DNA from: Naegleria gruberi | Taxonomy: Eukaryota | Assembly (NCBI GenBank): GCA_000004985.1 | Contig: GG738846.1 | Direction: 5' to 3' (one strand) | DNA length: 64,000 nt | In this document: positions 1 through 64,000 of the stretch, piece by piece | Layout: each line of letters opens with the position of its first letter | Position numbering within the stretch: the first letter of the stretch is position 1 | Position numbers and translations under genes: made by a program | The notes under the pieces: model-generated | Databases searched by the model: none | What the model was told of the DNA's origin: nothing | What the model saw: the letters and a program-made list of their open reading frames with translations, nothing else

Positions 1-1540
1 GAATTGGTGATGACATCAATTGGTGTGATGGAGAATGAACTGGACTGTGGATTGGTGTTTGAATCGAATTTTGGAGTGGTTGAGGTGTCTGGGGCTTCTC
101 TTCTTGCTTCGATTTCCTTAATCCCTTATGCTCAACCTTATTTGGCGTTTCTCGTTGTTGTTTCGTTATGGGTTGTTTGTCTCCAGAATCTCGCATTGCA
201 TTCGTTTTAGATGCTTGTTTTACCAAAGGAATGGGTGAACTTTCTCTTGATACTGCCTTATTCTTTCTGATCTTTTTGTCTGAAGACACAATTTTGTGTA
301 ATTGATGCTTGGCAACGGAATCTATTGAAGAATTTATGCTAGCAAAAGGTGATACTGAAGTATCAGTTGATAGATGAAGCTTTGTATCATCCTCAACTGA
401 TTCTCTAACAGAGAGATGATTTTCCTTATATTCTAGTAGAGCGTCAATATCTTGTGAGGAAAGATCTGTCTGACTGAACCCCTCATATGTGTAAGCTCCA
501 ACCATGACACTCTTATCTTGGTATTGTGCGTGTAGCTTTTTTTGTAAAACACTTTGATCAATGAAAATATATGTTTCATCAGCCTGAACTTCTGCATCAG
601 CAGTGACAGCATCTAATTTACTGCTTGATAAAATTGCAGCCTTGATTACCTTGAGCTTACTGGGTAGGTCAAACACGGAAAGTCTGTCAATTCTCTTAAA
701 TGCTTTATCACATTCCTCTTTCAACAATGTATTTGTGGTTGTTAGAGATAGTTTTTTACATAAATCCATCAATGAAGTAGCATTTCCAAACATTAATTCC
801 ATGTGAGGTTTAAACTCCTTTTGAATATAATTTTCCATAAAGGTTTCCAATTTCTTCTTGTAGGCATGCATTTCTTGTCTCATCTTGTATTCTTGTTTAT
901 CCAATTCATTTCTAACCTTTATCTCTGTTGCAGCATACTCTCTAGCTTTAAGTTCTTCACTTTTGTTATGAATAAATCGGAATTGCTCGTCATGAAATTT
1001 TCTTATTTGTTCAATTTGTTCTTCAAACTTTCTCTTATTTTCTCTGTCTTGTTCTTGATGAGCAGCAACAAGATCTTCCATTTCTTTTTTCAGAATACCA
1101 ATATAATCCTTAGTGTCTTGTGTGAGAATACTATCCCAATCAGCAACTGTTTGACTAGAAGAAGATATTAATCTCACATCTCCCTTATATGAGTCTGCAG
1201 TTTCCCGAAGACGATCATGAAGAGTGTCAAACTCTGATATTATCTTTTCAAAATATTTATCTCTATTCTTTGAAACGTCTTGTATCCAGCTAGAATCAGA
1301 AGTAACTTCCTCGGGTGTTGATTTATGTTGAAGAAGTACTCTAGTATCTATGTGACTAGTTGATGCTGCCTTAATTTTACTTGCTTGCCTTCTAAGGACA
1401 AAATTACTTGATACTGTCGATGTTAATGAGTCATTTTGATTTGGGATAGTGTTTGCAACCACTTCTTCTTCCTCCTCATTTTCATCTTCAAGTAAGGCGC
1501 GAATAGATAAACTTTTCCGTGTTGATTGTAGGGATTTCAT
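1..1540 (-). CDS. Partial hypothetical Ser/Thr-rich coiled-coil protein (ATG at 1540..1538; 5' part only, runs off window start)
   Basis: Manual reverse-complement translation from ATG(1540) gives an uninterrupted frame to position 1: MKSLQSTRKSLSIRALLEDENEEEEVVANT...EFKPHMELMFGNATSLMDL...SPIPLVKQASKTNAMRDSGDKQP... It is absent from the ORF track because it lacks a stop inside the window. Plus-strand ORFs 4..210, 603..806 and 803..1171 are antisense artefacts. No family recognised. Confidence 0.5.
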   Translation of the reverse strand, partial: MKSLQSTRKSLSIRALLEDENEEEEEVVANTIPNQNDSLTSTVSSNFVLRRQASKIKAASTSHIDTRVLLQHKSTPEEVTSDSSWIQDVSKNRDKYFEKIISEFDTLHDRLRETADSYKGDVRLISSSSQTVADWDSILTQDTKDYIGILKKEMEDLVAAHQEQDRENKRKFEEQIEQIRKFHDEQFRFIHNKSEELKAREYAATEIKVRNELDKQEYKMRQEMHAYKKKLETFMENYIQKEFKPHMELMFGNATSLMDLCKKLSLTTTNTLLKEECDKAFKRIDRLSVFDLPSKLKVIKAAILSSSKLDAVTADAEVQADETYIFIDQSVLQKKLHAQYQDKSVMVGAYTYEGFSQTDLSSQDIDALLEYKENHLSVRESVEDDTKLHLSTDTSVSPFASINSSIDSVAKHQLHKIVSSDKKIRKNKAVSRESSPIPLVKQASKTNAMRDSGDKQPITKQQRETPNKVEHKGLRKSKQEEKPQTPQPLQNSIQTPIHSPVHSPSHQLMSSPI

Positions 1541-1879
1541 TCATCAACAGCTATTAAAATGAAACATTTGAGGATGTTGTTTTTTTTAAATATCATATAG
1601 TGGTTTTCAAAAATAACAAAATAGTACTTGTTGATGCCTTTAAATAGACTATCTAATTTTTAATAAATATTACCATTCTCCTATTATGAAATTGATGAAG
1701 CTGTTTGCCACAATGAAGAAGGTAGTTTTCATAGTTACGAGGTAACAATCTTTTATTGCACACGTGTAAAATTAAAAAAACTTACAAAAAAAATCGAAAA
1801 CACGTTTAACGTAGGATTATTTTTTCATCTTAAACACGTCGTATTTTGATTTTTAATTTCCGATTAATAATTAATACAA

Positions 1880-2905
1880 ATGGAATCTGATCTTTTTGTT
1901 AGTTATATTGCCTTGTTAACCCACGCAGTTATACCAATTATTGTGGGTAGTTTCCAATCACTGGTGCCATCACAAACCGAATCTCTCGAGGTTAAAGATG
2001 CTGCCATGTTTCCAGTGATCGGATCATGCGTTTTATTCAGCTTGTATCTTTGTTTCAAATTTTTAAGTGATGTCTGGGTCAATTTCGTGATGAGTGCCTA
2101 CTTTACATTTTTAGGAATTGGTGCTATTGCAACAGCTTTACATCCAGTTTTGAGTGCCATTATGCCACATCACATGACTGAAAAGAGCAAGGAGGGTGCT
2201 GAAAAGTATCGTTACAAGATTACTATCCCAGTTGTTAACTGGAATTTTGAATTCTCTCTTGTTGATATTATTGGAGGTGTTATTGGAAGTATTGTTGGCA
2301 TTTTCTATATTATCACTAAACATTGGATCGCTAACAATCTCTTTGGTGAATGCTTTTCCATGGTCTCTATTCAATTGATTCAATTAGGATCTTACAAGAT
2401 TGGATCTGTACTTTTGATTGGATTATTCTTTTATGATATTTTCTGGGTTTTCGGAACTGATGTTATGGTTACAGTTGCAAAGAAATTCGATGCACCAATC
2501 AAGGTTGTCTGGCCAAAGGGTGCTGGTTTCTCTCTTTTGGGTTTAGGTGACATTGTTATTCCTGGTATTTTTGTTGCTCTCATGCTCAGATTTGATTACT
2601 ACCTCTATAAGAAGTACAAAACTGGGGTATTTGCCAAGACTTATTTCATCATTACATTCATCTCTTATGTCATTGGTTTAGTTTTAACAATTGCAGTTTT
2701 GCATATTTTCCGTGCAGGCCAACCAGCTCTTTTGTACATTGTCCCTTGTGTTTTGGGAGGTTCCTTCTTGACTGCTGTCTTTAAAGGACAAGTTAGCGAA
2801 TTGTTGGGCTATCATGATGATAAACTTTTAGAGTTAGAGTATCCAGAGTTGGCTGAAAAGAAGAAGCAAGAACAAGCTGCAGCCAAAGAAGAAAAACAAG
2901 AATAA
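1880..2905 (+). CDS. HM13: Signal peptide peptidase (presenilin-type intramembrane aspartyl protease, SPP/HM13 family), single exon, 341 aa
   Basis: Multi-pass TM protein with the catalytic YD motif (FFYDIFWVFGT), GLGD motif (GLGDIVIPGIF) and QPALLYIVP (PAL motif), plus a K-rich C-terminal tail (AEKKKQEQAAAKEEKQE). Confidence 0.85.
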   Translation: MESDLFVSYIALLTHAVIPIIVGSFQSLVPSQTESLEVKDAAMFPVIGSCVLFSLYLCFKFLSDVWVNFVMSAYFTFLGIGAIATALHPVLSAIMPHHMTEKSKEGAEKYRYKITIPVVNWNFEFSLVDIIGGVIGSIVGIFYIITKHWIANNLFGECFSMVSIQLIQLGSYKIGSVLLIGLFFYDIFWVFGTDVMVTVAKKFDAPIKVVWPKGAGFSLLGLGDIVIPGIFVALMLRFDYYLYKKYKTGVFAKTYFIITFISYVIGLVLTIAVLHIFRAGQPALLYIVPCVLGGSFLTAVFKGQVSELLGYHDDKLLELEYPELAEKKKQEQAAAKEEKQE

Positions 2906-2942
2906 ATTAATTATTAATATTAGTATTTCAACCGCCAAAAAA

Positions 2943-5123
2943 ATGCTCCATCATCAACCAGTTGTTCATTCCTCTCATCAACCCTATTATCATCAATCAT
3001 CGGAAAACATAACACCAGAAAGATTAAAATTAAAACAACTGAAACACAGAGTTGCAACACCAAAGCCAGTGATTCATCCCTTTTTTCTATCGAGTCATGA
3101 ACAACAGCATGCACCACCTCCTCCATTCAATCATGATTTCGTGCCATTTGTAAAATATCCTCCAGAATATATGGAACCATATCAAACAGAACCTTATACC
3201 ATATCTACCCCGAACAAGGATCAAAATTATTATTATGTAAATCATCAACCACCACAACCCTTCGATATTCATCCTCATCACTTTGAACAACATTTAGATC
3301 ATCATGAAATGATAATACAACCCTCAAATCCTCCTCAATCATTCAACCATCAACAATTAATAGATGATCAATTGGATGAATTCAATATTGACCAACAATT
3401 TCAATCTGCATTCCCAATTGGCAGTGTTCCAGGAGTGGTAAAACAAGTTCTAGGTAGAGATGATATCCATAGTGAAAAGGAATCAACCCTTAATATTACA
3501 ACTGTAAATAGACCTTTGAGTTTAGATCCTCAACTTAATACACCTTTCAAAAAATTTATTGCAAAGGAGGAAGATTTAAAAATGGGAGAAAAGATTATTC
3601 TAATTGAAGACGAATCTGAGTCATCAGAAATTGAAGACGAATCTGAAGTGTCATCTATTAAATTAGAAGATCCTTCGTTTGTTATTGAACCTGGAAAAGT
3701 TTATGTAATTGACGATTCAGATGATGAAGATGTTACCTCCTCAAATGAGCAAGAGGATCACCAAAGCGATAATACAGATGAACAAAAAGAAGATTCTTAC
3801 GAACAAGAAAACCAAGAGGAAAGGGTGGAATCCGAAGATGAAGAATCATTTCATTTAATATCAGAAAGTATTGTTCACGAACAGACCCTTCCTACCCAAC
3901 CTAAATCACCAGAACATATCAAAAGCAGTCTTGAAATTGATCAGCATAATGCCAGAACCAACTTGTACCATTGGAGTTACGTGTTTCAATACAAACCAAA
4001 GGATGAATTAACTGTTTCTATACTAGGAAAAACTAATATTGATGGAAATAGAAATTTCACCACTTCCCCAATTGTTCATAGATTCAACTCTGATACTGTA
4101 CTTACTCTAAGTGGAACAAAATATGTGCTCACTTCCAGTTTTGATAGTTTGCGAAATCAAGAAAATAGTACTACAGTCAGTGCTGATTTTTTGAAACAAT
4201 TTACTGCTTCTTTGGATGGACCTTTCCCAAAGAATTGGAGAGAACTTATTGAAAAGGAATTTAAACGGTTAGAAGAACCAATATTGGGACCTGTTGAGTC
4301 TTCCAATAATTTCCAAAACGAAAATAATTTTGATTATCAAATAGATGAAACAAATGCAAGCCTCAAACAGGATAATAGCAGCAAAATTGAAGAACCGACC
4401 ACAAAAAAAAAGAGAAACTCAAGAAATAAGATATTTGAGGATCCACCTCAAAAGCCCTCAAAAACCAAAAAAAAAAGAAGAAAGAAATATGATACTAGCT
4501 CTGATGAGGACGAAGATACAGAGTATGCTGAATCACCTCAACCAGAGAATAAGAAAAGAAAGTCTATACAACAAACTCTTTCAAATAGCTTTACAAAGAA
4601 GGCCGATAATTCAATGTCTTTGACTGATGAGCTAAAATCAACAATGCTTGGTTGGAAAAAGAGATCCCATACATCCTCACCTCCAAAAATTCCTCTTGAC
4701 TCTATTAGAGAAATTCATCATGAAACAAACAACGATTTAGAGGATTACAAAATTAATCAACTACGAGAAGAACCACAAAAATACGAGAATAGAATTGATT
4801 ATTTTAAGGAAGACTTCTTTAATGAGATAGGTGGACTTTCGCAAGGAGAAGAGGAGGTAAATGAAAGATACAATGAAATCCAAGACGAGTCAATTTATGA
4901 AGAAAAAGAACCAACACCAAAGAAGAAAACAAAACGAAAGACTAGAAGAAAGACTAGAGAAACTGTAGAAAATTCAAATATTGTAGAGCAAGATCTAGAT
5001 CTTTCCATACCAAAAGTAATTATAGATACCCAGTTCTTTCCAAAAACACGTAAAAAACGTAAAACAAAAACTGTTTCTATGGATACAATACAAAAGGCTT
5101 GGTTTGGTGATTTGGAAGAGTAA
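2943..5123 (+). CDS. SANTA-domain protein, KNL2/M18BP1-like candidate centromere licensing factor, single exon, 726 aa
   Basis: Segment LYHWSYVFQYKPKDELTVSILGKTNIDGNRNFTTSPIVHRFNSDTVLTLSGTKYVLTS matches the SANTA domain pattern of KNL2/M18BP1 (W.......V.G.......F.SxPIV.R.....L.T..G..Y.L.G). The rest is acidic/basic low complexity (D/E/S runs, KKKRRKK) with a C-terminal basic stretch ending ...KTVSMDTIQKAWFGDLEE. Confidence 0.6.
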   Translation: MLHHQPVVHSSHQPYYHQSSENITPERLKLKQLKHRVATPKPVIHPFFLSSHEQQHAPPPPFNHDFVPFVKYPPEYMEPYQTEPYTISTPNKDQNYYYVNHQPPQPFDIHPHHFEQHLDHHEMIIQPSNPPQSFNHQQLIDDQLDEFNIDQQFQSAFPIGSVPGVVKQVLGRDDIHSEKESTLNITTVNRPLSLDPQLNTPFKKFIAKEEDLKMGEKIILIEDESESSEIEDESEVSSIKLEDPSFVIEPGKVYVIDDSDDEDVTSSNEQEDHQSDNTDEQKEDSYEQENQEERVESEDEESFHLISESIVHEQTLPTQPKSPEHIKSSLEIDQHNARTNLYHWSYVFQYKPKDELTVSILGKTNIDGNRNFTTSPIVHRFNSDTVLTLSGTKYVLTSSFDSLRNQENSTTVSADFLKQFTASLDGPFPKNWRELIEKEFKRLEEPILGPVESSNNFQNENNFDYQIDETNASLKQDNSSKIEEPTTKKKRNSRNKIFEDPPQKPSKTKKKRRKKYDTSSDEDEDTEYAESPQPENKKRKSIQQTLSNSFTKKADNSMSLTDELKSTMLGWKKRSHTSSPPKIPLDSIREIHHETNNDLEDYKINQLREEPQKYENRIDYFKEDFFNEIGGLSQGEEEVNERYNEIQDESIYEEKEPTPKKKTKRKTRRKTRETVENSNIVEQDLDLSIPKVIIDTQFFPKTRKKRKTKTVSMDTIQKAWFGDLEE

Positions 5124-5192
5124 AACTTTATTTTAGTAAATACTTTATTTTCATACTCAACATATTCATTCTTTGACTGAAATTGCATTTTA

Positions 5193-6278
5193 TTAGAATG
5201 GGACAGCAAAAGTAATTACAAATTTCAACACCAAAGCAATAATAGCCAACAATAAGACAACACCCAAAATGAGGATTGCTAGAGCCATTGCTCCACATTT
5301 TTGGTACTTTTCGGATTGCTCCAATTCCTTATTTCCTTGACTGACATGTTCGAAAGTTGCTTCAATATTACGATCAATACGATCAAGTAAAGTTCCTTGC
5401 TCTACAACGAGTGATGAAAATTCTTTGAAAAGTTCGTTCAGTTCAACTATTGATGTCAAAATTTCTCTCAGTTCCTTGTCTCTTCTAATATTTTCCATTT
5501 CATTATCAATTAACATTTTGATCTGTTCGTCCGTAAAGCCTGGATCGAATTGCTTTTGTTCCAATGCTTCAATTCTTTCCTTTTCTTCTTCTGTCAAATC
5601 TTCTTCATTACTTTCAGCTCCACTTCCATTATCTTTGTAAATCATTACATTTTGTCTTCTTTGCTTGAGTGCTTTTAATTTTTGTAAATAATCTTGTTGT
5701 TGTTCACGGAATGCTTTGGAAAGTTCGTTCAATTCCATAACAAGAGCCGATTTTGTATTCTTTTTAATTATATCTTCTTGACTTGTAGGTTTGGCTGGCA
5801 ATACAATACGCTCTATGAACTGTTTTGATCTGACAAATAATCGTTTAATATCATCAGTTAGAATTTCAATTTCTCTTTCTTCCTCTGCAAAATTATTGCT
5901 CTTTTTTACACTAAAGGTACAATGTTGTTTATGCATTTGTGAGAGTTGTTCCACTAATTATTTATAAATATTATTATTATTATTAGAGGAATATTACTTA
6001 CTAAACTTTTTGATGGAATCAATATCAGTTTTTACATTTGTCAATACTTTATACCACAATGGAGCAGAGTTGCTATCGAATTGATCATCATTTCCTTGTT
6101 CTTCATCGGTAAGTGCTCCATTTTTCAAATTACTTGAAGGTGTATAATAGTTTAATTCAATTCCATCATCATCCTCCCCTAACGATGTTGAAAAGTATGA
6201 TTTACGAATATGATGGTAACGTCCCGTCAAGTCTCTACAAAGTATCGACTTCTTCATAAACGAAGCATTAACGCTCAT
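5193..6278 (-). CDS. STX16: Syntaxin-16/Tlg2-type Qa-SNARE, 2 exons (6278..6002, 5953..5193; intron 5954..6001, GTAAGT...AATTAG)
   Basis: N-terminal peptide MSVNASFMKKSILCRDLTGRY (SM-protein-binding N-peptide style). SNARE motif EQGTLLDRIDRNIEATFEHVSQGNKELEQSEKYQK matches STX16/Tlg2 (EQGTVLDRIDYNVEQS...AEQYQKK), followed by C-terminal TM ALAILILGVVLLLAIIALVL. The splice restores the frame (TTT A|gtaagt...ag|TG GAA). Confidence 0.7.
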
Positions 6279-6402
6279 TTTTAAATATTTATTTAATTTC
6301 TTTTAAATCTTTTTTTAAAATTTGGTTGAATTGCCTTCCAATTACAAGCAACCGTTGCGCTTTGGCCATTGTAAAAATTTCGAAAATTAATTTCAACGTT
6401 AC

Positions 6403-7922
6403 CTAATCATTCGTTCTTGCAGTGGAAGGTGTATTAAATCTACTGACCATACTGGCCAAAGAGTTGTTCAACTTTGGTTGTTCTCTACTGGCTCTTAGAG
6501 GTGAAGTGACTTCACTGGTTGGGGCAGTTGTTTTTGAAGTCTTATTTGGAATTCCATTTATCTTGTCAAATAAAATTCGTAATACCTTTTCTTTTTCCTG
6601 CCATGAAAGAGAGGTGAAGGATGTATTATTTGGTGTTTCATTAGGAATGGTTGGAGTTTTTGAAATTGGGGGTAATACTACCTGAGAGTCTTCTTTGGCA
6701 TAAGTCACAACATTGGATTGACTCTTAATCTGCTCCTTTACTGAACCTAGGGCTTCGTTAAAAAACATTTCCAATTCTGTTCGTTGCTCAAGAAGACGTT
6801 TACCAATTTTTCGTAAATGTGCCAATTCTCTATTTCTCAATTGCACAATTTTTGTCAACTCTTCCTTTCCCTTCTCCAAATCTTTGACTTGATTTTCATA
6901 TTTTTCTTTCAAAATTTTCTTTTCCTCCTTAAATCTTTTTTCAATATCGACCATTACTTTTTCATTATCATATTTGTGATTCATTGTTCTCAATTCTTTA
7001 GAAAGCGAAAAACATTGTTTTGTATATTCTTTCAGCAAATCCTTGTTCATTTCTATTGTTCGGGAGAGGGTTTTGTTTTCCTGTTTGAATTGTTCCTTTT
7101 CTGAGGAACATTCCAATAATTGTTGTTCAGTCTCTTCTAATTTTAATTTCAACACTATATTTTCCTGGTATATTGATCTACTCTTTTCGTCAATTAGTTG
7201 AAGCGCTCGCTCTTCAACTTCCTTTTCAAACTGCTCTTGGAGACCATTCTCCTCCTTTCTTGATCTAATGGTTTCTCTAATAAATAATTGCTTTGATTTG
7301 GTTAGTTCAGAATCAAAAAACTTTCTTATTTGTTCATTTTCTTGTTCCTTCTCCTTATACAGTTTTTTCAATTTTTCCAACTCTTTCTATATTTATAGCT
7401 TAGAATAAGCATGTTACATTGCTCACTTACTTGAATATCATCCTTCTGATTGAGTCCTTTTTCTAACAAGCTCAATTCTGATGTTTTAGTTAGCAATTCC
7501 TGACTAAATTCTAGCTTCATTTCTTCTATTTGTATTTCTAGTTTTGAAATTTGGGATTTATGTTGTTGGTTTGATTCTGCATTCTCTTTTTGGAGCTGAA
7601 GAATAGTTTTGTTTTTTAACTCTAAATCTTTTCTTAAAAAGTTGGTCACTTGAATCTGGTAATATTGAATACGTAGTAAATTCGTGATCAAATTATCGGA
7701 GAACTAACTTACAGTCTCGGACTCTCTTTGCTTTAATTCTTCCTTAAAAGCTTCATGTTCTTGTTTTAATTTTTCATAGGCTTCCTTATAGGCAAGAAAT
7801 GTTTTAATTTTCGATTTTAAACCCTCAACTTCTAGAATTTTATTTTGTAATTCCTCTTGTGATTGACGAACTATGTCCTCCAAAGAGGGAGGAGGTGGTT
7901 GCTCATTACGTTTTGGAGGCAT
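6403..7922 (-). CDS. Coiled-coil protein, about 3 exons (ORF blocks 7922..7704, 7691..7368, 7380..6403), function unknown, possibly cilium/basal-body associated
   Basis: Start MPPKRNEQPPPP at 7922. Long heptad-rich E/K/Q sequence throughout. C-terminal motifs TELEMFFNEALGSVKEQIKSQ and LSWQEKEKVLRILFDKINGIP are reminiscent of ciliary coiled-coil proteins (family not pinned down). Exon junctions not resolved precisely. Confidence 0.45.
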
Positions 7923-7983
7923 TATTTTGTTTTTTTTCTGTAAATAATATTGGACATTTAAATAATCAATGGTTGTCACAAGT

Positions 7984-9584
7984 TTATTTTCTTGGTTGAA
8001 TTTTTAGTGACATGTTATATAACTCATCTTCTCCTCTTGGTTTGTAAGAATCAATGGCTGCTTGAATTTCTTCTTTTGGAATTATTTCATAGTCACGATC
8101 TTGAAACCTTAATATATTGTACATGATTGCATATTGACTGATTGCTTTGTAAAAATTTAGTTTGCCATCCACAAGTGTTGGGTTACCGTCATCAGCAAAC
8201 AAAAAATCCTTGAGGTAAATCCCAATGTATGGAGTTGCTGGTTCTCCTTCAACAAAGCACTTGTCAGTGGCATCTCTCATACTTTTATAGTTTATATCCT
8301 GAGAACAAAATTTACAAATATCCTCATATTGTTTTTGAGTTTTCTCTTCAAGAAGGCTCCACGTATCGACAAGACGGGAAACTGATGATGTTCCCAATGA
8401 GCTGTAAATTGCCATAATCATATTGAAACTATTCAAATCCTTTAAATGTTCACATGTTTTGATAACTGTTTCAATCATTTTTTTTCTAAACATTGGGTTT
8501 GATTCGCTGACAATTTGAAATACTACATAACTGCTGACCTTATTAAATAATGTTGTTACTGAAATAATATTTGGAGCCATGAATTTTTTCTTCTCCTTAT
8601 TCCAAGATTGACCCAACATTTCAGTGAATTTAATCTTTTTGTAAAGAGAGTGATCCATCGCTGTTAGAGTCTCTGCAAAATCTCTTGCATCCACTTTCAA
8701 TAGGGTCAATCTTTGTTCTAACCTTGTTGAGGATCTCTTGTCCTTTTTTTCTGCCAACTCTTTTTCTCTTTTTTCATCTTCTTGCCAAGGATGTAATCGA
8801 CTGGCATCTTTCATTGCAAGCAGTGTTCTTTTTGCAATAAAAGAAACAGGACTTTCAATCATTCTAGTACTACAAAAGTTAGTAAGTTGCCTTATCATCT
8901 TATCATCAAAATCATAGTAATGATTTTCTACCCACTCTAATATTAATTTTGCTGTAATTATTTGAGCATTTGATTTCAGATCTGTGTGATAATGATATTC
9001 GTCAAGAGATTCATACTGACCAATCGGAACAGTTGCACTCTCGGATGAAGAATTAAGAGGAGGAACATCAAATCTCTCTAATAGTTTCTGGAGAACGAAT
9101 TTAGGTTTAACAAAGCTTCTATAACATAACCAAAATACTTTGACAAAGAATGGCTCAAATCTTGTTTCATCAGTGAGTAAAAGGATTAATCGATTAAGAC
9201 TAATGAATTTTGGTATATTGCCTGGATAGAGTTTGGGGCAAGGTGATTTGGAAAATGTGATAGATTCAGGACATGCCATTGGTTCCTCATTGATCGGGGT
9301 CATTTGTTGGATTGGTAGTGAAAATTGAGAACTAAAAGCTATTATTATAATTATTAATTATTATTCCTCAATTACATACTTTCTTCACGATTGAAAATTA
9401 GTAACTTATCTCCATTCATAAAGTGGATTATTTTCTGAGGTCTGAGAGGGCTTGGTGGTTTTCCATCATATAATTTACTATAATATTCGTTTGCTATTTC
9501 TACACAGTGATGAGCCCTCAACTTGGATTCCTTCAGGCTTAACACAATAGGAGTAAAACCTGATATTCTAATATACAACAACAT
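7984..9584 (-). CDS. Ras guanine-nucleotide exchange factor (REM + CDC25 catalytic domains), 2 exons (9584..9380, 9338..7984; 41-nt intron GTATGT...AATAG)
   Basis: REM region PKFISLNRLILLLTDETRFEPFFVKVFWLCYRSFVKPKFVLQKLLERFD. CDC25 domain MDHSLYKKIKFTEMLGQ...NFNMIMAIYSSLGTSSVSRL...PATPYIGIYLKDFLFADDGNP. Confidence 0.75.
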
Positions 9585-9697
9585 ATTTCTATTTTTTTAA
9601 GGGTATAAAAATAAACCTATTTTCGAAGCTCCTACGCCACCAGCATAATTTAAGTGGATTTTTTGAGCATATCGAATGACAAATTTCAACCTCCTAT

Positions 9698-10483
9698 TTA
9701 TTCTTTTTGTTGAGCTTTTAATTTTTGTAATCTCTTTTGGTTTTCTATTTCTTGAAGAATTTCTCTGTGGTTAACTTGAGGTACATTTTTCATTTCTTCA
9801 GTAGGTTGACTTCTCTTTACAACCTCTCCAAGAATTTGATCTTGTCTTTCCTTGTTAACCATTGTGTGTTGAGCTTCGACAGCAAACCAAGATATTAAAG
9901 AAATAAACAATACTAATGCCAAACTGAGACGAGCAGGAATTTTCTTTCTGTTTGAATGGCGAGTTCTAACCTCACCATACAATTTGATCATTTCATCAAT
10001 TTGTTGTTTGGCGTATTCCTTTTCCTCGGTTGTTGCAGTTGGATTGATAAGAAGTTTAATGAAACGATCGAAACGATCATGATCCTTTATCCACCACCTA
10101 AGTTGTTGTCTCATTGTAATTTTTTTATATTCTGCAGTTTCGTCAACCTTTGATTGTTCCCAAGCTTTTTTGAATTCGTTTGGATCCAAATTGTTGAAAA
10201 ATTGTTTTTGGAATGAATCTTTAATTTCCTCTCTTCTTTGTTCAAAGTCCTCTGCCTCTAATTGTTCTTCTCTTTCTTGTTTCATCTTTTCATATGATGT
10301 TTGTGTTGGTGTATTATTCTTTTGAAGAGGGGATGGTGGTTGTGAGAGTGCAGATTTTCCTCCAAACATTGGTTTTCTATTTGATGCTGATGTTGAATTT
10401 AATGTTGAACAATGATGATAAGAACATTTTAGAATGGCGGAACGTGGAAGCAAAATTTGCTTTCTGAGGGATGATTTAATCAT
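9698..10483 (-). CDS. Hypothetical mitochondrial-targeted single-TM coiled-coil protein (about 261 aa)
   Basis: True ATG at 10483 (MIKSSLRKQILLPRSAILKCSYHHCSTLNSTS, presequence-like, R/S/T-rich). Central charged coiled coil. One TM (LSLALVLFISLISWFAV). Family not recognised. Confidence 0.4.
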   Translation of the reverse strand: MIKSSLRKQILLPRSAILKCSYHHCSTLNSTSASNRKPMFGGKSALSQPPSPLQKNNTPTQTSYEKMKQEREEQLEAEDFEQRREEIKDSFQKQFFNNLDPNEFKKAWEQSKVDETAEYKKITMRQQLRWWIKDHDRFDRFIKLLINPTATTEEKEYAKQQIDEMIKLYGEVRTRHSNRKKIPARLSLALVLFISLISWFAVEAQHTMVNKERQDQILGEVVKRSQPTEEMKNVPQVNHREILQEIENQKRLQKLKAQQKE

Positions 10484-10545
10484 TTTTTTAAAATTGTTTT
10501 TCAAAATTTAAAATAATTGTCGGCTTTTCTCTCAAGATGGCGAAA

Positions 10546-12410
10546 TTAATGATATAAAGACTTCAAATTGGATGAGTCAAGATTTTTCACCTTCTTTGAT
10601 TCTGACTGGGTTGGTAGATTGAGTGGATTTTCAATAGCAAATTTAAGGGCTCGATATGTGTTCTTCTTATCAGAAAGATTCGTCCTATAGAGATCAACGT
10701 TTTCATTGTACAAGTTCAAATTTTGTTTTTCTTTCGAAATACAAACATTTTTCTTAATTTCCTCATTCATAGAATCATCAATATTACTTAAGGCAACATC
10801 TAAATCAAACCAATCCTTATTGAATTCATATCTGTCGGCTGGAGCTTTTAAGTTTTGTCTAAAATCTTTAACGTCATATGTCACATTTACTTTTCTGCCA
10901 ATATCTTTCATTCTGTCATAGGATTCTGTTATCTTCTTAATTTCTGCTGTAGATTGCTGGCTGAACAATTTTGTTGTTGGTGATCTAAATGGACTCTTTG
11001 GGGTAAGGATTTTATCTGCTGTGTTATTTTCTTTTTGGATGGCTTTGAGATCTAACCTAGGTACTGCTGTTATGAAGAATGAGCTCTCCTGCGTTTCCTC
11101 TTGTTCTACAACTTCTATTGACGTTAATGGTTCCTGTTCCTTTATCTGGGGTGTACTCTTCTTGTTAATCTTATTTATATTAATTACCTGATTCTTTTTG
11201 TAAAACTGAGCGACTGGTACCTTAGATGAAGGGAGTTGTATGTTGTTGTCAATTAAAAGATTGATTGAATTCTTTTCACAATTATATCTGGCCCGTTCAA
11301 CATCTTTTGGTCTTGCAGATATTGGGTTCATGAATACGTCTAATACTTCCAGACACACAAAATCCATTACATACAGATCCTCATGAAAAGTAATAAAATT
11401 CTCTTGTAACGAGATATTTTTCAGGTTCTGGAATACTTCTTTCCTTATTCGTGGTATTCTCTCTATTTTGTTCTTATTAAGATTGGCCTGGACCAAACTA
11501 TTATAATTTAATGTTAGAAACAACATCCAAACAACGTACGTTGAAATTGAGCTTAGGGAAAGGAACACTCCATGATCAAGAACATTGTCCTCTAAAATAA
11601 TTTCTTCCAATTTAAAATGTGATAAATCATTTGGAAGACCTTGTAAATTATTTCCACTCAAATCCAATTTTTTCAAAGATTTCAATTTTCCCAACTCGTG
11701 AAATAGGTAAGGATCTGAAAAAGTATTATAGGAAATATTAAGAACCTGGCATGTGTAATTCTCAGAGATATTGTGATATGCTTACCTCCAATTTTGAAAA
11801 GGCTCCCTCGATATTATCTGGAACAGTAACCTTATTTAAAGCATTACAACCAATATTTAAATCTCTAAGAGATGATAGTACAGCAAACTTCTCAAATGGT
11901 AAATAATTTCCAGATACATCAATATAGTACAAGTTTTCAAAAAGAATCAACTCATTTTCATCCACATAATCCAAATCCTTGTCCCCAACAATACATTCCA
12001 AAACTTCTGATTCTGTTTCCGCATGGGTAATCCTCAACTTTATACAATCTTTCTTAATTCCAAACAAAAAAACTTACAATTAGATACTTTGAGAGTGGCT
12101 TATATTTTCTTCCAATTGATTGATTAGATTTTGATCTAAGTTCGGGAAGGGCTACTTCATTCCTATTCATCACAATTTCTCTGTGTGCAACAGATTCCTC
12201 GGTTAACTTGTATATGAGCGTCTCCGACTTGGCCGTATTGATGGCAGTGTTGTTCTTATTTTTCTCAATTACAAATGTGTTAGGTCCCATCATTTTTATT
12301 CCGTGAAGCCTCTTGGCGTAGCTTGATCCTGGAGGAATTTGAGGAAGTCCGTTAAAATCAAACTGAGGTAATTCAACTCTAGTTCTCAATAGCCTCACTT
12401 GATTGTCCAT
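10546..12410 (-). CDS. Leucine-rich-repeat protein, 3 exons (about 12410..12054, 12067..11762, 11694..10546)
   Basis: SDS22-like LRRs (LDLSGNNLQGLPNDLSHFKLEEIILEDNVL; YYIDVSGNYLPFEKFAVLSSLRDLNIGCNALNKV; LKNISLQENFITF) followed by a long low-complexity tail. Exon junctions approximate. Confidence 0.5.
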
Positions 12411-12511
12411 TTTTTTTTAAAATTAAAAAGATGTTTATTCGTAGTATTTTTAGCGGGAGATGTAAAATGTTCTCCACCTCAGTAGAACTCTAACCAACCA
12501 ACGCCATTTAT

Positions 12512-14089
12512 TTAATAATCCTTTGGCAATGAATTCATTGGATCTTCAAAATGGCTCTTCTTTTTTCTATATTCCTCCATTTCTTGCTCTGATATTTGAT
12601 AATTCGATTTTGAATATGGTGAACCAGTTTCTAACTTTCGCTTCTTTTCTTGTTGGATTGGATATGAGAATTCTGATTTTCTTATATTCTCATTTTGCTT
12701 ACTATTAATTGTTATTGGCTCCTCTTTGGTCGTTGTGCTAGTTTCCAAAATATTATTATTGGAGTTACAAAAACATTTTCTATCAAATTGACGACAACAT
12801 CTAAATCCCCATCCTTTGTTTGGATCCCAATGTGAACCAAAGACACTCGTGTGTCCATTATAGAATACATCCTCTTCATATTTACTCTTTATAGTAGCTT
12901 GGTGTTTACCTCCAATAATTCTACCACTTGTAGAGTATTCAGCATAATTTTCAGTTTGAGCAGTTACGTATTCTTGAGGCTTGTTTAAGAATTTTTCTCC
13001 TCCATATCTTTCTACTATTGCTTTTTTCCTAGTTTCTTCCAATTCTCTCTTCTTTTGTTTGAAATGTGAGTGGGCCATAAAGGCTTGTGAAGGCACTGAC
13101 GCAATATTAATATCCTCTCCTCTATTGACAGCATCCCACATAAACTTTTGGGCTTGAATAAACTCATTATACTCTCCAGTTTTCTTAGTGGCATTGTCGC
13201 CAGTATATGGAGCTTCTGAAGGATCAACAAAAGGTAAAGGGTTACCTCTCATAGAACGAGTTTTAGAATCATAGTGAGCACTATCTAATTCGAGATTGTA
13301 TAAATACTTTGGAATATCCTCTCTGGTACGAATTGATTGTGACACACTGGTAGTTTTCACTTCTTTTTTTCCACTTCTTCCAGATTTATCCAAATCTTCA
13401 TCTCCAGAATCTGATGATGAAAAATATTCATCATCACTAGAATCACTATTATTATTTTGTTTGTTTTCATTATCCTTTTCTTGATTACGTTGTTCTTTTT
13501 TCCTTTGTTTTTCTATCATTTTTTCATGAAGTTGACGATCCTTATTCTTCTTTCTTTCTTTTTCCAATTCTTGATGTACTTCCACAACCTCCTTTGCGTA
13601 TAGACTCGAGTCATACCCATTCCAATTATCTCTTTTGGCTTCAAAGCCCTTGACTTGAATATTGTGAATTAAATCATCGGGAGCAATGTCACTATTAGTA
13701 AGAGCAGCACCTTTTCTTCTAGGTCTTTCAGTGCACTCTTTTTCTTTATGGGTCATAGATCCACAATTCTTACAAGCACCTTTTCTGTATTTGGTGGCAG
13801 CTTGAATTTTTATTCCGCGATTGTACCAATTTCCAAACTCATCTTTTTCTTTTTCGGAATACCTCTGATGGTCTAAACTAGGAGCACCACGATCCAAGTA
13901 CCAAGGAGCTTGTTTAATGTATTGTGGAATGTGAGGATTGATGTCTCTTCCTTGTTCATCTTTTTCCGGCATTACGAGACCATTTTTACGAGCCTCTTCT
14001 ATTAATTGTTGTTTTTTATATTCATCTCTACTCAGACGTTGTGATGAAGCACTGGCAGATGGATTGCTCTTATTATTTGATGATGACAT
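12512..14089 (-). CDS. SLU7: Pre-mRNA splicing factor SLU7, single exon, 525 aa
   Basis: CCHC zinc knuckle KGACKNCGSMTHKEKEC. Conserved SLU7 blocks NWYNRGIKIQAATKYRKGA and RPRRKGAALTNSDIAPDDLIHNIQVKGFEAKRDNWNGYD. Confidence 0.9.
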   Translation of the reverse strand: MSSSNNKSNPSASASSQRLSRDEYKKQQLIEEARKNGLVMPEKDEQGRDINPHIPQYIKQAPWYLDRGAPSLDHQRYSEKEKDEFGNWYNRGIKIQAATKYRKGACKNCGSMTHKEKECTERPRRKGAALTNSDIAPDDLIHNIQVKGFEAKRDNWNGYDSSLYAKEVVEVHQELEKERKKNKDRQLHEKMIEKQRKKEQRNQEKDNENKQNNNSDSSDDEYFSSSDSGDEDLDKSGRSGKKEVKTTSVSQSIRTREDIPKYLYNLELDSAHYDSKTRSMRGNPLPFVDPSEAPYTGDNATKKTGEYNEFIQAQKFMWDAVNRGEDINIASVPSQAFMAHSHFKQKKRELEETRKKAIVERYGGEKFLNKPQEYVTAQTENYAEYSTSGRIIGGKHQATIKSKYEEDVFYNGHTSVFGSHWDPNKGWGFRCCRQFDRKCFCNSNNNILETSTTTKEEPITINSKQNENIRKSEFSYPIQQEKKRKLETGSPYSKSNYQISEQEMEEYRKKKSHFEDPMNSLPKDY

Positions 14090-14162
14090 TTTTTTGATAA
14101 AAAAATTTTAAAATAGAAATTTGGTTGAAGGGTAATCCCGCTAATTTCTATCTACAAAAAAA
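14090..14162. promoter_or_regulatory. About 73-bp divergent promoter region between SLU7 (minus) and LRR_cc gene (plus)
   Basis: Divergent start codons at 14089 (minus) and 14163 (plus) with an A/T-rich spacer. Confidence 0.3.
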
Positions 14163-16040
14163 ATGCTCAACCAAAGACTTCCTCCAACGAGAGGAGGGCA
14201 CAGAAGTAGAGCCTCTTCGGCTGCCAATCAAGAAAATGAATTACGACCTCCAAGTGTTGATCCTAGAGCACAAACTCCGGAAATACCTAACGATGATTTG
14301 GTAGCATCAAGACATGCTAGTGCATCCTCCTCTCTTGTACAAGCCTACAACAGGGCCAATCTTTCTAATTTAATACCTGGAGAAGCCAAACCAGCAAAAA
14401 CTCTTGGTTTATTAAAATCTCTTACTGCAGAACAAAAACCACAACGAGACTATATCAAGTATCCTTTTATGCTTTATGAAGATACAGATAGGTATTACTA
14501 TTCGGACAATGTTCAAGCTTTTTGGAATGAAACAAGATCAAATCTGGAGGAAAATCAAGAATCATTCAAGGATTTATCTTCTGGCGCTACTGATTTCGAG
14601 GATGGAGATGAACAATTGCGAGAGGAACTATTTTCTATTCATACCCAAACCAAAGCTAAAACACTCTGGGCAATTAGTAGTGGTATGTCTTCATTGGAAA
14701 AAACCTCTTCTCCCTTTACAAGGGAAGAGAAGGTTGTAAACTTGGATATGAGGGCAATTGTATCCTCTAGACCTGCTTCGTCTGGTTCAACAACAAGGTC
14801 AGCAAGAACTAGTCAATATATGGCAGGTCCATTTTCTGATTTAATTGATTCGGTTGATAATTCTGGAACTAAATTTAAACAAATTGATGACACAAAGGAT
14901 CACACAAAAAGAAGTTATATTATTAATGCAAGTGGAAGATCAATCTCTTCGATTTATCATCCAAATACTAAACGACCAAGCAGAATATCTAATTTTGTTG
15001 AGAATATGAGTATAACTAATGAGTCTTTATTTACTTTTATTTCAACAGAAAATGTGATAACGTTAGACCTTGAAAGATGCGTTGAAATAGATAATAAGGT
15101 GCTAAAAAGTATTGGAGAGTACTGTCCTAGGTTAAACTCTTTGAATTTACAACATTGTTCACAACTTCGTGACAGTACCATTAGAATCATTGTTAATGGA
15201 TGTTCTGATATTCAAAATCTAAATATTGGCATGTGTCATCTCGTTACAGATGAAAGTCTTGTTGAAATTTTCACACATTGCAGAAAACTAAGAGTGTTGT
15301 CTGTTCATTCATGTGAAATGATAACCGGAGAATTATCGTTCCGCATGACAAAGAATACGCCATTTTTGGAAGTATTGGATATTAGTTTTTGCACAAAATT
15401 TTCAGATATTGCACTTCAATTCTTGTCTGAGTACTGTACTAGATTGAAACATTTGGATGTAAGTGGTTGTCCTCTAATTCAAGATGAGGGACTGTTATCA
15501 ATCTGCAAGCATTGTCCTCAAATTGTAACAATGAGAACTACTATTTTATCCCAACCTACCATCACAAGTGATTCTCTTTCTTTCCTAACTAACTATGCCA
15601 GAAATTTAGAAGTTCTTGAACTTAGTGGAATATTTCAAATTAAGGATGAGTCTGTTGTGGAAATTTGTAAATATGGTCAACGCCTAGAATTTCTTTCTCT
15701 TAGTGGATGTCCAAATATTACAGACGATTCAATTAACGCAATTTCAGATCATTGCCAAAATTTACGTTGCTTAGAAGTTGCTGGGTGTAGGAAAATTAGT
15801 GTACAGGCTCTATTGGAACTCATTCACAAAGTAACCAAGTTAAGAAGATTGGTTGTTACTAGATGTAATATTTCAATTGAGGAATTAGACATTCTTAGAA
15901 AATTCACAAACGGAAGAGTTAATGTTGTCAAGCAAGAACCAATACCAAAAGAAAAAATTAAGGAGTACTTTACTGTTATTAAGGAAAAAGCAGTGAAAAA
16001 GAAAATATCTAAAAAGAAAGGAGAAAAGAAGAAGAAATAA
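14163..16040 (+). CDS. Cysteine-containing LRR (LRR_cc, FBXL/AMN1-type) protein, single exon, 625 aa, with N-terminal disordered region
   Basis: Repeated LxxCxxLxxLxLxxCxxITD units (LDLERCVEIDNKVLKSIGEYCPRLNSLNLQHCSQLRDSTI; LNIGMCHLVTDESL; LSLSGCPNITDDSINAISDHCQNLRCLEVAGCRKIS). No clear F-box seen. Confidence 0.65.
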   Translation: MLNQRLPPTRGGHRSRASSAANQENELRPPSVDPRAQTPEIPNDDLVASRHASASSSLVQAYNRANLSNLIPGEAKPAKTLGLLKSLTAEQKPQRDYIKYPFMLYEDTDRYYYSDNVQAFWNETRSNLEENQESFKDLSSGATDFEDGDEQLREELFSIHTQTKAKTLWAISSGMSSLEKTSSPFTREEKVVNLDMRAIVSSRPASSGSTTRSARTSQYMAGPFSDLIDSVDNSGTKFKQIDDTKDHTKRSYIINASGRSISSIYHPNTKRPSRISNFVENMSITNESLFTFISTENVITLDLERCVEIDNKVLKSIGEYCPRLNSLNLQHCSQLRDSTIRIIVNGCSDIQNLNIGMCHLVTDESLVEIFTHCRKLRVLSVHSCEMITGELSFRMTKNTPFLEVLDISFCTKFSDIALQFLSEYCTRLKHLDVSGCPLIQDEGLLSICKHCPQIVTMRTTILSQPTITSDSLSFLTNYARNLEVLELSGIFQIKDESVVEICKYGQRLEFLSLSGCPNITDDSINAISDHCQNLRCLEVAGCRKISVQALLELIHKVTKLRRLVVTRCNISIEELDILRKFTNGRVNVVKQEPIPKEKIKEYFTVIKEKAVKKKISKKKGEKKKK

Positions 16041-16137
16041 ATACTTTTTAAAAGTCAACTGCCTTACGTGAAAGTTTATTTTTGACCATTGTTGTATTGT
16101 AGTTGTTCCCGCCAATGTTTTGCACAAAATAAAAAAA

Positions 16138-19100
16138 ATGCTAAACAATGGTATGTTGATTAATGTTTGCCATTGTATTCATGACTTTATAGCCTGGCAA
16201 CAGCCGTACGTAAACCTAGTAAAATTATGCTCCGAGAAGGGGAAACAACATTCTTGTGAAGGAGGAGTTACGCAAGAGATGGATCGAGACATCGGAAGAA
16301 CAGTATTCAGAATTAAAGGTTCTGTGCCATCAAATAACTATATTTCCTTTCCATCATCTATTCCTAAAAATAAGGGTGATGTGCTTGGTTTAATTGGTCA
16401 ATTTTGTTACGTAGAGTTGAGAGCTAATAGGGATGTATTTGTATTTCATGTTGAGATTATGACTAAGGATGAATTAACCTTTAGATTTTCTTTCGGAAAC
16501 ATTTCCAAACAATTCAAAGTAAGTTATCAAAGAGATCTCTTGTTTTAATTTCAATTAGAAAACTCATAATTCAATTTTCATACCCGTTGATTATCTGTCC
16601 GAGAGTTGGACTGTGCTTGCCATAGATTTTAAAGCTCTTGTTCAGACACACCTAGATAAAGTATTCAAATGTATTAGAGGCATAATTACTTGTTCAAACC
16701 TGTCATTGAAGAATGTATACACAAGTGACAATATCTATTCTACGGACACACTTACTAAAGACATGTTTCTTCCAGTTCCAAAAGGAAGTAGTTGGACTGA
16801 TCTTTATGAATGGCATTGGATTCCATCAGAACCAACAAATATCAAATTAGCATGTATTATTGACCCTCAAACTCTTAAAAAGCCTTCAACTAGTTTTAAT
16901 ACAAGTAGGACTTCATCAATTGGATCCGCCAACTCTAGACGATCAAAAATTACTGGTGTTTCTAATAAGAGTATGCTGACACCTTCTCCAATTTTGGATA
17001 TCAAACGTTTTATTGGATACAATTGTTACTATAATTCCAACTTGTGTTGGACTTTGGATTCAAATTACTGTATTTTCCCAAGTGGCTCATCAATTATCAA
17101 AATGGAAGTAGCTACAGGTAAGTAATTCTTTGATGGTGATGCTGAAAAATAATAGGAACCCAAACTGCTTTTCAAGGTCATACCCAATCCATCACCTCTA
17201 TTTGTACAGATTACAAATGTAGTATTATAGCAAGTATTCAGAATAATATTCCTCTGATTAGGTTATGGGATATCGAATCTGGGAGATGTTTATCTGTTTT
17301 AAAAGGTCAAGAGACTGAAATTAGTTGTGTTTGCATATCTGATAGTGGGAATGTAATGGTAACAATTGGAAAAGATAAATCTCTAAAGACTCAGTTTATT
17401 ATTTGGGATATTTCAAATATTAGAGATTCTGGTGAAGATGTTCCTATTATTTCTAAATATGTATGCGATTATTCAGTTCAAAAGGTCAAATTTGCTCCCA
17501 ATGAAGAAACTAAATTTGTTACTTGTGGAATGGAAAATATTAGATTGTGGAGATTGAAAGGTGGAATAGTTAGAGGTTGTTCACTCTCTCTGGAAAACTA
17601 TAGTCTAACAAAACAAAACTTTCTTGATATTGCTTTCGAAAAGGCATTTCTTTCTCCTCATGTAAGTATTTCAGGTTGATGAAACTTAAATGTTATTCTT
17701 AGTTAGGAGACAAAGACCACAGATTCTACTTAGGAACCGAATCAGGTGCTATTTATCAAGTAAATTATAATAAGAGAATAATAGAGTGTGTATTCCAACT
17801 TCATAACAGTGCAATCAATACTCTCTACATTAATGAAGGAATTTGTATTACAGGATCTGCTGATAAGTTTGTTAGAGTTTGGCCCCTAGATTTCTCTGAT
17901 TTTTTCATAGAGGCTGAATTGGAAAACTCTGTCACCAGTGTTGTGACATCTAAGGATGGATTCAAAGCTCTTATAGGAGACTCAAATGGATCTATTGGAA
18001 TTTTGGAAATAAGTACTCAGATCTACAGATCAGTACTACGATCTCACACAAAAACTGTTTTGGACGTAGTTAGTGATCCTAGTAGAATGGAGTTTGCTTC
18101 TGTGTCTCTTGATAGAACAATCAGAATTTGGGATCTTACAACTTTAAATCAAAAATATCAATTCGATATTGACGGAGAGAGCCCAATTTGTGTGGACTAC
18201 CACAAGACAGAGTACATGATAGCATGTGGATTCGAGTCTGGTATTGTAAGAATCTTTGAAGTCAACACAACCCAAGTTCTCGAAGAGTACAAGGCACACT
18301 TGTCTGATGTATTGGCCATAGCATACACATTTGATTCCAAGTGGCTAATCACCTCTTCCAAAGAATCTATTTGTATCTCAGATACCAAACACATGTACCA
18401 ACCCGTCAAGGTTATTCCCTACACATGTGAATGCAAAAGGGTGTGTTTATCATTGAGCAGAGATGGAAGATTCTTTGCATTTATTGGACCAAATAGAAAT
18501 ATTATACATGTGTACAGCTGTAAAGACTTTGAAGAAGTTTATATTTTCGAAACTCCAACCGACTTGTTCGAAGGAATAGTCTTTTCCTCTGATTCTAAGG
18601 AAATAATTGCATCCACTTCAGACAACAAGCTAATGGCCATTTGTTTGGAAAAAGGAGAAATTATTTCAGAAACTGTAAGTAGGTCGATTAGTTTGAAATT
18701 TACATCTTTATCAAAGGAATATTCAAGTAAAAACTATGCTGTAACACTAGACACAAGTCAAAATGGAAAATATTTAGTTACTGGAGGTGACGATAAATTA
18801 ATAAGGGTCTGGAACTCGAAAGACTTGGCCAACTTTAGCTGTCAAAAATTTGTTGGTCATTCTGGAGAAATTAAGAAGGTTCTTTTCAGTTCAGATTATG
18901 GTCATGTCATTAGTTGCGGAGATAATGGTATAATTGTTTGGAACTTCTTAGGAGACAAATCAAGAGATATTAATCTAATGATCGAAACACACTTGGAAAG
19001 AAAGATGATGGAAAAGAAAAAAAAGGAAGATTTTGAAGTTGATGATTTACCAAATAGATATAATGATCTTTTCTCTAAAGCTTTAGAGGAAAAGATGAGA

Positions 19101-21284
19101 CATGATATTGAGACACTTAAAGATGATCCTGCTGTTAAGGAAGATCCAAAAGAGGATCCTAAAACAACCACTTTACCGTCAAATGAACATAATAAGAATA
19201 TCATTACACCATTCAGACAATATAAGCTAAATAGACCTATCTCAAGAGTAACTGTGCGCGACAGAAATATGCCCACTGAAAACCCCTGCCTTAAATTAGG
19301 AAGAATTACTGGATATAATGGAAATGCCAGAGAGAACTTGATTTGGGATGAACCAAACAAACGTTTGATTTACACATCTGGAAATGTTATTATTATTGAA
19401 GATATCTTGACCAGACACCAACAATATCTTTTCGGTCATGAACATGAAATTAATGCACTAGCAATCCACCCAAACGGAAAAATATTGGCATCGTGTGGTG
19501 GGGTAAAAGGAATTACAATGGATTCACCAATTTTGTTTTGGAGTCTGGAAACAAACTCTGCTTTCAAGAAATTAGATTACCACAGATGGGGTGTTTTGGC
19601 AATGGACTTTTCTTATGACGGAAAGTATTTTGTTAGTGTTGGCGTCAATGAATATGATGAGAAAAACGTACTGGCTGTATGGTCTGTAGAAACTGGAAAA
19701 ATGATTGTTAATGCTATGGTTTCAGAGATAATCCATGCTGTAAAATGGTTTCCAACCTCTCCTTCATCAGAGTTTATTACCACAGGCAAAAATTCCATCA
19801 TTTTTTGGTATTTGAATCCAGAAGGGCAATTGCTAATGTCTCCAGCTAAGGTTGATGAAACATATGTGATAAGTGGAAATAGAGATGGAGAAACTATTAC
19901 TCACTATTCTTGCATTGGATTTAGTGAAGACTATAGAAGTGCTTGGGTTGGCTCAACACAAGGCTCAATTTATTGTTTTAATATTGAGACAAATGAACTC
20001 GAGTTCAAGTGGGTGGATGCTCACGATTCTGAGGTAGATTATGTTTATTGGAGGAAAAACACTGTTATCACAGCAGGAACAGACTGCCAAATCAAGAGGT
20101 GGAAGGTTAGCAAAAAAGACAAAATCTATACCATGATACTCAGGGAGCAAATGGAAGTTGATACACCAATTACTTCTGCTTATTTTGATAATGACAAGTG
20201 TAATCAAGGAGTAGTTGGAACGGCATCTGGAACTATTTGGTATATTAATTGGGAGCAGCAACAGTGCATTAGATTGATCAGTTGCCATTCAAATTTTGTT
20301 ACAGGAATTGTAAAGGTTAATGACTATCTTACTTCATGCTCTCATGATGGTTCTCTACGTATTTGGTCCAGAGTTGATGAAAATCAAGTAGTATCCTATA
20401 ACCAAATTCTTGAACTAAAGAGAGGAGAGACTAATCCCACCCCTGCACTCTGTATGTGTAACAGTACAACTAGTAACCTTGTAGCAGTAGGATTTTTGGA
20501 TGGATCGATCTATATTAATTATCTTAATGATCTCGAAAATGTTTTAAAGAACAAGATAAGACCTCATGAAGAAGCAATAACATGTATAGCTCTAACACCA
20601 AGCAACAGAATCATCACAGGAAGTGCAGGTGGTTTAATTACTATTGTTGATAATTTAGTTAATATTTCAGAAGATACCTCACTGGCACCTACAGAATTTT
20701 TGGAAAATAGATTTGTATTTATCAAGGAGTTTTTAGGTCACAGATTATGTTCTCTTGATTATGATGCTAAATCAAGACGATTTGTAAATACAACTGCCAC
20801 AGGCCTCGTGTCTGTTTGGAATGAGAATGACTTGTCTCAAGTTGCCAAGTTTGCCCCACATATTTATACCAGAAAGGTTGCAGAAAAGGAAAAGTATGAA
20901 GTGGATATCATTGCCAAATTCTCTCCTTTTGATTCAGATTTATTATTGATTACTGCTCCTTCTAAAGGTACCCCCAAGATTGAGTTTTACAATTATAAGA
21001 GGGAATATTGTGTTAAAGTTGTCGACTTGAATAGATTTGTCAGTTGTTTTGCTGTGTCTGTAAAACACAAATTAATTGCATTTGGTTCTAGAGAAAGAAT
21101 GGTAGCTATAATGGACTATGATAGTGGTGAGTTTGAAGAATATGAAGCTCATGGAGATTGTGTTAAATCTATCATGTTCGATGATACTACCGATCAAGTC
21201 TTATCCTCTGGGTTTTCTGATTTGGTTGTGTGGAAAGTCGGCTCATCAAGACCATCAGGTAAAAATATCAACACAACAAACTAA
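16138..21284 (+). CDS. WDR90: WDR90/POC16 orthologue (N-terminal CFAP20/DUF667 domain + many WD40 repeats), 4 exons: 16138..16518, 16604..17117, 17156..17661, 17704..21284
   Basis: CFAP20-like domain: GRTVFRIKGSVPSNNYISFPSS...LGLIGQFCYVELRANRDVFVFHVEIMTKDELTFRFSFGNISKQFK | SWTVLAIDFKALVQTHLDKVFKCIRGIITCSNLSLKNVYTSDNIY...FLPVPKGSSWTDLY aligns block-for-block with the human WDR90 N-terminus. WD40 region: IRLWDIESGRCLSVLKG, FVRVWPLDFSDFFIEAE, RTIRIWDLTTLNQ, etc. Introns 85, 38 and 42 nt. Confidence 0.85.
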
Positions 21285-21289
21285 AAAAT

Positions 21290-22973
21290 TTATTCATTCT
21301 TCTGCTTTTTGAGATAATTAATTTCTTTTGAATTGGCATGGAAGGAGTTTCGTTTTCTTTTAGAAAAGCTTTGCTCTTCAGATGTTGGAGTGGTTGCATC
21401 ACTATTCGATGCAGTATCACTCTCTTCATTTGGTGGATTGGGCACCAAACGATCAAATAAAGACCATTCAAATAAATCAGATGCCCTTTTACAGAACTCT
21501 ACACCTCTAACACTGTTTCCTCTTGGATCTAGACGAGGAGAAAACAAGCACATTCCCATAACAGAAGGAATAACAATGCATATTGCCCCTGCAACACCAG
21601 ACTTGGCTGGCAACCCAACTGTGCAGGACCAATTACCAGAAAAATCATACATTCCACAAGACAGCTAAATTTGAAATGTTAATACAAAAACATTTGAAAC
21701 ATACCATTAACTGAAGTGCACATTTTACCGTGTCATTTGATACAATTCTATTATTTGTTAGAGGGCAAGTTCCACCGTTTGCCAATGTTGCAGACATTGT
21801 AGCTAAACTGTTAGAATTGACAAGAATGGAACAAATTTGAAAATATAAATCTAGTGTGTCTTCCAATCTAGATTCTTCTGGAAATACATTATTTTCCTGC
21901 ATATAATAAGCAAGAGCAAAATTACGATCTCCTGTTGATTTCTCACTTAGAAAGGTAGCATTATCAAAACCAATTTTACTGCCACCAGCAAATTTGGAAA
22001 ATTTACTGGAAACATATGTAAATCTCTTTGATGGTGACAAGTCTGGTTTTACGAGTGAACATACAGTAATAGCTCCTGCATTAATCATTGGATTGTGTGG
22101 CTTATTTTCATCATCAAGTGTGAAAGCATTGAAACTTCCACCACTTGGTTCAAATCCAACATATTGATGAACATTGTCTGCTCCAATATCTTCACAAACA
22201 ATACAGTAGGTGAAAACTTTTGAGCAAGACTGAATAGTAAAATCAACATCACTATCCCCCAATGAAAAACGTTGACCATCTACTGTACAAATAGCCAATC
22301 CATATAATTCTGGATCCACTTCAGCTAATTGAGGGATATATGTAGCCACATTACCACCTTTGATTTCCTTTGTTTGTTCGAATATTTCTTTAATTTTAGA
22401 ACAAAAGTTAGACCAATCTGGAATTGCCAATCTTCCAGTTAATGCCCTACTGATAATATTTGTATTTTCTCCGACAATATTATAAAAAGCATCAAAATCA
22501 ATTACAACCTTCTTGTACTCATCAGAGTTTTCATCATAATTTCCATTATTAATACCAAGTATAATTTCTTTTATCAAATTTTTCAACTCTGGGTTATTCT
22601 TGGAATCCAATCCTTCTTTTTTGAGAGCCATTTCCAAATCTCCAACAGTAATAAAACCTTGTTTTTTAACATCCAAATCCGAATATAATTTTGAAATTAA
22701 TTTACGTTCTTGTTCAAATTTTGTTTGAATTAAAACATCTGGTGATCTACCAAGACCGTTTAAAGAACCAATCGTTGGTGATGGAACTTCCGAAGATGTT
22801 GATGCATTGAATACAGCATCATAAATTGTTTGTTCGGCCATGGCAGAGTCGTTATCAATTGTTGTTACTGGTGTATTATTGTTTTGAAGGGGATGTGATC
22901 GTGGATGATGAACAAGATGTAATGGAGTATCTGTTTCCTCTGGATAAACAAAAGGGTTTTTACTGTCTTTCAT
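21290..22973 (-). CDS. GLS: Glutaminase (kidney-type GLS family, serine-dependent), 2 exons: 22973..21705, 21664..21290 (40-nt intron 21665..21704)
   Basis: EF-hand-like QGFITVGDLEMALKKEGLD. Catalytic core VATYIPQLAEVDPELYGLAICTVDGQRFSLGDSD...QSCSKVFTYCIV...NPMINAGAITV and LDLYFQICSI...ATLANGGTCPLTNNRIV. Spliced continuation ALQLM|LSCGMYDFSGNWSCTVGLPAKSGVAGAICIVIPSVMGM. Confidence 0.85.
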
Positions 22974-23028
22974 TTTTTTTGTTGTGTTATGATTTTTATC
23001 AGAGCTATTCTTTAATAAAAATACAATA

Positions 23029-24661
23029 TTATTTTCTCTTCAGATTAAAATAGGAAAAAATTGGGTTACCAAGAACTGGTTCTTTTGGAATGGTAACTGT
23101 TTGATTTTGAGGTTGATAACCATCCTTTGATACTTGAATAGTAAAGGTTCCAGGAGGTAACAATCTCCAGAAAAATCCATTAGAATTAGAATTAATAATC
23201 TTTGCATTATTAATTACAGTTACATTAGCTCCAATAACTGCATTTCCAATATCATCTGAAACAATACCAACTGCAGAATACTTCAATTGATCCATATAAG
23301 CAATTAGAGCGTCCTTATTTTGATCCCAATATCCATCTAAGTGATCTTCAGGAGCAATATACTCCTCAGTCAACTCTAAAGTAAGTTCATAACAATTAGC
23401 TCCAAAGTAATTATAATCGGCCATGGAATGTCTGAATAAAATTCGAATTAATCTAAAAATGAAAAAGAAAAGCTTACCTAACAACCCACCATTGGGCACC
23501 ATTGGTAATACCTCCTGGGAATCTCTTACTCAAGTGCATAACAGTGTTAGTGTCTGCATAAACTGATGCAACTTGTTTGAAGAAGGTATCATCAGGTGTG
23601 GCAGAATAATTACAATCCTTTGACAAGGCAGTATCGAAAGGATAGTTAGCAACAACTACACCTCCATGTAGATTGGCTGACAAAATAAATGATTCCTTTG
23701 AAATCCAGTTCAAAACTGCAATAGTTTCTGGTTGGAATGGATCATCAGGCTTACCAAAATAAAAGTCTGGGAAGTTTCTATTCAAATCAACACCGTTTGC
23801 ATTTCTTCTTTGTTTAAGCTCATAACCATCAGGGTTCATAGATGGCATAATATAAACATCCATATAATCAAGAATGGAAGTTACTCTTACATCACCAGCA
23901 TTATACAAGTTCAAGAGATATTCAATAAAATAGAGAATTACTTCTCTTCCAACAGTTTCGTTACCGTGCATGTTTGCAATATATTTGAACTTTGGTTTTT
24001 CATATCTCAAGTTTGTATTTGGTCTACCAATAACTTTTGTACCAAAAAGTTTCATAACCCATAATTCTCTTTGTTGGACTGATTGACCAACAGAGAAGAG
24101 TACAGATAAATGAGGATTGGCAGCGTTGAGAGCCTTCAATTTAGCTGTCATTTGCACATAGTCATGATTTGAAAGCAAATTCTTTGCTGCTCTTTTGTCA
24201 AGGGAGGATTTTCTTGTTGTGGTATTGAATAATCTTTTAACAATGATTGGAGTCTTGCTCTTACTTTCTGCATTAATTTCATCAATTTGATGTTCCAATC
24301 TGTGTACTTGATTTTCATTCTTCATTTCAACAATGAACATTCTTTCTTTTTGTAATTGTTGAGCGAGAGATGAAAGAAAGTCATTTCCATTCCCAATTAA
24401 CATCTTGTCGAGTGGTTTTCTAATTCTAATAGAGGCCTTATCAAACATTTTTGCGTGTCTTCCTTCAACAAAAACTTTTTCTAATTCTTGTCTATTTAAT
24501 CCCATTACTAGTACAGAAAATTCAGACAACATTCCTGCACTGCTAGTGCCCGTATGTAATGTTATCTTTGTAGAGGATGAGTGAATTAAAATCATCACGG
24601 TCATCATCATTATTATGCCCTTCATCAGATGCACTGATGAAAATCGTTGTTGTTGTTTCAT
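23029..24661 (-). CDS. Secreted zinc carboxypeptidase, M14B (CPD/CPE/CPN-like) with C-terminal transthyretin-like regulatory domain, 2 exons: 24661..23478, 23431..23029
   Basis: Signal peptide MKQQQRFSSVHLMKGIIMMMTVMILIHSSS. Zn-binding/catalytic blocks YIANMHGNETVGREVILYFIEYL, NANGVDLNRNFPDFYFG, MNPDGYE. TTR-like domain GIVSDDIGNAVIGANVTVIN...GFFWRLLPPGTFTIQVSKDGYQPQNQTVTIP. Intron 23432..23477 (GTAAGC...TTCAG). Confidence 0.8.
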
Positions 24662-25119
24662 TGGTTCTGTGAAAGAAACGAGAATCTCTCTTTGTTATCC
24701 CGAGTTGTTTATGACGGAGCGGTTTGTTGTTCTTTTTTCTGAGCAATTTGTTTGAAAATTACAATCTAAGCTCTGCTCAGAGCTAGGACTCCACAACAAT
24801 TCGGAAGCAATTACCAAATTATTATTGCTAATGAAATAATTGGAAGCGTGTTTACAAAATTTGGCTCCTTCAGGAGTTAACAACTCCCTTAAAAATCTTG
24901 AACGTTTGTCTCAGTTAATAAAAGAAACAATAAGTTTCCAATGACATTCAATTTTTAATCTTCGTCTGAAAATTATCAAATCCAATAATTGACCAATAGG
25001 ATACCTACATATTAACCAAACAAGTATTGATATTTTGCTTTTTGTTTGCCTTTAAGTTTTTAACAACAGGTTAAATGAATTATTTATTCTATTTAAATTT
25101 TAAATAATTCTATTTAAAA
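24662..25119. promoter_or_regulatory. Largest intergenic region in the window (458 bp), divergent promoters of carboxypeptidase (minus) and SAC3/GANP gene (plus)
   Basis: No ORF or RNA-gene signature. Contains a perfect short hairpin aagctctgctcagagctagg (about 24762..24781). Confidence 0.3.
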
Positions 25120-28100
25120 ATGCCACCAAGAGAAGCAAGAGGAAATTCCAACCCATCATCTGGCTCTTCTCGATACCACAGATCATTTAAGAATACATCG
25201 GATAATACCGATGAACAACAACATAAACCTTCAAGAGGGAATTATAGAGGGGGATATAGAGGAAACTCTCGTTCAAATTCTTCTTCAAGAACAGAGGAAA
25301 CAAATGACACAAACACACAAAAATCGACTTCTCACAGAGGAGGACACAATACACAAAGAGGACCTTACATACCAAGAAATTCAGAGGATTTATCGGAAGG
25401 TTTACCTAAAACAAGAGTTAAGCCATACAAACCTGGTTTTATTAAAAAACAAAAATCCGAAACACTTCCCAATTTTCAAATAGTAGCAAGAAATGATGAA
25501 GATGAGGAAAGTTCACAAACATCAAATAGGACAAAAAAACAACCATTTAAAAAACCGAATCCAAAAGATTTAGTTTGGGAAAGATCTGCTGAAAGAGATG
25601 ATGAGCAGGCTCCAAAACCTCCAAAACAAACTTTTCAAAAACAACCATTTAAAAAACCGAACCCAAAAGATTTGGTTTGGGAAAGGCCTGCTGAAAGAGA
25701 TGATGAACAGATTCCAAAACAAAAATTAAAGAAACAACCATTTAAAAAACCGAATCCAAAAGATTTGGTTTGGGAAAGGCCTCCCGAAAAGGATAATCAA
25801 AGATTTAAAGAAGGAAAAAATCTACATTTACAAATTTTCAAATAGTAGCAAATAATGACGACAAGGACGAGGAGCAAAATACTCAAAAACCACATAGAAA
25901 GCAACCATTTCAAAAACCAAATCCAAAAGATTTAGTTTGGGAAAGGCCTGCTGAAAGAGATGATGAACAGATTCCAAAACAAACTTTCCAAAAACAACCA
26001 TTTAAAAAACCGAATCCTAAAGATTTGGTTTGGGAAAGACCTGTAGATAAGGATGAGCCAACTCTAACAAATAGAATTGCAAAAAAACAACCATTTAAAA
26101 AACCAAATCCAAAAGATTTAGTTTGGGAAAGGCCTGCTGAGAGAGACGATGAGCAGGCTCCAAAACAAACTTTTCAAAAACAACCATTTAAAAAACCGAA
26201 TCCAAAAGATTTGGTTTGGGAAAGGCCTGCTGAAAGAGATGATGAAGAATCCGAACACTCTCATACACCATCTGGAATTCACAAATATTTAGATGATTTA
26301 TCACATGGCCCAAATATATTTACCCTACCACAAGGATTTTCTGGATTTGGCTCTTACAGAGATTCTAATTTACCAGATAATAATTTATTCGAAATTTCTA
26401 AACCAAAAATTGTAAATATCAACGAGGATGAAGAGGATAATATAATCAAATCTGACGAGAAAGGGGTATTATTTGAGGATGAAGAACAAGACGAAGAGTA
26501 TTATGTAGAAAAAGACCAAACAGACAATGAGCAAGATGAAGAGGATAATCATGACGAGGAAGATCAAGAAGAAGACTATAATAATTTTGTTATTGAAAGA
26601 AAATCTTCCTCATCGTATGATGAAAACGACAGTGAAAGACAAATCCTAACAATTCCCCCTAAAACACATGAAAAGAATGAAAAGGACATTATCTACTCGA
26701 AACTGAAAACTATGGAATCAAAGACAAAAATTTGGGAAAAAAGCTATCCAATCAAGGCTAACTCAATTATTGGTACATGTCAGGACAAATGCCCAAAACA
26801 AGAGATTACCAACAGAGAAAAGGATAACGATCTCAGTTTATTTGAAAAGACAGGAAAGATCATTATAGACGAGCATGGTATTAAGATGTACAAAGCAGAT
26901 CCTAATGCTTGCGTGAAAAAGTATGCCAGATCTGCTGCAGCCGTTCATGCTGATCCTTCACTAATTCGTCCTCCTCTAATACTCAAGAAAACATTGGAAT
27001 ATTTGACCCATAATATTTTAGAACGTAAAGAAGAGTATCATACTATATATTTTTTTATTAGAGACAGAGCTAGAAGTATTATCCAAGACCTAACAATACA
27101 AGACATCAGAGATGAACGAAGTGTAGACTTACATGAAATAATTTCAAGGTTTCACATAATGAGTCATCACTTACTAGCAGATGTAGGAGAAGAATTATCA
27201 GATCCTCATCAAAATCTTGAATTAATGAGCAAATGGCTTAAAAGCTTACAGGAGCTCTATTTTGAATTAAGATCTAATGGAATTGAATGTCCAAATGAGT
27301 CAGAGTTCACTGCTTACTATATACTTGTAAAGATTACTTCAGATCAAGAAGTTGCCAAGTGTTTGAGAAACCTTCCTTCCAAAGTCAGCAAGTCTCCAGA
27401 GGTATTGTTCGCCCTTAAGGTTTACGGAGCATTTTCTACTAAAAATTATGTACGATATTTTGAATTGGTCAAGCAAGCAAGTTACCTAAGTGCATGTCTA
27501 ATGCACATGTATTTTGCACATATCAGAGAAGAAGCTCTCAGAATTATGAATACAGCATTTAATATTAAGGTCACTGATATTTCCAAGGCTGGTAGATATC
27601 CAATATCTAAACTCGTAGATATTTTGGCATTTGAAACTAAAGGAGAGTGCACAGATTTTTGCAAAGCCCACGGTATTTATATTGACGGGGATGATGTATT
27701 ATTCAAATACTCCACGTTCGTAACACCTGACAAGAAAATCAAATCAAAGAGGTCATTGAGGTTGATTGAATCAAAGGTTGCTGGCATTAGATACTCTGAT
27801 CTTGTAAATTTAAATTTTCGGATAGCTCCAGAACCTTCCAAAACACCGCCGAAAGAATTAGAAACTAAAATCAATGAGTCACCTCAGAAAATCGAGATAA
27901 TCAATCCACCAACTCAAGTGCAAATAGTTCCTCCAGCTTCCCAACCAAAACCACCAACACCTGCTCTTATTCAGAGTGCTATTCCAAAGGAAGTAATAAG
28001 AGAACCTGAAACAAAAATACCATTGGTAACTCAGCAACCACCATCTAGGTATGATGTTCCACATGTCAATCCACCCTCCACTTTTGTTCCACCCAAACCA

Positions 28101-30176
28101 ACTACACAAGAAAATAGACCAATCTTTCCTCCAATTGTTTTTAGTCCTTCCCAGATGCCACCTTTTAACATAATCAAGTCACCAAATCCTCCAATTCCAC
28201 CTACTCTAATTCAACCACAACCACCTGTAGCTTTTAAAACTCAATCACATAGAAACGAAATTTCTATTGATCCCTTGATTCCTCAAATCCCAGTCTCCCC
28301 AATTAAACCCCTAGGTCCGACTGAGGAGGAAACCAAAAAAGAACTGAAAAGCAAATATTTTTCATTATTGAAGAAATATGCAGAAAGGAAAAAGAGAATT
28401 CGTGCAAGTAGGAAACAACACATCAGCAATGCAATGGACTTTGTACTCCAAGAAAATATTATGTCAGATGATTATGAAGAAGATCAATCAATGTGCAAAT
28501 ATTACAAACACATATTCAAGAAGAGATATCTCAGCCAATTATACCAACCTCTTGACTTGGCTTCTCTTATCTTTAATTCACCTGTTACTGACAAGATTGA
28601 TACATTTTTCAGCTTTTTTTGGAAACTAATGATAGTACCAGGAACAAACAGCACTCATCTTAATGAATGGATTGCGGCAAAATTTTCTCGCCCAAATAGT
28701 GATGACTATTTGTGTAATTTTATAGTAAACGGTAAGGACGTGGATTCCCTACCAAGACCCAAGAAAAACACAGAACTACATATTTGTGCACGAACCCCCA
28801 AAGACTCAAGGTCATGGAGAGGTACTTCCTCAATAATTTTCATATTGGATAATCCCAACAATACCGATTTACAGACATATTTCTCACTAGAAAAAAAGAG
28901 GTTACACCAACATTTTTCAAATTTAGGCTTATTTAATGATACTCATATCCCTATTCTAATTCTCTTTGATAAGAGCTGGTTTCACAATAGCAGTGAAAAT
29001 ATGCTAAAGGAGCATTTCCTTCACATTATCTATGAAGATTTTAAATGCTTTTCAAATGTGGAATATGTAGGCATTAATTTTACTCACCTACTAAACTTTC
29101 CCTCATCAGAAGAAATTGCTATTTTAAATCAAGTTTTAGAAAATTACACCTTGTGGCTTGCAAATAACTCCTCCGATCCACCTCTTCTCCACACATATTC
29201 TATTAGAGATTTGATAGAAGAAACAACTTTTTCACACATTCGAAAATTGTTGATCGATATTGATCCAAATGCTAGAAATGGTATAACTGTTAAGGATTTG
29301 ATACTTGTATACAATGATGTGTGTGAATCGCTATCCCATCAGACTATTTCAGAGACTGAAAGAATGAGAAAACTAAATTGGCCAGCTCCAGAGTTTGAAA
29401 AGTATTGCGATTGGAACACAGATGAAAATGCAATACTTCAAAAAGAGCTTTTAGGTCAATTATCATTACCAACCATTGATCTAACTCTCTACAACTCTAA
29501 ACATATTGTTGACAATTTGTATAGCTCATGTAAGCAGTATGTGACAACCCTGTATACAAAACGTAAGATTTATCATCCAGCCATTTCCAGTCAATCCATC
29601 AAGCAGTTGGTTAAGGAACTTGTTAACGGTGGTGGATATGCTGCTAGTATCAAAATCTTTGAAATGTTCATTGAGATACATTTAACCTTGCTCTTTGATA
29701 AGGATCCACTTTATAGTTTTGTTTTCACCACAGCAGAATTCAAAAGTATTGCCAATTCAGTTTTGGAGAGGCTCAGATATAGCTCAAACCCATTCATCGA
29801 ATCGTCATTAAGGGCTTCGTATGGGTTAAAAATGTCTCTCAATTCAGACAAGACTAATTTTGAGACTTTTAGAAATCTTAAACGTATTATCAAAGAATCC
29901 ACTCAAGAAAAAAACCAAGATTGTAAGAAGAGAAAACTTGTTACCTATATTGATATTAATCAATGTATAGGGATGCACACCCAATTATCAAACAAAATTA
30001 GTGAGCAAAGAAGTCTATTTTCTCATCTCGAATCAGCCCCATCCGATCTTAGTTACCACTCTATTGTAGATACAGATATGAGTGACACAGTATCCACCAG
30101 TGACAGTTGTCAGTCCTGCATTGATTCCCTCAAATTACTACAAGAAAAACTTGAAATGTATAGAAAGGGTATTTAA
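25120..30176 (+). CDS. SAC3/GANP-domain protein (mRNA export / TREX-2 scaffold family) with N-terminal tandem-repeat region; frame discontinuity near 25806..25845
   Basis: SAC3/GANP homology CQDKCPKQEITNREKDNDLSLFEKTGKIIIDEHGIKMYKADPNACVKKYARSAA...IRPPLILKKTLEYLTHNIL...YHTIYFFIRDRARSIIQDLTIQD. Long proline-rich and C-terminal regions. ORFs 25120..25845 and 26025..30176 carry the same repeat family in different frames. Confidence 0.6.
25490..26245 (+). repeat. Coding tandem repeat: about 87-bp (29-aa) units KKQPFKKPNPKDLVWERPAERDDEQ[AI]PKQTFQ, at least 7 copies, embedded in an about 370-bp higher-order duplication
   Basis: Repeated DNA motif aaacaaccatttaaaaaaccgaatccaaaagatttggtttgggaaaggcctgctgaaagagatgatgaacag seen at about 25540, 25650, 25740, 25905, 25990, 26085, 26180. 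Flanking NFQIVARNDEDEE (25470) vs FQIVANNDDKDEE (25835) shows the larger unit duplication. Confidence 0.85.
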
Positions 30177-30184
30177 TAAAGTGC

Positions 30185-31420
30185 TCAGATTTTGAACGTT
30201 TGGTAAATATTTTCCTTATTGAGTTCAGTTAGAGGAGACAATCCACTTGTCATATCAACCGATTTTGTTTGTTTTTGTTTTTCAAATTCTGTCTTTTCTT
30301 TAAGGAAAGCCAATCTTTCTTTTTCTAATTGTTTTTCCTTTTCTTCTAATTTTTCTTCCTTCTTCTTTATGAATTGTTCTCTTTTTTCTAATGCCTTTTC
30401 TTTTTCCTTGAGGATCTTGTAGCGTTGTTTGATATAGGTATCGAAAATATTAAATCTCACAATAGATGTTTCACAAATTTCAACAATGGAAATTCTTTTT
30501 TTTGGCTTCAATTAAATGTAAGAGGTTGGTAGTTGAAACACTATACTTACATCTACACAAATCATTCTATTGATTAATTCAGAAACCTCCTTACTGTAAC
30601 AAGATGGAATTGGATTGAATTTTCCAGCTGCAATCTTCTTTTCAAGTAACACAGCATTTGGAGCTTTAAAAGGAGGCTCCAAGGTGCACAACTCATACAA
30701 AATACATCCCAGAGACCAGATATCACAACTTTCGTCATACCCTTGATCACTCAATTGATCTGACAATAATTCAGGAGGCATATAGTAAGGTGTTCCAAGT
30801 CTTGTGTGAGCAAACTTTGATTGGTCCGATAAAATTCTTGCCAATCCAAAATCACCCAACTTTACATTCAAATCTTTATCCAAGAAAATATTTCCTGGTT
30901 TCAAATCTCTATGAATAACTTTTCCACTCTTTCTTGTGTGACATTCTTTTAATGCACAACAAACTTCGGAAAAGATTTTCAGAACTGTTGCTTCTTCAAT
31001 TTTACCAGATGTTTTCTTAATGGATTGTATAAATTTACCCAAATCTCCACCCTCACAGCACTCCATCAAAATGTACAATTTTCTCTTGTTTTTATCAATG
31101 TACCTATTAAAATATTTAACTATATTCTTGTTTTCCAAATCTTTGAGAATGTTAACCTCTAAATAAATGTATGTTTTTTATCACCCTCAAGTCTCTTACT
31201 TACCAGTGACTATTAATTGCTTTTCCTTCTCCGACATTCGGCCATAATCAATCTCTTTCCACACATATATCCTATGATCCTTCTTGGATTTAACCTTATA
31301 CTTTTTATAGGGATAGAATTATAGTTAAAATTTATGGAAATGATTTAAACCTACCACACTTCCAAAGCTACCATGCCCTAATTGTTCTACAACATCAAAA
31401 TCGGCTAATCCTGTCTCCAT
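30185..31420 (-). CDS. NEK2: NIMA-related kinase NEK2 orthologue, 4 exons: 31420..31355, 31301..31204, 31158..30551, 30504..30185; exon 2 carries an apparent +1 frameshift
   Basis: Exon 1 METGLADFDVVEQLGHGSFGSV (Gly loop). Exon 3 EVNILKDLENKNIVKYFNRYIDKNKRKLYILMECCEGGDL...CHTRKSGKVIHRDLKPGNIFLDKDLNVKLGDFGLARIL...GTPYYMPPE...DIWSLGCILYEL matches NEK2 (HRSDGGHTVLHRDLKPANVFLD...). C-terminal coiled coil EKEKALEKREQFIKKKEEKLEEKEKQLEKERLAFLKEK. Exon 2 reads YKVKSKKDHRIYVW then shifts frame; the conserved continuation KEIDYGRMSEKEKQLIVT is in the +1 frame (extra C in CCC at about 31258..31260). Confidence 0.75.
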
Positions 31421-31530
31421 ATTGCTGTTAATGAAATGTTGTATTTTTTTTAACAATGTGTAACGTTTCGATTCTAGAAATATTGAGCGGTTAAGGAACA
31501 TTTGGCGGGAAAAATAAAAATTTTACTTGC

Positions 31531-33039
31531 TTAAATATTAAATTGTTTCTTATCAACAACAAGTTCATTTCTTCCGTACCATTCAAATTCACCAAACAAG
31601 TTATCAAATTTACCCAATTGTAAACTTTGTAATCGGAAAGTAACACGAGGTCCAACTTCTTGAATTTTTACACCCTTAGTTACAGTTACAGACTTGGCAC
31701 GATCTTTTACACCCTGTTCAATGTTATTTTCGTCACACTCTTCTTCTTCACTTTCGTCTTCATCATCTGATTGTTGAATGTCCATTTCATTATTGACAAC
31801 TTTCAATTGGTTATTCAATTTTTCAATCTCTTGTTTAACATTCTTGGCCAAATAGACATCATCACGGTCATACTCTGAATGGTCATTACCTTTGTTCTTT
31901 TCATCAACATCATAGAAATTATAAATGTGGTGTCTGAAGAATATAAAGTCACGTTGATTGTGCATGGTCACAACTCTTCTACCAGTAAAATTAGGTTTTT
32001 GTGGGAAAATTGCTTGGAACATTCTAGCAACTCTATAACCCAATCTTGTGGTAAAGTTATTTAAAATCAATTCTGGATAAAACTTTTGACAATAGTTTCT
32101 ATCCACTTTGGCAATATTTCTCAAATCCTTCTTAAGTTTTGGGAATGAAAGTCTAAATGTAGCACATGGTCCAGTTGGTAAGTGAATGAGTAAACATGAT
32201 GAAGGCTTGTTGTTTCTTTCTCCAATAACAATCACATCTGTAAAATCATTCTTTTCGGCGTATTCAATAACTTGCTTCACATAATAGTGTTTTCTTTTCA
32301 TGTAAAAACTATTTGGAATACAGTTCAATAACTCCTTAATAAATGTCATTGTGAACTTTGAGGCGTTCTTGGCCTTATCCAACATGGCATTATATTGAGT
32401 CGTAATGAGAACCTTTGGTTCTTTTCCATTTTTAAAATATTCTTCAAATTCGTCAATATCTTCTTCCTCTGCCAAAGTTTCTTGTTTTGATTTATGAACC
32501 TGTTCATCAAAATTTTTCAAATATTCCAAATCATTTTCAGGATGGTAATTTGTCTTGTAAGGTGTAATAATAGATGGGTCATAGATACGTTTATCTTCTT
32601 GTGTTTTTGGTTGTTGGATTGGTACGCCCAAATCTCTTCTTTCTTTTCTATTCTTGTTTTGTAATAATCTTCTCAATTTACGTTGTTTGGTAATTATTTC
32701 ATGTTTGTGGTCACTGTTTTTAATTCTCTTTGCATTTATTCTAAGAATAGGATACTTGTCAACCAATTCTTGTCTTTCAACATAGGGTGTTGATTCATCA
32801 ACATCAGGTACAATCTTTGCAGCTTCATGAATATTCTTCTTGTACTTTTTTTTGAATTCTTTCTTTTTTGCTTCCGAATCCTCTTCAGTATTTAAATACT
32901 TGCTGACATTATAGTCCACTGTTTTGGTGTACCCATGTTGATTTTTATAATAGTGATCCTTCATCTTGTACAATTGATTCACATCGGTAATCACTTGGTT
33001 TTTCTTTTCCTCCTTTGAATTATTTGTTTTCTTTGGCAT
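31531..33039 (-). CDS. RPF1: Ribosome production factor 1 (RPF1), Brix-domain protein, single exon
   Basis: Brix domain KEPKVLITTQYNAM...VIVIGERNNKPSSCLLIHLPTGPCATFRLS and sigma70-like motif PELILNNFTTRLGYRVARMFQAIFPQKPNFTGRRVVTMHNQRDFIFFRHHIY. C-terminal IQEVGPRVTFRLQSLQLGKFDNLFGEFEWY matches human RPF1 ([29 protein letters not shown]). N-terminal K/E-rich extension and an inserted acidic loop. Probable start MPKKTNNSK at 33039 (the ORF's upstream codon is not necessarily ATG). Confidence 0.8.
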   Translation of the reverse strand: MPKKTNNSKEEKKNQVITDVNQLYKMKDHYYKNQHGYTKTVDYNVSKYLNTEEDSEAKKKEFKKKYKKNIHEAAKIVPDVDESTPYVERQELVDKYPILRINAKRIKNSDHKHEIITKQRKLRRLLQNKNRKERRDLGVPIQQPKTQEDKRIYDPSIITPYKTNYHPENDLEYLKNFDEQVHKSKQETLAEEEDIDEFEEYFKNGKEPKVLITTQYNAMLDKAKNASKFTMTFIKELLNCIPNSFYMKRKHYYVKQVIEYAEKNDFTDVIVIGERNNKPSSCLLIHLPTGPCATFRLSFPKLKKDLRNIAKVDRNYCQKFYPELILNNFTTRLGYRVARMFQAIFPQKPNFTGRRVVTMHNQRDFIFFRHHIYNFYDVDEKNKGNDHSEYDRDDVYLAKNVKQEIEKLNNQLKVVNNEMDIQQSDDEDESEEEECDENNIEQGVKDRAKSVTVTKGVKIQEVGPRVTFRLQSLQLGKFDNLFGEFEWYGRNELVVDKKQFNI

Positions 33040-33178
33040 TGTTGTTATTTTTTCTTTTAAAATTATTTTCAATAGTTTGTTGATTTAAATAATTCAAACA
33101 TATTTTTGATGTCAAGCATTACTACTATCGGAATCAACCATTATATACAATTATTTATTATTTACACTACTATTTACA

Positions 33179-33526
33179 TTAATCCTCTTCTTGTTCTACA
33201 GAGGTGTCCATATTAGAGTATTGGGCAGTGAAAAGATCTGGATTCTCTCTAAACGCCTTTGCCCTACTGTCCATGATGCTAATTTGTTTAGAGTACATTT
33301 GATTGATGAGTGATTGTCTTTGGACAATTCCCAAATTCTTTATTCCCTTCTCATATAATTGTTTAATCTTTTCCTTGTCAGTGATTGTTTTGTTCTTTTT
33401 AAAATCTTCTCTTGTACACCTTAGAGTATATTCTCTAAAGTTATAATCGGAGAACTGTTTACCACCTTTTAATAGTCCTTTGTAGAGGGAGAGAATTTGT
33501 GATTTTGGTATTATTGATGAAGACAT
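33179..33526 (-). CDS. LYRM4: LYR-motif protein ISD11/LYRM4 (Fe-S cluster assembly, NFS1 partner) with C-terminal extension, 115 aa
   Basis: ILSLYKGLLKGGKQFSDYNFREYTLRCTREDFKKNKTITDKEKIKQLYEKGIKNLGIVQRQSLINQMY aligns with human LYRM4 ([68 protein letters not shown]). Confidence 0.9.
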   Translation of the reverse strand: MSSSIIPKSQILSLYKGLLKGGKQFSDYNFREYTLRCTREDFKKNKTITDKEKIKQLYEKGIKNLGIVQRQSLINQMYSKQISIMDSRAKAFRENPDLFTAQYSNMDTSVEQEED

Positions 33527-33730
33527 TTTTTAAACAGAATTCGGTACTCCATACCACGGATTTAATGGAGAAGTGTAAAAAGAATCGTTAATAATACGAG
33601 TGCATAATTAATAAGCATAATATTTGCTTTCACCCACATGGTACATGTAATAATAAATAAATTAAAATCACAAATTCATTTTTAATTGTTGTTAATAACC
33701 GAATATTTATTTAAATAAATTTATTAAAAA

Positions 33731-36700
33731 ATGTCTTCTATTGATGTTGTGGGATGTCAACTTGGAGTAGTTACCAATACTCTTATCCGTATTGCAATAT
33801 TTCCCATCGGTAAAATTAATGCCTCAACATTTAAAAAGTTTGTATCAATGATACAAGCTTGTGATTCAAAGCCGATCAAAAGTTTGACCAGATTCAGAGA
33901 TGATAATTTAAAAAGTCCTTTTCAAAAGCAGGATTGGTCTCGATCTGTTTTAAAATTTCAATTTGTTGACGAAACAAGTATTAATACAGGATATTCGGAT
34001 TTCCATCAATATAGAAACGTTCACGGAGTGATTGGTATTATGAGTTGCTTGAGTGAGGAATCTGTTGCTAGTGGATTTACAAAATACAAAAAGCAAAAAT
34101 TACAACTATACGGAAAGAATATTGTGGGAAGATGCTTTGCAGTAGAGCAAGATCCTGAAACAATGGCTCCTGAGGATGAAGAATTGGTGGTAATTCCTAA
34201 TCAAGATGAAAATCATGTTGGATGTCATATTGATTATTTATTTTCTGATTTGGCAAGACAAATACTGATCAGATTTGAAAAAATTGTTTCAAATCCTTCT
34301 GCCTATTTCAATGAATTATCAAATACGTATTTAATGACCTCTCCATCTGGTCTTTTCCCAACAAGTAATAATAGTAGTAATAATACCAAAAAGCCAGCAA
34401 CCCCAGCCAAAACAAAAGTTGATACACAAACCATTCCCACTTCACAATCGTCAACCAATCTTTCCCTTGGAGATGAGAAAAATTTACAAAACATGAAATT
34501 ATTTGCAGATTCCTCTCTTTTAATTTGCGATTATGAGGATGCCATGACTACCTATCAAGAAATTAGTAACATTTGTAAGATGCAATTGAACAATACTACA
34601 AGTGCAGCTATCAACTACCCTTTATATCAGGCTGGTGCAGCCGAAGGTATGGCTTCCATCATTTTTGTAAAGTCAAGACTTGCACAAAAGTCTGAGGTTG
34701 ATAGCTCCATAGTTCAACAAATCTATGATTTGATTCAAGAATCTATTCAATTTTATGAAAAATCTAAAAAGAAAGATCTTTTAGTGGAAACCTACATTAA
34801 AATGGCTGTATTCATCTCAGGGTATTGCGAAAAAAAGAAGAGAAAGGAAGCACTAGACTGTCTAACAAAGGCTGTTCAATCTGCTGATTCTTTAACAACT
34901 CAAGAGAAGGTATGTTTAAATTTTTAGAATCCAATAATTCATATTAATGAAATAATAACAGATTGTTGTTTCTGGGTTTGCAGCCAAAATTTGCAAGCAA
35001 ATGAAATGTAAAAGAAAGTTTGGATTTTTCTTGAGACAAGTAGCAGTTCTTCATCATGAATTGTGCAACCAAGGTGTTTCAATTAGATTGGGATCCCAAT
35101 TTATGGATGCTTATAACATTCCAATTGAGCTAACATCACGTACAGGTTAGTATTACAATATTCCAATTAATTGTGCTATATTGTACTTTGTTATTGTCTT
35201 TATTAATATAGAATGGAAAACAAAAAAGAATTTTTCACTCAAAGGATGGCATTTTATTCAAATGGATGTTATCAAAAGCATGATTGATTTTGCACAATCA
35301 ATGAGTCCAGCTGATTATTGCACAGAAATTCAATTTAGATTTTATCTCTTATCAGAGTATGGACAAATTATGTCTAAAACAACTCAAGAGGAACATTTGA
35401 AGCGTATATTATCTGTTTCTCACCAAATACCTAAAGGCATAAATATTCTGTTAAAGCCTCTTCCAATCATCAAAATGGTTGCTCCTCAAAAATTACCTTC
35501 ACACTTGGAACCAAAGTCACTGGAAATCAAAGATAACAGACCTCAATTGTTTATTTATTCTCCATTTGACAAGAAGGATGAAAGATTGGTAACTTTAAAT
35601 TGGGCAAAAAATGAAACTGCACAAACACTAGTTGAATTTTACAATCCATACAAGATTGATTTACGCTTAAAGAATGTATCGGTAAAGTACAAACCTGAGA
35701 TTTCTCCAATTAATGAAAGTGGAGAACCTATTTGTGACGTATTTGTTCACTCAGCTGTGGTTGCGAGTGGGCAATCTCAAAAGGTTTTTGTAGCAACTAA
35801 ACCTAGAGCAGTTGGAAGTATTATTCTTGATTCAATTGGAATAGAATTTGAAGAAGGTAGATTTAAATCACCAGTCTATCTTCCAATAACAACCCAACAC
35901 CTCGTAAATGAAAAAAAAGAAAGGAGAGACTATGATATCACCGTTGTAGAGACTGTTCCACTTCTTAATGTAACTCTTTCAACACCTCAACTATCTCTTG
36001 TTGATGGAGAAACAACTACACTCTTTGCAAAGCTTCATAACACTGGTAATTGTGAGATTACCTTCCTTGAAATTACATTTAACAATCAAACAGCAAACAC
36101 TGTTTCAATTAAGGACGAAATTATCAAAAAGTATCTTCCGCTTGTTCCAGATGCTGATGTTGTAACAATTCCAATTGAAGTAGTTGGAGTATGGAAAGGA
36201 TCAAGTGATCTAGGTATTATTAATATTCATATCAAATATGGTATTGAAAAACAAGATCCTAATGAAAAATCTTATTATAGAGAGATGGACCTTTCCATTA
36301 AAACAACAGTAATGAGGGCTGTTGCTGTTGAAGATTGTATAACAGTTAACGAATCATTCAATAAGAAGATTGTGGCTAAAATTCACAACTATTCCAATTC
36401 TTCCTTTATGTTATTGTCTAGCCTCTCCCAACATTTAAAGGATGAGCAATTTGATACAGGAATACCTTTTGGTGCTCAGTCTACCAAAATGATTCTTGTT
36501 GATCCTTCCATTCTTCATGATATCAATTTTGAAGATTTGAATATTCCATACACATCAGATATCAATAGATATAAGGGAACAATAGCAAATGCAATGAGAT
36601 GGAAATCTGTAAGTAATTATTCTAATATATCATAATAGTTAATCATTCATAGTATGTCAACACGATTGGTATTGTTGGTTGTAAGAAAGAGAGTGAAGAA

Positions 36701-37201
36701 GTAAAACAAAATAGCCAATCAAAAGAAAGAGTACATTCCAGAAAACAAACCATCATTTCTGCACCTCCCATTATGAATGAATTCTTGAATATTAAACAAG
36801 AAATGATTGCCAATGTAAATAATCAAATTATAGGCCACAAAGAACTGGCTATTCAACAAGTTCCTGTACAATTAGGCATTAGCGAACAAGTAGAGTTCAC
36901 AATTAATGTAACACTTAGCTCAGTTAATAATCAACAAATTTTAAATAAGATTGCAAGTTTAATTTTAAGAGTTTATCAAGATGGAGAAAATGGTACAAGA
37001 ATACCTGCAACAAACCGACAATTTTGTTATTCTGGTAGATTGAATACTTGTTTGGAATTGACGTCATCGAGTCCTTCCCAAATAACTCTAAAACTTTTCT
37101 TTTTAGAAAAGGGGACATTTAAATTATCAGTTCTTTGTAATGATGAACAAACTCAAGATATGCTTACCTCTCCAATAGAGGCAGTTCTTGTAATTAAATA
37201 A
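33731..37201 (+). CDS. TRAPPC9: TRAPP II-specific subunit TRAPPC9/Trs120, 4 exons: 33731..34909, 34960..35145, 35212..36608, 36653..37201 (introns 50, 66 and 44 nt)
   Basis: N-terminus DWSRSVLKFQFVDETS...HQYRNVHGVIGIMSCLSE...KLQLYGKNIVGRCFAVEQD parallels TRAPPC9 ([21 protein letters not shown]...[20 protein letters not shown]). Exon 2 RKFGFFLRQVAVLHHEL ~ RKSAFFKRVAAMQCV. Exon 3 LKGWHFIQMDVIKSMIDFAQS ~ HRGWAAVQMRLLHELVYAS, and ERLVTLNWAKNETAQTLVEFYNPYKIDLRLKNV ~ [31 protein letters not shown]. Confidence 0.8.
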
Positions 37202-37290
37202 ATTGTGGAGTATTGAATTATTATTTAACTCGATAGATAATATCACCCAACCGTATTGTATTTAATTGCTTGGTTACCACTTCAAAAAAA

Positions 37291-37860
37291 ATGAGTTCAA
37301 ATCAACCTGTTGACGAAAGAAGAGAAAAGATTAAATCCCTCATCAGAACTGTTCCAGACTACCCTCAAAAGGGTATCATGTTCAGAGATATCAGTACATT
37401 GTTGGCTGACTCTGAAGGATTGGCTCTTGTTGCTGATTTATTTTATGAACAATACAAGGATAAAAAGATTGATGCCGTTATCGGTATTGAAGCCAGAGGT
37501 TTCATTTTAGGATCCTTGTTGGCCTATAAAATTGGAGCTGGTTTTGTTATGATTAGAAAGGAAGGAAAGATGCCAGTCGGTTCTGGTGTTACAGTACTGA
37601 AGGAATCATATCAAATGGAATATAGAAGTGCTACCACTATTGAAATGCACTCCGATTCTCTCAAAGCAGGACAACGTGTTGTTATTATTGATGACTTGTT
37701 GGCAACTGGTGGTACTTTGTTGGCTAGTATTAAACTTGTTGAAAGACTTGGAGCCGAAGTTGTTGAATTGGCTTGTATTGTTGAATTGCCAGCTCTTGGT
37801 GGTAGATCCAAACTCGCTGCTTATCCACTCTATCATATGGTTGAATTTGAAGGAGATTAA
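37291..37860 (+). CDS. APRT: Adenine phosphoribosyltransferase (APRT), single exon
   Basis: DYPQKGIMFRDISTLLADSEG, VIGIEARGFILGSLLAYKIGAGFVMIRKEGKMP, PRPP motif VVIIDDLLATGGTLLASIKLVERLGAEVVE. ATG MSSNQ at 37291 (the ORF track's upstream M at 37270 is less likely). Confidence 0.9.
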   Translation: MSSNQPVDERREKIKSLIRTVPDYPQKGIMFRDISTLLADSEGLALVADLFYEQYKDKKIDAVIGIEARGFILGSLLAYKIGAGFVMIRKEGKMPVGSGVTVLKESYQMEYRSATTIEMHSDSLKAGQRVVIIDDLLATGGTLLASIKLVERLGAEVVELACIVELPALGGRSKLAAYPLYHMVEFEGD

Positions 37861-37952
37861 ATGCTTGTATTATTAATAATTGCAATTAAATAATTTTCAA
37901 ATCTATCCAACAAAAAGGAGTGAAAAATCTAACATCTAATTACTTTAAAAAA

Positions 37953-40566
37953 ATGGAAGATTCACTCCAAACCAATGAGTCCCCAAGTTCCGTCACTGCA
38001 AAACAAAGGAACATTCCATTGATCATTCCAAAAGGTTTAAATGTTGATGACAAAACTCTCTTTCGTAAGAAGAGTGTTACTTTTAATTCACCGTCATCAA
38101 CAGGGCAATCATCTCCTCCTCCTTCAATAGTAATTACAAAAACAACAACTGATAACAGTGTACCAGTGATAGATATTCAAGAGGAAGAGCCAACAAGTAA
38201 ATATTATCAGATGGAGGAAGATGAAACTCCTAGAAGCATTTTGACTTCATCGGAAATCAAATCAAGAAGAAACAGTATCAAGTCATCCCGTAGAAAGTCA
38301 ATAAAACAACAACCACCCAAACTTAAGCACGCAATGATGACATGGTTCAGAACCCAAAAAGAATCATTGAAACAAAAAGCAAAATCTGCCACTCCAGAAG
38401 CAATGTTAACAACAGGTCCTATTGTTAAATTGTTTAAATATGGAAAGTAAGTTCTCATTTGTAATAATATTTGTTTAATATTAAATGATTATATCTTGAT
38501 CAATACTAGAATTCCATGGAAGTTACTCATACAGTGTCTTCTTTTAATTTTAATAACTACTAAGGTTGTTTTATTATCAGAAAAAAGAAATAACTATTTC
38601 ATTAATAATGACATTACCTTTGCAACATCCTTTTTGAAGGATGGATTTGAGAATTATGAGGCAAATGTTGATGGCTTTTTTAGTAGCTACTTTTATTCTA
38701 CTGATGATGTAATTGCAGATATCAGCAATACTGTTTCTTCTGTAAGTATTCATAAATTATAAGATGACAATCAATACTATTCATAATGTAGTATTATTTA
38801 TTTCCTAGAAAGAATGTTGATGTTTGGGTATTTCCAAGAGACCTTTCAAGAGGAGATCTTATCAGTCCTGTTGAGGCAAAGCTCTCCCTCTTTACGGAAA
38901 GCCCAAGGGACTTTATTTTAAATGGTTCTGATACGACGTTTAGTCGTGAACCTCTAATAGAGGGTATGTAAAAAAATTCCCATTTCAACTAACGTGAGAA
39001 GAATCTGATTTATTGACTCTTGATAAGCCTTTAGGATCAGTATTGGAAGGGTATTTTGCTAATAATTCAAGATCATTATTTGATAGACTTGACAAACTTA
39101 CTCTAAAATTTAGTATTATTGGTTTGGATAGAAGTAATTATGTTGTGAATGGGTTTGCAGAATGTGTATTTTGGACTATTACCAAGACATACAGAAACAA
39201 TGAAGGTGGTAAACTTACTTCTTTTATTCTAAGAGATTATGACATTTGCAATAGAACAGACAGAAAAGCAGTCATGGAATTTTACAAACCATCCATATGG
39301 GTTTCCTTAGTAATATCTTTTGCAAGTGCTCTTGCTCTTGCTCTAGACGTTAAGTCTGTGATTTTTAGACTCAGAATGTTCAAAAAGATAAGAGATCTTG
39401 AAACACTAAAGCATGTTGGTCAGGTGTAAGTTTTTAAAAACAAATTTTATATACTATTTGATAATAGTATACCAATCAACTCTGATGACAATTTTATCAA
39501 GCAAAAAATCAAGAGAATCATTTATCATAGATATAAGAATATTTGCTTAGCCGATTTACCTGGTGTTCTATCGTACTGGTTCATTTTCTCCTTTTCACAA
39601 CACATGACAAACATGTTCTCATTCATTTTTGAATTGCTTACTCCAGGTAATATACAAATTAATAGCTTTTTCATTGGTATGAGTTGTATGCTTACATATT
39701 CAAGTACTATGAGATTTTTCCAATTTCACAATGAATTTTACATGTTCAGTAAAGCATTTGAGAGAGGTTTACCCCAAGTGATTAGATTTATTATTACAAC
39801 ATTACCTCTATATATTGGATTTGGTGTTTTGGGAACCGTGATGGTATGTATTCTTAATTTCATAAGTTTATTAATTCATCTCTAGTTTGGTGAATATTCT
39901 AGATATTTCTTAGATTTGAATGAATCACTGGTAACTCTATTTTCCCTAATTTTCCAAGACAACATGCACGATACTTTTGACAGTGTTTTTGGTAACAAGA
40001 CATTTACGGCATACTTTTCCAGACTTTACATTTATGTTTATACAGCTATTTTTATTTGTGTAATAGCCAACGTTTTTACCAGTATCATGGAAGATGCCTT
40101 CTTCTCGTTGAAAGAAAATCAAGAAAATCTTAATAATCAGGTTCAAGAGGAAGAAAAGAAAAATACCACCACTTCCACTTCAGTTCCTAACAATAATGAG
40201 GATGATAGCGATTACGATACAGAATCTAATGTGTCCGTTATGGATGTATCTCTAGCAGACATAACTGATGAAGAAGAAATTTATTGGAATCAAGCTATTG
40301 AAAGAGAGCAAAAGAAGGAAAATAATCTCGTTGAAACAAAGAACAAATACTTCCCAAATGAACCAAAAAGTTTGAGTTATATTCTAGACGAGGAAAGTAT
40401 TGAGGATAACATTGATCGTATTCTTTTTATTGTAAAGGAAGCTTGTAATGGTAAGGTACTAACGGAAGAACAACAATCTCTGTTGGAAGAAATTGAAAGA
40501 AATGCCCAATCTGTCTATTCAAATAGAACATTTGTAGAACTTGATGAAGTTAATAAAGAAGAATAA
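37953..40566 (+). CDS. TRPML/mucolipin-like cation channel (polycystin-mucolipin family), about 7 exons between 37953 and 40566
   Basis: Long cytosolic N-terminus (MEDSLQTNESPSS...). TM1 and luminal loop (WKLLIQCLLLILITTKVVLL; polycystin-mucolipin-type loop NGFAECVFWTITKTYRNNEGGKLTSFILRDYDICNRTDRK). Pore/S6 LIFQDNMHDTFDSVFGNKTFTAYFSRLYIYVYTAIFICVIANVFTSIMEDAF resembles TRPML1 (NGDDMFVTF...LSLFIALITDTY). Acidic C-tail. Exon boundaries inferred from ORF blocks 37920..38450, 38496..38762, about 38806..38967, 39013..39429, about 39470..39590, 39604..39850 and 39916..40566, not individually verified. Confidence 0.6.
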
Positions 40567-40596
40567 GGAAAAGAATAAAAAATTACACAATTAAAA

Positions 40597-43385
40597 ATGA
40601 AGCAACTTGTTAAATGTAGGAAGCCGTTCTTTTCCTACCCTAACAAACACAATATCAAAGCAGCAACTCTTCAGCCATCCTGTAGAGTATTCGGAAGGAG
40701 AACAAAAACAATTAACATAATAGATAATCTCCCTTCTGAAAAAAATAAATGGATAAATACTAGACATTTACTTGTAAAGGACCATCTCATCGGAAAACCA
40801 ACTCTACTGATCAATATTAATTATTTCCCCTCTGTATTGAATTATTTGATGAGTTTGGAGTAAGTGGACTTTGAAATTCGAATTCTAATACTGGATAGTT
40901 TTACATTGGAAAACAGAGCAAATATTATTGGATTTGGAGGCGATTTGCAGAGTATTGATACTCTTCGTGATTATGTTCTCTACCACGAATTTCCATACCC
41001 TGTATTCAAGACAGATTCTTGTGATTTCATACTGCAATTATTAGACCAAGAGGGAAATTTATTCTCAACATATTACGATGAAATGGAAATATTTGAGAGG
41101 CTGGTTAGAGGTAATTATTGAAATGAATTTAAATTATTAATATGATTAATAGATACTGATGATATTATTGAGAAGTCAATTCACATTCAGATGAAGGAGT
41201 TTGAATGGCAGAGATTGGACAAACCAATTGAACGGTTACTTCAACCTCAAACTCTCTTTCAGTATCCAACTTTTTTGGAGAAAGCAGACAAACATTTATT
41301 TATTTCGGATACGTTTCATAATAGAATAGTAAAGATGAAACCTGATGGACATGTGGAATATGTTGTAAGTTAAAAAATTCCATTTATTTACAATTTAAAA
41401 CAGTTTGGTGATGGCTTTGCTGGACTTAAGGATGGAATATTTTCTGATTGTAAATTTTATAGACCTCAAGGTCTATTTCATGACATTCAACAAAATCAAA
41501 TAATTGTGGCTGATACTAATAATAATACAATTAGAAGAATCAATCTCAATGAAAATTTTGTTTCAACCCTTATTCAAAACAACTTGGGACAAGGTACTGA
41601 TTTGGAAAGTTATCTTCTTAGAGATGACACTACACGAATTATGCTCACAGAAGAATATATTGAAAAACAATTTATTTTCGAAAGAGAAAAAGAATGGTTA
41701 AAGAATACTCCTAAACCACTAACTGTTGATTTTACTGCATGCTCCAAAGCCATAAGCAAACCTGTAGACCTTTTTATCAATTATGATGAAAATTGCTTAT
41801 ATGTTGCAGAAACGGGATATAGACATATATGGAAAATAAGGTTGGAAAATGGACTTGTTGAGGATGTATTACCAATAATGATACACAAATATTTGAGAAA
41901 TGATTTCAGCAAATACATCTCTCAGGTATTTCCCTCACTAGAACTTAACAGTAGAGCTAACCAATCTCGGAAGAATTTATTTGCGGAATTTAGCTTTTTA
42001 AAGCATAGATCTTCAATTCAACAAAACAAAACCCCCTCCTTCCATTATATCATTGAGAGCCCAACCGCTCTTTATCGACCACATTCAGATAATGAATACA
42101 AATTCAGACAAATTAAGGTGACACCCTCTTCAACTCTCACATCCACAACAATCGGTAATGATGGTATAATAGAATCTGTAGCTTGTAAAACTATTTTTAC
42201 TTCTACAGGAATTGGATTCAAAAATGGTTCAATCGTCGGAAAAGAAAAACCAGAGTTTAATCACCCTATTTCAATCGTAAAGATTGAAAATGATCTGTTC
42301 ATTTCTGATTCTTGTAAGTAAATTGTTAAAGTATGAATATATTTTAACTCTATACAGTCAACCATGGAATGAGGAAATTAAGTACGATTAGTGGACAAGT
42401 TGAAACTGTACAACCAAGCAATCTAAGGGAGTTTGGTGTAGTAGCATCTGAAAACCATCCAAACATACTTGAAGATGGAAATTTAGATGAAAATAATAGA
42501 TGTGGAAGGTTAATTAGAGCTGAAAAGATGAACTTTGTGAGTGGTAGCTGTCTTATCAAACTTTGCTTGAAAGCACCTAAAAATTTCAAATTTATTGAAA
42601 AAATCTCATCCCAAAACATAGACATCAAGTTTAAAAATAATGGTAGTTTTACAAGTCAACACACCGCATATGTTCACAATAGGGAATTATTTAATCCTGA
42701 ATCGTTCTCTATTTCTGATGATTCTGATTGGAAAAGTATAAAGAGAAAAAACAGAGGGTATAACTCTCTGCCAGAATTAGTAGAAGCCTCTAAAGATGAT
42801 GAAATGCTACTTAATATTCCATTCGAATTAGCAGAGAAAGTCTCTAAGAATGAAAATTTAGAACTGGACATTACATTTACAACATTTATTGGAAGCTCTC
42901 TTGCAAGTTCAATTCATACAAAACCTTTTACACTTCAAGAAGATCTAAACACTGTCTCATATATTCCATTTAATTTACAAACATGTAAATTGGATCAGTT
43001 ACTTAATTTTAGAGAAATTCCAGAATTGGAAGTATCTGATAGAAAAGAAATAAGACACAAAGTATCACAACTTTTAGAATGGGACCTACAAGAAAGTATC
43101 ACACCTCCTTTCTTGAGAGAGAATGTTTTAGCAAATATACACAATATACCTGAAAATGAAGAAATGAGGCACGAGGTAATAGAATGCAATGACTCTTCAC
43201 AAGTTTTTATTGATTGTGTAACTTTAAGAATTCCAATCCAACTTGTTGAAGATTCAAAAATGTCTACAGAAAAGAAGCGCAAACTTTTGGTTCACACTTT
43301 AACTATTCCTGTTTCTCCTTCCCCTCCTCTATTTAAGCAAAACCATCACAAGCATCAATATGTAGCTACAACAAGTAATATTTAA
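40597..43385 (+). CDS. NHLRC2: NHL repeat-containing protein 2 (NHLRC2) orthologue: degenerate thioredoxin-like N-domain + NHL beta-propeller + C-terminal beta domain; multi-exon (first intron 40860..40898, 39 nt)
   Basis: NRANIIGFGGDLQSIDTLRDYVLYHEFPYPVFKTD ~ [76 protein letters not shown] ~ [82 protein letters not shown] ~ [40 protein letters not shown]. The CxxC of the thioredoxin fold appears lost (LLININYFPSVLNYLMSL). ORF blocks 40597..40863, 40864..41121, 41191..41373, 41506..42321, 42369..43385. Confidence 0.8.
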
Positions 43386-44476
43386 TTTTTACTACCACTT
43401 TGGAAATTTCTACTAGCATTTCGTTTTCTTTCACTGGCCTCTGTTATCCCACTCACATCTGTGGAATAGTTGTTGATTAAATTCGATCTGTCATTTTCAA
43501 TTCTCAACTCCAATCTTCTTATTTTATCTATGAGTTGATCATTGGTTGTTTGAAAATCCAAAACCTCCTTACTTATCTTGTCAAGTTTTTGCTCAATACT
43601 CTTAAAAGCTTCTTCTCTCTGCACAAGTGTTTGTTTGAAAATTTTTTCATTTGTTTCATAAGATTGCATAAGTGTCACGGAATCTTCGTATTCAGCTACC
43701 ACTTTTGTCACAAATCCAGATAGTAATTGTTTTTGGACTGGTTTTTGTGAATTTTTAGAGTATAATGGAGTCGAAGAGGTGGATTTACGGGTTTCAATTG
43801 ATGGTTTGGGCAGCTGGTTAACTCGTTCATCGAATAGTGGAGCATTCTTGGAAACGGTTGGGGTATCTTGAATTGAATTATTAGAATAATTTGTTGGGTG
43901 CGTTTGTTGTTGTGGATTAAGTGGTAGGGCTGGTGCAGTTGAGGTTACAATTTGTTTTGACTGAGATGCATTGGCTTTTTGAGAATTGGACGTTTTTGAT
44001 TGTTTGGAAGGAGATTGGTGGCTCTTTAATTGAGATTCAATATTGTTAATCCTATCCAACTTTTCCAATTGTTTGTTTGAAGATGCGGTAGCCACTGTGT
44101 TCTCGTTAAGAGGATTGGAACCTGTGCTATTTGATGAATTATTGCTTGTTGTGTTGATCGAAGATTGTTTGTTTTTTCGTTTTTCATCACTGGCTGGTGG
44201 TTGTTGTGTTTGTTGAATTATAACAGGTTCATTAATACTTGTAACTGATGAAGTGAGGCTGTTGGCCTTACTATTATCGTATGATGAATTTTTGATGATT
44301 GTTATGTATAGAGTCGGAACAAAACCTTTTTGGAAGGGTTTGCTCACCTTTTCTACCATCATCCATTCTCCATGGGCACTAATTAACTTTACAACTTCTC
44401 CCTTAGTGACTGAGAGCTCATTATGACCATCAGCCTTAAAATCATACAACACACGACAATACTCCTCTTGGTTCAT
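43382..44476 (-). CDS. SH3-domain protein with low-complexity (S/N/T/Q-rich) linker and C-terminal coiled coil, single exon, 364 aa
   Basis: N-terminal SH3: YCRVLYDFKADGHNELSVTKGEVVKLISAHGEWMMVEKVSKPFQKGFVPTLYITII. C-terminal heptads (LVQREEAFKSIEQKLDKISKEVLDFQ...LELRIEND). Its stop codon overlaps the NHLRC2 stop (TTTAA at 43381..43385). Confidence 0.65.
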   Translation of the reverse strand: MNQEEYCRVLYDFKADGHNELSVTKGEVVKLISAHGEWMMVEKVSKPFQKGFVPTLYITIIKNSSYDNSKANSLTSSVTSINEPVIIQQTQQPPASDEKRKNKQSSINTTSNNSSNSTGSNPLNENTVATASSNKQLEKLDRINNIESQLKSHQSPSKQSKTSNSQKANASQSKQIVTSTAPALPLNPQQQTHPTNYSNNSIQDTPTVSKNAPLFDERVNQLPKPSIETRKSTSSTPLYSKNSQKPVQKQLLSGFVTKVVAEYEDSVTLMQSYETNEKIFKQTLVQREEAFKSIEQKLDKISKEVLDFQTTNDQLIDKIRRLELRIENDRSNLINNYSTDVSGITEASERKRNASRNFQSGSKN

Positions 44477-44524
44477 TTTTTCAAAGTGAAACTAGTACAG
44501 TATTTTTAACGGCTAGTATTTATT

Positions 44525-45220
44525 TTGTATGAACAAGGCAGACAAAGCGCCAAAAAAATGTATGGAAATCAACCAAGGGAAGAAAGAGTAAAGACACCAC
44601 TTCCCGAGAAGTTGAAAAATTCTTTTTCTTTCGCTAATCAGAATCAAGAAGAGCAATTAAATGAGGATGAATTGGAACAAGTTATGGACAATGGAAACTA
44701 TTTGGAGAGGGCTAATTTAGATCTCTTCAATCAACCAGTTGAGGAGGTAGAGCAATTTGTAGTGCAAGATGTTGTTCCGACAAATTCAATGCCTTCATAC
44801 AATAGAAATAAATTAAGGGATGAAATGATGGAAAACAATCAAGAGGAATCTGCTGAACCACCTGTAGAGGAAACCAAAAAAAAGAGAAAGAAAAGGAAAC
44901 CCAAAAAAACTGATGACGAATGGAACGAAGAAGGAAACAAACATGAATCAAATTTACCCACACTCCACGAAAAAGAACAAGAAGAAAACACTACAGATGT
45001 TTTACAACCAAAAAAGGAGGTAATTAGGACTCTGGAGAAGGATCTGTTTGCTGACATGGCAAGAACTCATTACCTCTCTATTTCACCAAATGATATCATT
45101 GTTGGAAAGGAAAATGAGGAAGCAGAAGAAGTGACAGATGAACCAATTGAATCAAAGAATTTAAAAGTTGGAGGACCTCTCTCTCTTAGACAGAAAACTA
45201 TTTTCATTGAAAGTATGTAG
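44525..45220 (+). CDS. Acidic/basic intrinsically disordered protein ORF (231 aa); may be the N-terminal part of a gene continuing into the 4-TM exon at 45428..46000
   Basis: E/K/N-rich low complexity (EEVEQFVVQDVVPTNSMPSYNRNKLRDEMMENNQEESAEPPVEETKKKRKKRKPKK). Ends ...IFIESM* with GTATGT immediately at the ESM codons. The downstream exon is in the same reading frame. Confidence 0.4.
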   Translation: MYEQGRQSAKKMYGNQPREERVKTPLPEKLKNSFSFANQNQEEQLNEDELEQVMDNGNYLERANLDLFNQPVEEVEQFVVQDVVPTNSMPSYNRNKLRDEMMENNQEESAEPPVEETKKKRKKRKPKKTDDEWNEEGNKHESNLPTLHEKEQEENTTDVLQPKKEVIRTLEKDLFADMARTHYLSISPNDIIVGKENEEAEEVTDEPIESKNLKVGGPLSLRQKTIFIESM

Positions 45221-45427
45221 TTTATAACTGTTCAAATTCTAAAAAGGTAAGATCCTGTTAGTGGGCAATTTAGAAAGGTCAAGGAAACTGATTTTAGTAA
45301 TAACAAAAACGAAACTGAAGAAATAATTGAAGATGAGCAGGAAATAATTCAAAGAGAGATTAGCTCTTATAATTCAACAGTTCTAATTACAAACAATAAC
45401 TTATTTGTACTTTTACTTTTTGTACAG

Positions 45428-46000
45428 GGTATTCTAGTAGGGTTTTGCACCCTTCACGTACTAATTAACATACCACTTTACTCCAATTTGATTGACTTTG
45501 TAGAATGGTACTCACCAATTTCAACAATACTTCAAAAAATTTACATGGTCTTTACATGTATTTGTTCTGTTCTGTCAATATACATTCTGTCAATTGAACT
45601 AAGGCCACCACTTCCAAAAGGGACCCTATTTACTGAACTGTTGATTATTCAATCACCAGTACAAAGAAAATCGAGAATGATTTCATCGTTTCTGGTAAGA
45701 ACATTTTTAATTGTAGGGGCAGCCTCGTATACGATTTCCTTTCTTTGTAGTGTTGTGATTGGTTTTGCTGATGAATTTTTTGCATTTCAATATTCAACAA
45801 GCGGAAAAGGGTGGACAAGCAATTTGGCAGGTACAACTTCAGAAAAGGTGTCAAGAAATGCTATCGGATGGCACATTGTTAATGGGATGAGAACATTGTG
45901 TAGTATAATTGGTTGGATATCTGTTGTAATTCTTTTCAGAACTTTAAGAAGACAATCGGAAACAAGTTTCCAACAATTACTAAAAGACCAATCAAATTAA
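45428..46000 (+). CDS. Four-transmembrane-helix exon (tetraspan membrane protein C-terminus), begins after acceptor ...tttgtacag at about 45427
   Basis: GILVGFCTLHVLINIPLYSNLIDFVEWY..MVFTCICSVLSIYILSI..SSFLVRTFLIVGAASYTISFLCSVVIGF..IGWHIVNGMRTLCSIIGWISVVILF. There is no in-frame ATG before MVFTC, so it needs an upstream coding exon. The architecture (disordered N-term + 4 TM) is TMEM237-like but this is speculative. Confidence 0.4.
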   Translation, partial: GILVGFCTLHVLINIPLYSNLIDFVEWYSPISTILQKIYMVFTCICSVLSIYILSIELRPPLPKGTLFTELLIIQSPVQRKSRMISSFLVRTFLIVGAASYTISFLCSVVIGFADEFFAFQYSTSGKGWTSNLAGTTSEKVSRNAIGWHIVNGMRTLCSIIGWISVVILFRTLRRQSETSFQQLLKDQSN

Positions 46001-46074
46001 TCAAGTCCTTTTAAAAAGATCGGTTTTATTAATGAACATGATAAATAAAAAAACTGATGATGAGAAGAATAAAA

Positions 46075-46284
46075 TTACAACTTTTCTTCTGGTTGTTGGG
46101 TTGGTAAAAGTCCGTACTTTCTCTTCAAGTCAATTCTATATTGAGAGTAGGTATCAGCTGGAGAGAAACGGGCTGGGTGAGCTGGACGAGTTGCAACTGG
46201 GTTCTTTTCACAAGTTGTGCTCTTATTGTCGCAGACGTATTTGATGGTGTATGTTTGACAAGCTTCACAGTATCTCAGTCTCAT
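46075..46284 (-). CDS. NOP10: H/ACA snoRNP subunit NOP10, 69 aa
   Basis: [64 protein letters not shown] carries the NOP10 signature (..[24 protein letters not shown]). The ATG of MRLRY is at 46284 (the ORF track's start lies 18 nt upstream). Confidence 0.85.
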
Positions 46285-46398
46285 TTTTTTTTGAAAAACC
46301 AAAAGAGAAATTATTTAATTTTACAGCCTACATTTTTTATTTGAACAACCTCTTTAAATCAAGATGTACACAGAACAATTTTATTTTTGAAAATTATT

Positions 46399-47220
46399 TT
46401 ACATTCTTCTTCTTTTATTACCTGGATCGGAGTCATCTTCAGTTGTAGATGTATTATCATTATTTGAACTCTCTGAAATATAATTTTTATCACCATACTG
46501 CAGTTTGTAGGTGCCAAGTGATTTGTGTTTCCAATCTATGAAGGATGTTTCTTCTAATTGAATCATTTGTAAAATGGTTAATTCGCTATTGCACAATTTT
46601 GACTTGAATTCCGAGTATTGTTCAGTGAGCCAGCTGCTGGTACTCTTCTGATTACTGGCAATATAGCCTTGTCGTAAAAAGACCTTAAATCTATGTACAA
46701 GTGTATCTATTAGAGTATACCTTTTTCGAATATAGAGAGACTCTAATTCTTGATCTTGTTTGATTGATTCTGCAATTTCAGCCATTAATTTGAATAGACT
46801 TGTGCCAAAATCATAAAAGTATCTGTTAACTTTTGATAGAGATGCTTTTTCAAAGTTGGATGTGACATAGTTCAAGTCTGTAAAAACTCTAGGTACCTCA
46901 ACTTCAACAAATCCCTCTTTTCCACACACAGAAGCCAACCAAAACGGTACCTCAACTTTAGTTCCTCTTTCAATTATATATTTTTCAATAAATTTAATGG
47001 AATTGTTATTTTCCTCTTCTATTTCATCTTCGGAATGATCTTGATTTCCATTGGTTATTTGACGAAGATGTTCTTTTTGCATAGCTGCTGCAGTTTTAAT
47101 ATATTTTCCAATGTTTGGAATGGTGAAATTAAATATCACAGCAACACGTTCTTCACTTGCAAGAATATCATCAATGTCAAAGTAGTCCCTTCCATTGTTC
47201 AATCCATCAACGGCAGACAT
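46399..47220 (-). CDS. GINS3: GINS complex subunit PSF3 (GINS3), replicative CMG helicase component
   Basis: MSAVDGLNNGRDYFDIDDILASEERVAVIFNFTIPNIGKY and EVPFWLASVCGKEGFVEVEVPRVF match PSF3 (FSLDDILMSQEKLPC...ELPLWLAKGLF...SVELPKIY). Probable start is the MSAVDG Met at 47220 (the ORF track begins upstream at 47313). Confidence 0.7.
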   Translation of the reverse strand: MSAVDGLNNGRDYFDIDDILASEERVAVIFNFTIPNIGKYIKTAAAMQKEHLRQITNGNQDHSEDEIEEENNNSIKFIEKYIIERGTKVEVPFWLASVCGKEGFVEVEVPRVFTDLNYVTSNFEKASLSKVNRYFYDFGTSLFKLMAEIAESIKQDQELESLYIRKRYTLIDTLVHRFKVFLRQGYIASNQKSTSSWLTEQYSEFKSKLCNSELTILQMIQLEETSFIDWKHKSLGTYKLQYGDKNYISESSNNDNTSTTEDDSDPGNKRRRM

Positions 47221-47387
47221 TTTTTTATTATTACTAACTGTTAAAATTGGCGCCACATCTCTTCCGCCAAAATAAAACTCTTTTAAAAAAAAATTAAATA
47301 ATACTGGTTTCAATCACACAACGTCTTCATCATCACAATACATTTTATATATACAGGAACAATTGAGGATAATAATATTATTATTTA

Positions 47388-50300
47388 ATGGACATTACCC
47401 CTATTATTGAGCAAATACAGACCAAAGGTAACTATTTTTAATTGTTACATTATTTTACTGAGCAATGTATTATCGGAACAAAAAAGATCCAACCGAAAGG
47501 ATCCAAGGATTGACACACCTAACGAATTCCATGCTCGACATTGCATTGGTATGTTATGAAAAAATATGTTTGTGTTTTAATGTAGAATTTAGGATGACAT
47601 TTCAAGTGTAATGAATGCAATAAGGCCTACATTGAAGGATAACAACTTTAAAGTTTGTGAGGCATCACTAACTTTCCTTTGCACTTTTTTGGAGCACATT
47701 GATGCAAAAATCTTTCAACCATATTTTATTGATTTTGTAAATTTGCTTTTGGAAAGATTTGGAGACACTAAAGTGTCAGTTAGAGATAAGGCCTTTGAGG
47801 CTATAATTATGGTCGCTAGACACTACTCTGCAAGTACAGTGCTTGATAGTATTAGAGAAGGATTTATCCATAAGAGCTGGAGAGTGAGAGAGGGTGTATG
47901 CTTGTCTTTTGTTCAGATCTTACAAACCTTTGGACCCAAGACTATTTCACTTGCAAAATTTTTGCCAGATATTGTAAGTCTATTGGATGATTCCACACCA
48001 AGCGTAAGGGATTCTGCAATATTGGGTATATGTGAAATTTATCGCTTTGTTGGAGCTGACTTATTCCAGGAATTGTCCAATTACAAATTAAGGACTTCGC
48101 AAATTAAGGCCATTGAAGATAGAGCATGCGAAATTATGGTCGACACTGAAAACCTCGTTTCTCTAAAACCTAAAGCAAAAAGCCCTCTGAAACCTCCTAG
48201 ATCAAGACAAACCATTCATACAAACATTACTACTAATGGAAAATCAGCAACTGATGATACAGAAGAAACAGATGTACAACCAATTTACATCAAAGAGAAC
48301 GATATTCAAAAAGAAACAGAGCAATCCCTTGAAATTTTGAATGACACCAAAAATCTTGATTGGAAAAAAAGATTAAATTGCATTAGACGCTGGAGGGGTA
48401 TAGTTTATGGAGGAGCAACGGATTTTTCATCATTTATTGGAGAATTTCTTAGATTAAGGGAGGCCATTTCAAAGCAAGTAGTTGATTTACGTTCTACAAT
48501 TGTTAAAGAAAGTTGCATGTTACTCAATCTTATTGCAAAAACCATGGGCTCCAAGTTTGAACCACTCTCTGATTACTTTGTTCCAATACTACTCAAGAGC
48601 ACTGTAGTGACAGTTCAGGTTATTTCTGATTCGGTAAATACTTGTATAAGAACTCTTATAATTCACGCAAAATTGAATAGAGGTATTTCTGTAATAGTAG
48701 AGAGACTAACAGACTCTAAAACTCATGCAACCATGAGATCTAGGTGTGCAGAATACTTGGTTTTAATTTTTCAACATGTTGACACTGGATTTTTATCCAA
48801 AATAATTGACGAATTATGCAAAGCTCTCAAGTCTGCTATTAATGATGCCAGCCCTTCAGCTAGACAGGCTGGAAGGCAGGCATTCATGGCATTCAAGGAA
48901 GTGTTTCCTGATAGAGCAACAAAAATTTTCAGCGAGCTAGATCCAAGTACTCAAAAAAAACTTAATGAAGAGTCTAACAAGTCTGGACAAATTTCCCCAA
49001 GATCAACTACTTCAAGTCTGAGTGGAGCAGCATCAGTAACATCATATGTTTCGTCAGGTTCTACAATAAGAAGAACAAAATCTGTCATTACAAGAAAGCT
49101 ACCAACCAAACCTGAATCCAGTACAACACTTATCACAGAAAAAAAGTTAATTTCTAAACCCGTCATACCTTCTATTCCACTTTCCACAACATATCCTCCT
49201 TCTCCAAAAAAGATTTCTCTTCCTGTTAGGCCAGTATCTGTTGCAGGAAAAAACTCGCCATCTTCCCCAAAAAAGAGTCCTAATTCAACTAATCTAATCA
49301 AATCTAGTAGAACTGATTCCGTATTGATTCCAAAAAAACTAGTATTTGGTTCTGATCCTATGGATGTTGGAGAAGATTTGGCAATAGTACAAGAGGTAGA
49401 GACAGTGTCTACAATTTTGAGAGAATCTAAAAATCTCGATTGGAAAGCCAAAATTACAGTTTTTGAAAAATTAGAATCAATTATCAACAGTGGTAGAAGT
49501 TCTGAAATTAAGAATACTTTTCTGCAAGTAATCAATTTGTATATTGACAGATTATCTGATACTTATCAAAAAGTTGTTGAAAAGGCTCTCACTTCACTCA
49601 TCAAGCTAATAGATCATTTACCAGAAAATGTTGAACCTTACTTGGAACGTATTTTATCCAAATTATTTTTACTGTTGACCGAAGAAAAAACAAAGACTCT
49701 AGCTGAACATTTATTAACCAAGATTGGTAATTCTTATTCTGGTGATATTCTGTTACCAAGAATTTTTAAAATTGTAGATACATTCAATTCAAGAGTAAGG
49801 GTAGCTTGTTTAGAGTTTTTGATGCATATTGTACAAAGTAGTTCTGCCTATCTCAGCTATCCAGGGCATATGAGATCGAGCATTAAGAAGATTATTGCCC
49901 TTATTCAACAGAATACCTCAAAATCATGTGATGCAGCTCTCACAAGTATTATGATATCACTTTATACAATTAACTCGACTAATTTCATGGAGCAACTTTT
50001 ATCTTTACCTTCGTTAGAGCAAAATCCTATCAAAAATTTGCTTAGAGAGCGAGTTAGTGATTTTGATCAACATCTTACTTTGTAAGTTTTATTAGCGAGT
50101 TAGTAGTGCTTAATATTGTAAATTAACTGACTTTAGAATTTCTAAAAAATCATCCCCTACCACTTCCACAACCACCGTTCTAACTTCAAAACCGACCCTT
50201 CCTAACAGAAACGTTGAAAACATTATTTCCTTACCAATAAGAAACACTGACAGAGAATATCAAACTACTGATACTCTCGATGAAATCTCCTCCTCACTAA

Positions 50301-50968
50301 CATCAATAGCCAAATACAAGATTGATAAAAATCCGCATCAGGTATACCGATGCCTATTCGAAATATCAGAAATAGCTAGACTAAAGCCCTCCACAGATAA
50401 TGTTTGGCAGATATCATTTGCAAAATTATTATTTTATTTATTTGATCTCTTTTTTGATGATGATGAAATTATAAGGGAAAAGGCCTTATTGAGTGTTGCC
50501 TCTCTATTGAGATATCAAATTGAACATTGTATCAAGTTTACAGACATTACTTTTAGAAAGATTATGGAAAAACTAAACGATAATGTTCCAGCTGTGCAAA
50601 GAACTGCAGAGAGAGTGGCTGAACAATTTGTTGAATCTATTGAGCCAATCAAAACTTTGGAACTTTTAAAACCACAAATTATTAATAATAGCGAAAAAGA
50701 GCAAATCTTACTTGGAGGCTTACGTCTTCTCACCAAACTAATCAAACTGATAAGTCCAGATATTCTTTTAGGTCATGTTCCAAGCATTTTACCTGGAGTT
50801 TATGAAGCTTTTAAACACAGCAATGTAGATGTACGGAAATCCGTTGTCTATTTAATGGTAGATTTACATTTCTCTCTTGGAGAGTTGTTTGAGCCATATC
50901 TGAAGAGGTTATCTATTGAACAGCAAAAACTTATTCAAATTTACATAAAAAAGAACGAAGTGAGATAG
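47388..50968 (+). CDS. CLASP1: CLASP (CLIP-associating protein) orthologue, TOG-domain microtubule regulator, 4 exons: 47388..47427, 47463..47547, 47593..50081, about 50141..50968
   Basis: Spliced N-terminus MDITPIIEQIQTK|A MYYRNKKDPTERIQGLTHLTNSMLDIAL|DDISSVMNAIRP ~ human ...AQVQQKDVGGRLQVGQELLLYL. TOG1: NFKVCEASLTFLCTFLEHIDAKIFQPYFIDFVNLLLERFGDTKVSVRDKAFEAIIMVARHY...IHKSWRVREGVCLSFVQILQTFG...LLDDSTPSVRDSAILGICEIYRFVG aligns closely with CLASP1 (SYVAMVIVALIDRMGDAKDKVRDEAQTLILKLM...FKHKNFRSREGVCLCLIETLNIFG...FGDSNSQVRDAAILAIVEIYRHVG). C-terminal TOG-like ILLGHVPSILPGVYEAFKHSNVDVRKSVVYLMVDLHFSLGELFEPYLKRLSIEQQKLIQIYIKK ~ CLASP C-terminus. First intron only 35 nt. Confidence 0.85.
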
Positions 50969-51195
50969 TTTAACAGAGAAATATTCCAATTCTTTTAATT
51001 CACGTTATTACTCGACTCTCTCATGTTGAGTTCTCATATATTTCTCCAAACAAAACAATAAATAATCGTTGATAAACCAATAAATAGAAACTCAACATTG
51101 TCCCGAGTTAATATAGTTGTTTACAAAATCGAGATTGAAGTTGAACTCCTCTATAAAAAAACCAGAGGAAAACACTCTTTTTCAATTTCTCAATT

Positions 51196-53722
51196 TTATT
51201 GTTTACAATTTGTCGAAAATACTATCGTTCCATTGAGTTGCTCAATTACTTTTCCTAGTCTAAACATTAAACCACCCAACCTTGGTAAAAGGTATTTAGG
51301 ATATTTGTGGGTTAGAATTTGAATTGCATTTCTTTCAGCTTCTAGAAGAGGTTTTAGTCTATTCAATTGTTCAATTTTAAACGAATACATAATTTGATCT
51401 TGAAATGTGTTTTGCAAAAGTACCTCTGCTTGCATGATGTGAATATCTGAAACTCTCTCCAAAATACTCATATCACCGTTATTGAAAAGTAGTGATTCTT
51501 GACTGATATGGGTTAGTAAAAAAAAAGAATTGAACTTACTTGAAATATTTCAAATTGTCCACATATTTGTCGCAATATATAACTAACAACTTGTCCAAAG
51601 TTGATTTGATAGAAGTTGGAGATCTTGATTGACTAGGAGAGTTTGGTTCCTCACTTGAAAGAATTGAAAAGATGGAAGGATGGTTGGGAGCAGTGCCATT
51701 CATAATTTGTTGAGATTCTTTTTCTGTTATATTGTTAAATGAGACAAGTAATCTACTCAATTCACCTGTAATTGCATTCTCAAAATTTTTGAAAATGGTT
51801 TCTAATTTTAAAACAGCCATGTTGTTAAATTGATATACTCTGTCTTCTTCTGTACATTGTTCCAACATTTTCTCAAGGAGTGATACTGTAGTGCTATAAA
51901 TTGAAAATTTTCTCAAGAGTTGAATAATACCAAACGTTGATGGATCCATACTAACTAGTCCTGTATATGTTGATTCCTTTTGAAAAATGCAATTAAAAAA
52001 ATCCAGTTTCAAAATCAACCTACCTTAGTCATTAAAATAATAATCATTAAATAAATTTCAATATTATCTACAGTCAATCTTTTTACATTCTTCAAGGTTG
52101 TAATAGTTAGTAACTCAGAAGGCAATTTACCTCTTGCTGAAAGATAAAGGCTTGTAGCAAGTCGCATACAATTTAAATCAAATAATTGATGGATATCTTC
52201 TCTGAGATTAATACTAGTTCTTGTTAATTGAATGGGAGGTAAATTGTTATTGATACGTTGAATATTTTCTGACTTTTGAATGTAGTAACGAAATGTATCG
52301 AATGTCATTCCAACTATTAACCTGTATTTGTAAACACATAGCAAATACACATTTTCAACTCTGTAAAGAGAATAATCTGAATTGATTCGAGCTTCCTCAG
52401 CAATTGAGTAATTAATAAATACTCTATCTCTATAGTTTGGAGAATGTAAATCCAGCATTTCATCTGCTTTTAACAAAAAATACCTCGATAACCCTAAATT
52501 ACTATCTCCCATAAAATAAAAAGATGCCAACAAGTATCTTCCACTTCTAATCATGAAAAATCTATCCTCAACATCACTAATAATTAAATTGCTGACATGT
52601 CGTGCATGTTTTCCAACTAATAGATCAATTAGTTGTTCGTTGGTTGTGGGATTTTCATAGAGGTGCTGTACATCATCTTTAACATATCCTTCGAATCCCA
52701 ATTCTATTGAACGTTTAATTGAAGACTCTGCCTGATCTAAAAAACCATTGGATGCACATGTCACTCCATGTAATGTATACAAAAGTGAGAGAACTTCTGT
52801 TTTTCTATATTGGGTAACATATTCTCCAGCATGTTTTGAAAAATCAGGTAACTCAAAAACACTGTTAGGATTTCTGAATATTTCATTCATTGAATTTTTT
52901 AAATCATTTCCAAATATTGATTGTTCAATGAGTTCTTCAGGAAAGATTTTGAAGCCATAAACAATATGTCTGTAAAAATTATTTATCAATTAGGCCTAAT
53001 GTTGTAATGTTACCTACCTATGATAATATTCGAATGAATTGATTTTTACAAATGATGTGACTATCATATCTTGCATTAACATTTCCTCTAATTCTTTAGA
53101 ATTTTGATTTGAATCCTCATCTCTTCTTTCATTATTGTCCAAGAAAGTATGAAGTTTTTGTAAAATCTTTGAGGATGAAGGATCAAAACCAAACGCATCC
53201 ACAAAATTATCTATATACTGAGTTGAGTAGGCAATATTTGAGTTTTTTTGGAGAGCAATATTTTGATTGTAGGGATGATATCGTGTTGAGAGTTCCGAAT
53301 TGTTGACATCAGAAGATGATTTTGCACTTGATGAGGATGATTGCAGCTCCAGTCTTGATCTTGTTGCATTATTAAAGATAACAGTATCACCTTGCTTTTT
53401 TTTACGTCCGGTTGTTTCGTATCGGAATGAATGTATTTCGAAATCCTTCTTCTTTTGTTTGTTGGGAACAGGTTTTTGCACTTGTCCAGTTAGAAGCATC
53501 TTTTGAAGATATTCTTTCTTAGGTTGTAAATATACACATACATAGCCCTTCTTTAAGCATTCTTGACATTGTGGTAGCGTTCTTGAGCATTTTGTATGCT
53601 TTTTCCGACAATTTTCACCTAGATTTCTTGATGAATGGATTGTGTGAGCAAAAAGTGGTTTACTTACAGGCAATTGGGTGGTATTGGTTGTTTTTATCAG
53701 CCTCAACCTCGGATGAAGACAT
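51196..53722 (-). CDS. Fungal-type Zn(2)-Cys(6) binuclear-cluster (GAL4-like) transcription factor, about 5 exons: 53722..53668, 53618..53014, about 52989..52015, about 52018..51536, about 51471..51196
   Basis: Exon 1 MSSSEVEADKNNQYHPIAC| + exon 2 ENCRKKHTKCSRTLPQCQECLKKGYVC gives a perfect C-x2-C-x6-C-x6-C-x2-C-x6-C cluster. A 49-nt intron (GTAAGT...TCTAG, 53619..53667) falls between Cys1 and Cys2. Downstream exons are large low-complexity/helical regions (family middle-homology not confirmed). Confidence 0.7.
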
Positions 53723-53960
53723 TTTTTTGAGTTCTACTTGATTGTACGAATAAATTTAGTCTCTCTTTGCAAATCATCAAAATTTGTTGGAATATTGAGT
53801 GATATTTCAGCAATGTCTAATATTGTGATAATTTTTAAATTCTCCAAGGAAATTCCAAATTTGATTGTAGTAAGTTTGTAAGGTTGATTTATTCCATTAA
53901 AGATATCAAAATGAAATTAAATCTCTGTAGATAATTTATGAGATTAAAAATTTAGAAAAA

Positions 53961-55477
53961 ATGTCGTCATTTCTGCCTTGTTCTGGCTCTGAATATCTGA
54001 CCCTAATGACAACATGTGCTCCGGGCCTGGAAAAATCATCAGCCGACGAAATTGAAGAAAAATTAAATAATTTACGGAAGAGAAGTGACTTGGCAATTAA
54101 TATTTATCACATTTATTCAAAGTTTGAAAATATTGATGATGATAATTTCAAGGAAATTATTAGAATATTTCAGAGGCGAGATATCAAGTCAATGCTGCAA
54201 GGAAAAATTATTATTCAATTCCATTTTTCTTCCACCTCTGAGAAATTGAAAATATCTGTATTTAATGAAACTATTTCCTCACTTCTTGAATGTCTATCAA
54301 TTGTCAAAATTCACATTCTAGTTTATGTTTTGGAAAATCTTTCTTTTCCCTCTTCAAGTACTTCCACTCAGGAAAAATCCTCTCCAAACGATTCAACTGG
54401 AGATAGTTTTGAAGAAAAAGAAAGAGAATGGGCTAGAAGATTGAAAAATGATCCAAACTTTAATTATTTTTTGGAATGCCATCAACATGCATTGCCAGAA
54501 AGCAAATGTTGGAAAGAATCGTTAGAAAAGTGGGTTGACATGAGAAATATATTATTTGAAAATTCCACAAAAGATAAAATAACAAGTGTGGAGGCACTTA
54601 AATTCAGAATCACATCAAGAAGGTTTGTTTCATTTGATGTTCTAATTTATTAACTAAATTAAGGTCTGGACAACATAACTTCAAATCGAGTGATATGTTA
54701 TCGTGGTTTGGATTATTGGTATCTCACAAGTTAATGGGTGAGGAGATTAGCAACATTGGAAAAACTTGGAAAGCAGATTTAACAAATTATGATCTCGATA
54801 TTTTTCAAATCCTCTACAATGATACTCTCTTTCTCTCATTCACTCTGTGTGAGGAAACCATTTGTTTACAAACGTTTTCTAAACAATTCAAAAATGAATT
54901 GTTCTTAAACTCAACATCTTTGAGACCCAATATTGCTTTTGGATTAATTAATCTTGCAAATATCAAAAAAGGAGATGTATTTTGTGATATCTGCTCTGGT
55001 ACTGGAATAATTTCACTGATGGCTTTACACTTATTTAAAAATAATATTCAAATTATTTCTGGAGAATTATCTGAGGAAATTTTACAGAACCACCTAATCA
55101 ACAATATTGACAATTACAGGTATTCAAATAATACAATACAACCTCTGAAATGGGACTTCACTCGCCTCCCTTTAAAAACAGCCACTGTTGACGTCATTTG
55201 CTCAAATTTACCTTTCGGAAAGCAGATTGGATCACATTCATTAAATAAGGAAATTTACCCTCCCATGTTTTCAGAATTATGCAGGGTTTTGAGACCTGAA
55301 GGAAGAATTGTTATTCTCACATCTGAAAAACACTTGATGCAAAAAGTTCTACAAGAAAATAAGGTATTCATATCATTTTTTTCACGAATTTCTATTCATC
55401 AAGGTGGTTCAGATGTTTTTGTTTACATTCTCACAAGAAAAAGTAAAGCATTTTTTGTAAAGAAACAAAAACAATAA
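53961..55477 (+). CDS. THUMP-domain RNA methyltransferase (THUMPD2/THUMPD3-like, tRNA guanine-N2 MTase family), 2 exons: 53961..about 54629, about 54678..55477
   Basis: THUMP end KFRITSRR|SGQHNFKSSDMLSWFGLLVSHKL...ADLTNYDLDIF (spliced; intron GTTTGT...TTAAG). Class I MTase motifs GDVFCDICSGTGIISLMA, VDVICSNLPFGKQIGS, LRPEGRIVILTSE. Confidence 0.65.
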
Positions 55478-55610
55478 AAACATTAAAAAAAAATTAAAGT
55501 CATCTGTGATCTGCGTGCTTGGAAGCTATTGAAATTTTTCGGATCAAAATTGTACATTAAAATTATTTATTAAATAGAGTCTTCACATAAATACATCCAT
55601 CAGATTAGAA

Positions 55611-56342
55611 ATGGTTAGGTTTACAAATTTTAAATCTTCTCCACAAACAAAAGATTACCACAAGTATGAAATGAGTGGAATATTATTCAAGATGGGAGAA
55701 GTTAACAAATCATGGAAGGAAAGGTTTTTCATTCTGGAAGAGGACAAATTATTTTACTATAAAAATTCGGAAAGCTCCAAAGCTATTGCATACATACCTT
55801 TGAACGATGCATATGTTAGAGTATCTCCTGAATTTTATCCTAAACAAGCATGTTTTGAAATTGTCACATCACAAAGAATATACAAATTAATGGCTGCAAA
55901 TTTTGAATTGATGAAAACATGGATACATCACTGCCAGACATTTAGTAAAATAAGTATGGAAAATGAGCTGATACGACAAGCAGATATTCAAATTCATGAT
56001 GTTGAATCTGGACTAACAAAAAAAGCCTTGGAAGAATTACATTTCGAACCAATATCATTAGAAAATTTTTATTTTTCATGTAGATATAATAGAGAAGAAG
56101 ACTATTCAAATAGTTTGGAATTTGATTTAATAAGAGGATTGAATAATACATCGATAACGAACAGAATGAATAATGCAAGTAGTGTGGTACTATCAAATCA
56201 ACTATCTGACGATGAAGACTCTTTACAAATGGTTGATAAAAAGAATATTGACCTCTCAAAAAAACACTCTCCATCCATAGCCTCCCAAACACCTGCAACT
56301 GAAGAAAATCAAGAATTGATTGATAGGATTGGAACAGAATAA
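55611..56342 (+). CDS. PH-domain protein, 243 aa
   Basis: PH domain MSGILFKMGEVNKSWKERFFILEEDKLFYYKNSE...ACFEIVTSQRIYKLMAANFELMKTWIHHCQ. Rest low complexity. Confidence 0.6.
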   Translation: MVRFTNFKSSPQTKDYHKYEMSGILFKMGEVNKSWKERFFILEEDKLFYYKNSESSKAIAYIPLNDAYVRVSPEFYPKQACFEIVTSQRIYKLMAANFELMKTWIHHCQTFSKISMENELIRQADIQIHDVESGLTKKALEELHFEPISLENFYFSCRYNREEDYSNSLEFDLIRGLNNTSITNRMNNASSVVLSNQLSDDEDSLQMVDKKNIDLSKKHSPSIASQTPATEENQELIDRIGTE

Positions 56343-56389
56343 ATTATTGTTCCTTGTTCTTATTCCAATATTTTATTTAAATAAAAAAA

Positions 56390-57571
56390 ATGGTAAATGT
56401 AATAGTCAGAGGATCCCGAGCAGACGACATTGAAAATATTGATTTACTTGGACAACCAATGAAATCAATCACATCAGGTTTTGGCCATGTGTTAATATTA
56501 TCAGAGAATGAGAAATTATTTAGTTTTGGTCGTAACGATTGTGGTCAACTTGGTTTTGAATCGGAAAATCCTGATGAAGTTGATGTTTTGAAAATCACCC
56601 CCATACCTTGGAGCAATTCTATTAAATCAATTCATTGTGGTTCCTTGCACTCTATGATTTTAAGTGATGATAATTGTCTATTTTCTTGTGGTAGCAACGC
56701 ATTTGGGCAATGTAGTCAACCAACTCTCTCTGGCCCTATTATTGCTCAGTTTACCCTTATTGAAATAGATGAAATTGTACGGAATAAGATAGCTACAATA
56801 ATTTGTAAATTTGCACATAGTGGTTTCGTCACTTCCGATAGAGAGTTATATTGTTGCGGGAGGAATCATGATTTGGAAATTGGTATACAAAACAGTGATA
56901 ATGTAAACAAATTTACAAAAGTGCCAAATATTCCTCCTGTAAAGCTGGTAGATTTTGCTTGGAAATATACGGTTATTGTAACGATGGAAAATGAAATATA
57001 TTCCTCCAAGCATGGCATTCTGAGAACAGAATGTACACTTAACCCGTGCATTGGTAAATATTGTGGATGGAATCCTTCTATCAATGGAGAAATTGTCAAA
57101 CTCCAATGTGGAAATGAGCATACAATACTGCTTACACAAAATATGGAACTTTTTGGGTTTGGATATTCACCCAATGGAGAAATTGGAGTCTCTCAAAGTT
57201 CAATAATTAAGGAGGTTGTAAGAATCGGAGGATCCATCCTGGACAGAGTTTGTAACTTTGTTACATCATATAATCAATTAATTGTTTTTACAACTGGTGG
57301 AACCATTTATGTTTCTGGTCTAAACACTAGAGGGCAATTGAATTTCTCTCTAAATAATAACATGATAGATTCTAAAGATCCAGTGGAAACGCTCACACCT
57401 GTATCTCAATCCAGATATTTCAATTCAGCTTGTATTGGTAATCAATTTACCATATTATATCACAGAACAGAAGGGCAATTCAAAATTGAAAAATTATTCA
57501 AGCAACAATTATTTTCACTCGCCTTACATGAATACTTTTTTGATACGAGCATTGTCTTTTGTAAAGAGTAA
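56390..57571 (+). CDS. RCC1-repeat (regulator of chromosome condensation-like) beta-propeller protein, 393 aa
   Basis: Repeated RCC1 blades: GFGHVLILSENEKLFSFGRNDCGQLG, IHCGSLHSMILSDDNCLFSCGSNAFGQC, LQCGNEHTILLTQNMELFGFGYSPNGEIG. Confidence 0.65.
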   Translation: MVNVIVRGSRADDIENIDLLGQPMKSITSGFGHVLILSENEKLFSFGRNDCGQLGFESENPDEVDVLKITPIPWSNSIKSIHCGSLHSMILSDDNCLFSCGSNAFGQCSQPTLSGPIIAQFTLIEIDEIVRNKIATIICKFAHSGFVTSDRELYCCGRNHDLEIGIQNSDNVNKFTKVPNIPPVKLVDFAWKYTVIVTMENEIYSSKHGILRTECTLNPCIGKYCGWNPSINGEIVKLQCGNEHTILLTQNMELFGFGYSPNGEIGVSQSSIIKEVVRIGGSILDRVCNFVTSYNQLIVFTTGGTIYVSGLNTRGQLNFSLNNNMIDSKDPVETLTPVSQSRYFNSACIGNQFTILYHRTEGQFKIEKLFKQQLFSLALHEYFFDTSIVFCKE

Positions 57572-57955
57572 TTAATTGATTATTGTGTTGATTGATTGCA
57601 CGACGACATGCGTACAAATCGGGAAATGCAAACATCAACAATCACAACTTGTGTATTTTGTTTGTAGAATACAATCATCTCTTATTGCTTCAAGATGAAA
57701 ATAATTTGATATTCTCATCTAATTAATTCCTTTCATTAAATCTTGCTAAATAACATTCGTTGTGAAGTGATGGTTGTGTCCTTTAGGAAGGAAGTGAAAA
57801 GAGTACAAGATAAAAACTCATTTAAACTTTTATAAAAAAAATCAAAACCATTGCGATTTTTGATACACAGAGCGTGAGAGTTTTGACCGTTTTTACTGCA
57901 TATCATCAATCCTATTTTTCAAACCTTCTAATTGTACACTTATTAAAACTCTTCA

Positions 57956-59273
57956 ATGCCTCCTCCACCTCCACCTCCACCATCTAATGTTCCACCACCA
58001 GTTGCCTATAAGCCACCAAAAGAAGTTTCTACAGCTGGCAGAGGTGATCTGTTAGATTCTATTCGTAAAGGAAACAAGTTAAAGAGGGTACCAGAAAGTG
58101 AAAAGAAGGAAAAATCAGGTGATGTTGTTGGTAAAGTTCTTGATCGTAATGCTCCAAAGAAGCCTGCAAGTGAGAGTACACCACCAAAACCTGCCAAGTA
58201 AGTAATTTTAAATCCTTTAATTTTCTTAACAATAATTCAATTAATTAATATTAATTTAAAGTACTGGTTTTGTTCCAACAGGAAATCCAATGATGGATGA
58301 AATTCTCAAGAAGAGACAAGGCTTAGGAAATAATTCTGGAAGTGGATCCTCTACAGCTACTACTAACACTCCACCAACAAGAGCCACACCACCAACTGTT
58401 CCTTCAAACAGACCACCTTCATCATCAAGTACAATACCAACCAGAACTGCTCCTACTTTACCATCACGAGCTGGTACCGGTTCATCTCAAACAACTAGTA
58501 CACCTCCACCAGTTGTTTCTTCAACAACACCAAGTGTACCAACAAGAACAACTCCTTCTTTACCAACAAGAACAACTCCATCAGTTCCAACAACAAGTTC
58601 AAATCCACCTTCAGGAGAAACAGGAAGAAGAGCTCCACCACCACTCCCTCAAAAGACTGGAGGTGATACAACAGGAAGAAGAGTCCCTCCACCACTCCCT
58701 CAAAAGACTGGAGGAACTCAACAACCATCTCTTCCTTCGAGAAATCCTCCTCAAACAACTAGTACACCTCCACCAGTTGTTTCCACACCACCACCAGTGG
58801 TTGAAAAGAAACCACCTCCACCTCCAAGAAATGAGGTCAAGACTGAAACATCATCACCAACATTGCCTCCTGTCAGAAAACAACCACCAGTGTCAACACC
58901 TCCAGTTGTGGAATCACCAAATGAATCATCAAATATTCAAACTGAAGGACGTTTCCAATTCCGAACTGACCTTCCACCTGTTCCTCCATTTACTGGAAAG
59001 CCTAAAGTTTACAAAACAAAAGGAGGATCAAGCTCATCATCATCACAAGCTAATGCTCCAAGTGTTCCCCCACCAAGACCAACTAAACCAAAGAGAGATA
59101 TTGAAAAGGAAAAGAAGGAATTGGAAGCTCAAGCTAATGCATTAATGCAAGATTTTGTTAAAAGAATGATGTTTGAAAAATGCGTTCCTTTGAGAGATTT
59201 GTTGGAAAAGATTAGTAAGGCTAATGATGAGGCTACACTTGATAATATCAAAGAACAACTCTTAAACATGTAA
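57956..59273 (+). CDS. Verprolin/WIP-family actin regulator (WH2 motif + proline-rich region + C-terminal WASP-binding motif), 2 exons: 57956..58197, 58262..59273 (64-nt intron GTAAGT...TTTAAAG)
   Basis: MPPPPPPPPSNVPPP...GRGDLLDSIRKGNKLKRV (WH2). Proline-rich repeats TSTPPPVVS / RRAPPPLPQKTGG. C-terminal EGRFQFRTDLPPVPPFTGKPKVYKTKGG ~ human WIP [28 protein letters not shown]. Confidence 0.75.
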
Positions 59274-59317
59274 TCTATTTAGTACCTTTAATAAATCTTG
59301 TAAATTACCTAATATGT

Positions 59318-60649
59318 TTAATTACATCCAGGACAATTATGAAGAGACTCATGAATAAAAGCGTCACATTCAACACAGAAAATATTACTGCAACTTGGAC
59401 ATTGTAAACTAATAAATGATTCTTTTGGCAATGATTTCTGACATCCATAACAGTAGGGTTCTTCTCCCTCTCTTGGTTGATAATCAATGAATTGTTGTAC
59501 TGGGAAAAGATGGTGGTATGAACGAGCCAAATGAGGAGAGGAAACAAGCATTAATCCACAGGTTGAGCACTCAACCGGCAAGTCACAATATTTACTTTTA
59601 CAGCGAGGGCAGATATATCCACCAGGTGTAATCTTTTTGTGACATAAACACATAGAGTAGAGAGTCTGAGCTCTTCTCTGAGGGAAACCCATTCTCATGG
59701 ATGGAGGAGCTACAATTTTTGTAGAAGAAGAGGATGTAGTTGGGGGAGGAGCTGCATGTGCCATTAATACTTCTTTGAAATGTTCATCATCTGTTGGTAC
59801 ACTATAAGTACCTTGGGTTTGTTTTGCAATTTGTTTGCAAACAAACACCTCAGCATCCAAACTAATTAATGAAACTCTAATATTATTATCTTTGAGTTGT
59901 TTGATTGTCGAGAAAATATTATCAGGATCACAGGACGATAATGAACAATAGATTACCACAACTTCCTTAGAACCATAATTGGGTATTTGATGAAGTGAAT
60001 CATAACTTAGGTTCAATACATTTTGAAGTGATGGATCTCCCCCAAAAGACCTTGTTGGATGGCTTGATGTATGTCTATTGGCATCTTCATATAACTTTTT
60101 CAATTCTGATACTAGTTGCTTTACATTTCCTGTTAGTTCTTTTAAAATTTTTGCAACACCATTCTTTGTGGTAATAATTCCCAATTGTGAGAGTGGATTT
60201 TGATCAAAATATTCCTTGATGAATTCCTTTGCTGTTGAAATAACGGATTGTGCTCGGGATGTTTTCTCATCATGTTGTGATGGTAACATTATTCCATTAC
60301 TGCAATCAATGACAAGATATAAAAATCTAATAATTCCCTTCTTGATGATTGTTTTTTCCTGTGGAATTAATGATTTTGTTGAATTAGTACTATTAGCGGC
60401 ATTCCAATACATCAATTGATGTCTTTTAACAATACGTTCTCTTTTACTTTTTTGTTTGGAGAGTGAAAGTTTGTTAACCAGTTGGTCATATGGTTGCTCT
60501 ACAATATCGTCCACTCCTCCAGTATCATACTTTTTTTCCCAATTGTATGTATTAGAATCTTGTTTGTGAGCATTGAATGTTGTCAATTCGTTTTCATCGT
60601 GATCATCCATGCCATCATCATCTACTAACGGTCTCTTGTGTGAGGACAT
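59318..60649 (-). CDS. GTF2H2: TFIIH core subunit p44 (GTF2H2/Ssl1): vWA domain + C4 zinc finger + C-terminal RING-like finger
   Basis: vWA GIIRFLYLVIDCSNGIMLPSQHD...LGIITTKNGVAKILKELTGN. Zn fingers YICPRCKSKYCDLPVECSTCGLMLVSSPHLARSYHHLFPV and CYGCQKSL...LQCPSCSNIFCVECDAFIHESLHNCPGC. ATG of MSSHKRPL at 60649. Confidence 0.9.
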   Translation of the reverse strand: MSSHKRPLVDDDGMDDHDENELTTFNAHKQDSNTYNWEKKYDTGGVDDIVEQPYDQLVNKLSLSKQKSKRERIVKRHQLMYWNAANSTNSTKSLIPQEKTIIKKGIIRFLYLVIDCSNGIMLPSQHDEKTSRAQSVISTAKEFIKEYFDQNPLSQLGIITTKNGVAKILKELTGNVKQLVSELKKLYEDANRHTSSHPTRSFGGDPSLQNVLNLSYDSLHQIPNYGSKEVVVIYCSLSSCDPDNIFSTIKQLKDNNIRVSLISLDAEVFVCKQIAKQTQGTYSVPTDDEHFKEVLMAHAAPPPTTSSSSTKIVAPPSMRMGFPQRRAQTLYSMCLCHKKITPGGYICPRCKSKYCDLPVECSTCGLMLVSSPHLARSYHHLFPVQQFIDYQPREGEEPYCYGCQKSLPKESFISLQCPSCSNIFCVECDAFIHESLHNCPGCN

Positions 60650-60699
60650 TTTTTTGAAAAATATGTACAACTAATTTTAAATTAAAATTAGATTAAAAA
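60650..60699. promoter_or_regulatory. About 50-bp divergent (bidirectional) promoter region between GTF2H2 (minus) and MCAT (plus) start codons
   Basis: Only 50 nt (tttttgaaaaatatgtacaactaattttaaattaaaattagattaaaaa) separate the two divergent ATGs. Extremely AT-rich. Confidence 0.35.
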
Positions 60700-61887
60700 A
60701 TGTTCAAGCGTAACCAAAGGCTTTCACTTTGTATGAGACTTAAAAACTATCAACAAATTGGTGGTGGAACTATCAATTATTGTTACTCTACTGATTTGAA
60801 GAGTAAGGTTTTAACTGTGTACATGTTTACAGGTCAGGGATCACAACATTCAAGAATGTTTTCCGATATAGATTCAATTCATCCTTTGATGAAAACAAAA
60901 ACATGTCAATCTATTTTTTTCAATGGAACTGAAAGTGATGAGGAAATTATGAACAGTTTTAGGGATTTCTCTTTTCCTGTATTAAGAAATTTGAATGTTG
61001 AAAATATTGAAAATCCACCTACAAGCTTGGCCCAACCTTTAATTTTAATACAATCTATTTTACTTTTTGAAAGGTATAGAGAATTACTTTCTAAAACTAG
61101 TAGGAATGAAGAAATAGCTTGTATGCTTGGACATTCTTTAGGAGAATTTACAGCTTTAGCAGCTTGTGGAGGCGTTTCTATTGAAGAGGCTATTAAACTT
61201 GTTAACGTTAGAGGAAAATCAATGGAAAGAAACATTACAAAGGAACAAGAAACTGATATGGGTATGAGAGCAATAATTAATATTCCTTTACAATTAATGA
61301 GTGATATTGAGAAATACTTTACATCCACTAATCAGAAAGAATCTCTATGTCCTTGTTGTGACATGGCTAATATTAATACACCTCAACAGGTTGTTTTGAG
61401 TGGACTCAAATCGGATATGGATAGACAAATTTCAATGTGGCAAGAAAATTATAAATGTAAACTAAGAGCCATTCCACTAAATGTACACTTGCCATTCCAC
61501 TCAAAGTATCTAGAACCTGTTTCTATTGATATTTCTAATGCATATGATGAAATTGATACTGGAAATATTGTAAGAAAATTACAACATCCAATAGTTGCCA
61601 ATACCAATGCCAAATTTGTAAATACCTTTGCAGAAATTAAAGCATTATCCATCCATCAAGTACACAAACCAGTTTTGTGGAACATGTCCATTCAATCTAT
61701 TATTGAACATGTTAGGCGGGAATACCATACAAAAGACACAACACCAACAACTCTCAGATTCATTGAATTTGGACCACAGAAAAAACTTGAACCCATGATA
61801 AGCAAATGTTGCAGTGGAGGAAATGGTTTGAACATTGAAAGTTTATCCTTCAATACTTTGTCAGATGTTAATAATTATTTTCAATAA
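60700..61887 (+). CDS. MCAT: Malonyl-CoA:ACP transacylase (mitochondrial type-II FAS, MCAT/FabD family), single exon
   Basis: MFTGQGSQHSRMF, active-site GHSLGEFTALAACGGVSIEEAIKLVNVRGKSME, and N-terminal presequence-like region. Confidence 0.85.
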   Translation: MFKRNQRLSLCMRLKNYQQIGGGTINYCYSTDLKSKVLTVYMFTGQGSQHSRMFSDIDSIHPLMKTKTCQSIFFNGTESDEEIMNSFRDFSFPVLRNLNVENIENPPTSLAQPLILIQSILLFERYRELLSKTSRNEEIACMLGHSLGEFTALAACGGVSIEEAIKLVNVRGKSMERNITKEQETDMGMRAIINIPLQLMSDIEKYFTSTNQKESLCPCCDMANINTPQQVVLSGLKSDMDRQISMWQENYKCKLRAIPLNVHLPFHSKYLEPVSIDISNAYDEIDTGNIVRKLQHPIVANTNAKFVNTFAEIKALSIHQVHKPVLWNMSIQSIIEHVRREYHTKDTTPTTLRFIEFGPQKKLEPMISKCCSGGNGLNIESLSFNTLSDVNNYFQ

Positions 61888-61950
61888 CTTGTTCTTTATT
61901 AAAAAACCATCACACAATGAAAAAATATTATTTAATTTTTAAAAAAAAAA

Positions 61951-64000
61951 TGCATCTCTACCACTTTACACTCGTCAAACCGGGAAGTATTAACCAGGCG
62001 ATCAGTGGTTGTTTTTCTGGTAAAAAGTATGATATTTTAACGGAAAAGCACTACAGACCAACAGAGATTGTGATGGCCAAAGGAAATATTCTAGAGTTGT
62101 ATGAATGCGAGGAAAATGGAAATCTTAAATGTTTAATATCACAAGATGTCTTTGGAGTAATTAGATCCATCACATCTTTCAAGTTTAGTAATACTGTAGA
62201 GAAGGATTATATTGCCATTGGATCCGATTCAGGAAGTATTGTTATTTTGGAGGTCAATAGCAACTTGAACAAATTTACACAAATTCATCACGAGACATAC
62301 GGAAAGACTGGCTGCAGAAGAATTGTTCCAGGACAATATTTGGCTGCTGATCCAAAGGGTAGGGCTTTGATGATTGGAGCAGTTGAAAAACAAAAATTTG
62401 TCTATGTTTTGAATATGGATGGGGACCATTTGACAATATCATCACCATTGGAAGGTCACTCACAAAATACTCTAGTTTATTCTATGGTAGGCTTGGATGT
62501 AGGGTTTGACAATCCTGCCTTTGCTTGTATTGAAGTTAATTATGAAGGTGCTGATGAATCTGATGTAGCTTATCAATCTTTGAAAAAGATGCTTACTATT
62601 TATGAATTGGATCTAGGAAAAAACACTATAGTTAAAAAATCATCAGAAGAAATTGACAGATCAGCAAATTTATTGATTCAAATACCAGAACCATTGGGGG
62701 GTGTGTTGGTTTGTTCTGAAAATTATATTACATATAAGAAAGAAGGTCAAGATGATGTAAGATCTCCTATTCCAAGAAGAAGTGGCATGCCACAAGAAAG
62801 AGGGCTTATGATCATCAATTCTAATCTCAAAGTCAAAAAAGGAGGTGATATTTTCCTTCTTGCTCAAAATGAATTGGGTGATCTCTATAGAGTTTCATTT
62901 AACAAGGATGGCAATAGAGTAAGCAGTGTATCACTCCAATACTTTGATACTATTCCTGTTTCCAACTCATTCTTGGCATTGAAAAATGGAAATTTGTTTT
63001 GTGCCTCTGAATTTGGTGATCACAAGTGTTACAAAATTACAAAGATTGAACCAAATGAATATCCAGAAACTTATGAGTCTATTGGAAGTGAAACCTTCCC
63101 AACATTTACTCCACCAATGAATAGATTTGAGGCATTAATGAGCGATAATGATCAACCATCAACAACAAATGTCACATGCCTTGAACTTGTCAATGAAATT
63201 AAGAGTTTAGCTCCAGTTACTGATATGAAAGTTACAGATTTAATGGGAGAAGGAACTCCACAGATTTATTGTCTTAATGGTAGAGGACCAACCTCCTCAT
63301 TGAGATCTTTGAGATATGGTTTACCTGTAAATGAAGAAGTTGCTGCTCCTTTGGATCAACAAGCAACAGCCATATTTACAGTCAAAGAATCGATGAATGA
63401 CACATTTGACAAGTATATCATTCTTTCATTTTCCGAGTTCACAATGGTACTTTCTGTTGGTGAAAATGTTGCAGAAGTGACTGAATCTGGTTTTTTGACT
63501 ACAACAAAGACTATTTATGCTTCAAATATTGGAGAATCTGGAGAGTTTGTACAAGTACATCCAAAGGGTATCAGACATATTCACCCTGATAGAGTTAACG
63601 AATGGAACTCTGGTAACAAGATAATTGAAAAAGCTGCCGTTAATGGTTATCAAATTGTTGTATCGTTGAGTGGAGGAGAAATTATTTATTTTGAATATGA
63701 CACTAGTTCTGGAAATTTGATTGAAACCGAAAGAAATGACTTGTCACAAGATGTAGCCTGTTTAGCATTGAGCCCTATTCAAGATGGTCGTACCAGAGGT
63801 CGTTTCTTGGCAGTAGGATTTTATGACAAGACTGTAAGATTAATATCCTTGGGAGAATATGATATGATGTCAATTTTATCAAGACAAGCCCTACCTGCTG
63901 ATCCTGAATCTCTTAGCTTGATTGAGCTTCAAAGTGGCCACTCAAGAGATGAAACCAGTCTTTACTTAAATATTGGTTTGAGTAATGGTATTCTATTAAG
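61951..64000 (+). CDS. SF3B3: Splicing factor 3B subunit 3 (SF3B3/SAP130/Rse1), N-terminal about 683 aa; partial, continues beyond the window end, no introns in this part
   Basis: Manual translation: MHLYHFTLVKPGSINQAISGCFSGKKYDILTEKHY...FGVIRSITSFKFSNTVEKDYIAIGSDSGSIVILE...HHETYGKTGCRRIVPGQYLAADPKGRALMIGAVEKQKFVYVLN...VCSENYITYKK...LRSLRYGL...YDKTVRLISL is near-collinear with human SF3B3 (MFLYNLTLQRATGISFAIHGNFSG...[33 protein letters not shown]...). It is absent from the ORF track because no stop lies inside the window. Confidence 0.92.

Follow-up and report, generated by a model that had tools for sequence, protein, structure and literature searches.

NAEGRDRAFT_45577, a SANTA-only protein of Naegleria gruberi and a probable member of the KNL2/M18BP1 family

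Does the open reading frame (ORF) at positions 2943..5123 of the window encode a KNL2/M18BP1-like factor that licenses CENP-A deposition? The window is the whole stretch of DNA analysed here, 64,000 nucleotides of Naegleria gruberi contig GG738846.1 (GenBank assembly GCA_000004985.1). An earlier note, made from its letters alone, had proposed such a factor in an acidic ORF of 726 aa from a compact-genome protist or fungus. The ORF list gave an ATG start, 726 aa and a stop on the plus strand, and the pI was 5.17, as that description required. The source is a protist, and the window combines a G+C content of about 33% with tightly packed eukaryotic genes. The product was identical over its full length (100%) to a deposited protein (EFC50013.1, XP_002682757.1, NAEGRDRAFT_45577, UniProt D2UZX8), and the public annotation thus agrees with a single-exon model. 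We therefore treat 2943..5123 as the complete single-exon coding sequence of a SANTA-domain protein of the KNL2/M18BP1 family; all features of the protein given below lie on the plus strand. Its NCBI name is “predicted protein”, and a PF09133 tag for it was already precomputed in public databases. The peptides that had been quoted from it earlier, including the C-terminal KKRKTKTVSMDTIQKAWFGDLEE, were all found in the protein.

The flanking genes, identified by Pfam, encode a signal peptide peptidase (1880-2905, plus strand) and a SNARE/syntaxin (5193-5954, minus strand), with a RasGEF beyond the latter. A Pfam scan of the 36 other ORFs in the window detected no CENP-A (histone fold), no Mis18/Yippee and no other kinetochore gene. 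The N. lovaniensis orthologue is surrounded by an ADH, a cap methyltransferase and a Zn_clus gene, which are unrelated to the neighbours in N. gruberi. Gene order is neutral on orthology, counting neither for nor against it.

SANTA was the sole real domain that Pfam recovered from the protein (E<=1), and the claim of a well-formed SANTA as the only recognisable domain was upheld. PF09133 matched aa 340-434 with E=1.1e-08, and the 35.8 bits of this match, against a gathering score of 21, gave a significant outcome to the HMM search that had been proposed as a check. The match spanned positions 2-91 of the 92 in the profile. The hallmarks of the domain are an N-terminal VxLxDW motif and a C-terminal GFx7FxxGFPxxW motif (Zhang 2006, as relayed in PMC9210943). 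Both could be read directly in NAEGRDRAFT_45577, where TNLYHW (aa 339-344) and DFLKQFTASLDGPFPKNW (aa 415-432) keep the spacing of the hallmarks exactly and deviate at two positions (Gly to Asp and Phe to Leu). The FP and the W of the C-terminal hallmark were invariant, human included. Across the alignment of human and heterolobosean SANTA domains, the invariant residues were W344, G362, Y394, L396, F428, P429 and W432.

Relatives were sought by an exhaustive phmmer search in which aa 330-460 were queried against 1.84 billion cluster representatives (50% identity). Four proteins were found in all, the query included, and each of them alone exceeded the Pfam SANTA threshold. The closest was N. 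lovaniensis XP_044556000.1 (945 aa, E=1.6e-28, 48% identity, 35.6 bits in Pfam), which carries the UniRef label “SANTA domain-containing protein”. It was followed by Willaertia magna KAL9650358.1 (1244 aa, E=3e-10, 33.1 bits in Pfam), and the fourth was an unnamed protein of 356 aa with two SANTA domains. Among the 50%-identity representatives there was one SANTA protein per heterolobosean species, and paralogues may exist. N. fowleri was absent from the list, presumably because clustering at 50% identity had merged it with N. lovaniensis. Since no N. fowleri orthologue was listed, the comparison of C-terminal regions presented below is based on two orthologues only.

Much of NAEGRDRAFT_45577 is compositionally biased (Q/H/P-rich, D/E-rich or K-rich). 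Word-index searches for homologues, in which the whole protein, its SANTA segment and an alignment of five SANTA sequences served as queries, returned the query alone or nothing, so that they yielded zero relatives. Both observations would suit a lineage-specific, low-complexity protein that resembles SANTA by chance, without real homology. The blank word-index searches are explained by the low-complexity regions, which swamp the index, and by the divergence of the domain, which is too great for such searches. Against a chance origin, the SANTA match sits in the sole segment of the protein that is non-biased and well folded. In addition, a profile built from the heterolobosean SANTA sequences matched PDB 9R6H, the SANTA domain of human M18BP1, with E=1.9e-11 over 110 of its 122 positions, and this was the one significant PDB chain.

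The fold pointed the same way. A single-sequence AlphaFold prediction was unusable (pLDDT 44.8), and an alignment-based model was taken instead. In that model the predicted SANTA fold of NAEGRDRAFT_45577 (aa ~338-445, 3954..4277; Pfam aa 340-434) matched 9R6H, a beta-sandwich forming the core and three helices coming after it. The order of the elements, beta-strands first and then three helices of which the third is longest, agrees with the crystallographers' account, in which three helices follow two packed beta-sheets (PMC12953894). Low pLDDT marked aa 328-335, the first eight residues of the model, which lie just after the pre-SANTA extension. A search of the viral fold database BFVD turned up small phage proteins with weak similarity only (E>=2.7e-3, TM<0.45). 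This fits the remark, made by the crystallographers who first solved a SANTA structure, that the fold has no close structural homologues among other proteins (PMC12953894), and is otherwise uninformative here.

The sequence, profile and fold evidence, each independent of the others, converge on the SANTA domain of M18BP1. The profile match and the fold match to 9R6H exclude a chance or low-complexity origin, to which we assign a negligible probability. The earlier note had named such an origin, or the lack of a significant SANTA HMM hit, as the outcome that would count against it; four independent lines of evidence speak for SANTA instead. Because SANTA marks out the KNL2/M18BP1 family and is without close structural homologues elsewhere (PMC12953894), assignment to this family is natural.

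The surface of the human domain offers a further comparison. W413, H414, E420, R421, S431 and K468 have been proposed as its binding interface, and this patch is needed for centromere recruitment in human (PMC12953894). In the alignment, R421 corresponds to the invariant R380, S431 to S390 and K468 to R433 of N. gruberi. W413 corresponds to an aromatic residue throughout, F372 in N. gruberi and Tyr in both of its orthologues. Two residues of the patch were not conserved, H414 being replaced by T373 and E420 by H379 in N. gruberi. On these residues, the human interface appears to be partly retained in the heterolobosean proteins.

Conservation extended beyond the Pfam domain on its N-terminal side. 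The W. magna BLASTP HSP begins at aa 309, about 30 residues upstream of the Pfam match, and we therefore include the pre-SANTA extension (aa 303-329, FHLISESIVHEQTLPTQPKSPEHIKSS, 3849..3929) in the conserved unit. Within it a conserved [HM][LM]IS patch precedes the motif Q-x-[KRH]-S-P-x-x-I-x-S, which contains the conserved Ser322-Pro. As a pattern (Q.[KRH]SP..I.S), this motif occurred once in each protein, at aa 319 in N. gruberi, 465 in N. lovaniensis and 592 in W. magna. The human pre-SANTA segment CKIVL-x-T346-PRLHI resembles the Naegleria SIV…S322-PEHI, a likeness that is too short for statistics and serves as a lead only.

The N-terminus of NAEGRDRAFT_45577 is Q/H/P-rich and begins with M-[LI]..HHQP in both the N. 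gruberi and the N. lovaniensis orthologue. A short motif with a proline-directed Thr, RVATPKPV (aa 36-43, 3048..3071), was conserved in the three orthologues as aligned by MAFFT. The pattern R.[AV]TP.P[IV] was detected once in each of them, at aa 36 in N. gruberi, 140 in N. lovaniensis and 134 in W. magna. We take RVATPKPV to be a candidate docking site under CDK control, with Mis18 as a possible partner. We found no detectable similarity in the Naegleria protein to the N-terminal Mis18alpha/beta-binding region of human M18BP1. Between this motif and the pre-SANTA extension lies an acidic tract rich in D, E and S (aa 205-301, 3555..3845), with net charges of -10 and -19 in two blocks of 50 aa. 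The tract is probably disordered. It aligned with N. lovaniensis inside the single significant HSP (aa 98-473, E=4e-42) that BLASTP gave for the N. gruberi and N. lovaniensis proteins.

The C-terminal half carries several Lys/Arg clusters. The first (aa 485-515, PTTKKKRNSRNK...KTKKKRRKK, 4395..4487) has counterparts in both orthologues, where K/R-rich blocks occupy the corresponding region. By analogy with the C-terminal DNA-binding parts of plant KNL2 (PMC9210943), we infer that it may be a nuclear localisation signal (NLS), a non-specific DNA-binding region, or both. It is followed by a post-SANTA motif near Trp571 (…LKSTMLGWKKRSHTSSPPK…, 4608..4694) with an S/T-P-P site, and by a second basic cluster (aa 659-671, PKKKTKRKTRRKT, 4917..4955). 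The post-SANTA pattern W[KR]K.{3,6}[ST]PP was found at aa 571 in N. gruberi and at aa 800 in N. lovaniensis, and was absent from W. magna. A proline-directed Ser or Thr is thus present in all three short motifs (N-terminal, pre-SANTA and post-SANTA), and Thr39-Pro, Ser322-Pro and Ser579-Pro are candidate cell-cycle (CDK) switches.

The extreme C-terminus required separate consideration. The tail (aa 701-726, KTRKKRKTKTVSMDTIQKAWFGDLEE, 5043..5120) consists of a basic run and a short acidic end. The earlier note had speculated that its KKRKTKTVSMDTIQKAWFGDLEE may be a degenerate CENP-C-like motif, as in plant KNL2. On this reading the tail would make direct contact with the CENP-A nucleosome, like the motifs of plant alphaKNL2 and chicken KNL2. 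The basic run is indeed followed by W720-F721, the only Trp-containing aromatic pair of the protein, and a loose pattern of basic run plus aromatic pair arose in just 1.1% of the sequences made by shuffling its residues. The core of the CENP-C/KNL2 motif is more demanding. It comprises an Arg anchor, seven residues, [FYW]-W and then an Asp some eight residues on (PMC10015371). [quoted passage not shown] Known examples are R527, F535/W536 and D544 in ggKNL2, R659 and Y667/W668 in chicken CENP-C, and R522 and W530/W531 in human CENP-C (PMC10015371). In plants the CENPC-k consensus is KRSRSGRV/LLVSPLEFW, of which the R and the W are essential (PMC9210943).

The N. gruberi tail departs from this core at each of these points. 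With A719-W720 or W720-F721 as the candidate pair, the Arg-anchor position is taken by Val711 or Ser712, and the aromatic order is W-F against the required [FYW]-W. The tail contains no Pro, and the protein stops at residue 726, short of the position equivalent to Asp544. Nor was Trp720 conserved, since Trp occurs only at 490, 578 and 800 in N. lovaniensis and only at 616, 686 and 710 in W. magna. Four core patterns of falling stringency were matched nowhere in the three heterolobosean orthologues, and the Pfam scan recovered nothing from the tail. When the final 45 aa were compared with every PDB chain by phmmer, neither a CENP-C nor a KNL2 peptide came up, and the only matches, to lysine boxes in eIF2-beta, fell short of significance. 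BLASTP gave no significant HSP for the C-terminal halves of the N. gruberi and N. lovaniensis proteins. The tail and N. lovaniensis do share the loose pattern “IP-basic run-[LM]D-x-[IL]-x-K”, which would most simply be an NLS-like basic run. Lacking the Arg anchor, the [FYW]-W spacing, the Asp and a conserved W720, the CENP-C-like reading of the tail is largely refuted, and we regard it as very improbable.

Taken as a whole, the protein places SANTA, together with its conserved pre-SANTA extension, centrally between a long N-terminal half and a C-terminal half rich in lysine. Absent from it are a CENP-C-like motif and a SANT/Myb domain, for which Pfam gave no match in N. gruberi (E<=1) or in the two orthologues (E<=0.1). 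Membership of the KNL2/M18BP1 family is supported by the presence of the defining features that are open to in silico analysis, namely the domain, the motifs and the fold. NAEGRDRAFT_45577 is probably the N. gruberi KNL2/M18BP1 (Mis18-binding protein), with a SANTA-only architecture, acting as a CENP-A licensing factor that docks at centromeres. Of the original proposal, the family assignment was borne out by these features, and we infer the centromeric licensing function itself from family membership.

Family membership leaves the function unfixed because M18BP1 also has a role outside licensing, in the loading of condensin II (PMC12953894). NAEGRDRAFT_45577 might accordingly be a true SANTA protein with another chromatin job (condensin II loading, compaction or general targeting) that is not needed for CENP-A deposition. 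That human M18BP1 itself performs condensin II loading speaks for this reading. However, all SANTA proteins studied so far (human, Xenopus, chicken, C. elegans, and both the alpha and the beta KNL2 of Arabidopsis) are centromeric, and the loading of CENP-A/CENH3 depends on them (PMC9210943, PMC13294675, PMC12953894). Plant betaKNL2, which is likewise SANTA-only, is still centromeric (PMC13294675). We consider a role apart from CENP-A deposition possible and rather unlikely. Some observations do weigh against licensing. The human interface residues H414 and E420 are unconserved (T373 and H379). CENPC-k and SANT/Myb, the two known direct readers of the CENP-A nucleosome in the family, are both absent. 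CENP-HIKM, which helps to recruit human M18BP1, is apparently missing in Naegleria.

For the preferred reading, that of a licensing factor, a mechanism can be outlined from studies of the human and plant proteins. In human M18BP1, SANTA is the only indispensable centromere-targeting element, and it works jointly with the disordered pre-SANTA segment (PMC12953894). [quoted passage not shown] The best explanation of the Naegleria protein takes its N-terminal half to be disordered. The basic clusters would direct nuclear import, and the protein would then dock on CENP-A chromatin through its pre-SANTA extension and SANTA domain, with CENP-C and/or the SANTA ligand as its most likely partners, as for human M18BP1. 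The basic C-terminal half may add multivalent, non-specific DNA contacts, as in plant KNL2. Once docked, the protein could recruit Mis18 and/or a CENP-A chaperone, and so license the deposition of new CENP-A, with the S/T-P sites working as cell-cycle switches.

A bolder and rather doubtful proposal is that heterolobosean KNL2 represents an ancestral minimal module. Here a CDK-gated pre-SANTA and SANTA would suffice for centromere recognition without SANT/Myb, CENPC-k or any CCAN component beyond CENP-C, and RxxTPxPI would be the Mis18 dock. [quoted passage not shown]

Work on KNL2/M18BP1 has so far covered animals and plants only, and chytrids and cryptomonads are on record as having KNL2 homologues with CENPC-k (PMC9210943). 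The range of the family is broadened by a clear group of orthologues in Heterolobosea (Discoba), which in our view favours an early eukaryotic origin of KNL2/M18BP1. Our literature search found no mention of NAEGRDRAFT_45577 under any accession and no paper combining “Naegleria” and “Mis18”. The Mis18 complex lies outside the scope of the large kinetochore survey by van Hooff et al., and the 2026 preprint on the Naegleria kinetochore (10.64898/2026.08.18.745565) does not refer in its text to KNL2, M18BP1, Mis18, HJURP or any CENP-A loading factor. Because that preprint names no such factor, NAEGRDRAFT_45577 is a ready candidate for the missing licensing step, of use for experiments in an emerging system. 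As a naturally minimal SANTA protein, it is also a place to seek the SANTA ligand. The protein was previously unstudied, yet it is unsurprising to a specialist, since SANTA has been deemed pan-eukaryotic since 2006 and the PF09133 tag was already public.

Among characterised proteins, the closest in domain content are Arabidopsis betaKNL2 and grass deltaKNL2, in which SANTA is likewise the sole recognisable domain, without CENPC-k or SANT/Myb. The basic C-terminal part of betaKNL2 helps the protein to bind DNA and to localise to the nucleus, and both SANTA and this part are required for targeting to centromeres (PMC13294675, PMC9210943). Unlike the central SANTA of the Naegleria protein, that of plant KNL2 is N-terminal. 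Moreover, betaKNL2 leans partly on its CENPC-k-bearing paralogue alphaKNL2, whereas Naegleria shows one SANTA protein among the 50%-identity representatives. Arabidopsis alphaKNL2 and the chicken and Xenopus KNL2 proteins have SANTA and a presumed role in CENP-A/CENH3 loading in common with NAEGRDRAFT_45577, and differ from it in carrying CENPC-k.

Human M18BP1 (PDB 9R6H) resembles the Naegleria protein in the central position of SANTA and in its conserved pre-SANTA extension. It is longer (1132 aa against 726 aa), has a SANT/Myb domain that the Naegleria protein lacks, and counts CENP-HIKM among its receptors, whereas Naegleria seemingly has no CENP-HIKM. C. elegans KNL-2 is a SANTA-bearing CENP-A loading factor in a host without HJURP and without CCAN beyond CENP-C (PMC8351560). 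It has a C-terminal Myb/SANT domain, absent in the Naegleria protein, and binds the N-terminal tail of CENP-A. SANT/Myb is present in animal M18BP1/KNL-2 and missing from plant KNL2, hence it is not universal. Both SANT/Myb and CENPC-k, the elements missing from NAEGRDRAFT_45577, are accessory elements rather than universal features of the family.

The KNL2-like gene (NAEGRDRAFT_45577) is packed extremely close to both of its neighbours (window 2903-2945 and 5121-5195). The upstream gene, which encodes a signal peptide peptidase, ends in a TAA stop codon at 2903-2905, only 37 bp before the KNL2-like ATG at 2943, and both genes lie on the same strand, so the KNL2-like promoter must overlap the 3′ end of the signal peptide peptidase gene. 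On the other side (5121-5195), the stop codon of the KNL2-like gene is only 69 bp from that of a convergent syntaxin gene, and the 3′ UTRs of these two genes must therefore either overlap or be very short. The gene order around the KNL2 orthologue differs between the two Naegleria species. Whereas the N. gruberi gene is flanked by the signal peptide peptidase and syntaxin genes, the neighbours in N. lovaniensis (locus L001, PYSW02000001.1 662962-681799) are ADH, an unknown 306-aa protein and an mRNA cap methyltransferase.

Several genes in the window were split over adjacent ORFs, in regions 33731-36635 (+), 23029-24661 (-) and 6403-7979 (-). TRAPPC9/Trs120 was matched by two ORFs, one covering profile positions 5-217 and the other 558-869. 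An M14 carboxypeptidase ORF overlapped a CarboxypepD_reg ORF, and three coiled-coil ORFs were found in succession on the minus strand. The split genes are probably reading frames broken by introns.

A CLASP homologue was identified at 47611-50085 (+), possibly extending to 50489-50968, with a CLASP_N match (E=1.7e-46) and a TOG domain. CLASP is a regulator associated with microtubule plus ends and kinetochores. The homologue lies approximately 42 kb from the KNL2-like gene and there is no evidence for a functional linkage between them. A GINS Psf3-like ORF was also found, at 46399-47313 (-). A large multi-propeller WD40 gene (17919-21284, +), matching WDR90/POC16 and EML propeller models, adjoins an ORF on the same strand (16613-17125, +) that matches part of CFAP20 (CFA20), namely profile positions 132-183 of 185 (E=8e-06). 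The two genes are both centriole- or flagellum-related, and the pair is consistent with the amoeba-to-flagellate biology of Naegleria.

The Zn(2)-Cys(6) binuclear cluster domain is usually held to be fungus-specific. A protein with this “fungal” domain was detected in N. gruberi (window 53014-53706, -; E=6.8e-09), and a second Zn_clus protein was located near the N. lovaniensis KNL2 orthologue (L001 13280-15991, -).

The 356-aa protein P0004, recovered by phmmer with residues 330-460 of the N. gruberi protein and encoded on a Logan SRR12141609 contig (locus L002, 35-1105), consists of two tandem SANTA domains and little else (Pfam, 106.7 bits over two stretches). No description of this tandem architecture was found in the KNL2 literature examined. 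Both SANTA copies carry Trp-Lys at the position of W413/H414 in human M18BP1, surface residues proposed to form part of a binding interface.

Follow-up and report, generated by a model that had tools for sequence, protein, structure and literature searches.

At one locus of Naegleria gruberi, a tandem array of charged protein repeats ahead of a SAC3/GANP domain begins in one reading frame and ends in another, which raises the question of whether the two parts belong to one gene and, if so, how they are joined. The locus lies in a 64,000-nucleotide stretch of contig GG738846.1 of N. gruberi NEG-M (here called the window), which has 33% GC, uses the standard genetic code and is dense in long open reading frames (ORFs) split by very short GT-AG introns. 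Positions are those of the window, and all features described are on the plus strand. The explanation that we favor, with a probability of roughly 60% as a whole, is that the two ORFs are one gene, the N. gruberi orthologue of the TREX-2 scaffold Sac3/GANP, with a continuous frame of ~1685 aa, a deficit of one base in an A run, a spurious intron in the public gene model and a lineage-specific array of putative docking repeats.

Two open reading frames and one SAC3 domain

The upstream ORF, in frame 1, extends from the ATG at 25120 to 25845 (241 codons plus TAG) and encodes an RG-rich N-terminus, a first leader (NFQIVARNDEDEE) and repeats R1 to R3; it has no Pfam match. The downstream open frame, in frame 0, covers 25809 to 30176 (1455 codons plus the TAA at 30176) and contains a second leader, repeats R4 to R7, an FG patch, an acidic tract, the SAC3_GANP domain, a Pro-rich region and a C-terminal region. 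The FG patch, GFSGFGS at 26334-26354, is the sole FG motif in the protein. The SAC3_GANP domain, of the PCI fold, lies at 26790-27683 and matches PF03399 over profile positions 2-287 of 289 (E = 1.9e-91; 306.9 bits, compared to a Pfam gathering cutoff of 27). The solved structures nearest to it are human GANP chains (E ~1e-56) and yeast Sac3 (E ~3e-30). When the frame is repaired as described below, the top match of the full-length protein is “SAC/GANP domain-containing protein [Naegleria gruberi]” of strain NEG-M (P0001, 1652 aa, EFC50016.1 / XP_002682760.1).

The first in-frame ATG of frame 0 is at 26712, and R4 to R7 are thus translatable only as a continuation of the upstream ORF. Two adjacent genes are ruled out, since frame 0 runs for 301 codons without an ATG and yet encodes four conserved repeats. 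A nonstandard code in which TAA or TAG is read as sense is likewise ruled out by ORFs of 1000-1455 codons that lack both triplets and by genes that end in TAA.

Organization of the repeat array

The original prediction described at least seven tandem units of 87 bp, or 29 aa. Seven units are indeed present, of which frame 1 holds three and frame 0 holds four, but the period is in fact 93 bp (31 aa); the 87 nt correspond to the conserved core only. Repeat copies were called with TRF among other methods, and the units start at 25537, 25639, 25732, 25899, 25992, 26085 and 26178, giving spacings of 102, 93, 167, 93, 93 and 93 nt. Identity to the first copy is 72-94% over the 87-nt core. The encoded unit consists of KQPFKKPNPKDLVWERP and then an acidic tail, most often AERDDEQ(A/I)PKQTFQ, with the DLVWER core in frame 1 in copies 1 to 3 and in frame 0 in copies 4 to 7. 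R1 (25537-25638) is the longest unit, at 102 bp and 34 aa (KQPFKKPNPKDLVWERSAERDDEQAPKPPKQTFQ); it is followed by R2 (25639-25731, 31 aa) and R3 (25732-25811, KQPFKKPNPKDLVWERPPEKDNQRFKE), which the public model cuts after KDL. The downstream group consists of R4 (25899-25991), R5 (25992-26084), which has a divergent tail (PVDKDEPTLTNRIAK), and R6 (26085-26177), all of 31 aa, and of R7 (26178-26270), which is conserved to ~26246.

A leader of the form ..KS.T..NFQIVA.ND..DEE.. precedes each group of units, at 25443-25536 in frame 1 for block 1 (KKQKSETLPNFQIVARNDEDEESSQTSNRTK) and at 25812-25898 in frame 0 for block 2 (RKKSTFTNFQIVANNDDKDEEQNTQKPHR). The leader segment 25462-25508 recurs at 25824-25870 with 79% identity and an offset of 362, and the 201 nt at 25600-25800 have a second copy, 80% identical, at 25860-26060. 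Because 362 is 363 minus 1, the second block is shifted by -1 relative to the first, and the predicted higher-order duplication with a 1-nt shift is borne out as a recurrence of the leader together with its repeats. The seven 31-aa units would have arisen by tandem duplication first and then by duplication of a block made of the leader and three units.

The identities between individual units, for example, 91% for R4 and R6, 89% for R2 and R4, and 86% for R1 and R6, do not follow a simple block order, and this departure suggests later conversion or unequal exchange among the units.

When the 17 codons of the core are compared over the seven copies, eight columns vary; six of the eight fall at third codon positions, each of them synonymous. 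Codon pairs that differ across the break comprise 27 synonymous and 7 nonsynonymous pairs. Judged from these codon differences, amino-acid constraint acts on both sides of the break, on each side in its own frame. The combination of repeats, duplication and frame break is no chance pattern.

The frame break and its position

The frame break itself is as originally described. Upstream of the break, frame 0 is closed by a TAA at 25806-25808; it is open from 25809 onward, and a TAG at 25843-25845 ends frame 1, which leaves an overlap of 34 nt (25809-25842). Homology to block 1 confines the change of frame to ~25809-25832, and within this interval lies a run of six A residues (25815-25820) followed by T (25815-25821), where we propose that one base is lacking. 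With one more A in the run there is a single ORF of 1685 aa in which block 2 is aligned with block 1; the junction with seven A residues reads RFKEGKKSTFTNFQIVANNDDKDEE and is collinear with GFIKKQKSETLPNFQIVARNDEDEE in block 1.

An intron, a genuine frameshift or an indel had been offered as explanations of the break, with repeat collapse named as one source of error. This was the right set, and among its members the indel fits best, whereas the intron and repeat collapse are disfavored. From the sequence, the most likely cause is an indel of one base, whether an allelic variant or a consensus error. The functional reading frame would then be continuous, with no splice junction; the A6 run should be A7, or an equivalent extra nucleotide should lie elsewhere within 25809-25832. 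Either the assembly consensus would be wrong at the missing base, or the alleles would differ there. The extra base is itself deduced from the homology of the two blocks, which would fit a sequencing error and an allelic or strain-specific indel alike.

Repeat collapse is an unlikely cause: the break falls in the unique leader between the arrays, and collapse is disfavored also because a collapse between in-register copies would keep the frame.

Throughout the 64 kb, every other junction between same-strand ORFs of 100 codons or more proved to be a canonical short intron or a gene boundary. This break is therefore the only unexplained within-gene frame break in the window, which we count against the indel explanation, since an assembly with a single such break is not generally error-prone. 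An isolated break is what one would expect from a single variant or from a consensus error of the occasional kind, rather than from a poor assembly.

The intron of the public gene model

Translation from the ATG at 25120 after removal of 25768-25865 reproduces XP_002682760.1 residue for residue, so that the public model joins the two frames by an intron of 98 nt (GTTTGG...GACAAG). It has a GT at 25768 and an AG at 25864-25865, and its length, 2 modulo 3, restores an open frame. Were the model right, this would be a real but atypical spliceosomal intron, and the product would be a 1652-aa protein in which repeat 3 is truncated and the second leader is lost. The borders, the length modulo 3, the restored frame and the exact agreement with XP_002682760.1 all speak for this reading, as does an intron in the window with a GTTTGT donor, by which GTTTGG is a poor donor but not an impossible one.

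For comparison we used 29 curated introns and the one intron with a GTTTGT donor (54623-54663), all from the same 64-kb window. The donors of these 30 introns are GTAAGT in 17, GTATGT in 4, GTAATT and GTAGGT in 3 each, GTAAGC in 2 and GTTTGT in 1, so that 29 of 30 are of the GTA type; GTTTGG does not match the consensus GTA(A/T/G)(G/T)(T/C), and the G at its position +6 is found in none of the 30. Its donor score, equaled or exceeded by 46% of exonic GT sites, is -2.8 bits, compared to at least 4.9 bits for the 29 introns under leave-one-out scoring; donors partly guided the choice of the curated set, which makes these donor statistics somewhat circular but leaves the arguments from length, composition, branch motif and coding homology unaffected. 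A donor-blind criterion, the lowest interior GC among frame-joining candidates, mostly selected short introns with GTAAGT- or GTATGT-type donors. Window introns are 37-63 nt long (n = 30; median of 43 in the curated 29), compared to 98 nt for the public-model intron, and its GC content of 0.32 is close to that of the gene (0.35) and above the mean of the 29 window introns (0.24). A YTRAY motif is found near the 3' end of 22 of the 30 window introns, compared to 25% of exonic windows, and there is no such branch-like motif in the whole 98 nt.

Other splice sites do not offer a better junction. There is no GTA-type donor anywhere in 25100-26300 and no U12-type donor ([AG]TATCCT) in 25400-25900. 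When all GT/GC...AG intervals of 20-400 nt that join both frames without a stop were enumerated, none had a normal donor; the only options were GTTTGG, which lies on the V-W codons of the repeat, GTAGCA, GTTCAC and GC.

The DNA inside the public-model intron also retains coding homology, in two frames. Its first 45 nt encode VWERPPEKDNQRFKE in frame 1, with VWERP codons that match most of the other copies, and in frame 0 its last 51 nt give KKSTFTNFQIVANNDDK, a homologue of the block 1 leader, which is exonic; the interval thus holds the VWERP of repeat 3, which is invariant, as well as the duplicate of the NFQIVA leader. Moreover, GTTTGGGAAAG, the sequence at the proposed donor, is present in all six other repeats and is never treated as a donor there. 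The public-model intron looks spurious because its donor, length, GC content, branch motif and coding homology are all unfavorable, and we regard a real intron at this position as unlikely. It would instead be a device of the gene predictor for stepping over the frameshift, one that wrongly deletes 33 codons. The two models imply different peptides: STFTNFQIVANNDDK, DLVWERPPEK and VWERPPEK from the continuous ORF, and KPNPKDLDEEQNTQKPHR, with a KPNPKDL-DEEQNTQK junction, from the intron model.

Genomic lesion or recoding as alternatives

The break could instead be a fixed genomic frameshift that has damaged the gene, in which case the product initiated at 25120 would stop at 25845 as a repeat fragment of 241 aa, and the SAC3 part would either be missing or be translated from a start farther downstream. 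NEG-M is a clonal laboratory strain with a long history in culture, the break is present in the sequence as given, and the first ATG of frame 0, at 26712, lies upstream of the start of the SAC3 domain at 26790, all of which would suit a lesion of this kind. Set against it, leader 2 and R4 to R7 are free of stops and conserved in amino acid sequence in frame 0 over ~900 nt ahead of the ATG at 26712, so that any fixed lesion would have to be very recent, and the remaining frame of 1455 codons is intact. A damaged gene seems to us about as improbable as a real intron.

Recoding would leave the genome as it is and would have part of the product made either by -1 ribosomal frameshifting on A_AAA_AAT (25815-25821) or by addition of an A through polymerase slippage on GGAAAAAA. 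The frame-1 reading at the site, GGA_AAA_AAT, does include a slippery heptamer of the canonical X_XXY_YYZ form, in the correct frame and exactly at the frame change that the homology requires, and the shift needed is -1. However, there are 15 in-frame heptamers of this form in this A-rich gene, and the chance of one in the overlap of ~12 codons is ~0.1. No stable structure is predicted for the 100 nt downstream (minimum free energy [MFE] of -4.6 kcal/mol, z = 0.15 relative to shuffled sequences), no stimulatory stem-loop was found 5-9 nt 3' of the heptamer by MFE folding of nested secondary structure, and a run of six A residues is short for polymerase slippage. We therefore consider a contribution of recoding to the product to be quite improbable, and a correct genome whose full-length Sac3/GANP is made only by -1 recoding at GGA_AAA_AAT, whether by frameshifting or by A insertion, to be slightly more so. 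If the latter were true, GGA_AAA_AAT would set how much of the repeat-only fragment of 241 aa is made relative to the full TREX-2 scaffold, and a free-living protist would provide a rare example of a cellular housekeeping gene subject to programmed recoding.

Comparison with N. lovaniensis and other homologues

The N. lovaniensis orthologue is C9374_002733 (XP_044550279.1; P0006), which is 39% identical to the N. gruberi protein over the SAC3 domain and the C-terminal part. Both proteins have the same order of elements, namely, an RG-rich N-terminus, PKTR.KPY, a GFSGFGSY patch, an acidic tract and the SAC3 domain, which in N. lovaniensis are contained in one uninterrupted exon of 1290 codons. 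The upstream N. gruberi ORF on its own has no significant similarity to the N. lovaniensis N-terminus (E = 1.1). The N. gruberi array is flanked by PKTRVKPYKPGF and the FG patch; the distance from PKTRGTKPY to the FG patch is ~300 aa in N. gruberi, compared to ~75 unrelated aa in N. lovaniensis, which has no DLVWERP repeat at all.

The N. lovaniensis gene model carries an artifact of the kind that we propose for N. gruberi. An 83-nt “intron” at L004:6871 excises DNA that encodes QNEVERTRKINWPIPEFEKENW in another frame, homologous to SETERMRKLNWPAPEFEKYCDW of N. gruberi. This intron is demonstrably spurious and bridges a frameshift, and such artifacts thus do occur in Naegleria annotations. The public-model intron of N. 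gruberi resembles the frameshift-bridging pseudo-introns of automated eukaryote annotation in being a GT-AG interval, with a length that is not a multiple of three, that lies over a break and removes sequence with coding homology. It differs in lying inside a repeat array, and so it hides one repeat core, but it would be the same kind of artifact.

Homologues came mostly from an exhaustive search of 1.84 billion representatives, with the best 150 matches listed. A hidden Markov model (HMM) built from the seven units found no repeat in N. lovaniensis or in 152 other best SAC3 homologues among the matches listed. KVWTRP in one homologue (P0007), considered as a possible single ancestral motif, did not reach significance when scored with the repeat HMM. 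Metagenomes scanned for GATTTRGTTTGGGAAAGRCCT, the core of the repeat, yielded only three single, noncoding chance matches. As far as this comparison of sequences goes, the array is a lineage-specific expansion in N. gruberi, because N. lovaniensis has ~75 unrelated residues at the same place.

Character of the repeats

The N-terminal 400 aa are 37% charged, 42% P/Q/N/S/T/G and 16% hydrophobic. AlphaFold, run on the single sequence, gave no fold (pTM 0.13, mean pLDDT 59) and placed a one-turn helix at each DLVW; the repeats are disordered by this prediction. The repeat region matched no Pfam family and no solved structure, and the seven repeats each carry QPF and VW and mostly TFQ.

The N. gruberi protein shares with Sac3/GANP (MCM3AP), the TREX-2 scaffold, a SAC3_GANP PCI-fold domain in a long protein with a disordered N-terminal region before the domain, but in place of FG repeats it has one FG patch and seven charged 31-aa KQPFKKPNPKDLVWERPAERDDEQ units. 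The N-terminal region of Sac3 in Chaetomium thermophilum and yeast contains tandem motifs centered on Phe that are poorly conserved between species, with ten such motifs in Chaetomium; these fungal motifs bind Mex67 NTF2L:Mtr2, and deletion of the region causes a defect in mRNA export (PMC4509546). The N. gruberi units resemble the fungal Sac3N motifs in being tandem, in having a key aromatic residue, in lying N-terminal to the SAC3 domain and in being poorly conserved. The fungal motifs, however, are short, built on FG and separated by short linkers, while the N. gruberi units are 31 aa long and highly charged, with an invariant Trp in DLVWERP and flanking QPF and TFQ.

We infer from position and composition that the array is a putative multivalent docking region of the general Sac3N kind, since it occupies the position of fungal Sac3N and offers seven sets of QPF, VW and, mostly, TFQ in a charged disordered chain. 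By analogy with Sac3N and the N-terminal region of GANP, these short aromatic motifs may together bind weakly to an mRNA export receptor or to partners at the nuclear basket, and the repeats as a whole would be a disordered, lineage-specific expansion of a variable N-terminal region. The original prediction had held that DLVWERP repeats ahead of a SAC3/GANP domain are not a described feature of the family. This stands for the specific motif, which is undescribed (it has no Pfam or PDB match and is absent from the 153 other homologues listed), but not for the architecture, which is already known.

Implications

The immediate consequence is corrective: 33 residues are probably missing from XP_002682760.1 / EFC50016.1, among them the second leader and the whole core of one repeat. 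For the family, the array illustrates how rapidly the N-terminal docking region of Sac3 can change, with ~220 aa of repeats that bear Trp and Phe gained since the split from N. lovaniensis. If these repeats bind the export receptor, they would represent a new type of motif for that interaction.

The Sac3/GANP gene is not alone in this window in being divided between reading frames. The neighboring M14 carboxypeptidase and NEK-like kinase genes are likewise divided, in their case by canonical introns of 45 to 54 nt on the minus strand (23432-23477, 31301-31354, and 31159-31203, with donors GTAAGC, GTAGGT, and GTAAGT), and we used these introns as internal controls. Among the 30 introns of the window, the only donor that does not begin with GTA is the unusual GTTTGT of an AT-rich, 41-nt plus-strand intron (54623-54663), which has a branch-like TTAAC and an AAG acceptor and connects two ORFs of one UPF0020 methyltransferase-domain gene.

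For the Naegleria lovaniensis orthologue, C9374_002733, the public model includes an 83-nt "intron" starting at 6871 (L004:6830-7000, from N. lovaniensis PYSW02000016.1). Its DNA codes in another frame for QNEVERTRKINWPIPEFEKENW, a peptide that shares homology with the N. gruberi protein. The "intron" is spurious and bridges a frameshift in the long-read assembly.

The SAC3 homologue P0007 (EukProt "gene5386-9193_t," 1647 residues, 34% identity) has an N-terminus, at about residues 1 to 330, with abundant FxF motifs (FNF, FDF, FSF, and FQF). A single PTFQNKVWTRP segment there resembles the TFQ...VWERP portion of the N. gruberi repeat unit, but its match to the HMM built from the N. gruberi repeats was not significant. 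A homologous-protein search with two sub-queries of the Sac3/GANP gene gave zero matches and missed even the identical public protein, P0001, probably through saturation of the candidate list by low-complexity words; negatives from this search are unreliable for such sequences.

Elsewhere in the window, three introns of 38 to 41 nt link a CFA20-domain ORF with a WDR90/POC16-type multi-beta-propeller ORF of 1193 codons in one multi-exon gene (16072-21284, plus strand). This is the architecture of a flagellar/centriolar POC16/WDR90 protein, and it is consistent with the de novo assembly of basal bodies in Naegleria.

Follow-up and report, generated by a model that had tools for sequence, protein, structure and literature searches.

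Four pairs of neighbouring same-strand genes in the window, the 64,000-nucleotide stretch of DNA analysed here, are separated from stop codon to ATG by only 30, 37, 47 and 61 nt, and each of these genes is probably transcribed as a unit of its own, the separate mRNAs lying head-to-tail with hardly any untranslated sequence. Direct reading of the DNA bears out all four distances. Short same-strand spacing in the window is beyond chance, yet it is not peculiar to these four pairs; gaps of 30-60 nt are how genes are ordinarily packed in Naegleria gruberi, a free-living amoeba. With respect to the preliminary description of this DNA, the spacing and the start-codon calls stand and overlapping units are the favoured option, while the parts concerning poly(A) signals, operons, start-codon error and genome reduction find no support.

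The window is N. gruberi NEG-M nuclear DNA, an assignment made because seven of its open reading frames match N. gruberi GenBank proteins exactly (1,001,995-nt scaffold). Other contigs matching the window are likewise genomic DNA, with identity above 99.9%. The 34 gene models across the window are our own predictions from the sequence, and only some of them equal GenBank models. Modelled coding sequence amounts to 56,121 nt, about 88% of the span, and small spliceosomal introns of 35-66 nt are numerous in the genes. The spacing had been read as a hallmark of a highly reduced genome, a view that does not fit a free-living, gene-rich amoeboflagellate whose genome is compact instead of reduced; Fritz-Laylin et al. 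2010 reportedly put it at about 41 Mb with 15-16 thousand genes.

Four closely spaced same-strand gene pairs

Pfam families identify genes on both sides of the junctions, namely Peptidase_A22B, SANTA, RasGEF_N with RasGEF, PH, RCC1, PKD_channel (TRPML-like) and NHL. The genes and spacers are as follows.

1880-2905, plus strand: signal peptide peptidase (SPP) gene, stop TAA at 2903-2905; Pfam Peptidase_A22B, identical to GenBank EFC50012
2906-2942, plus strand: SPP to KNL2-like spacer, 37 nt; direct reading
2943-5123, plus strand: KNL2-like (SANTA domain) gene, single exon, 726 aa; Pfam SANTA, identical to GenBank EFC50013
7984-9584, minus strand: RasGEF gene, stop TAA at 7984-7986; Pfam RasGEF_N and RasGEF
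7923-7983, minus strand: RasGEF to coiled-coil spacer, 61 nt; direct reading
6403-7922, minus strand: coiled-coil gene, three exons, ATG at 7922; gene model
37953-40566, plus strand: TRPML-like (PKD_channel) gene, six exons, stop TAA at 40564-40566; gene model, spliced translation and Pfam, with no identical protein in databases
40567-40596, plus strand: TRPML-like stop to NHLRC2-like ATG (40597) spacer, 30 nt; direct reading
40597-43385, plus strand: NHLRC2-like gene, five exons (40597-40859, 40899-41110, 41153-41364, 41404-42313, 42358-43385); open spliced translation
55611-56342, plus strand: PH-domain gene, stop TAA at 56340-56342; Pfam PH
56343-56389, plus strand: PH to RCC1-like spacer, 47 nt; direct reading
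56390-57571, plus strand: RCC1-like gene, single exon, 393 aa; Pfam RCC1 families

These four gaps sit at the low end of a continuum. The 18 tandem gaps among the 34 gene models measure 30, 37, 47, 55, 61, 62, 62, 89, 92, 97, 101, 110, 113, 114, 124, 133, 139 and 384 nt (median 94.5), so that 17 values run continuously from 30 to 139 nt beside a single gap of 384 nt, and the shortest intercistronic spacers do not stand apart from the rest as a class. Pairs in the other orientations are as tight. Convergent gaps of -4, 5, 8, 44 and 69 nt occur in five of seven pairs, with the coding sequences overlapping by 4 nt in one case and lying only 5-8 nt apart in others, and three of eight divergent pairs have gaps of 50, 73 and 81 nt. 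This distribution fits general compaction, under which overlapping 3' ends would be unavoidable.

Poly(A) signals and predicted transcript ends

The spacers had been considered to leave no room for a poly(A) signal. This is refuted by three of the upstream genes, which carry AATAAA on the stop codon itself, at 2901-2906 for SPP (a dual-use stop codon and poly(A) signal), at 56338-56343 for the PH gene and at 7983-7988 on the minus strand for RasGEF, in each case with a hexamer offset of -5. The fourth, the TRPML-like gene, has AATAAA 7 nt past its stop (40574-40579, offset +7), and its 30-nt spacer also holds ATTAAA at 40590-40595 (offset +23) and an A-rich tract just before the next ATG. Across the window, AATAAA lies on the stop in the -5 register in 9 of 34 genes, where chance would give 4.5% (binomial P = 1.4e-5); it overlaps the stop in any register in 12 of 34. 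Conversely, the modelled coding sequence contains only 10 sense-strand copies of AATAAA, compared with about 107 expected from base composition. This tenfold depletion suggests that the signal is efficiently recognized.

The signals in the flagged spacers match what has been described by nanopore direct RNA sequencing of N. gruberi (PMC11529991, Genome Res 2024). In that study AAUAAA is a strong and sufficient signal located about 15-20 nt upstream of cleavage, it overlaps 11-13% of stop codons genome-wide, and the median 3' UTR is 39 nt, or 22 nt where the stop is dual-use; the consequences of such short 3' UTRs for the start or promoter of the next gene are not addressed there. Given a poly(A) signal that shares letters with the stop codon (gAATAAAt) or follows it within a few nucleotides, each upstream mRNA would end soon past its stop, with cleavage about 20 nt beyond it. 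The predicted 3' ends leave about 15 nt before the KNL2-like ATG, about 25 nt before the RCC1-like ATG and about 39 nt before the coiled-coil ATG. Because of the published signal-to-cleavage distance (PMC11529991), the TRPML-like cleavage site is predicted to fall at about the NHLRC2-like ATG, leaving room of about 0 nt, and an overlap of a few nucleotides between these mRNAs is probable. The downstream gene would open with a short A-rich leader (aaaaaaATG), so that its core promoter and regulatory elements would have to lie partly within the preceding gene, in its 3' UTR and final codons. For these genes the exact poly(A) sites, the transcription start sites, the short 5' leaders and the embedded promoters are all predicted positions, and their geometry implies that neighbouring transcripts would overlap. 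Among overlapping transcription units, polycistronic transcripts and mis-assigned starts, the three options originally put forward, the first is favoured here.

A variant in which 3' ends are leaky is unlikely, and it can coexist with separate mRNAs. Here the genes would have their own promoters, termination would be inefficient, and read-through multi-gene by-products, of which the first ORF alone is translated, would be common. Such read-through transcripts have been described for microsporidia and nucleomorphs. The coincidence of the predicted TRPML-like cleavage site with the next ATG speaks for leakiness, as do the convergent coding sequences that overlap or lie 5-8 nt apart, whose transcripts must therefore enter their neighbours, and the 62-nt spacer of one tandem pair (10546-12410 to 9698-10483), from which AATAAA and ATTAAA are absent. 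That last pair also counts against the favoured model. Against it stand the purging of AATAAA from coding sequence and the strength and sufficiency of AAUAAA in N. gruberi, and the direct RNA study makes no mention of read-through (PMC11529991).

Start codons and promoter-like elements

An alternative, under which the downstream genes begin further along, at another in-frame ATG or in another exon, and the real spacers are longer, is highly improbable, and mis-assigned starts are disfavoured for all four downstream genes by orthologue alignment, GenBank identity and the lack of a credible alternative ATG. Exon 1 of the NHLRC2-like gene has a low absolute coding score (-5.3 nats), and the exon 1 region is missing from the GenBank model of the N. 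fowleri orthologue. Nevertheless, within a protein that is 42-44% identical to those of N. lovaniensis and N. fowleri, exon 1 (KWINTR...GKPTLLININYF) aligns with the N-terminus of the N. lovaniensis orthologue, and its sole further in-frame ATG is codon 85, beyond the conserved block. For the RCC1-like gene, an in-frame ATG at codon 24 would lengthen the gap to 116 nt, but alignment with the N. lovaniensis orthologue begins at residue 2 and takes in residues 2-23. GenBank models are absent in N. gruberi for two of the four downstream genes, whereas the KNL2-like gene equals an independent GenBank model; its next in-frame ATG is codon 77, and its codons 1-76 score best of six frames in the annotated one. 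Coiled-coil exon 1 has a strong in-frame coding score and no second in-frame ATG. In every N-terminal segment scored, the annotated frame outscores the other five.

An A-run precedes all four downstream ATGs and none of the alternatives. Among 33 starts scored, A occupies positions -1 to -4 in 25-30 and positions -5 and -6 in 20-21, and of 30 ATGs across the window that have six or more A residues in -7 to -1, 13 are gene starts; the gene finder had a mild A-rich start prior, which makes this statistic slightly circular. The A-run could serve as translational context instead of a promoter or leader feature. The spacers also contain promoter-like elements. In the SPP/KNL2-like spacer an E2F-like CCGCCAAA at 2932-2939 stands before an A-run that leads up to the ATG. 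A scan of the window for the E2F-like motif TTTSSCGS, which had been seen by eye beforehand so that its statistics are post hoc, gives six matches, five of them in the intergenic 6.9% of the sequence. They lie upstream of the KNL2-like gene, a NEK-like kinase, the GINS subunit PSF3 and the gene at 44558, the last in a divergent spacer common to an SH3 gene. A literature search turned up neither 5' UTR nor promoter data published on N. gruberi, nor any mapped transcription start site in Naegleria.

Gene order and polycistronic transcription

The same-strand spacing was also described as operon-like, a reading that finds no support here and is barely credible. True operons would yield one precursor. 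Spliced-leader trans-splicing, known from Euglenozoa, nematodes and Oikopleura, would free the downstream cistron, or re-initiation on a bicistronic mRNA would allow its translation. Gaps of 30-61 nt are indeed similar to those between the cistrons of known operons. Nor does the upstream gene's own AAUAAA alone rule operons out, as C. elegans operon genes carry their own. Naegleria moreover belongs to Discoba, the supergroup that includes the polycistronic Euglenozoa (10.64898/2026.07.29.740908). The convergent (-4, 5, 8, 44 nt) and divergent (50, 73, 81 nt) gaps are nevertheless equally tight, a fact that operons are unable to explain, and the continuum of tandem gaps contains no distinct short class. 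Neighbours share a strand in 18 of 33 pairs, with run lengths of 1, 2, 6, 2, 2, 1, 3, 4, 1, 1, 2, 1, 1, 4, 1 and 2 genes. The mean of 2.1 is as under random orientation, the longest run is 6, and long same-strand clusters, sought among the 34 models, are not found. This agrees with a preprint on 59 Discoba species, in which Heterolobosea have about two genes per directon (same-strand run), a ratio of inter- to intra-directon spacers of about 1 and no polycistronic architecture (10.64898/2026.07.29.740908).

Individual junctions give mixed indications. Three of the four spacers contain acceptor-like AG dinucleotides, but the PH/RCC1-like spacer, in which a T-rich stretch and then tttaaataaaaaaa precede the ATG at 56390, contains none and therefore lacks a trans-splice acceptor. 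The adjacency of the PH and RCC1 genes is kept in N. lovaniensis with a gap of 122 nt, which favours operons and fits co-regulation weakly. That of TRPML and NHLRC2 is kept in neither N. lovaniensis nor N. fowleri, where NHLRC2 is preceded, at a distance of 312 nt or more, by a longin/synaptobrevin gene. The E2F-like element within the KNL2 spacer also speaks against a shared transcript, and polycistrons, like read-through, go unmentioned in the N. gruberi direct RNA study (PMC11529991). An Rfam search finds no spliced-leader RNA in the window, and such genes would lie elsewhere. The portions of the literature retrieved by a search on Naegleria with spliced leader or trans-splicing contain no report of trans-splicing in Naegleria, which in some of them appears only as a comparison species. 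Most doubtful of all is that some of the tightest tandem pairs, the TRPML-like and NHLRC2-like genes with their 30-nt spacer being one example, share a precursor, the downstream mRNA arising by 3' cleavage of the upstream message with re-capping or trans-splicing, or being read by re-initiation; if true, it would represent, in an incipient state, the polycistronic system of their Discoba relatives, the Euglenozoa.

Comparison with known systems

The favoured arrangement of separate, head-to-tail mRNAs resembles several known systems in part. Like spliced-leader operons of Euglenozoa, C. elegans and Oikopleura, the window has same-strand genes tens of nucleotides apart that keep the upstream AAUAAA. 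Unlike them, it has neither long same-strand clusters nor a separate short-spacer class, one spacer lacks AG, spacers contain promoter-like elements, and Heterolobosea have no known spliced leader.

Microsporidia (Encephalitozoon) and nucleomorphs likewise have spacers below the size of conventional UTRs plus promoter, convergent genes that abut or overlap, and transcripts expected to start or stop inside neighbouring genes; overlapping transcription is reportedly a feature of these compacted eukaryotic genomes (Williams et al. 2005 PNAS). Naegleria differs in being free-living and gene-rich, with many 35-66 nt spliceosomal introns and a clear AAUAAA, and it is not known to form multi-gene transcripts.

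Giardia, Trichomonas and Entamoeba have short-leader, AT-rich initiator promoters. Genes of the window similarly carry an A/T-rich tract directly upstream of the ATG (tttaaaaaaATG), which suggests that transcription starts a few to a few tens of nucleotides before the start codon; the difference is that the Naegleria A-run may be translational context only.

Finally, dual-use stop codons have been described in N. gruberi itself and in Giardia (PMC11529991), the latter with the signal WGURAA in place of AAUAAA. Their frequency in the window, 26-35% in our own models, differs from the 11-13% genome-wide of that study. Organism and signal are otherwise the same, with AATAAA overlapping the stop in three of the four flagged genes and in 9-12 of the 34 genes of the window, and with AATAAA strongly depleted in its coding sequence.

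Four same-strand junctions

The preliminary description of this DNA reported four same-strand neighbours lying only 30-60 nt apart, and direct reading of each junction bears these spacings out. The gene names given there were likewise confirmed by Pfam, the TRPML-like gene being a PKD_channel gene, SPP a signal peptide peptidase, the KNL2-like gene a SANTA-domain gene and the PH gene a PH-domain gene.

Junctions read base by base, with the AATAAA hexamer of each upstream gene
TRPML-like to NHLRC2-like: TAA 40564-40566, ATG 40597, gap 30 nt; AATAAA 40574-40579, 7 nt past the stop
SPP to KNL2-like: TAA 2903-2905, ATG 2943, gap 37 nt; gAATAAAt 2901-2906, overlapping the TAA
PH to RCC1-like: TAA 56340-56342, ATG 56390, gap 47 nt; AATAAA 56338-56343, overlapping the TAA
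RasGEF to coiled-coil gene, minus strand: TAA 7984-7986, ATG 7922, gap 61 nt; AATAAA 7983-7988, overlapping the TAA

Gene models

The window (GC about 33%, ORFs dense on both strands) contains seven ORFs that are identical, letter for letter, to GenBank proteins of N. gruberi NEG-M, all on one scaffold of 1,001,995 nt. These include the following.

Signal peptide peptidase, EFC50012
SANTA-domain protein, EFC50013
Adenine phosphoribosyltransferase, EFC50018
SLU7, EFC50244
SH3 protein, EFC50250

These exact matches, together with the relatives of the NHLRC2-like protein (42-44% identity in N. lovaniensis and N. fowleri), show that the window comes from the nuclear genome of an amoeboflagellate, a free-living heterolobosean. 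Given these N. gruberi matches, the earlier appeal to a hallmark of highly reduced genomes is misplaced, as the DNA comes from neither a reduced parasite nor a nucleomorph.

Genes were modelled using a gene finder written for the window, which combines a frame-periodic Markov coding score with splice-site matrices from 27 confident introns (35-66 nt, GTAAGT or GTATGT donors, weak acceptors) and has a small bonus for A-rich starts built in. An initial pass that fused neighbours via bogus introns of 100-300 nt was discarded, and the TRAPPC9/APRT and SAC3/GANP models and the NHLRC2-like, WDR90, 53722 and 53961 starts were corrected by hand. The resulting 34 genes extend from 513 to 63901, with coding coverage of about 88% of the span in an earlier 35-gene version. 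Some genes are rich in introns, the TRPML-like gene having five and the NHLRC2-like gene four. Scanning for Rfam families and tRNAs gave no matches anywhere in the window.

GenBank protein searches found no N. gruberi entry for the NHLRC2-like (40597-43385) or RCC1-like (56390-57571) gene, and the same searches gave the N. lovaniensis and N. fowleri orthologues plus an ENA metagenome ORF. Both are likely unannotated genes; our guess is that tight packing perhaps defeated the original gene finder. Two small minus-strand genes, 46075-46284 (69 aa) and 33179-33526 (115 aa), have gene-finder scores of about zero and look real. By eye, we take the first to encode a NOP10-like product and the second an LYR-motif protein. 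The first is not in the database as modelled, and the second is in GenBank only as a "predicted protein" (EFC50249).

In the SAC3/GANP gene (25120-30176), N-terminal repeats (KQPFKKPNPKDLVWERP...) run on across a reading-frame change near 25770-25870, and no short intron in the 25700-25900 region is convincing; the change could be an assembly frameshift inside a repeat, an intron of atypical form or a real split into two ORFs. Contigs of the ENA "metagenome" assembly ERZ929261 (run ERR1078381, PRJEB11402) are >99.9% identical to the N. gruberi scaffold, introns included; L001, L005 and L006 cover window positions 36308-39579, 56079-59093 and 60182-63882, differing at 8 positions over about 10 kb. 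N. gruberi, or a strain nearly identical to it, was therefore present in the sample, and contigs so close to the window are uninformative on the conservation of spacer bases.

Gene spacing and orientation

Across the 34 models, the four flagged gaps are the low tail of a continuum and form no distinct class, and convergent and divergent pairs, which cannot be operons, are equally tight.

Gaps between neighbouring genes (nt)
Tandem, n=18, median 94.5: 30, 37, 47, 55, 61, 62, 62, 89, 92, 97, 101, 110, 113, 114, 124, 133, 139, 384
Convergent, n=7, median 44: -4, 5, 8, 44, 69, 227, 303
Divergent, n=8, median 221: 50, 73, 81, 204, 238, 339, 390, 509

With a mean same-strand run of 2.1 genes and the same orientation in 18 of 33 neighbour pairs, the genes are arranged as expected for random orientation. 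The smallest tandem gap (30 nt) far exceeds the tightest convergent gaps (-4 to 8 nt), a difference that fits a constraint in which the signal-to-cleavage distance needs room before the next ATG only in same-direction pairs, and which, at 18 versus 7 pairs, is suggestive only.

Among the convergent pairs, the NHLRC2-like and SH3 stops occupy one common TTAA palindrome (43382-43385), WDR90 and glutaminase lie 5 nt apart (21284/21290), and SAC3 and the NEK-like gene 8 nt apart (30176/30185). The 3' UTRs of such abutting genes must run antisense into the neighbour's coding sequence. Divergent ATGs are separated by as little as 50 nt (TFIIH Ssl1/acyltransferase, 60650-60699), 73 nt (SLU7/LRR protein, 14090-14162) and 81 nt (SH3 and the gene starting at 44558, 44477-44557). 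These tight spacers carry an A-run at each ATG in a near-symmetric catttttttg...caaaaaaaatg layout and are presumably minimal bidirectional promoters.

Polyadenylation signals

The preliminary description assumed that these spacers leave no room for a poly(A) signal. The hexamer, however, overlaps the stop codon itself in three of the four upstream genes, and follows the TRPML-like stop by 7 nt. In the register seen in SPP, PH and RasGEF, AATAAA overlaps 9 of the window's 34 stops against 4.5% expected (P = 1.4e-5); in any register the count is 12 of 34. Within 56 kb of coding sequence, sense-strand AATAAA occurs 10 times versus about 107 expected from base composition, a roughly tenfold depletion consistent with selection against premature polyadenylation.

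Nanopore direct RNA sequencing gives a median 3' UTR of 39 nt in N. gruberi, where 11-13% of stop codons are dual-use, that is, overlapped by AAUAAA, with a median 3' UTR of 22 nt; the signal lies about 15-20 nt before the cleavage site, and its recognition is aided by UGUA upstream and U-rich downstream elements (PMC11529991). The T-rich run directly after the hexamer in the PH-to-RCC1 spacer resembles the latter.

Predicted layout of the transcription units

If dual-use stops at the junctions behave likewise, 22-nt 3' UTRs would end the SPP, PH and RasGEF mRNAs near 2927, 56364 and 7962, leaving about 15, 25 and 39 nt, respectively, before the next ATG. Cleavage of the TRPML-like transcript 15-20 nt past 40579 would fall at about 40595-40600, on the NHLRC2-like ATG, and the two transcripts would then overlap by a few nucleotides unless the NHLRC2-like leader is nearly absent. 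In all four pairs the downstream core promoter would overlap the upstream 3' UTR and last codons.

Several spacers also contain E2F-like elements.

E2F-like matches in spacers
2932-2939, CCGCCAAA, 4-11 nt before the KNL2-like ATG and about 27 nt past the SPP stop
31501-31512, TTTGGCGGGAAA, two overlapping matches, 81-85 nt before the NEK-like kinase gene
44547-44554, 11 nt before the gene starting at 44558, in its divergent spacer with the SH3 gene
47264-47271, 44 nt before the GINS subunit PSF3 gene

Over both strands of the window, the consensus TTTSSCGS matches six times, roughly as often as chance would predict, and five of the six matches lie in the intergenic 6.9% of the sequence, an enrichment whose significance is overstated as the motif was spotted by eye before this post hoc test. 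Three of the downstream genes are classic cell-cycle genes, and the E2F, DP and pRb families are reported from across eukaryotes, Excavata included (PMC4862756). These matches suggest that the KNL2-like gene, at least, has its own putative regulatory element within the 37-nt spacer.

Of the three options in the preliminary description, overlapping or abutting transcription units is the most likely; polycistronic or trans-spliced transcripts and mis-assigned starts are improbable. Occasional read-through transcripts, which occur in microsporidia, are a plausible by-product compatible with separate, abutting units.

Operons and trans-splicing

A true polycistronic mechanism would also account for short same-strand gaps, and a poly(A) signal on the upstream gene does not by itself speak against one, as upstream genes of nematode operons carry AAUAAA too. 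The genomic evidence nevertheless makes such a mechanism very improbable. Gene orientation is random, gap sizes are continuous, convergent and divergent pairs are just as tight, every flagged upstream gene has a stop-linked poly(A) signal, the PH-to-RCC1 spacer lacks any AG, and the SPP-to-KNL2-like spacer holds a promoter-like element.

Nor is the tightest pair conserved. Both N. lovaniensis and N. fowleri have a longin/synaptobrevin gene, at a distance of at least 312 nt, in place of TRPML upstream of their NHLRC2-like orthologues. The PH/RCC1 pairing is kept in N. lovaniensis with a gap of 122 nt, and the convergent SH3 neighbour of the NHLRC2-like gene is kept at 4-6 nt in both relatives. 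No report of Naegleria trans-splicing appeared among the papers that a full-text search brought up, and those read mention Naegleria only as a comparison species or in a citation.

Start codons

Mis-assigned starts would widen the gaps; orthologue alignments, an independent gene model, missing alternative ATGs, upstream A-runs and coding frame all oppose this option. The five-exon NHLRC2-like model translates without stops, and its exon 1 aligns with the N. lovaniensis orthologue over the N-terminal region (NLPSEKNKWINTRHLLVKDHLIGKPTLLININYF vs SLPIESHKWFNTRTIVNAEQLKGRPTIFLNVDDF). An in-frame TAA at 40576-40578 makes 40597 the earliest possible start in frame, and the sole other in-frame ATG of exon 1 is codon 85, beyond the conserved block. 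The RCC1-like alignment with its N. lovaniensis orthologue begins at residue 2, which argues against the ATG at codon 24. The KNL2-like model is identical to an independent GenBank model, and its following in-frame ATG is codon 77; a homologue search returned the query itself as sole match, low-complexity words having probably filled the candidate list. Exon 1 of the coiled-coil gene has no other in-frame ATG.

The annotated frame has the best coding score of all six in every N-terminal segment, the absolute score being weak in NHLRC2-like exon 1. An A-run precedes all four downstream ATGs, as at starts across the window, where A occupies positions -1 to -4 in 25-30 of 33 predicted starts scored. 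Gene starts make up 13 of the 30 window ATGs with at least six A in -7 to -1, a slightly circular figure given the A-rich start bonus. A single spliced TRPML-like/NHLRC2-like gene was rejected, as the N. lovaniensis orthologue begins with an N-terminus of its own and lies next to another upstream gene.

Discussion

The window offers a concrete view of how scant promoter room is in N. gruberi, the E2F-like site before the KNL2-like gene being one example, and adds annotation value through two genes apparently absent from the GenBank set (NHLRC2-like and RCC1-like). Literature searches turned up no data for Naegleria on 5' UTRs, transcription start sites or the statistics of intergenic spacers.

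Compact packing and ultrashort 3' UTRs with stop-embedded AAUAAA are already published for N. gruberi, and the novelty here is low since the spacing follows from these described features. The stop-overlapping AATAAA of the window agrees with the direct-RNA study (PMC11529991). Across 59 Discoba species, Heterolobosea have about two genes per directon (a same-strand gene run) and an inter/intra-directon spacer ratio of about 1, with no heavy tail of long directons, unlike Euglenozoa (preprint 10.64898/2026.07.29.740908). Whether promoters sit inside upstream genes in Naegleria bears on how polycistronic transcription could have evolved in the related Euglenozoa.

What the first reader, a model, noticed from the sequence alone, without database searches (positions are those of the whole stretch)
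53580..53722. Fungal-type Zn2Cys6 zinc-cluster TF with an intron splitting the cluster; lineage clue (zoosporic or Rozella-like fungus?)
A canonical GAL4-type C-x2-C-x6-C-x6-C-x2-C-x6-C motif only appears after removing a 49-nt GTAAGT...TCTAG intron that lies between the first and second cysteines (exon 1 MSSSEVEADKNNQYHPIAC | exon 2 ENCRKKHTKCSRTLPQCQECLKKGYVC). Zn2Cys6 factors are overwhelmingly fungal, with rare cases in some amoebozoans. Co-occurrence here with centriole/flagellum genes, about 35% GC, 35-85-nt introns and 30-100-nt intergenic spacers fits an early-diverging flagellated fungus with a strongly compacted genome (chytrid or Cryptomycota-like). This is an inference, not a demonstrated assignment. 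The intron-split cluster also means gene finders that ignore the 55-nt first exon will mis-annotate the protein as lacking a DNA-binding domain.
Basis: partly seen in the sequence, partly recalled or inferred. Interest (0 to 1): 0.5.

Follow-up and report, generated by a model that had tools for sequence, protein, structure and literature searches.

The report
Naegleria zinc-cluster factor, truncated in databases
This is a real GAL4-type zinc-cluster transcription-factor gene whose DNA-binding domain is split by a 49-base intron, but it belongs to the amoeboflagellate Naegleria gruberi, not a fungus, and its only news is that the public protein record starts too late and so lacks the DNA-binding domain.

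Summary
On the minus strand, ATG 53722 opens a 55-nt exon. A 49-nt GTAAGT...CTAG intron (53667-53619) sits in phase 1 inside the first Cys codon. Splicing gives CENCRKKHTKCSRTLPQCQECLKKGYVC, which matches Pfam Zn_clus (E 2.7e-10, 40.6 bits against a cutoff of 21). No unspliced frame contains the six-Cys motif.

The lineage guess is wrong. Four neighbouring proteins are 100% identical to Naegleria gruberi NEG-M RefSeq entries (Heterolobosea). An expansion of Zn2Cys6 proteins in N. gruberi (71 proteins) is already in the literature.

The gene has five exons and encodes 781 aa. N. fowleri and N. lovaniensis orthologues keep 'YHPIAC|E.CRKKH' and have an intron at the same site and phase.

The public model XP_002682997.1 (D2V001, 'predicted protein', 723 aa) equals residues 59-781. 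It starts at Met59 and lacks all six cysteines.

Verdict: a new, corrected member of a known kind, of low to moderate interest.

The parts
53668..53722 (-). Exon 1 (55 nt). Start codon at 53722-53720. Encodes MSSSEVEADKNNQYHPIA plus the first base (T, 53668) of the Cys1 codon. Absent from the public model.
   Evidence: An in-frame TAG lies 15 nt upstream of the ATG (read). 'YHPIAC' is identical in the N. fowleri and N. lovaniensis orthologues.
53619..53667 (-). Intron 1, 49 nt, GTAAGT...TCTAG, phase 1 inside the Cys1 codon (T|GT).
   Evidence: Orthologues have an intron at the same position and phase (149 nt in N. fowleri, 139 nt in N. lovaniensis).
53018..53618 (-). Exon 2 (601 nt). Holds the rest of the zinc cluster, basic patches and a Ser/Asn-rich linker.
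   Evidence: Colinear with the orthologues.
53512..53671 (-). Coding span of the Zn2Cys6 binuclear cluster domain (Pfam aa 18-54), interrupted by intron 1. Cys2 to Cys6 lie at 53610-53536.
   Evidence: Pfam PF00172, 40.6 bits against a cutoff of 21. Pattern coordinates. Profile hits to the LAC9, HAP1, PUT3, GAL4 and PPR1 DNA-binding domains in the PDB.
53497..53499 (-). Met59 codon, the start of the deposited model XP_002682997.1. It lies downstream of all six cysteines.
   Evidence: P0021 equals residues 59-781 of the full model.
52970..53017 (-). Intron 2, 48 nt, GTAGGT...ACAG. Specific to N. gruberi.
   Evidence: Also used by the public model. Absent in the orthologues.
52024..52969 (-). 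Exon 3 (946 nt), the core of the conserved helical C-terminal domain.
51977..52023 (-). Intron 3, 47 nt, GTAGGT...AAAG. Specific to N. gruberi.
51540..51976 (-). Exon 4 (437 nt).
   Evidence: An unspliced ORF call of this exon exists in ENA as P0009.
51503..51539 (-). Intron 4, 37 nt, GTAAGT..TACTAAC..CAG, phase 2. Position shared with the orthologues.
   Evidence: NLKYF|NQES aligns with NLREF|xKET.
51196..51502 (-). Exon 5 (307 nt) with stop codon TAA at 51198-51196.
51199..53091 (-). Coding span (with introns 2-4) of the roughly 590-aa all-alpha C-terminal domain (aa 195-781). Shared with Naegleria and Willaertia zinc-cluster paralogues and possibly MHD/Cep3-like.
53723..53960 (.). 238-bp divergent intergenic region between this gene and the plus-strand gene starting at 53961. 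Presumed to hold the promoter and 5' UTR.
   Evidence: Inference from gene positions only. Not tested.

Best explanation
The locus is a five-exon nuclear gene of Naegleria gruberi (minus strand, 53722-51196) encoding a 781-aa Zn2Cys6 (GAL4-type) zinc-cluster transcription regulator.

Shown:
- Removing four short GT-AG introns (49, 48, 47 and 37 nt) gives one open frame.
- The first intron splits the first Cys codon. Only spliced mRNA encodes the six-Cys cluster (aa 19-46).
- This N-terminal segment is the best-conserved part of the protein across Naegleria species.
- The deposited protein record begins at Met59 and therefore lacks the domain.

Inferred from what is known of the family:
- The cluster binds two Zn(II) ions.
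- Its basic Cys2-Cys3 segment (RKKHTK, close to Put3 RKRHIK) contacts CGG-like triplets in the major groove.
- The basic patches after the cluster (PKKEY, KQKKKD, RKKKQ) serve nuclear import or backbone contacts.
- The low-complexity linker is a spacer. It is about 215 aa longer in N. fowleri and N. lovaniensis.
- The large helical C-terminal domain is the regulatory or effector module. It sits where the fungal middle homology domain sits, and probably has that fold.

Target genes, the signal sensed and the oligomeric state are unknown.
For: Sequence and splicing:
- Exon and intron coordinates and the single open frame.
- Pfam Zn_clus E 2.7e-10, above the gathering score.
- Profile hits to the LAC9 (1e-7), HAP1, PUT3, GAL4 and PPR1 DNA-binding domains.

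Organism:
- Exact matches of four window proteins to N. gruberi NEG-M.

Orthologues:
- N. lovaniensis and N. fowleri proteins of 995 and 996 aa carry PF00172.
- They are colinear across all four exon junctions.
- Intron 1 and intron 4 positions and phases are shared.
- Residues 14-58 are 73-76% identical to the orthologues, against 43% for the rest.

Public model and family:
- The public model equals residues 59-781 and independently uses introns 2-4.
- The C-terminal domain recurs behind Zn2Cys6 clusters in N. gruberi D2VTU3 ('GAL4 domain-containing protein') and three Willaertia magna proteins.
Against: - No transcript evidence was available, so the exon 1 to exon 2 junction rests on comparative evidence only.
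- No DNA-binding, zinc-binding or expression data exist for this protein.
- No heptad coiled-coil follows the cluster (read), so the usual GAL4-style dimerisation element is not evident.
- The C-terminal domain has no Pfam Fungal_trans hit in any of 13 family members.
- Foldseek against the PDB found nothing significant.
Confidence: 0.88

Rival explanations
1. The deposited model is the true product. Translation starts at Met59, the protein has no DNA-binding domain, and the upstream cluster-coding segment is an unused relic.
For: This is the only N. gruberi model in the public protein sets. No transcript data were available here.
Against: The segment missing from that model is the most conserved part of the protein (73-76% identity against 43%). 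All six Cys, the basic helix and the loop Pro are intact. Orthologues and paralogues carry the cluster in the same place. The intron position is conserved between species while the intron sequence and length are not. A relic would not stay in frame with intact splice sites.
Confidence: 0.04
2. The six-Cys pattern is a coincidence produced by choosing a convenient GT...AG pair.
For: Short GT...AG pairs are frequent in AT-rich DNA. One unrelated five-Cys pattern occurs in an off-frame at 2692-2778.
Against: Pfam E 8e-12. The five-Cys remainder is expected 0.015 times per shuffled window. The alternative AAG acceptor gives an immediate stop (read). The spliced peptide is identical in the orthologues.
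Confidence: 0.01
3. The gene is fungal: either contamination of the assembly, or the window comes from an early-diverging fungus.
For: Zn2Cys6 domains are most abundant in fungi. The window's 33% GC, short introns and flagellar genes are superficially compatible with Rozella or chytrids.
Against: The gene sits inside a 1-Mb N. gruberi scaffold between genes identical to N. gruberi RefSeq proteins. Its only full-length relatives are in Naegleria and Willaertia. Rozella has a single Zn-cluster protein, against 71 recorded for N. gruberi (PMC5611559).
Confidence: 0.01
4. On origin, not identity: the whole Zn2Cys6 plus helical-domain gene type reached a heterolobosean ancestor by ancient horizontal transfer from a fungus or a fungal relative, rather than descending from an early eukaryotic ancestor.
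For: The patchy non-fungal distribution has been discussed in these terms and is unresolved (PMC5611559; PMC5415576). If the C-terminal domain is truly Cep3/MHD-like, the full fungal-type two-domain architecture is present. That fits transfer of a whole gene.
Against: No detectable sequence similarity to fungal MHDs remains. The family has diversified into several paralogues in two genera. It carries lineage-typical introns at several different sites in the cluster. These features are equally compatible with great age. No phylogeny could be made here.
Confidence: 0.35

Closest known systems
N. fowleri FDP41_008355 and N. lovaniensis C9374_012995 ('Zn(2)-C6 fungal-type domain-containing protein')
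   Same: They are orthologues: 39-44% identity over the full length. The domain order is the same, as are the cluster sequence context (YHPIAC-E-x-CRKKH) and the phase-1 intron in the Cys1 codon. The phase-2 intron near the C-terminus is also shared.
   Different: They are about 215 aa longer, through a Q/S/T-rich N-terminus and linker. They have a second intron inside the cluster, creating a 41-nt micro-exon, that N. gruberi lacks. They lack N. gruberi introns 2 and 3. Flanking genes are not syntenic.
N. gruberi XP_002682997.1 / EFC50253.1 / D2V001_NAEGR (NAEGRDRAFT_62122, 'predicted protein')
   Same: It is the same gene. Its sequence is identical to residues 59-781 and it uses the same introns 2-4.
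   Different: It starts at Met59. It therefore lacks exon 1 and the first 119 nt of exon 2, which is the whole Zn2Cys6 domain, and carries no domain annotation.
Fungal GAL4-type Zn2Cys6 DNA-binding domains (LAC9, HAP1, PUT3, GAL4, PPR1)
   Same: They share the six-Cys spacing, the basic Cys2-Cys3 segment, the conserved Pro before Cys4 and the N-terminal position in the protein. The best solved match is LAC9 (E 1e-7).
   Different: The host is a heterolobosean. No coiled-coil dimerisation element is evident after the cluster; a conserved Y-x-x-PKK motif follows instead. The DNA target has not been tested.
CeGAL family (fungal Zn2C6 plus middle homology domain; archetypes Cep3 and GAL4; PMC10141177)
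   Different: No Pfam Fungal_trans signal appears in any of 13 members. The family is described as fungus-specific and this protein is not fungal. The structural match is moderate and rests on a predicted model.

Membership tests
Zn2Cys6 binuclear cluster DNA-binding domain (Pfam PF00172, GAL4 type) | Six cysteines spaced C-x2-C-x6-C-x5-12-C-x2-C-x6-8-C | tested here: met
   CENCRKKHTKCSRTLPQCQECLKKGYVC at aa 19-46 of the spliced product.
Zn2Cys6 binuclear cluster DNA-binding domain (Pfam PF00172, GAL4 type) | Profile HMM score above Pfam's gathering threshold | tested here: met
   40.6 bits against a cutoff of 21, E 2.7e-10, matching profile positions 2-38 of 39. All three orthologues match.
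Zn2Cys6 binuclear cluster DNA-binding domain (Pfam PF00172, GAL4 type) | Basic DNA-contact segment between Cys2 and Cys3, and a conserved Pro in the Cys3-Cys4 loop | tested here: met
   RKKHTK and ...TLPQC read directly from the sequence. They align with LAC9 RKKKWK / TVPTC and HAP1 RKRKVK / LRPHC.
Zn2Cys6 binuclear cluster DNA-binding domain (Pfam PF00172, GAL4 type) | Binds two Zn(II) ions and recognises CGG-type triplets | not testable with these tools
   Needs biochemistry (metal analysis, protein-binding microarray, DAP-seq or EMSA).
Zn2Cys6 binuclear cluster DNA-binding domain (Pfam PF00172, GAL4 type) | Linker plus coiled-coil dimerisation element after the cluster (typical, not universal) | tested here: inconclusive
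   By inspection, only about 10 residues (KKEYLQKMLL) with helical character follow the cluster. Paralogues have basic, non-heptad sequence there. No coiled-coil predictor was run.
CeGAL (Zn2C6 plus middle homology domain supra-domain) | Match to Pfam Fungal_trans / MHD sequence models | tested here: not met
   No Fungal_trans hit at E up to 10 in 13 family members, nor in the three orthologues.
CeGAL (Zn2C6 plus middle homology domain supra-domain) | All-alpha MHD fold as in Cep3 | tested here: inconclusive
CeGAL (Zn2C6 plus middle homology domain supra-domain) | Restricted to fungi | tested here: not met
   The host is N. gruberi, Heterolobosea.
   SLU7, RasGEF and two further proteins are 100% identical to N. 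gruberi NEG-M RefSeq entries.
Heterolobosean zinc-cluster plus C-terminal helical-domain family (Naegleria and Willaertia) | Shared C-terminal domain detectable by profile search, with Zn2Cys6 at the N-terminus | tested here: met
   13 relatives among 1.84 billion representatives. Named members are N. gruberi D2VTU3 and D2VEI0 and five Willaertia magna proteins. Six deposited models carry a full cluster.

The most novel reading that the evidence does not exclude
The C-terminal domain of this protein and its Naegleria and Willaertia paralogues is a true, highly diverged homologue of the fungal middle homology domain (Cep3 fold). If so, the complete 'fungus-specific' Zn2C6-MHD (CeGAL) architecture exists as a diversified, intron-rich gene family in Heterolobosea. 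That would turn the unresolved question of where zinc-cluster regulators came from (ancient eukaryotic origin or transfer from fungi) into a two-domain phylogenetic problem that can be tested. It would also mean that the Naegleria repertoire is systematically under-counted, because 5' cluster exons are missed.
Probability: 0.4. Interest if true: 0.55.

Novelty: new member of a known kind. Interest (0 to 1): 0.27.

Why it matters
- **Database correction.** D2V001 / XP_002682997.1 should gain 58 N-terminal residues and a Zn2Cys6 annotation. At least two metagenomic relatives (ORF calls P0015 and P0017) lose the cluster to an intron in the same way, and N. gruberi D2VEI0 may be another such case, though that was not tested. 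Counts of Naegleria zinc-cluster factors, 71 in the literature, are therefore lower bounds.
- **A caution for lineage calls.** A 'fungal' domain combined with flagellar genes, low GC and short introns does not identify a fungus.
- **A possible lead.** If confirmed, the Cep3-like fold of the C-terminal domain would extend the supposedly fungus-specific Zn2C6-MHD pairing to a lineage very distant from fungi. That bears on the open question of the family's origin.

Tried and rejected
- **A wrong interim conclusion.** After one search returned only the N. fowleri and N. lovaniensis proteins, I took the gene to be unannotated in N. gruberi. This was wrong. The public model is filed under a 137-aa ENA representative (an unspliced exon-4 ORF) and surfaced only through the exhaustive profile search and cluster look-up.
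- **Exact look-up of the 781-aa model.** Not in the collection, as expected once the truncation was known.
- **Word-index search with the DNA-binding domain alone.** It returned nothing. The same search with the 13-sequence profile added only one ENA fragment. These are limits of the tool, not evidence of absence.
- **Remote jobs on the spliced sequence.** I worked around this with exon-wise rows (A3) and then with the public-model substring (A4).
- **First AlphaFold2 run.** Five alignment rows representing three species' sequences gave pLDDT 47.9. I discarded it.
- **Structure and sequence searches for the C-terminal domain.** afdb50 was not available. Foldseek against the PDB gave no significant match. 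The profile against PDB sequences and Pfam gave no hit.
- **N. gruberi contigs.** Not retrievable from the contig index, so the possibly truncated paralogue D2VEI0 could not be checked.
- **Synteny.** None between the window and the orthologous loci.
- **Literature.** Searches for Naegleria with Zn2Cys6, Zn_clus or MHD terms found nothing direct. The de Mendoza 2013 paper is not held. The Acrasis genome paper says nothing on zinc clusters.
Full report
**Observation.** On the minus strand an ATG at 53722 follows an in-frame TAG 15 nt upstream. It opens a 55-nt exon ending ...CCA ATT GCC T at 53668. The next 49 nt (53667-53619) read GTAAGTAAACC...AAATCTAG. The sequence then continues GT GAA AAT TGT CGG AAA AAG CAT... 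Joining the two exons completes a TGT codon. The product is MSSSEVEADKNNQYHPIACENCRKKHTKCSRTLPQCQECLKKGYVC, with the pattern C-x2-C-x6-C-x6-C-x2-C-x6-C at residues 19-46. Without splicing, the frame stops two codons past the donor (TGT AAG TAA).

The one refinement is that the intron lies in phase 1 inside the first Cys codon.

**Not chance.** The six-Cys pattern occurs in none of the six unspliced frames. The five-Cys remainder is expected 0.015 times per shuffled window. The spliced N-terminus matches Pfam Zn_clus PF00172 at E 8e-12 for 80 aa, and at 2.7e-10 and 40.6 bits for the whole protein, against a gathering score of 21.

**Source organism.** The window has 33.5% GC. Four complete ORFs are 100% identical to Naegleria gruberi NEG-M RefSeq proteins on one 1,001,995-bp scaffold. 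They are SLU7 (XP_002682988), a RasGEF protein (XP_002682985), XP_002682994 and XP_002682769.

N. gruberi belongs to Discoba, Heterolobosea. The flagellar and centriolar neighbours (WDR90/POC16, CLASP) and the housekeeping genes (TFIIH p44/Ssl1, SAC3/GANP, PSF3, TRAPPC9) fit an amoeboflagellate.

The premise was also weak. Scazzocchio (2014) records 71 zinc-cluster proteins in N. gruberi and just one in Rozella allomycis (PMC5611559). Shelest (2017) notes that the patchy non-fungal distribution is known and its origin unresolved (PMC5415576).

**Gene model.** Three further short GT-AG introns give one 2,346-nt reading frame of 781 codons.

| Feature | Coordinates | Length |
|---|---|---|
| Exon 1 | 53722-53668 | 55 nt |
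| Intron 1 | 53667-53619 | 49 nt |
| Exon 2 | 53618-53018 | 601 nt |
| Intron 2 | 53017-52970 | 48 nt |
| Exon 3 | 52969-52024 | 946 nt |
| Intron 3 | 52023-51977 | 47 nt |
| Exon 4 | 51976-51540 | 437 nt |
| Intron 4 | 51539-51503 | 37 nt |
| Exon 5 | 51502-51196 | 307 nt, stop TAA |

Intron 4 contains a TACTAAC box.

A homologue search returned two full-length relatives: N. lovaniensis C9374_012995 (995 aa) and N. fowleri FDP41_008355 (996 aa). Both are annotated 'Zn(2)-C6 fungal-type domain-containing protein' and carry PF00172. They align colinearly across all four N. gruberi exon junctions.

**Comparative support for the first exon.** The orthologues read ...QKYHPIACEACRKKHKKCDRTLP.C.EC..RGLNCVYYEPKKEYLQKM. 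I mapped their proteins back onto their genomic loci, L001 and L002.
- Both have an intron at exactly the same place and phase: GCA T|GTATGT...AG|GT GAG in N. fowleri and T|GTACGT...AG|GC GAG in N. lovaniensis. These introns are 149 and 139 nt, with no sequence resemblance to the 49-nt N. gruberi intron.
- N. gruberi intron 4 is likewise shared (phase 2, NLKYF|NQES against NLREF|xKET).
- Introns 2 and 3 are specific to N. gruberi.
- The other two species have an extra phase-0 intron inside the cluster (CDRT|LP.C). It creates a 41-nt micro-exon.
- Residues 14-58 are 73-76% identical between species, against 43% for the rest of the protein.

A conserved peptide across the junction, a conserved intron position and unconserved intron sequence are what a real, ancient splice site should show. 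No flanking synteny is retained.

**Public annotation.** My exact 781-aa model is not in the 15-billion-sequence collection, and one search showed no N. gruberi hit. I first read that as 'unannotated', which was wrong.

An exhaustive profile search with the C-terminal region found 13 relatives among 1.84 billion representatives. One is a 137-aa ENA protein that is simply the unspliced exon-4 ORF. Its cluster also holds XP_002682997.1 / EFC50253.1 / D2V001_NAEGR (NAEGRDRAFT_62122, 'predicted protein', 723 aa).

That sequence is identical to residues 59-781 of my model. It uses the same introns 2-4, which is independent support for them. It starts at Met59 (53499-53497), the first in-frame ATG of exon 2, downstream of all six cysteines.

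The same failure is documented on a large scale for fungal zinc-cluster factors, where most 'MHD-only' proteins are annotation errors (PMC10141177). It recurs in this family.
- In two metagenomic heterolobosean contigs the cluster is split by introns at other positions: phase 0 before Cys3 in L003, and phase 2 inside the Cys3 codon in L004.
- The ORF calls there either start after the cluster or keep only half of it.
- N. gruberi D2VEI0 (443 aa) also begins inside the C-terminal domain. Its DNA could not be fetched.

**The protein.** The DNA-binding domain has the family's hallmarks.
- The Cys2-Cys3 segment is basic (RKKHTK).
- The conserved Pro precedes Cys4 (TLPQC).
- A profile of the three orthologues hits only zinc-cluster DNA-binding domains in the PDB: LAC9 at 1e-7, then HAP1, PUT3, GAL4 and PPR1.

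After Cys6 comes a conserved Y-x-x-PKK motif, then basic patches (KQKKKD, RKKKQ) and a Ser/Asn-rich spacer. I see no heptad coiled-coil, so the oligomeric state is open.

Residues 195-781 form a helical domain. It has no Pfam hit at E up to 10 in 13 members and no PDB sequence hit. It recurs behind Zn2Cys6 clusters in N. gruberi D2VTU3 ('GAL4 domain-containing protein') and in Willaertia magna KAL9645459, KAL9648888 and KAL9656101.

**Fold of the C-terminal domain.** A first AlphaFold2 run on a shallow alignment was unusable (pLDDT 47.9). With the 13-sequence alignment the N. gruberi domain gave pLDDT 66.9 and pTM 0.70, with a core of about 240 residues at 77-93.

**Mechanism.**

Shown:
- A spliced mRNA is required to encode the cluster.
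- The cluster is under strong purifying selection.
- The architecture is an N-terminal zinc cluster, a spacer and a large helical domain.

Inferred from the well-studied fungal family:
- Two Zn(II) ions are held by the six cysteines.
- The basic helix reads CGG-like triplets.
- The C-terminal domain regulates activity or recruits partners.

Unknown:
- Targets, signals and oligomeric state.

**Novelty and score.** Zinc-cluster factors in Naegleria are known, and the orthologues are already annotated as such. What is new is small. There is a corrected N. gruberi gene model that restores the DNA-binding domain, and evidence that such truncations recur in the family. There is also a description of a Naegleria and Willaertia C-terminal domain that may be a diverged MHD.

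I file it as a new member of a known kind, with interest 0.27. The most novel reading not excluded is that the full 'fungus-specific' Zn2C6-MHD architecture exists in Heterolobosea. I give that a probability of 0.4 and an interest of 0.55 if true.

Noticed in passing
L003 650-780 (ENA ERZ929261 k127_540995) and L004 3930-4090 (Logan SRR29240419_835): Metagenomic heterolobosean relatives of this gene also have the zinc cluster split by introns, but at other sites. In L003 the intron is in phase 0 before Cys3. In L004 it is in phase 2 inside the Cys3 codon. The ORF calls (P0017, P0015) start after the cluster or keep only half of it.
   Followed up: partly
L001 6349-6389 and L002 6366-6406: N. 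fowleri and N. lovaniensis orthologues have a 41-nt micro-exon inside the zinc cluster. It lies between the shared Cys1 intron and a second phase-0 intron at CDRT|LP. N. gruberi has lost, or never had, the second intron.
   Followed up: yes
not in window: N. gruberi XP_002677547.1 / D2VEI0 (P0018): This 443-aa deposited model begins inside the shared C-terminal domain and has no DNA-binding domain. It may be another 5'-truncated zinc-cluster gene. Its genomic DNA could not be retrieved.
   Followed up: no
window 25120-26200 (+): There are several near-identical repeats of about 25 aa (KKQPFKKPNPKDLVWERPAERDDEQ) at the N-terminus of the SAC3/GANP gene. The two ORFs 25120-25845 and 26025-30176 share them, so they are probably one gene joined by an intron.
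   Followed up: no
window 17919-21284 (+): A 1,121-aa ORF of multiple beta-propellers matches the WDR90/POC16 centriolar protein propeller models.
   Followed up: partly
window 2692-2778 (+), off-frame within the ORF 1880-2905: A five-Cys pattern (CSFAYFPCRPTSSFVHCPLCFGRFLLDCC) fits the relaxed zinc-cluster regular expression in a non-coding frame. It has no basic residues and I judge it to be chance.
   Followed up: yes
window 51540-51950 and 56390-57571; ENA proteins P0009, P0002, P0004: ENA assemblies hold short contigs (1.1-3.7 kb) whose mechanically called ORFs are 100% identical to N. gruberi ORFs. P0009 reads through into intron 4. Because of how the protein collection is clustered, such a fragment became the representative that hid the real RefSeq model from the word-index search.
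   Followed up: partly
ENA contig of 1,212 bp (P0016, P0025): Fragments about 71% identical to the N. gruberi protein point to a further, closer Naegleria species carrying the orthologue in an environmental assembly.
   Followed up: no
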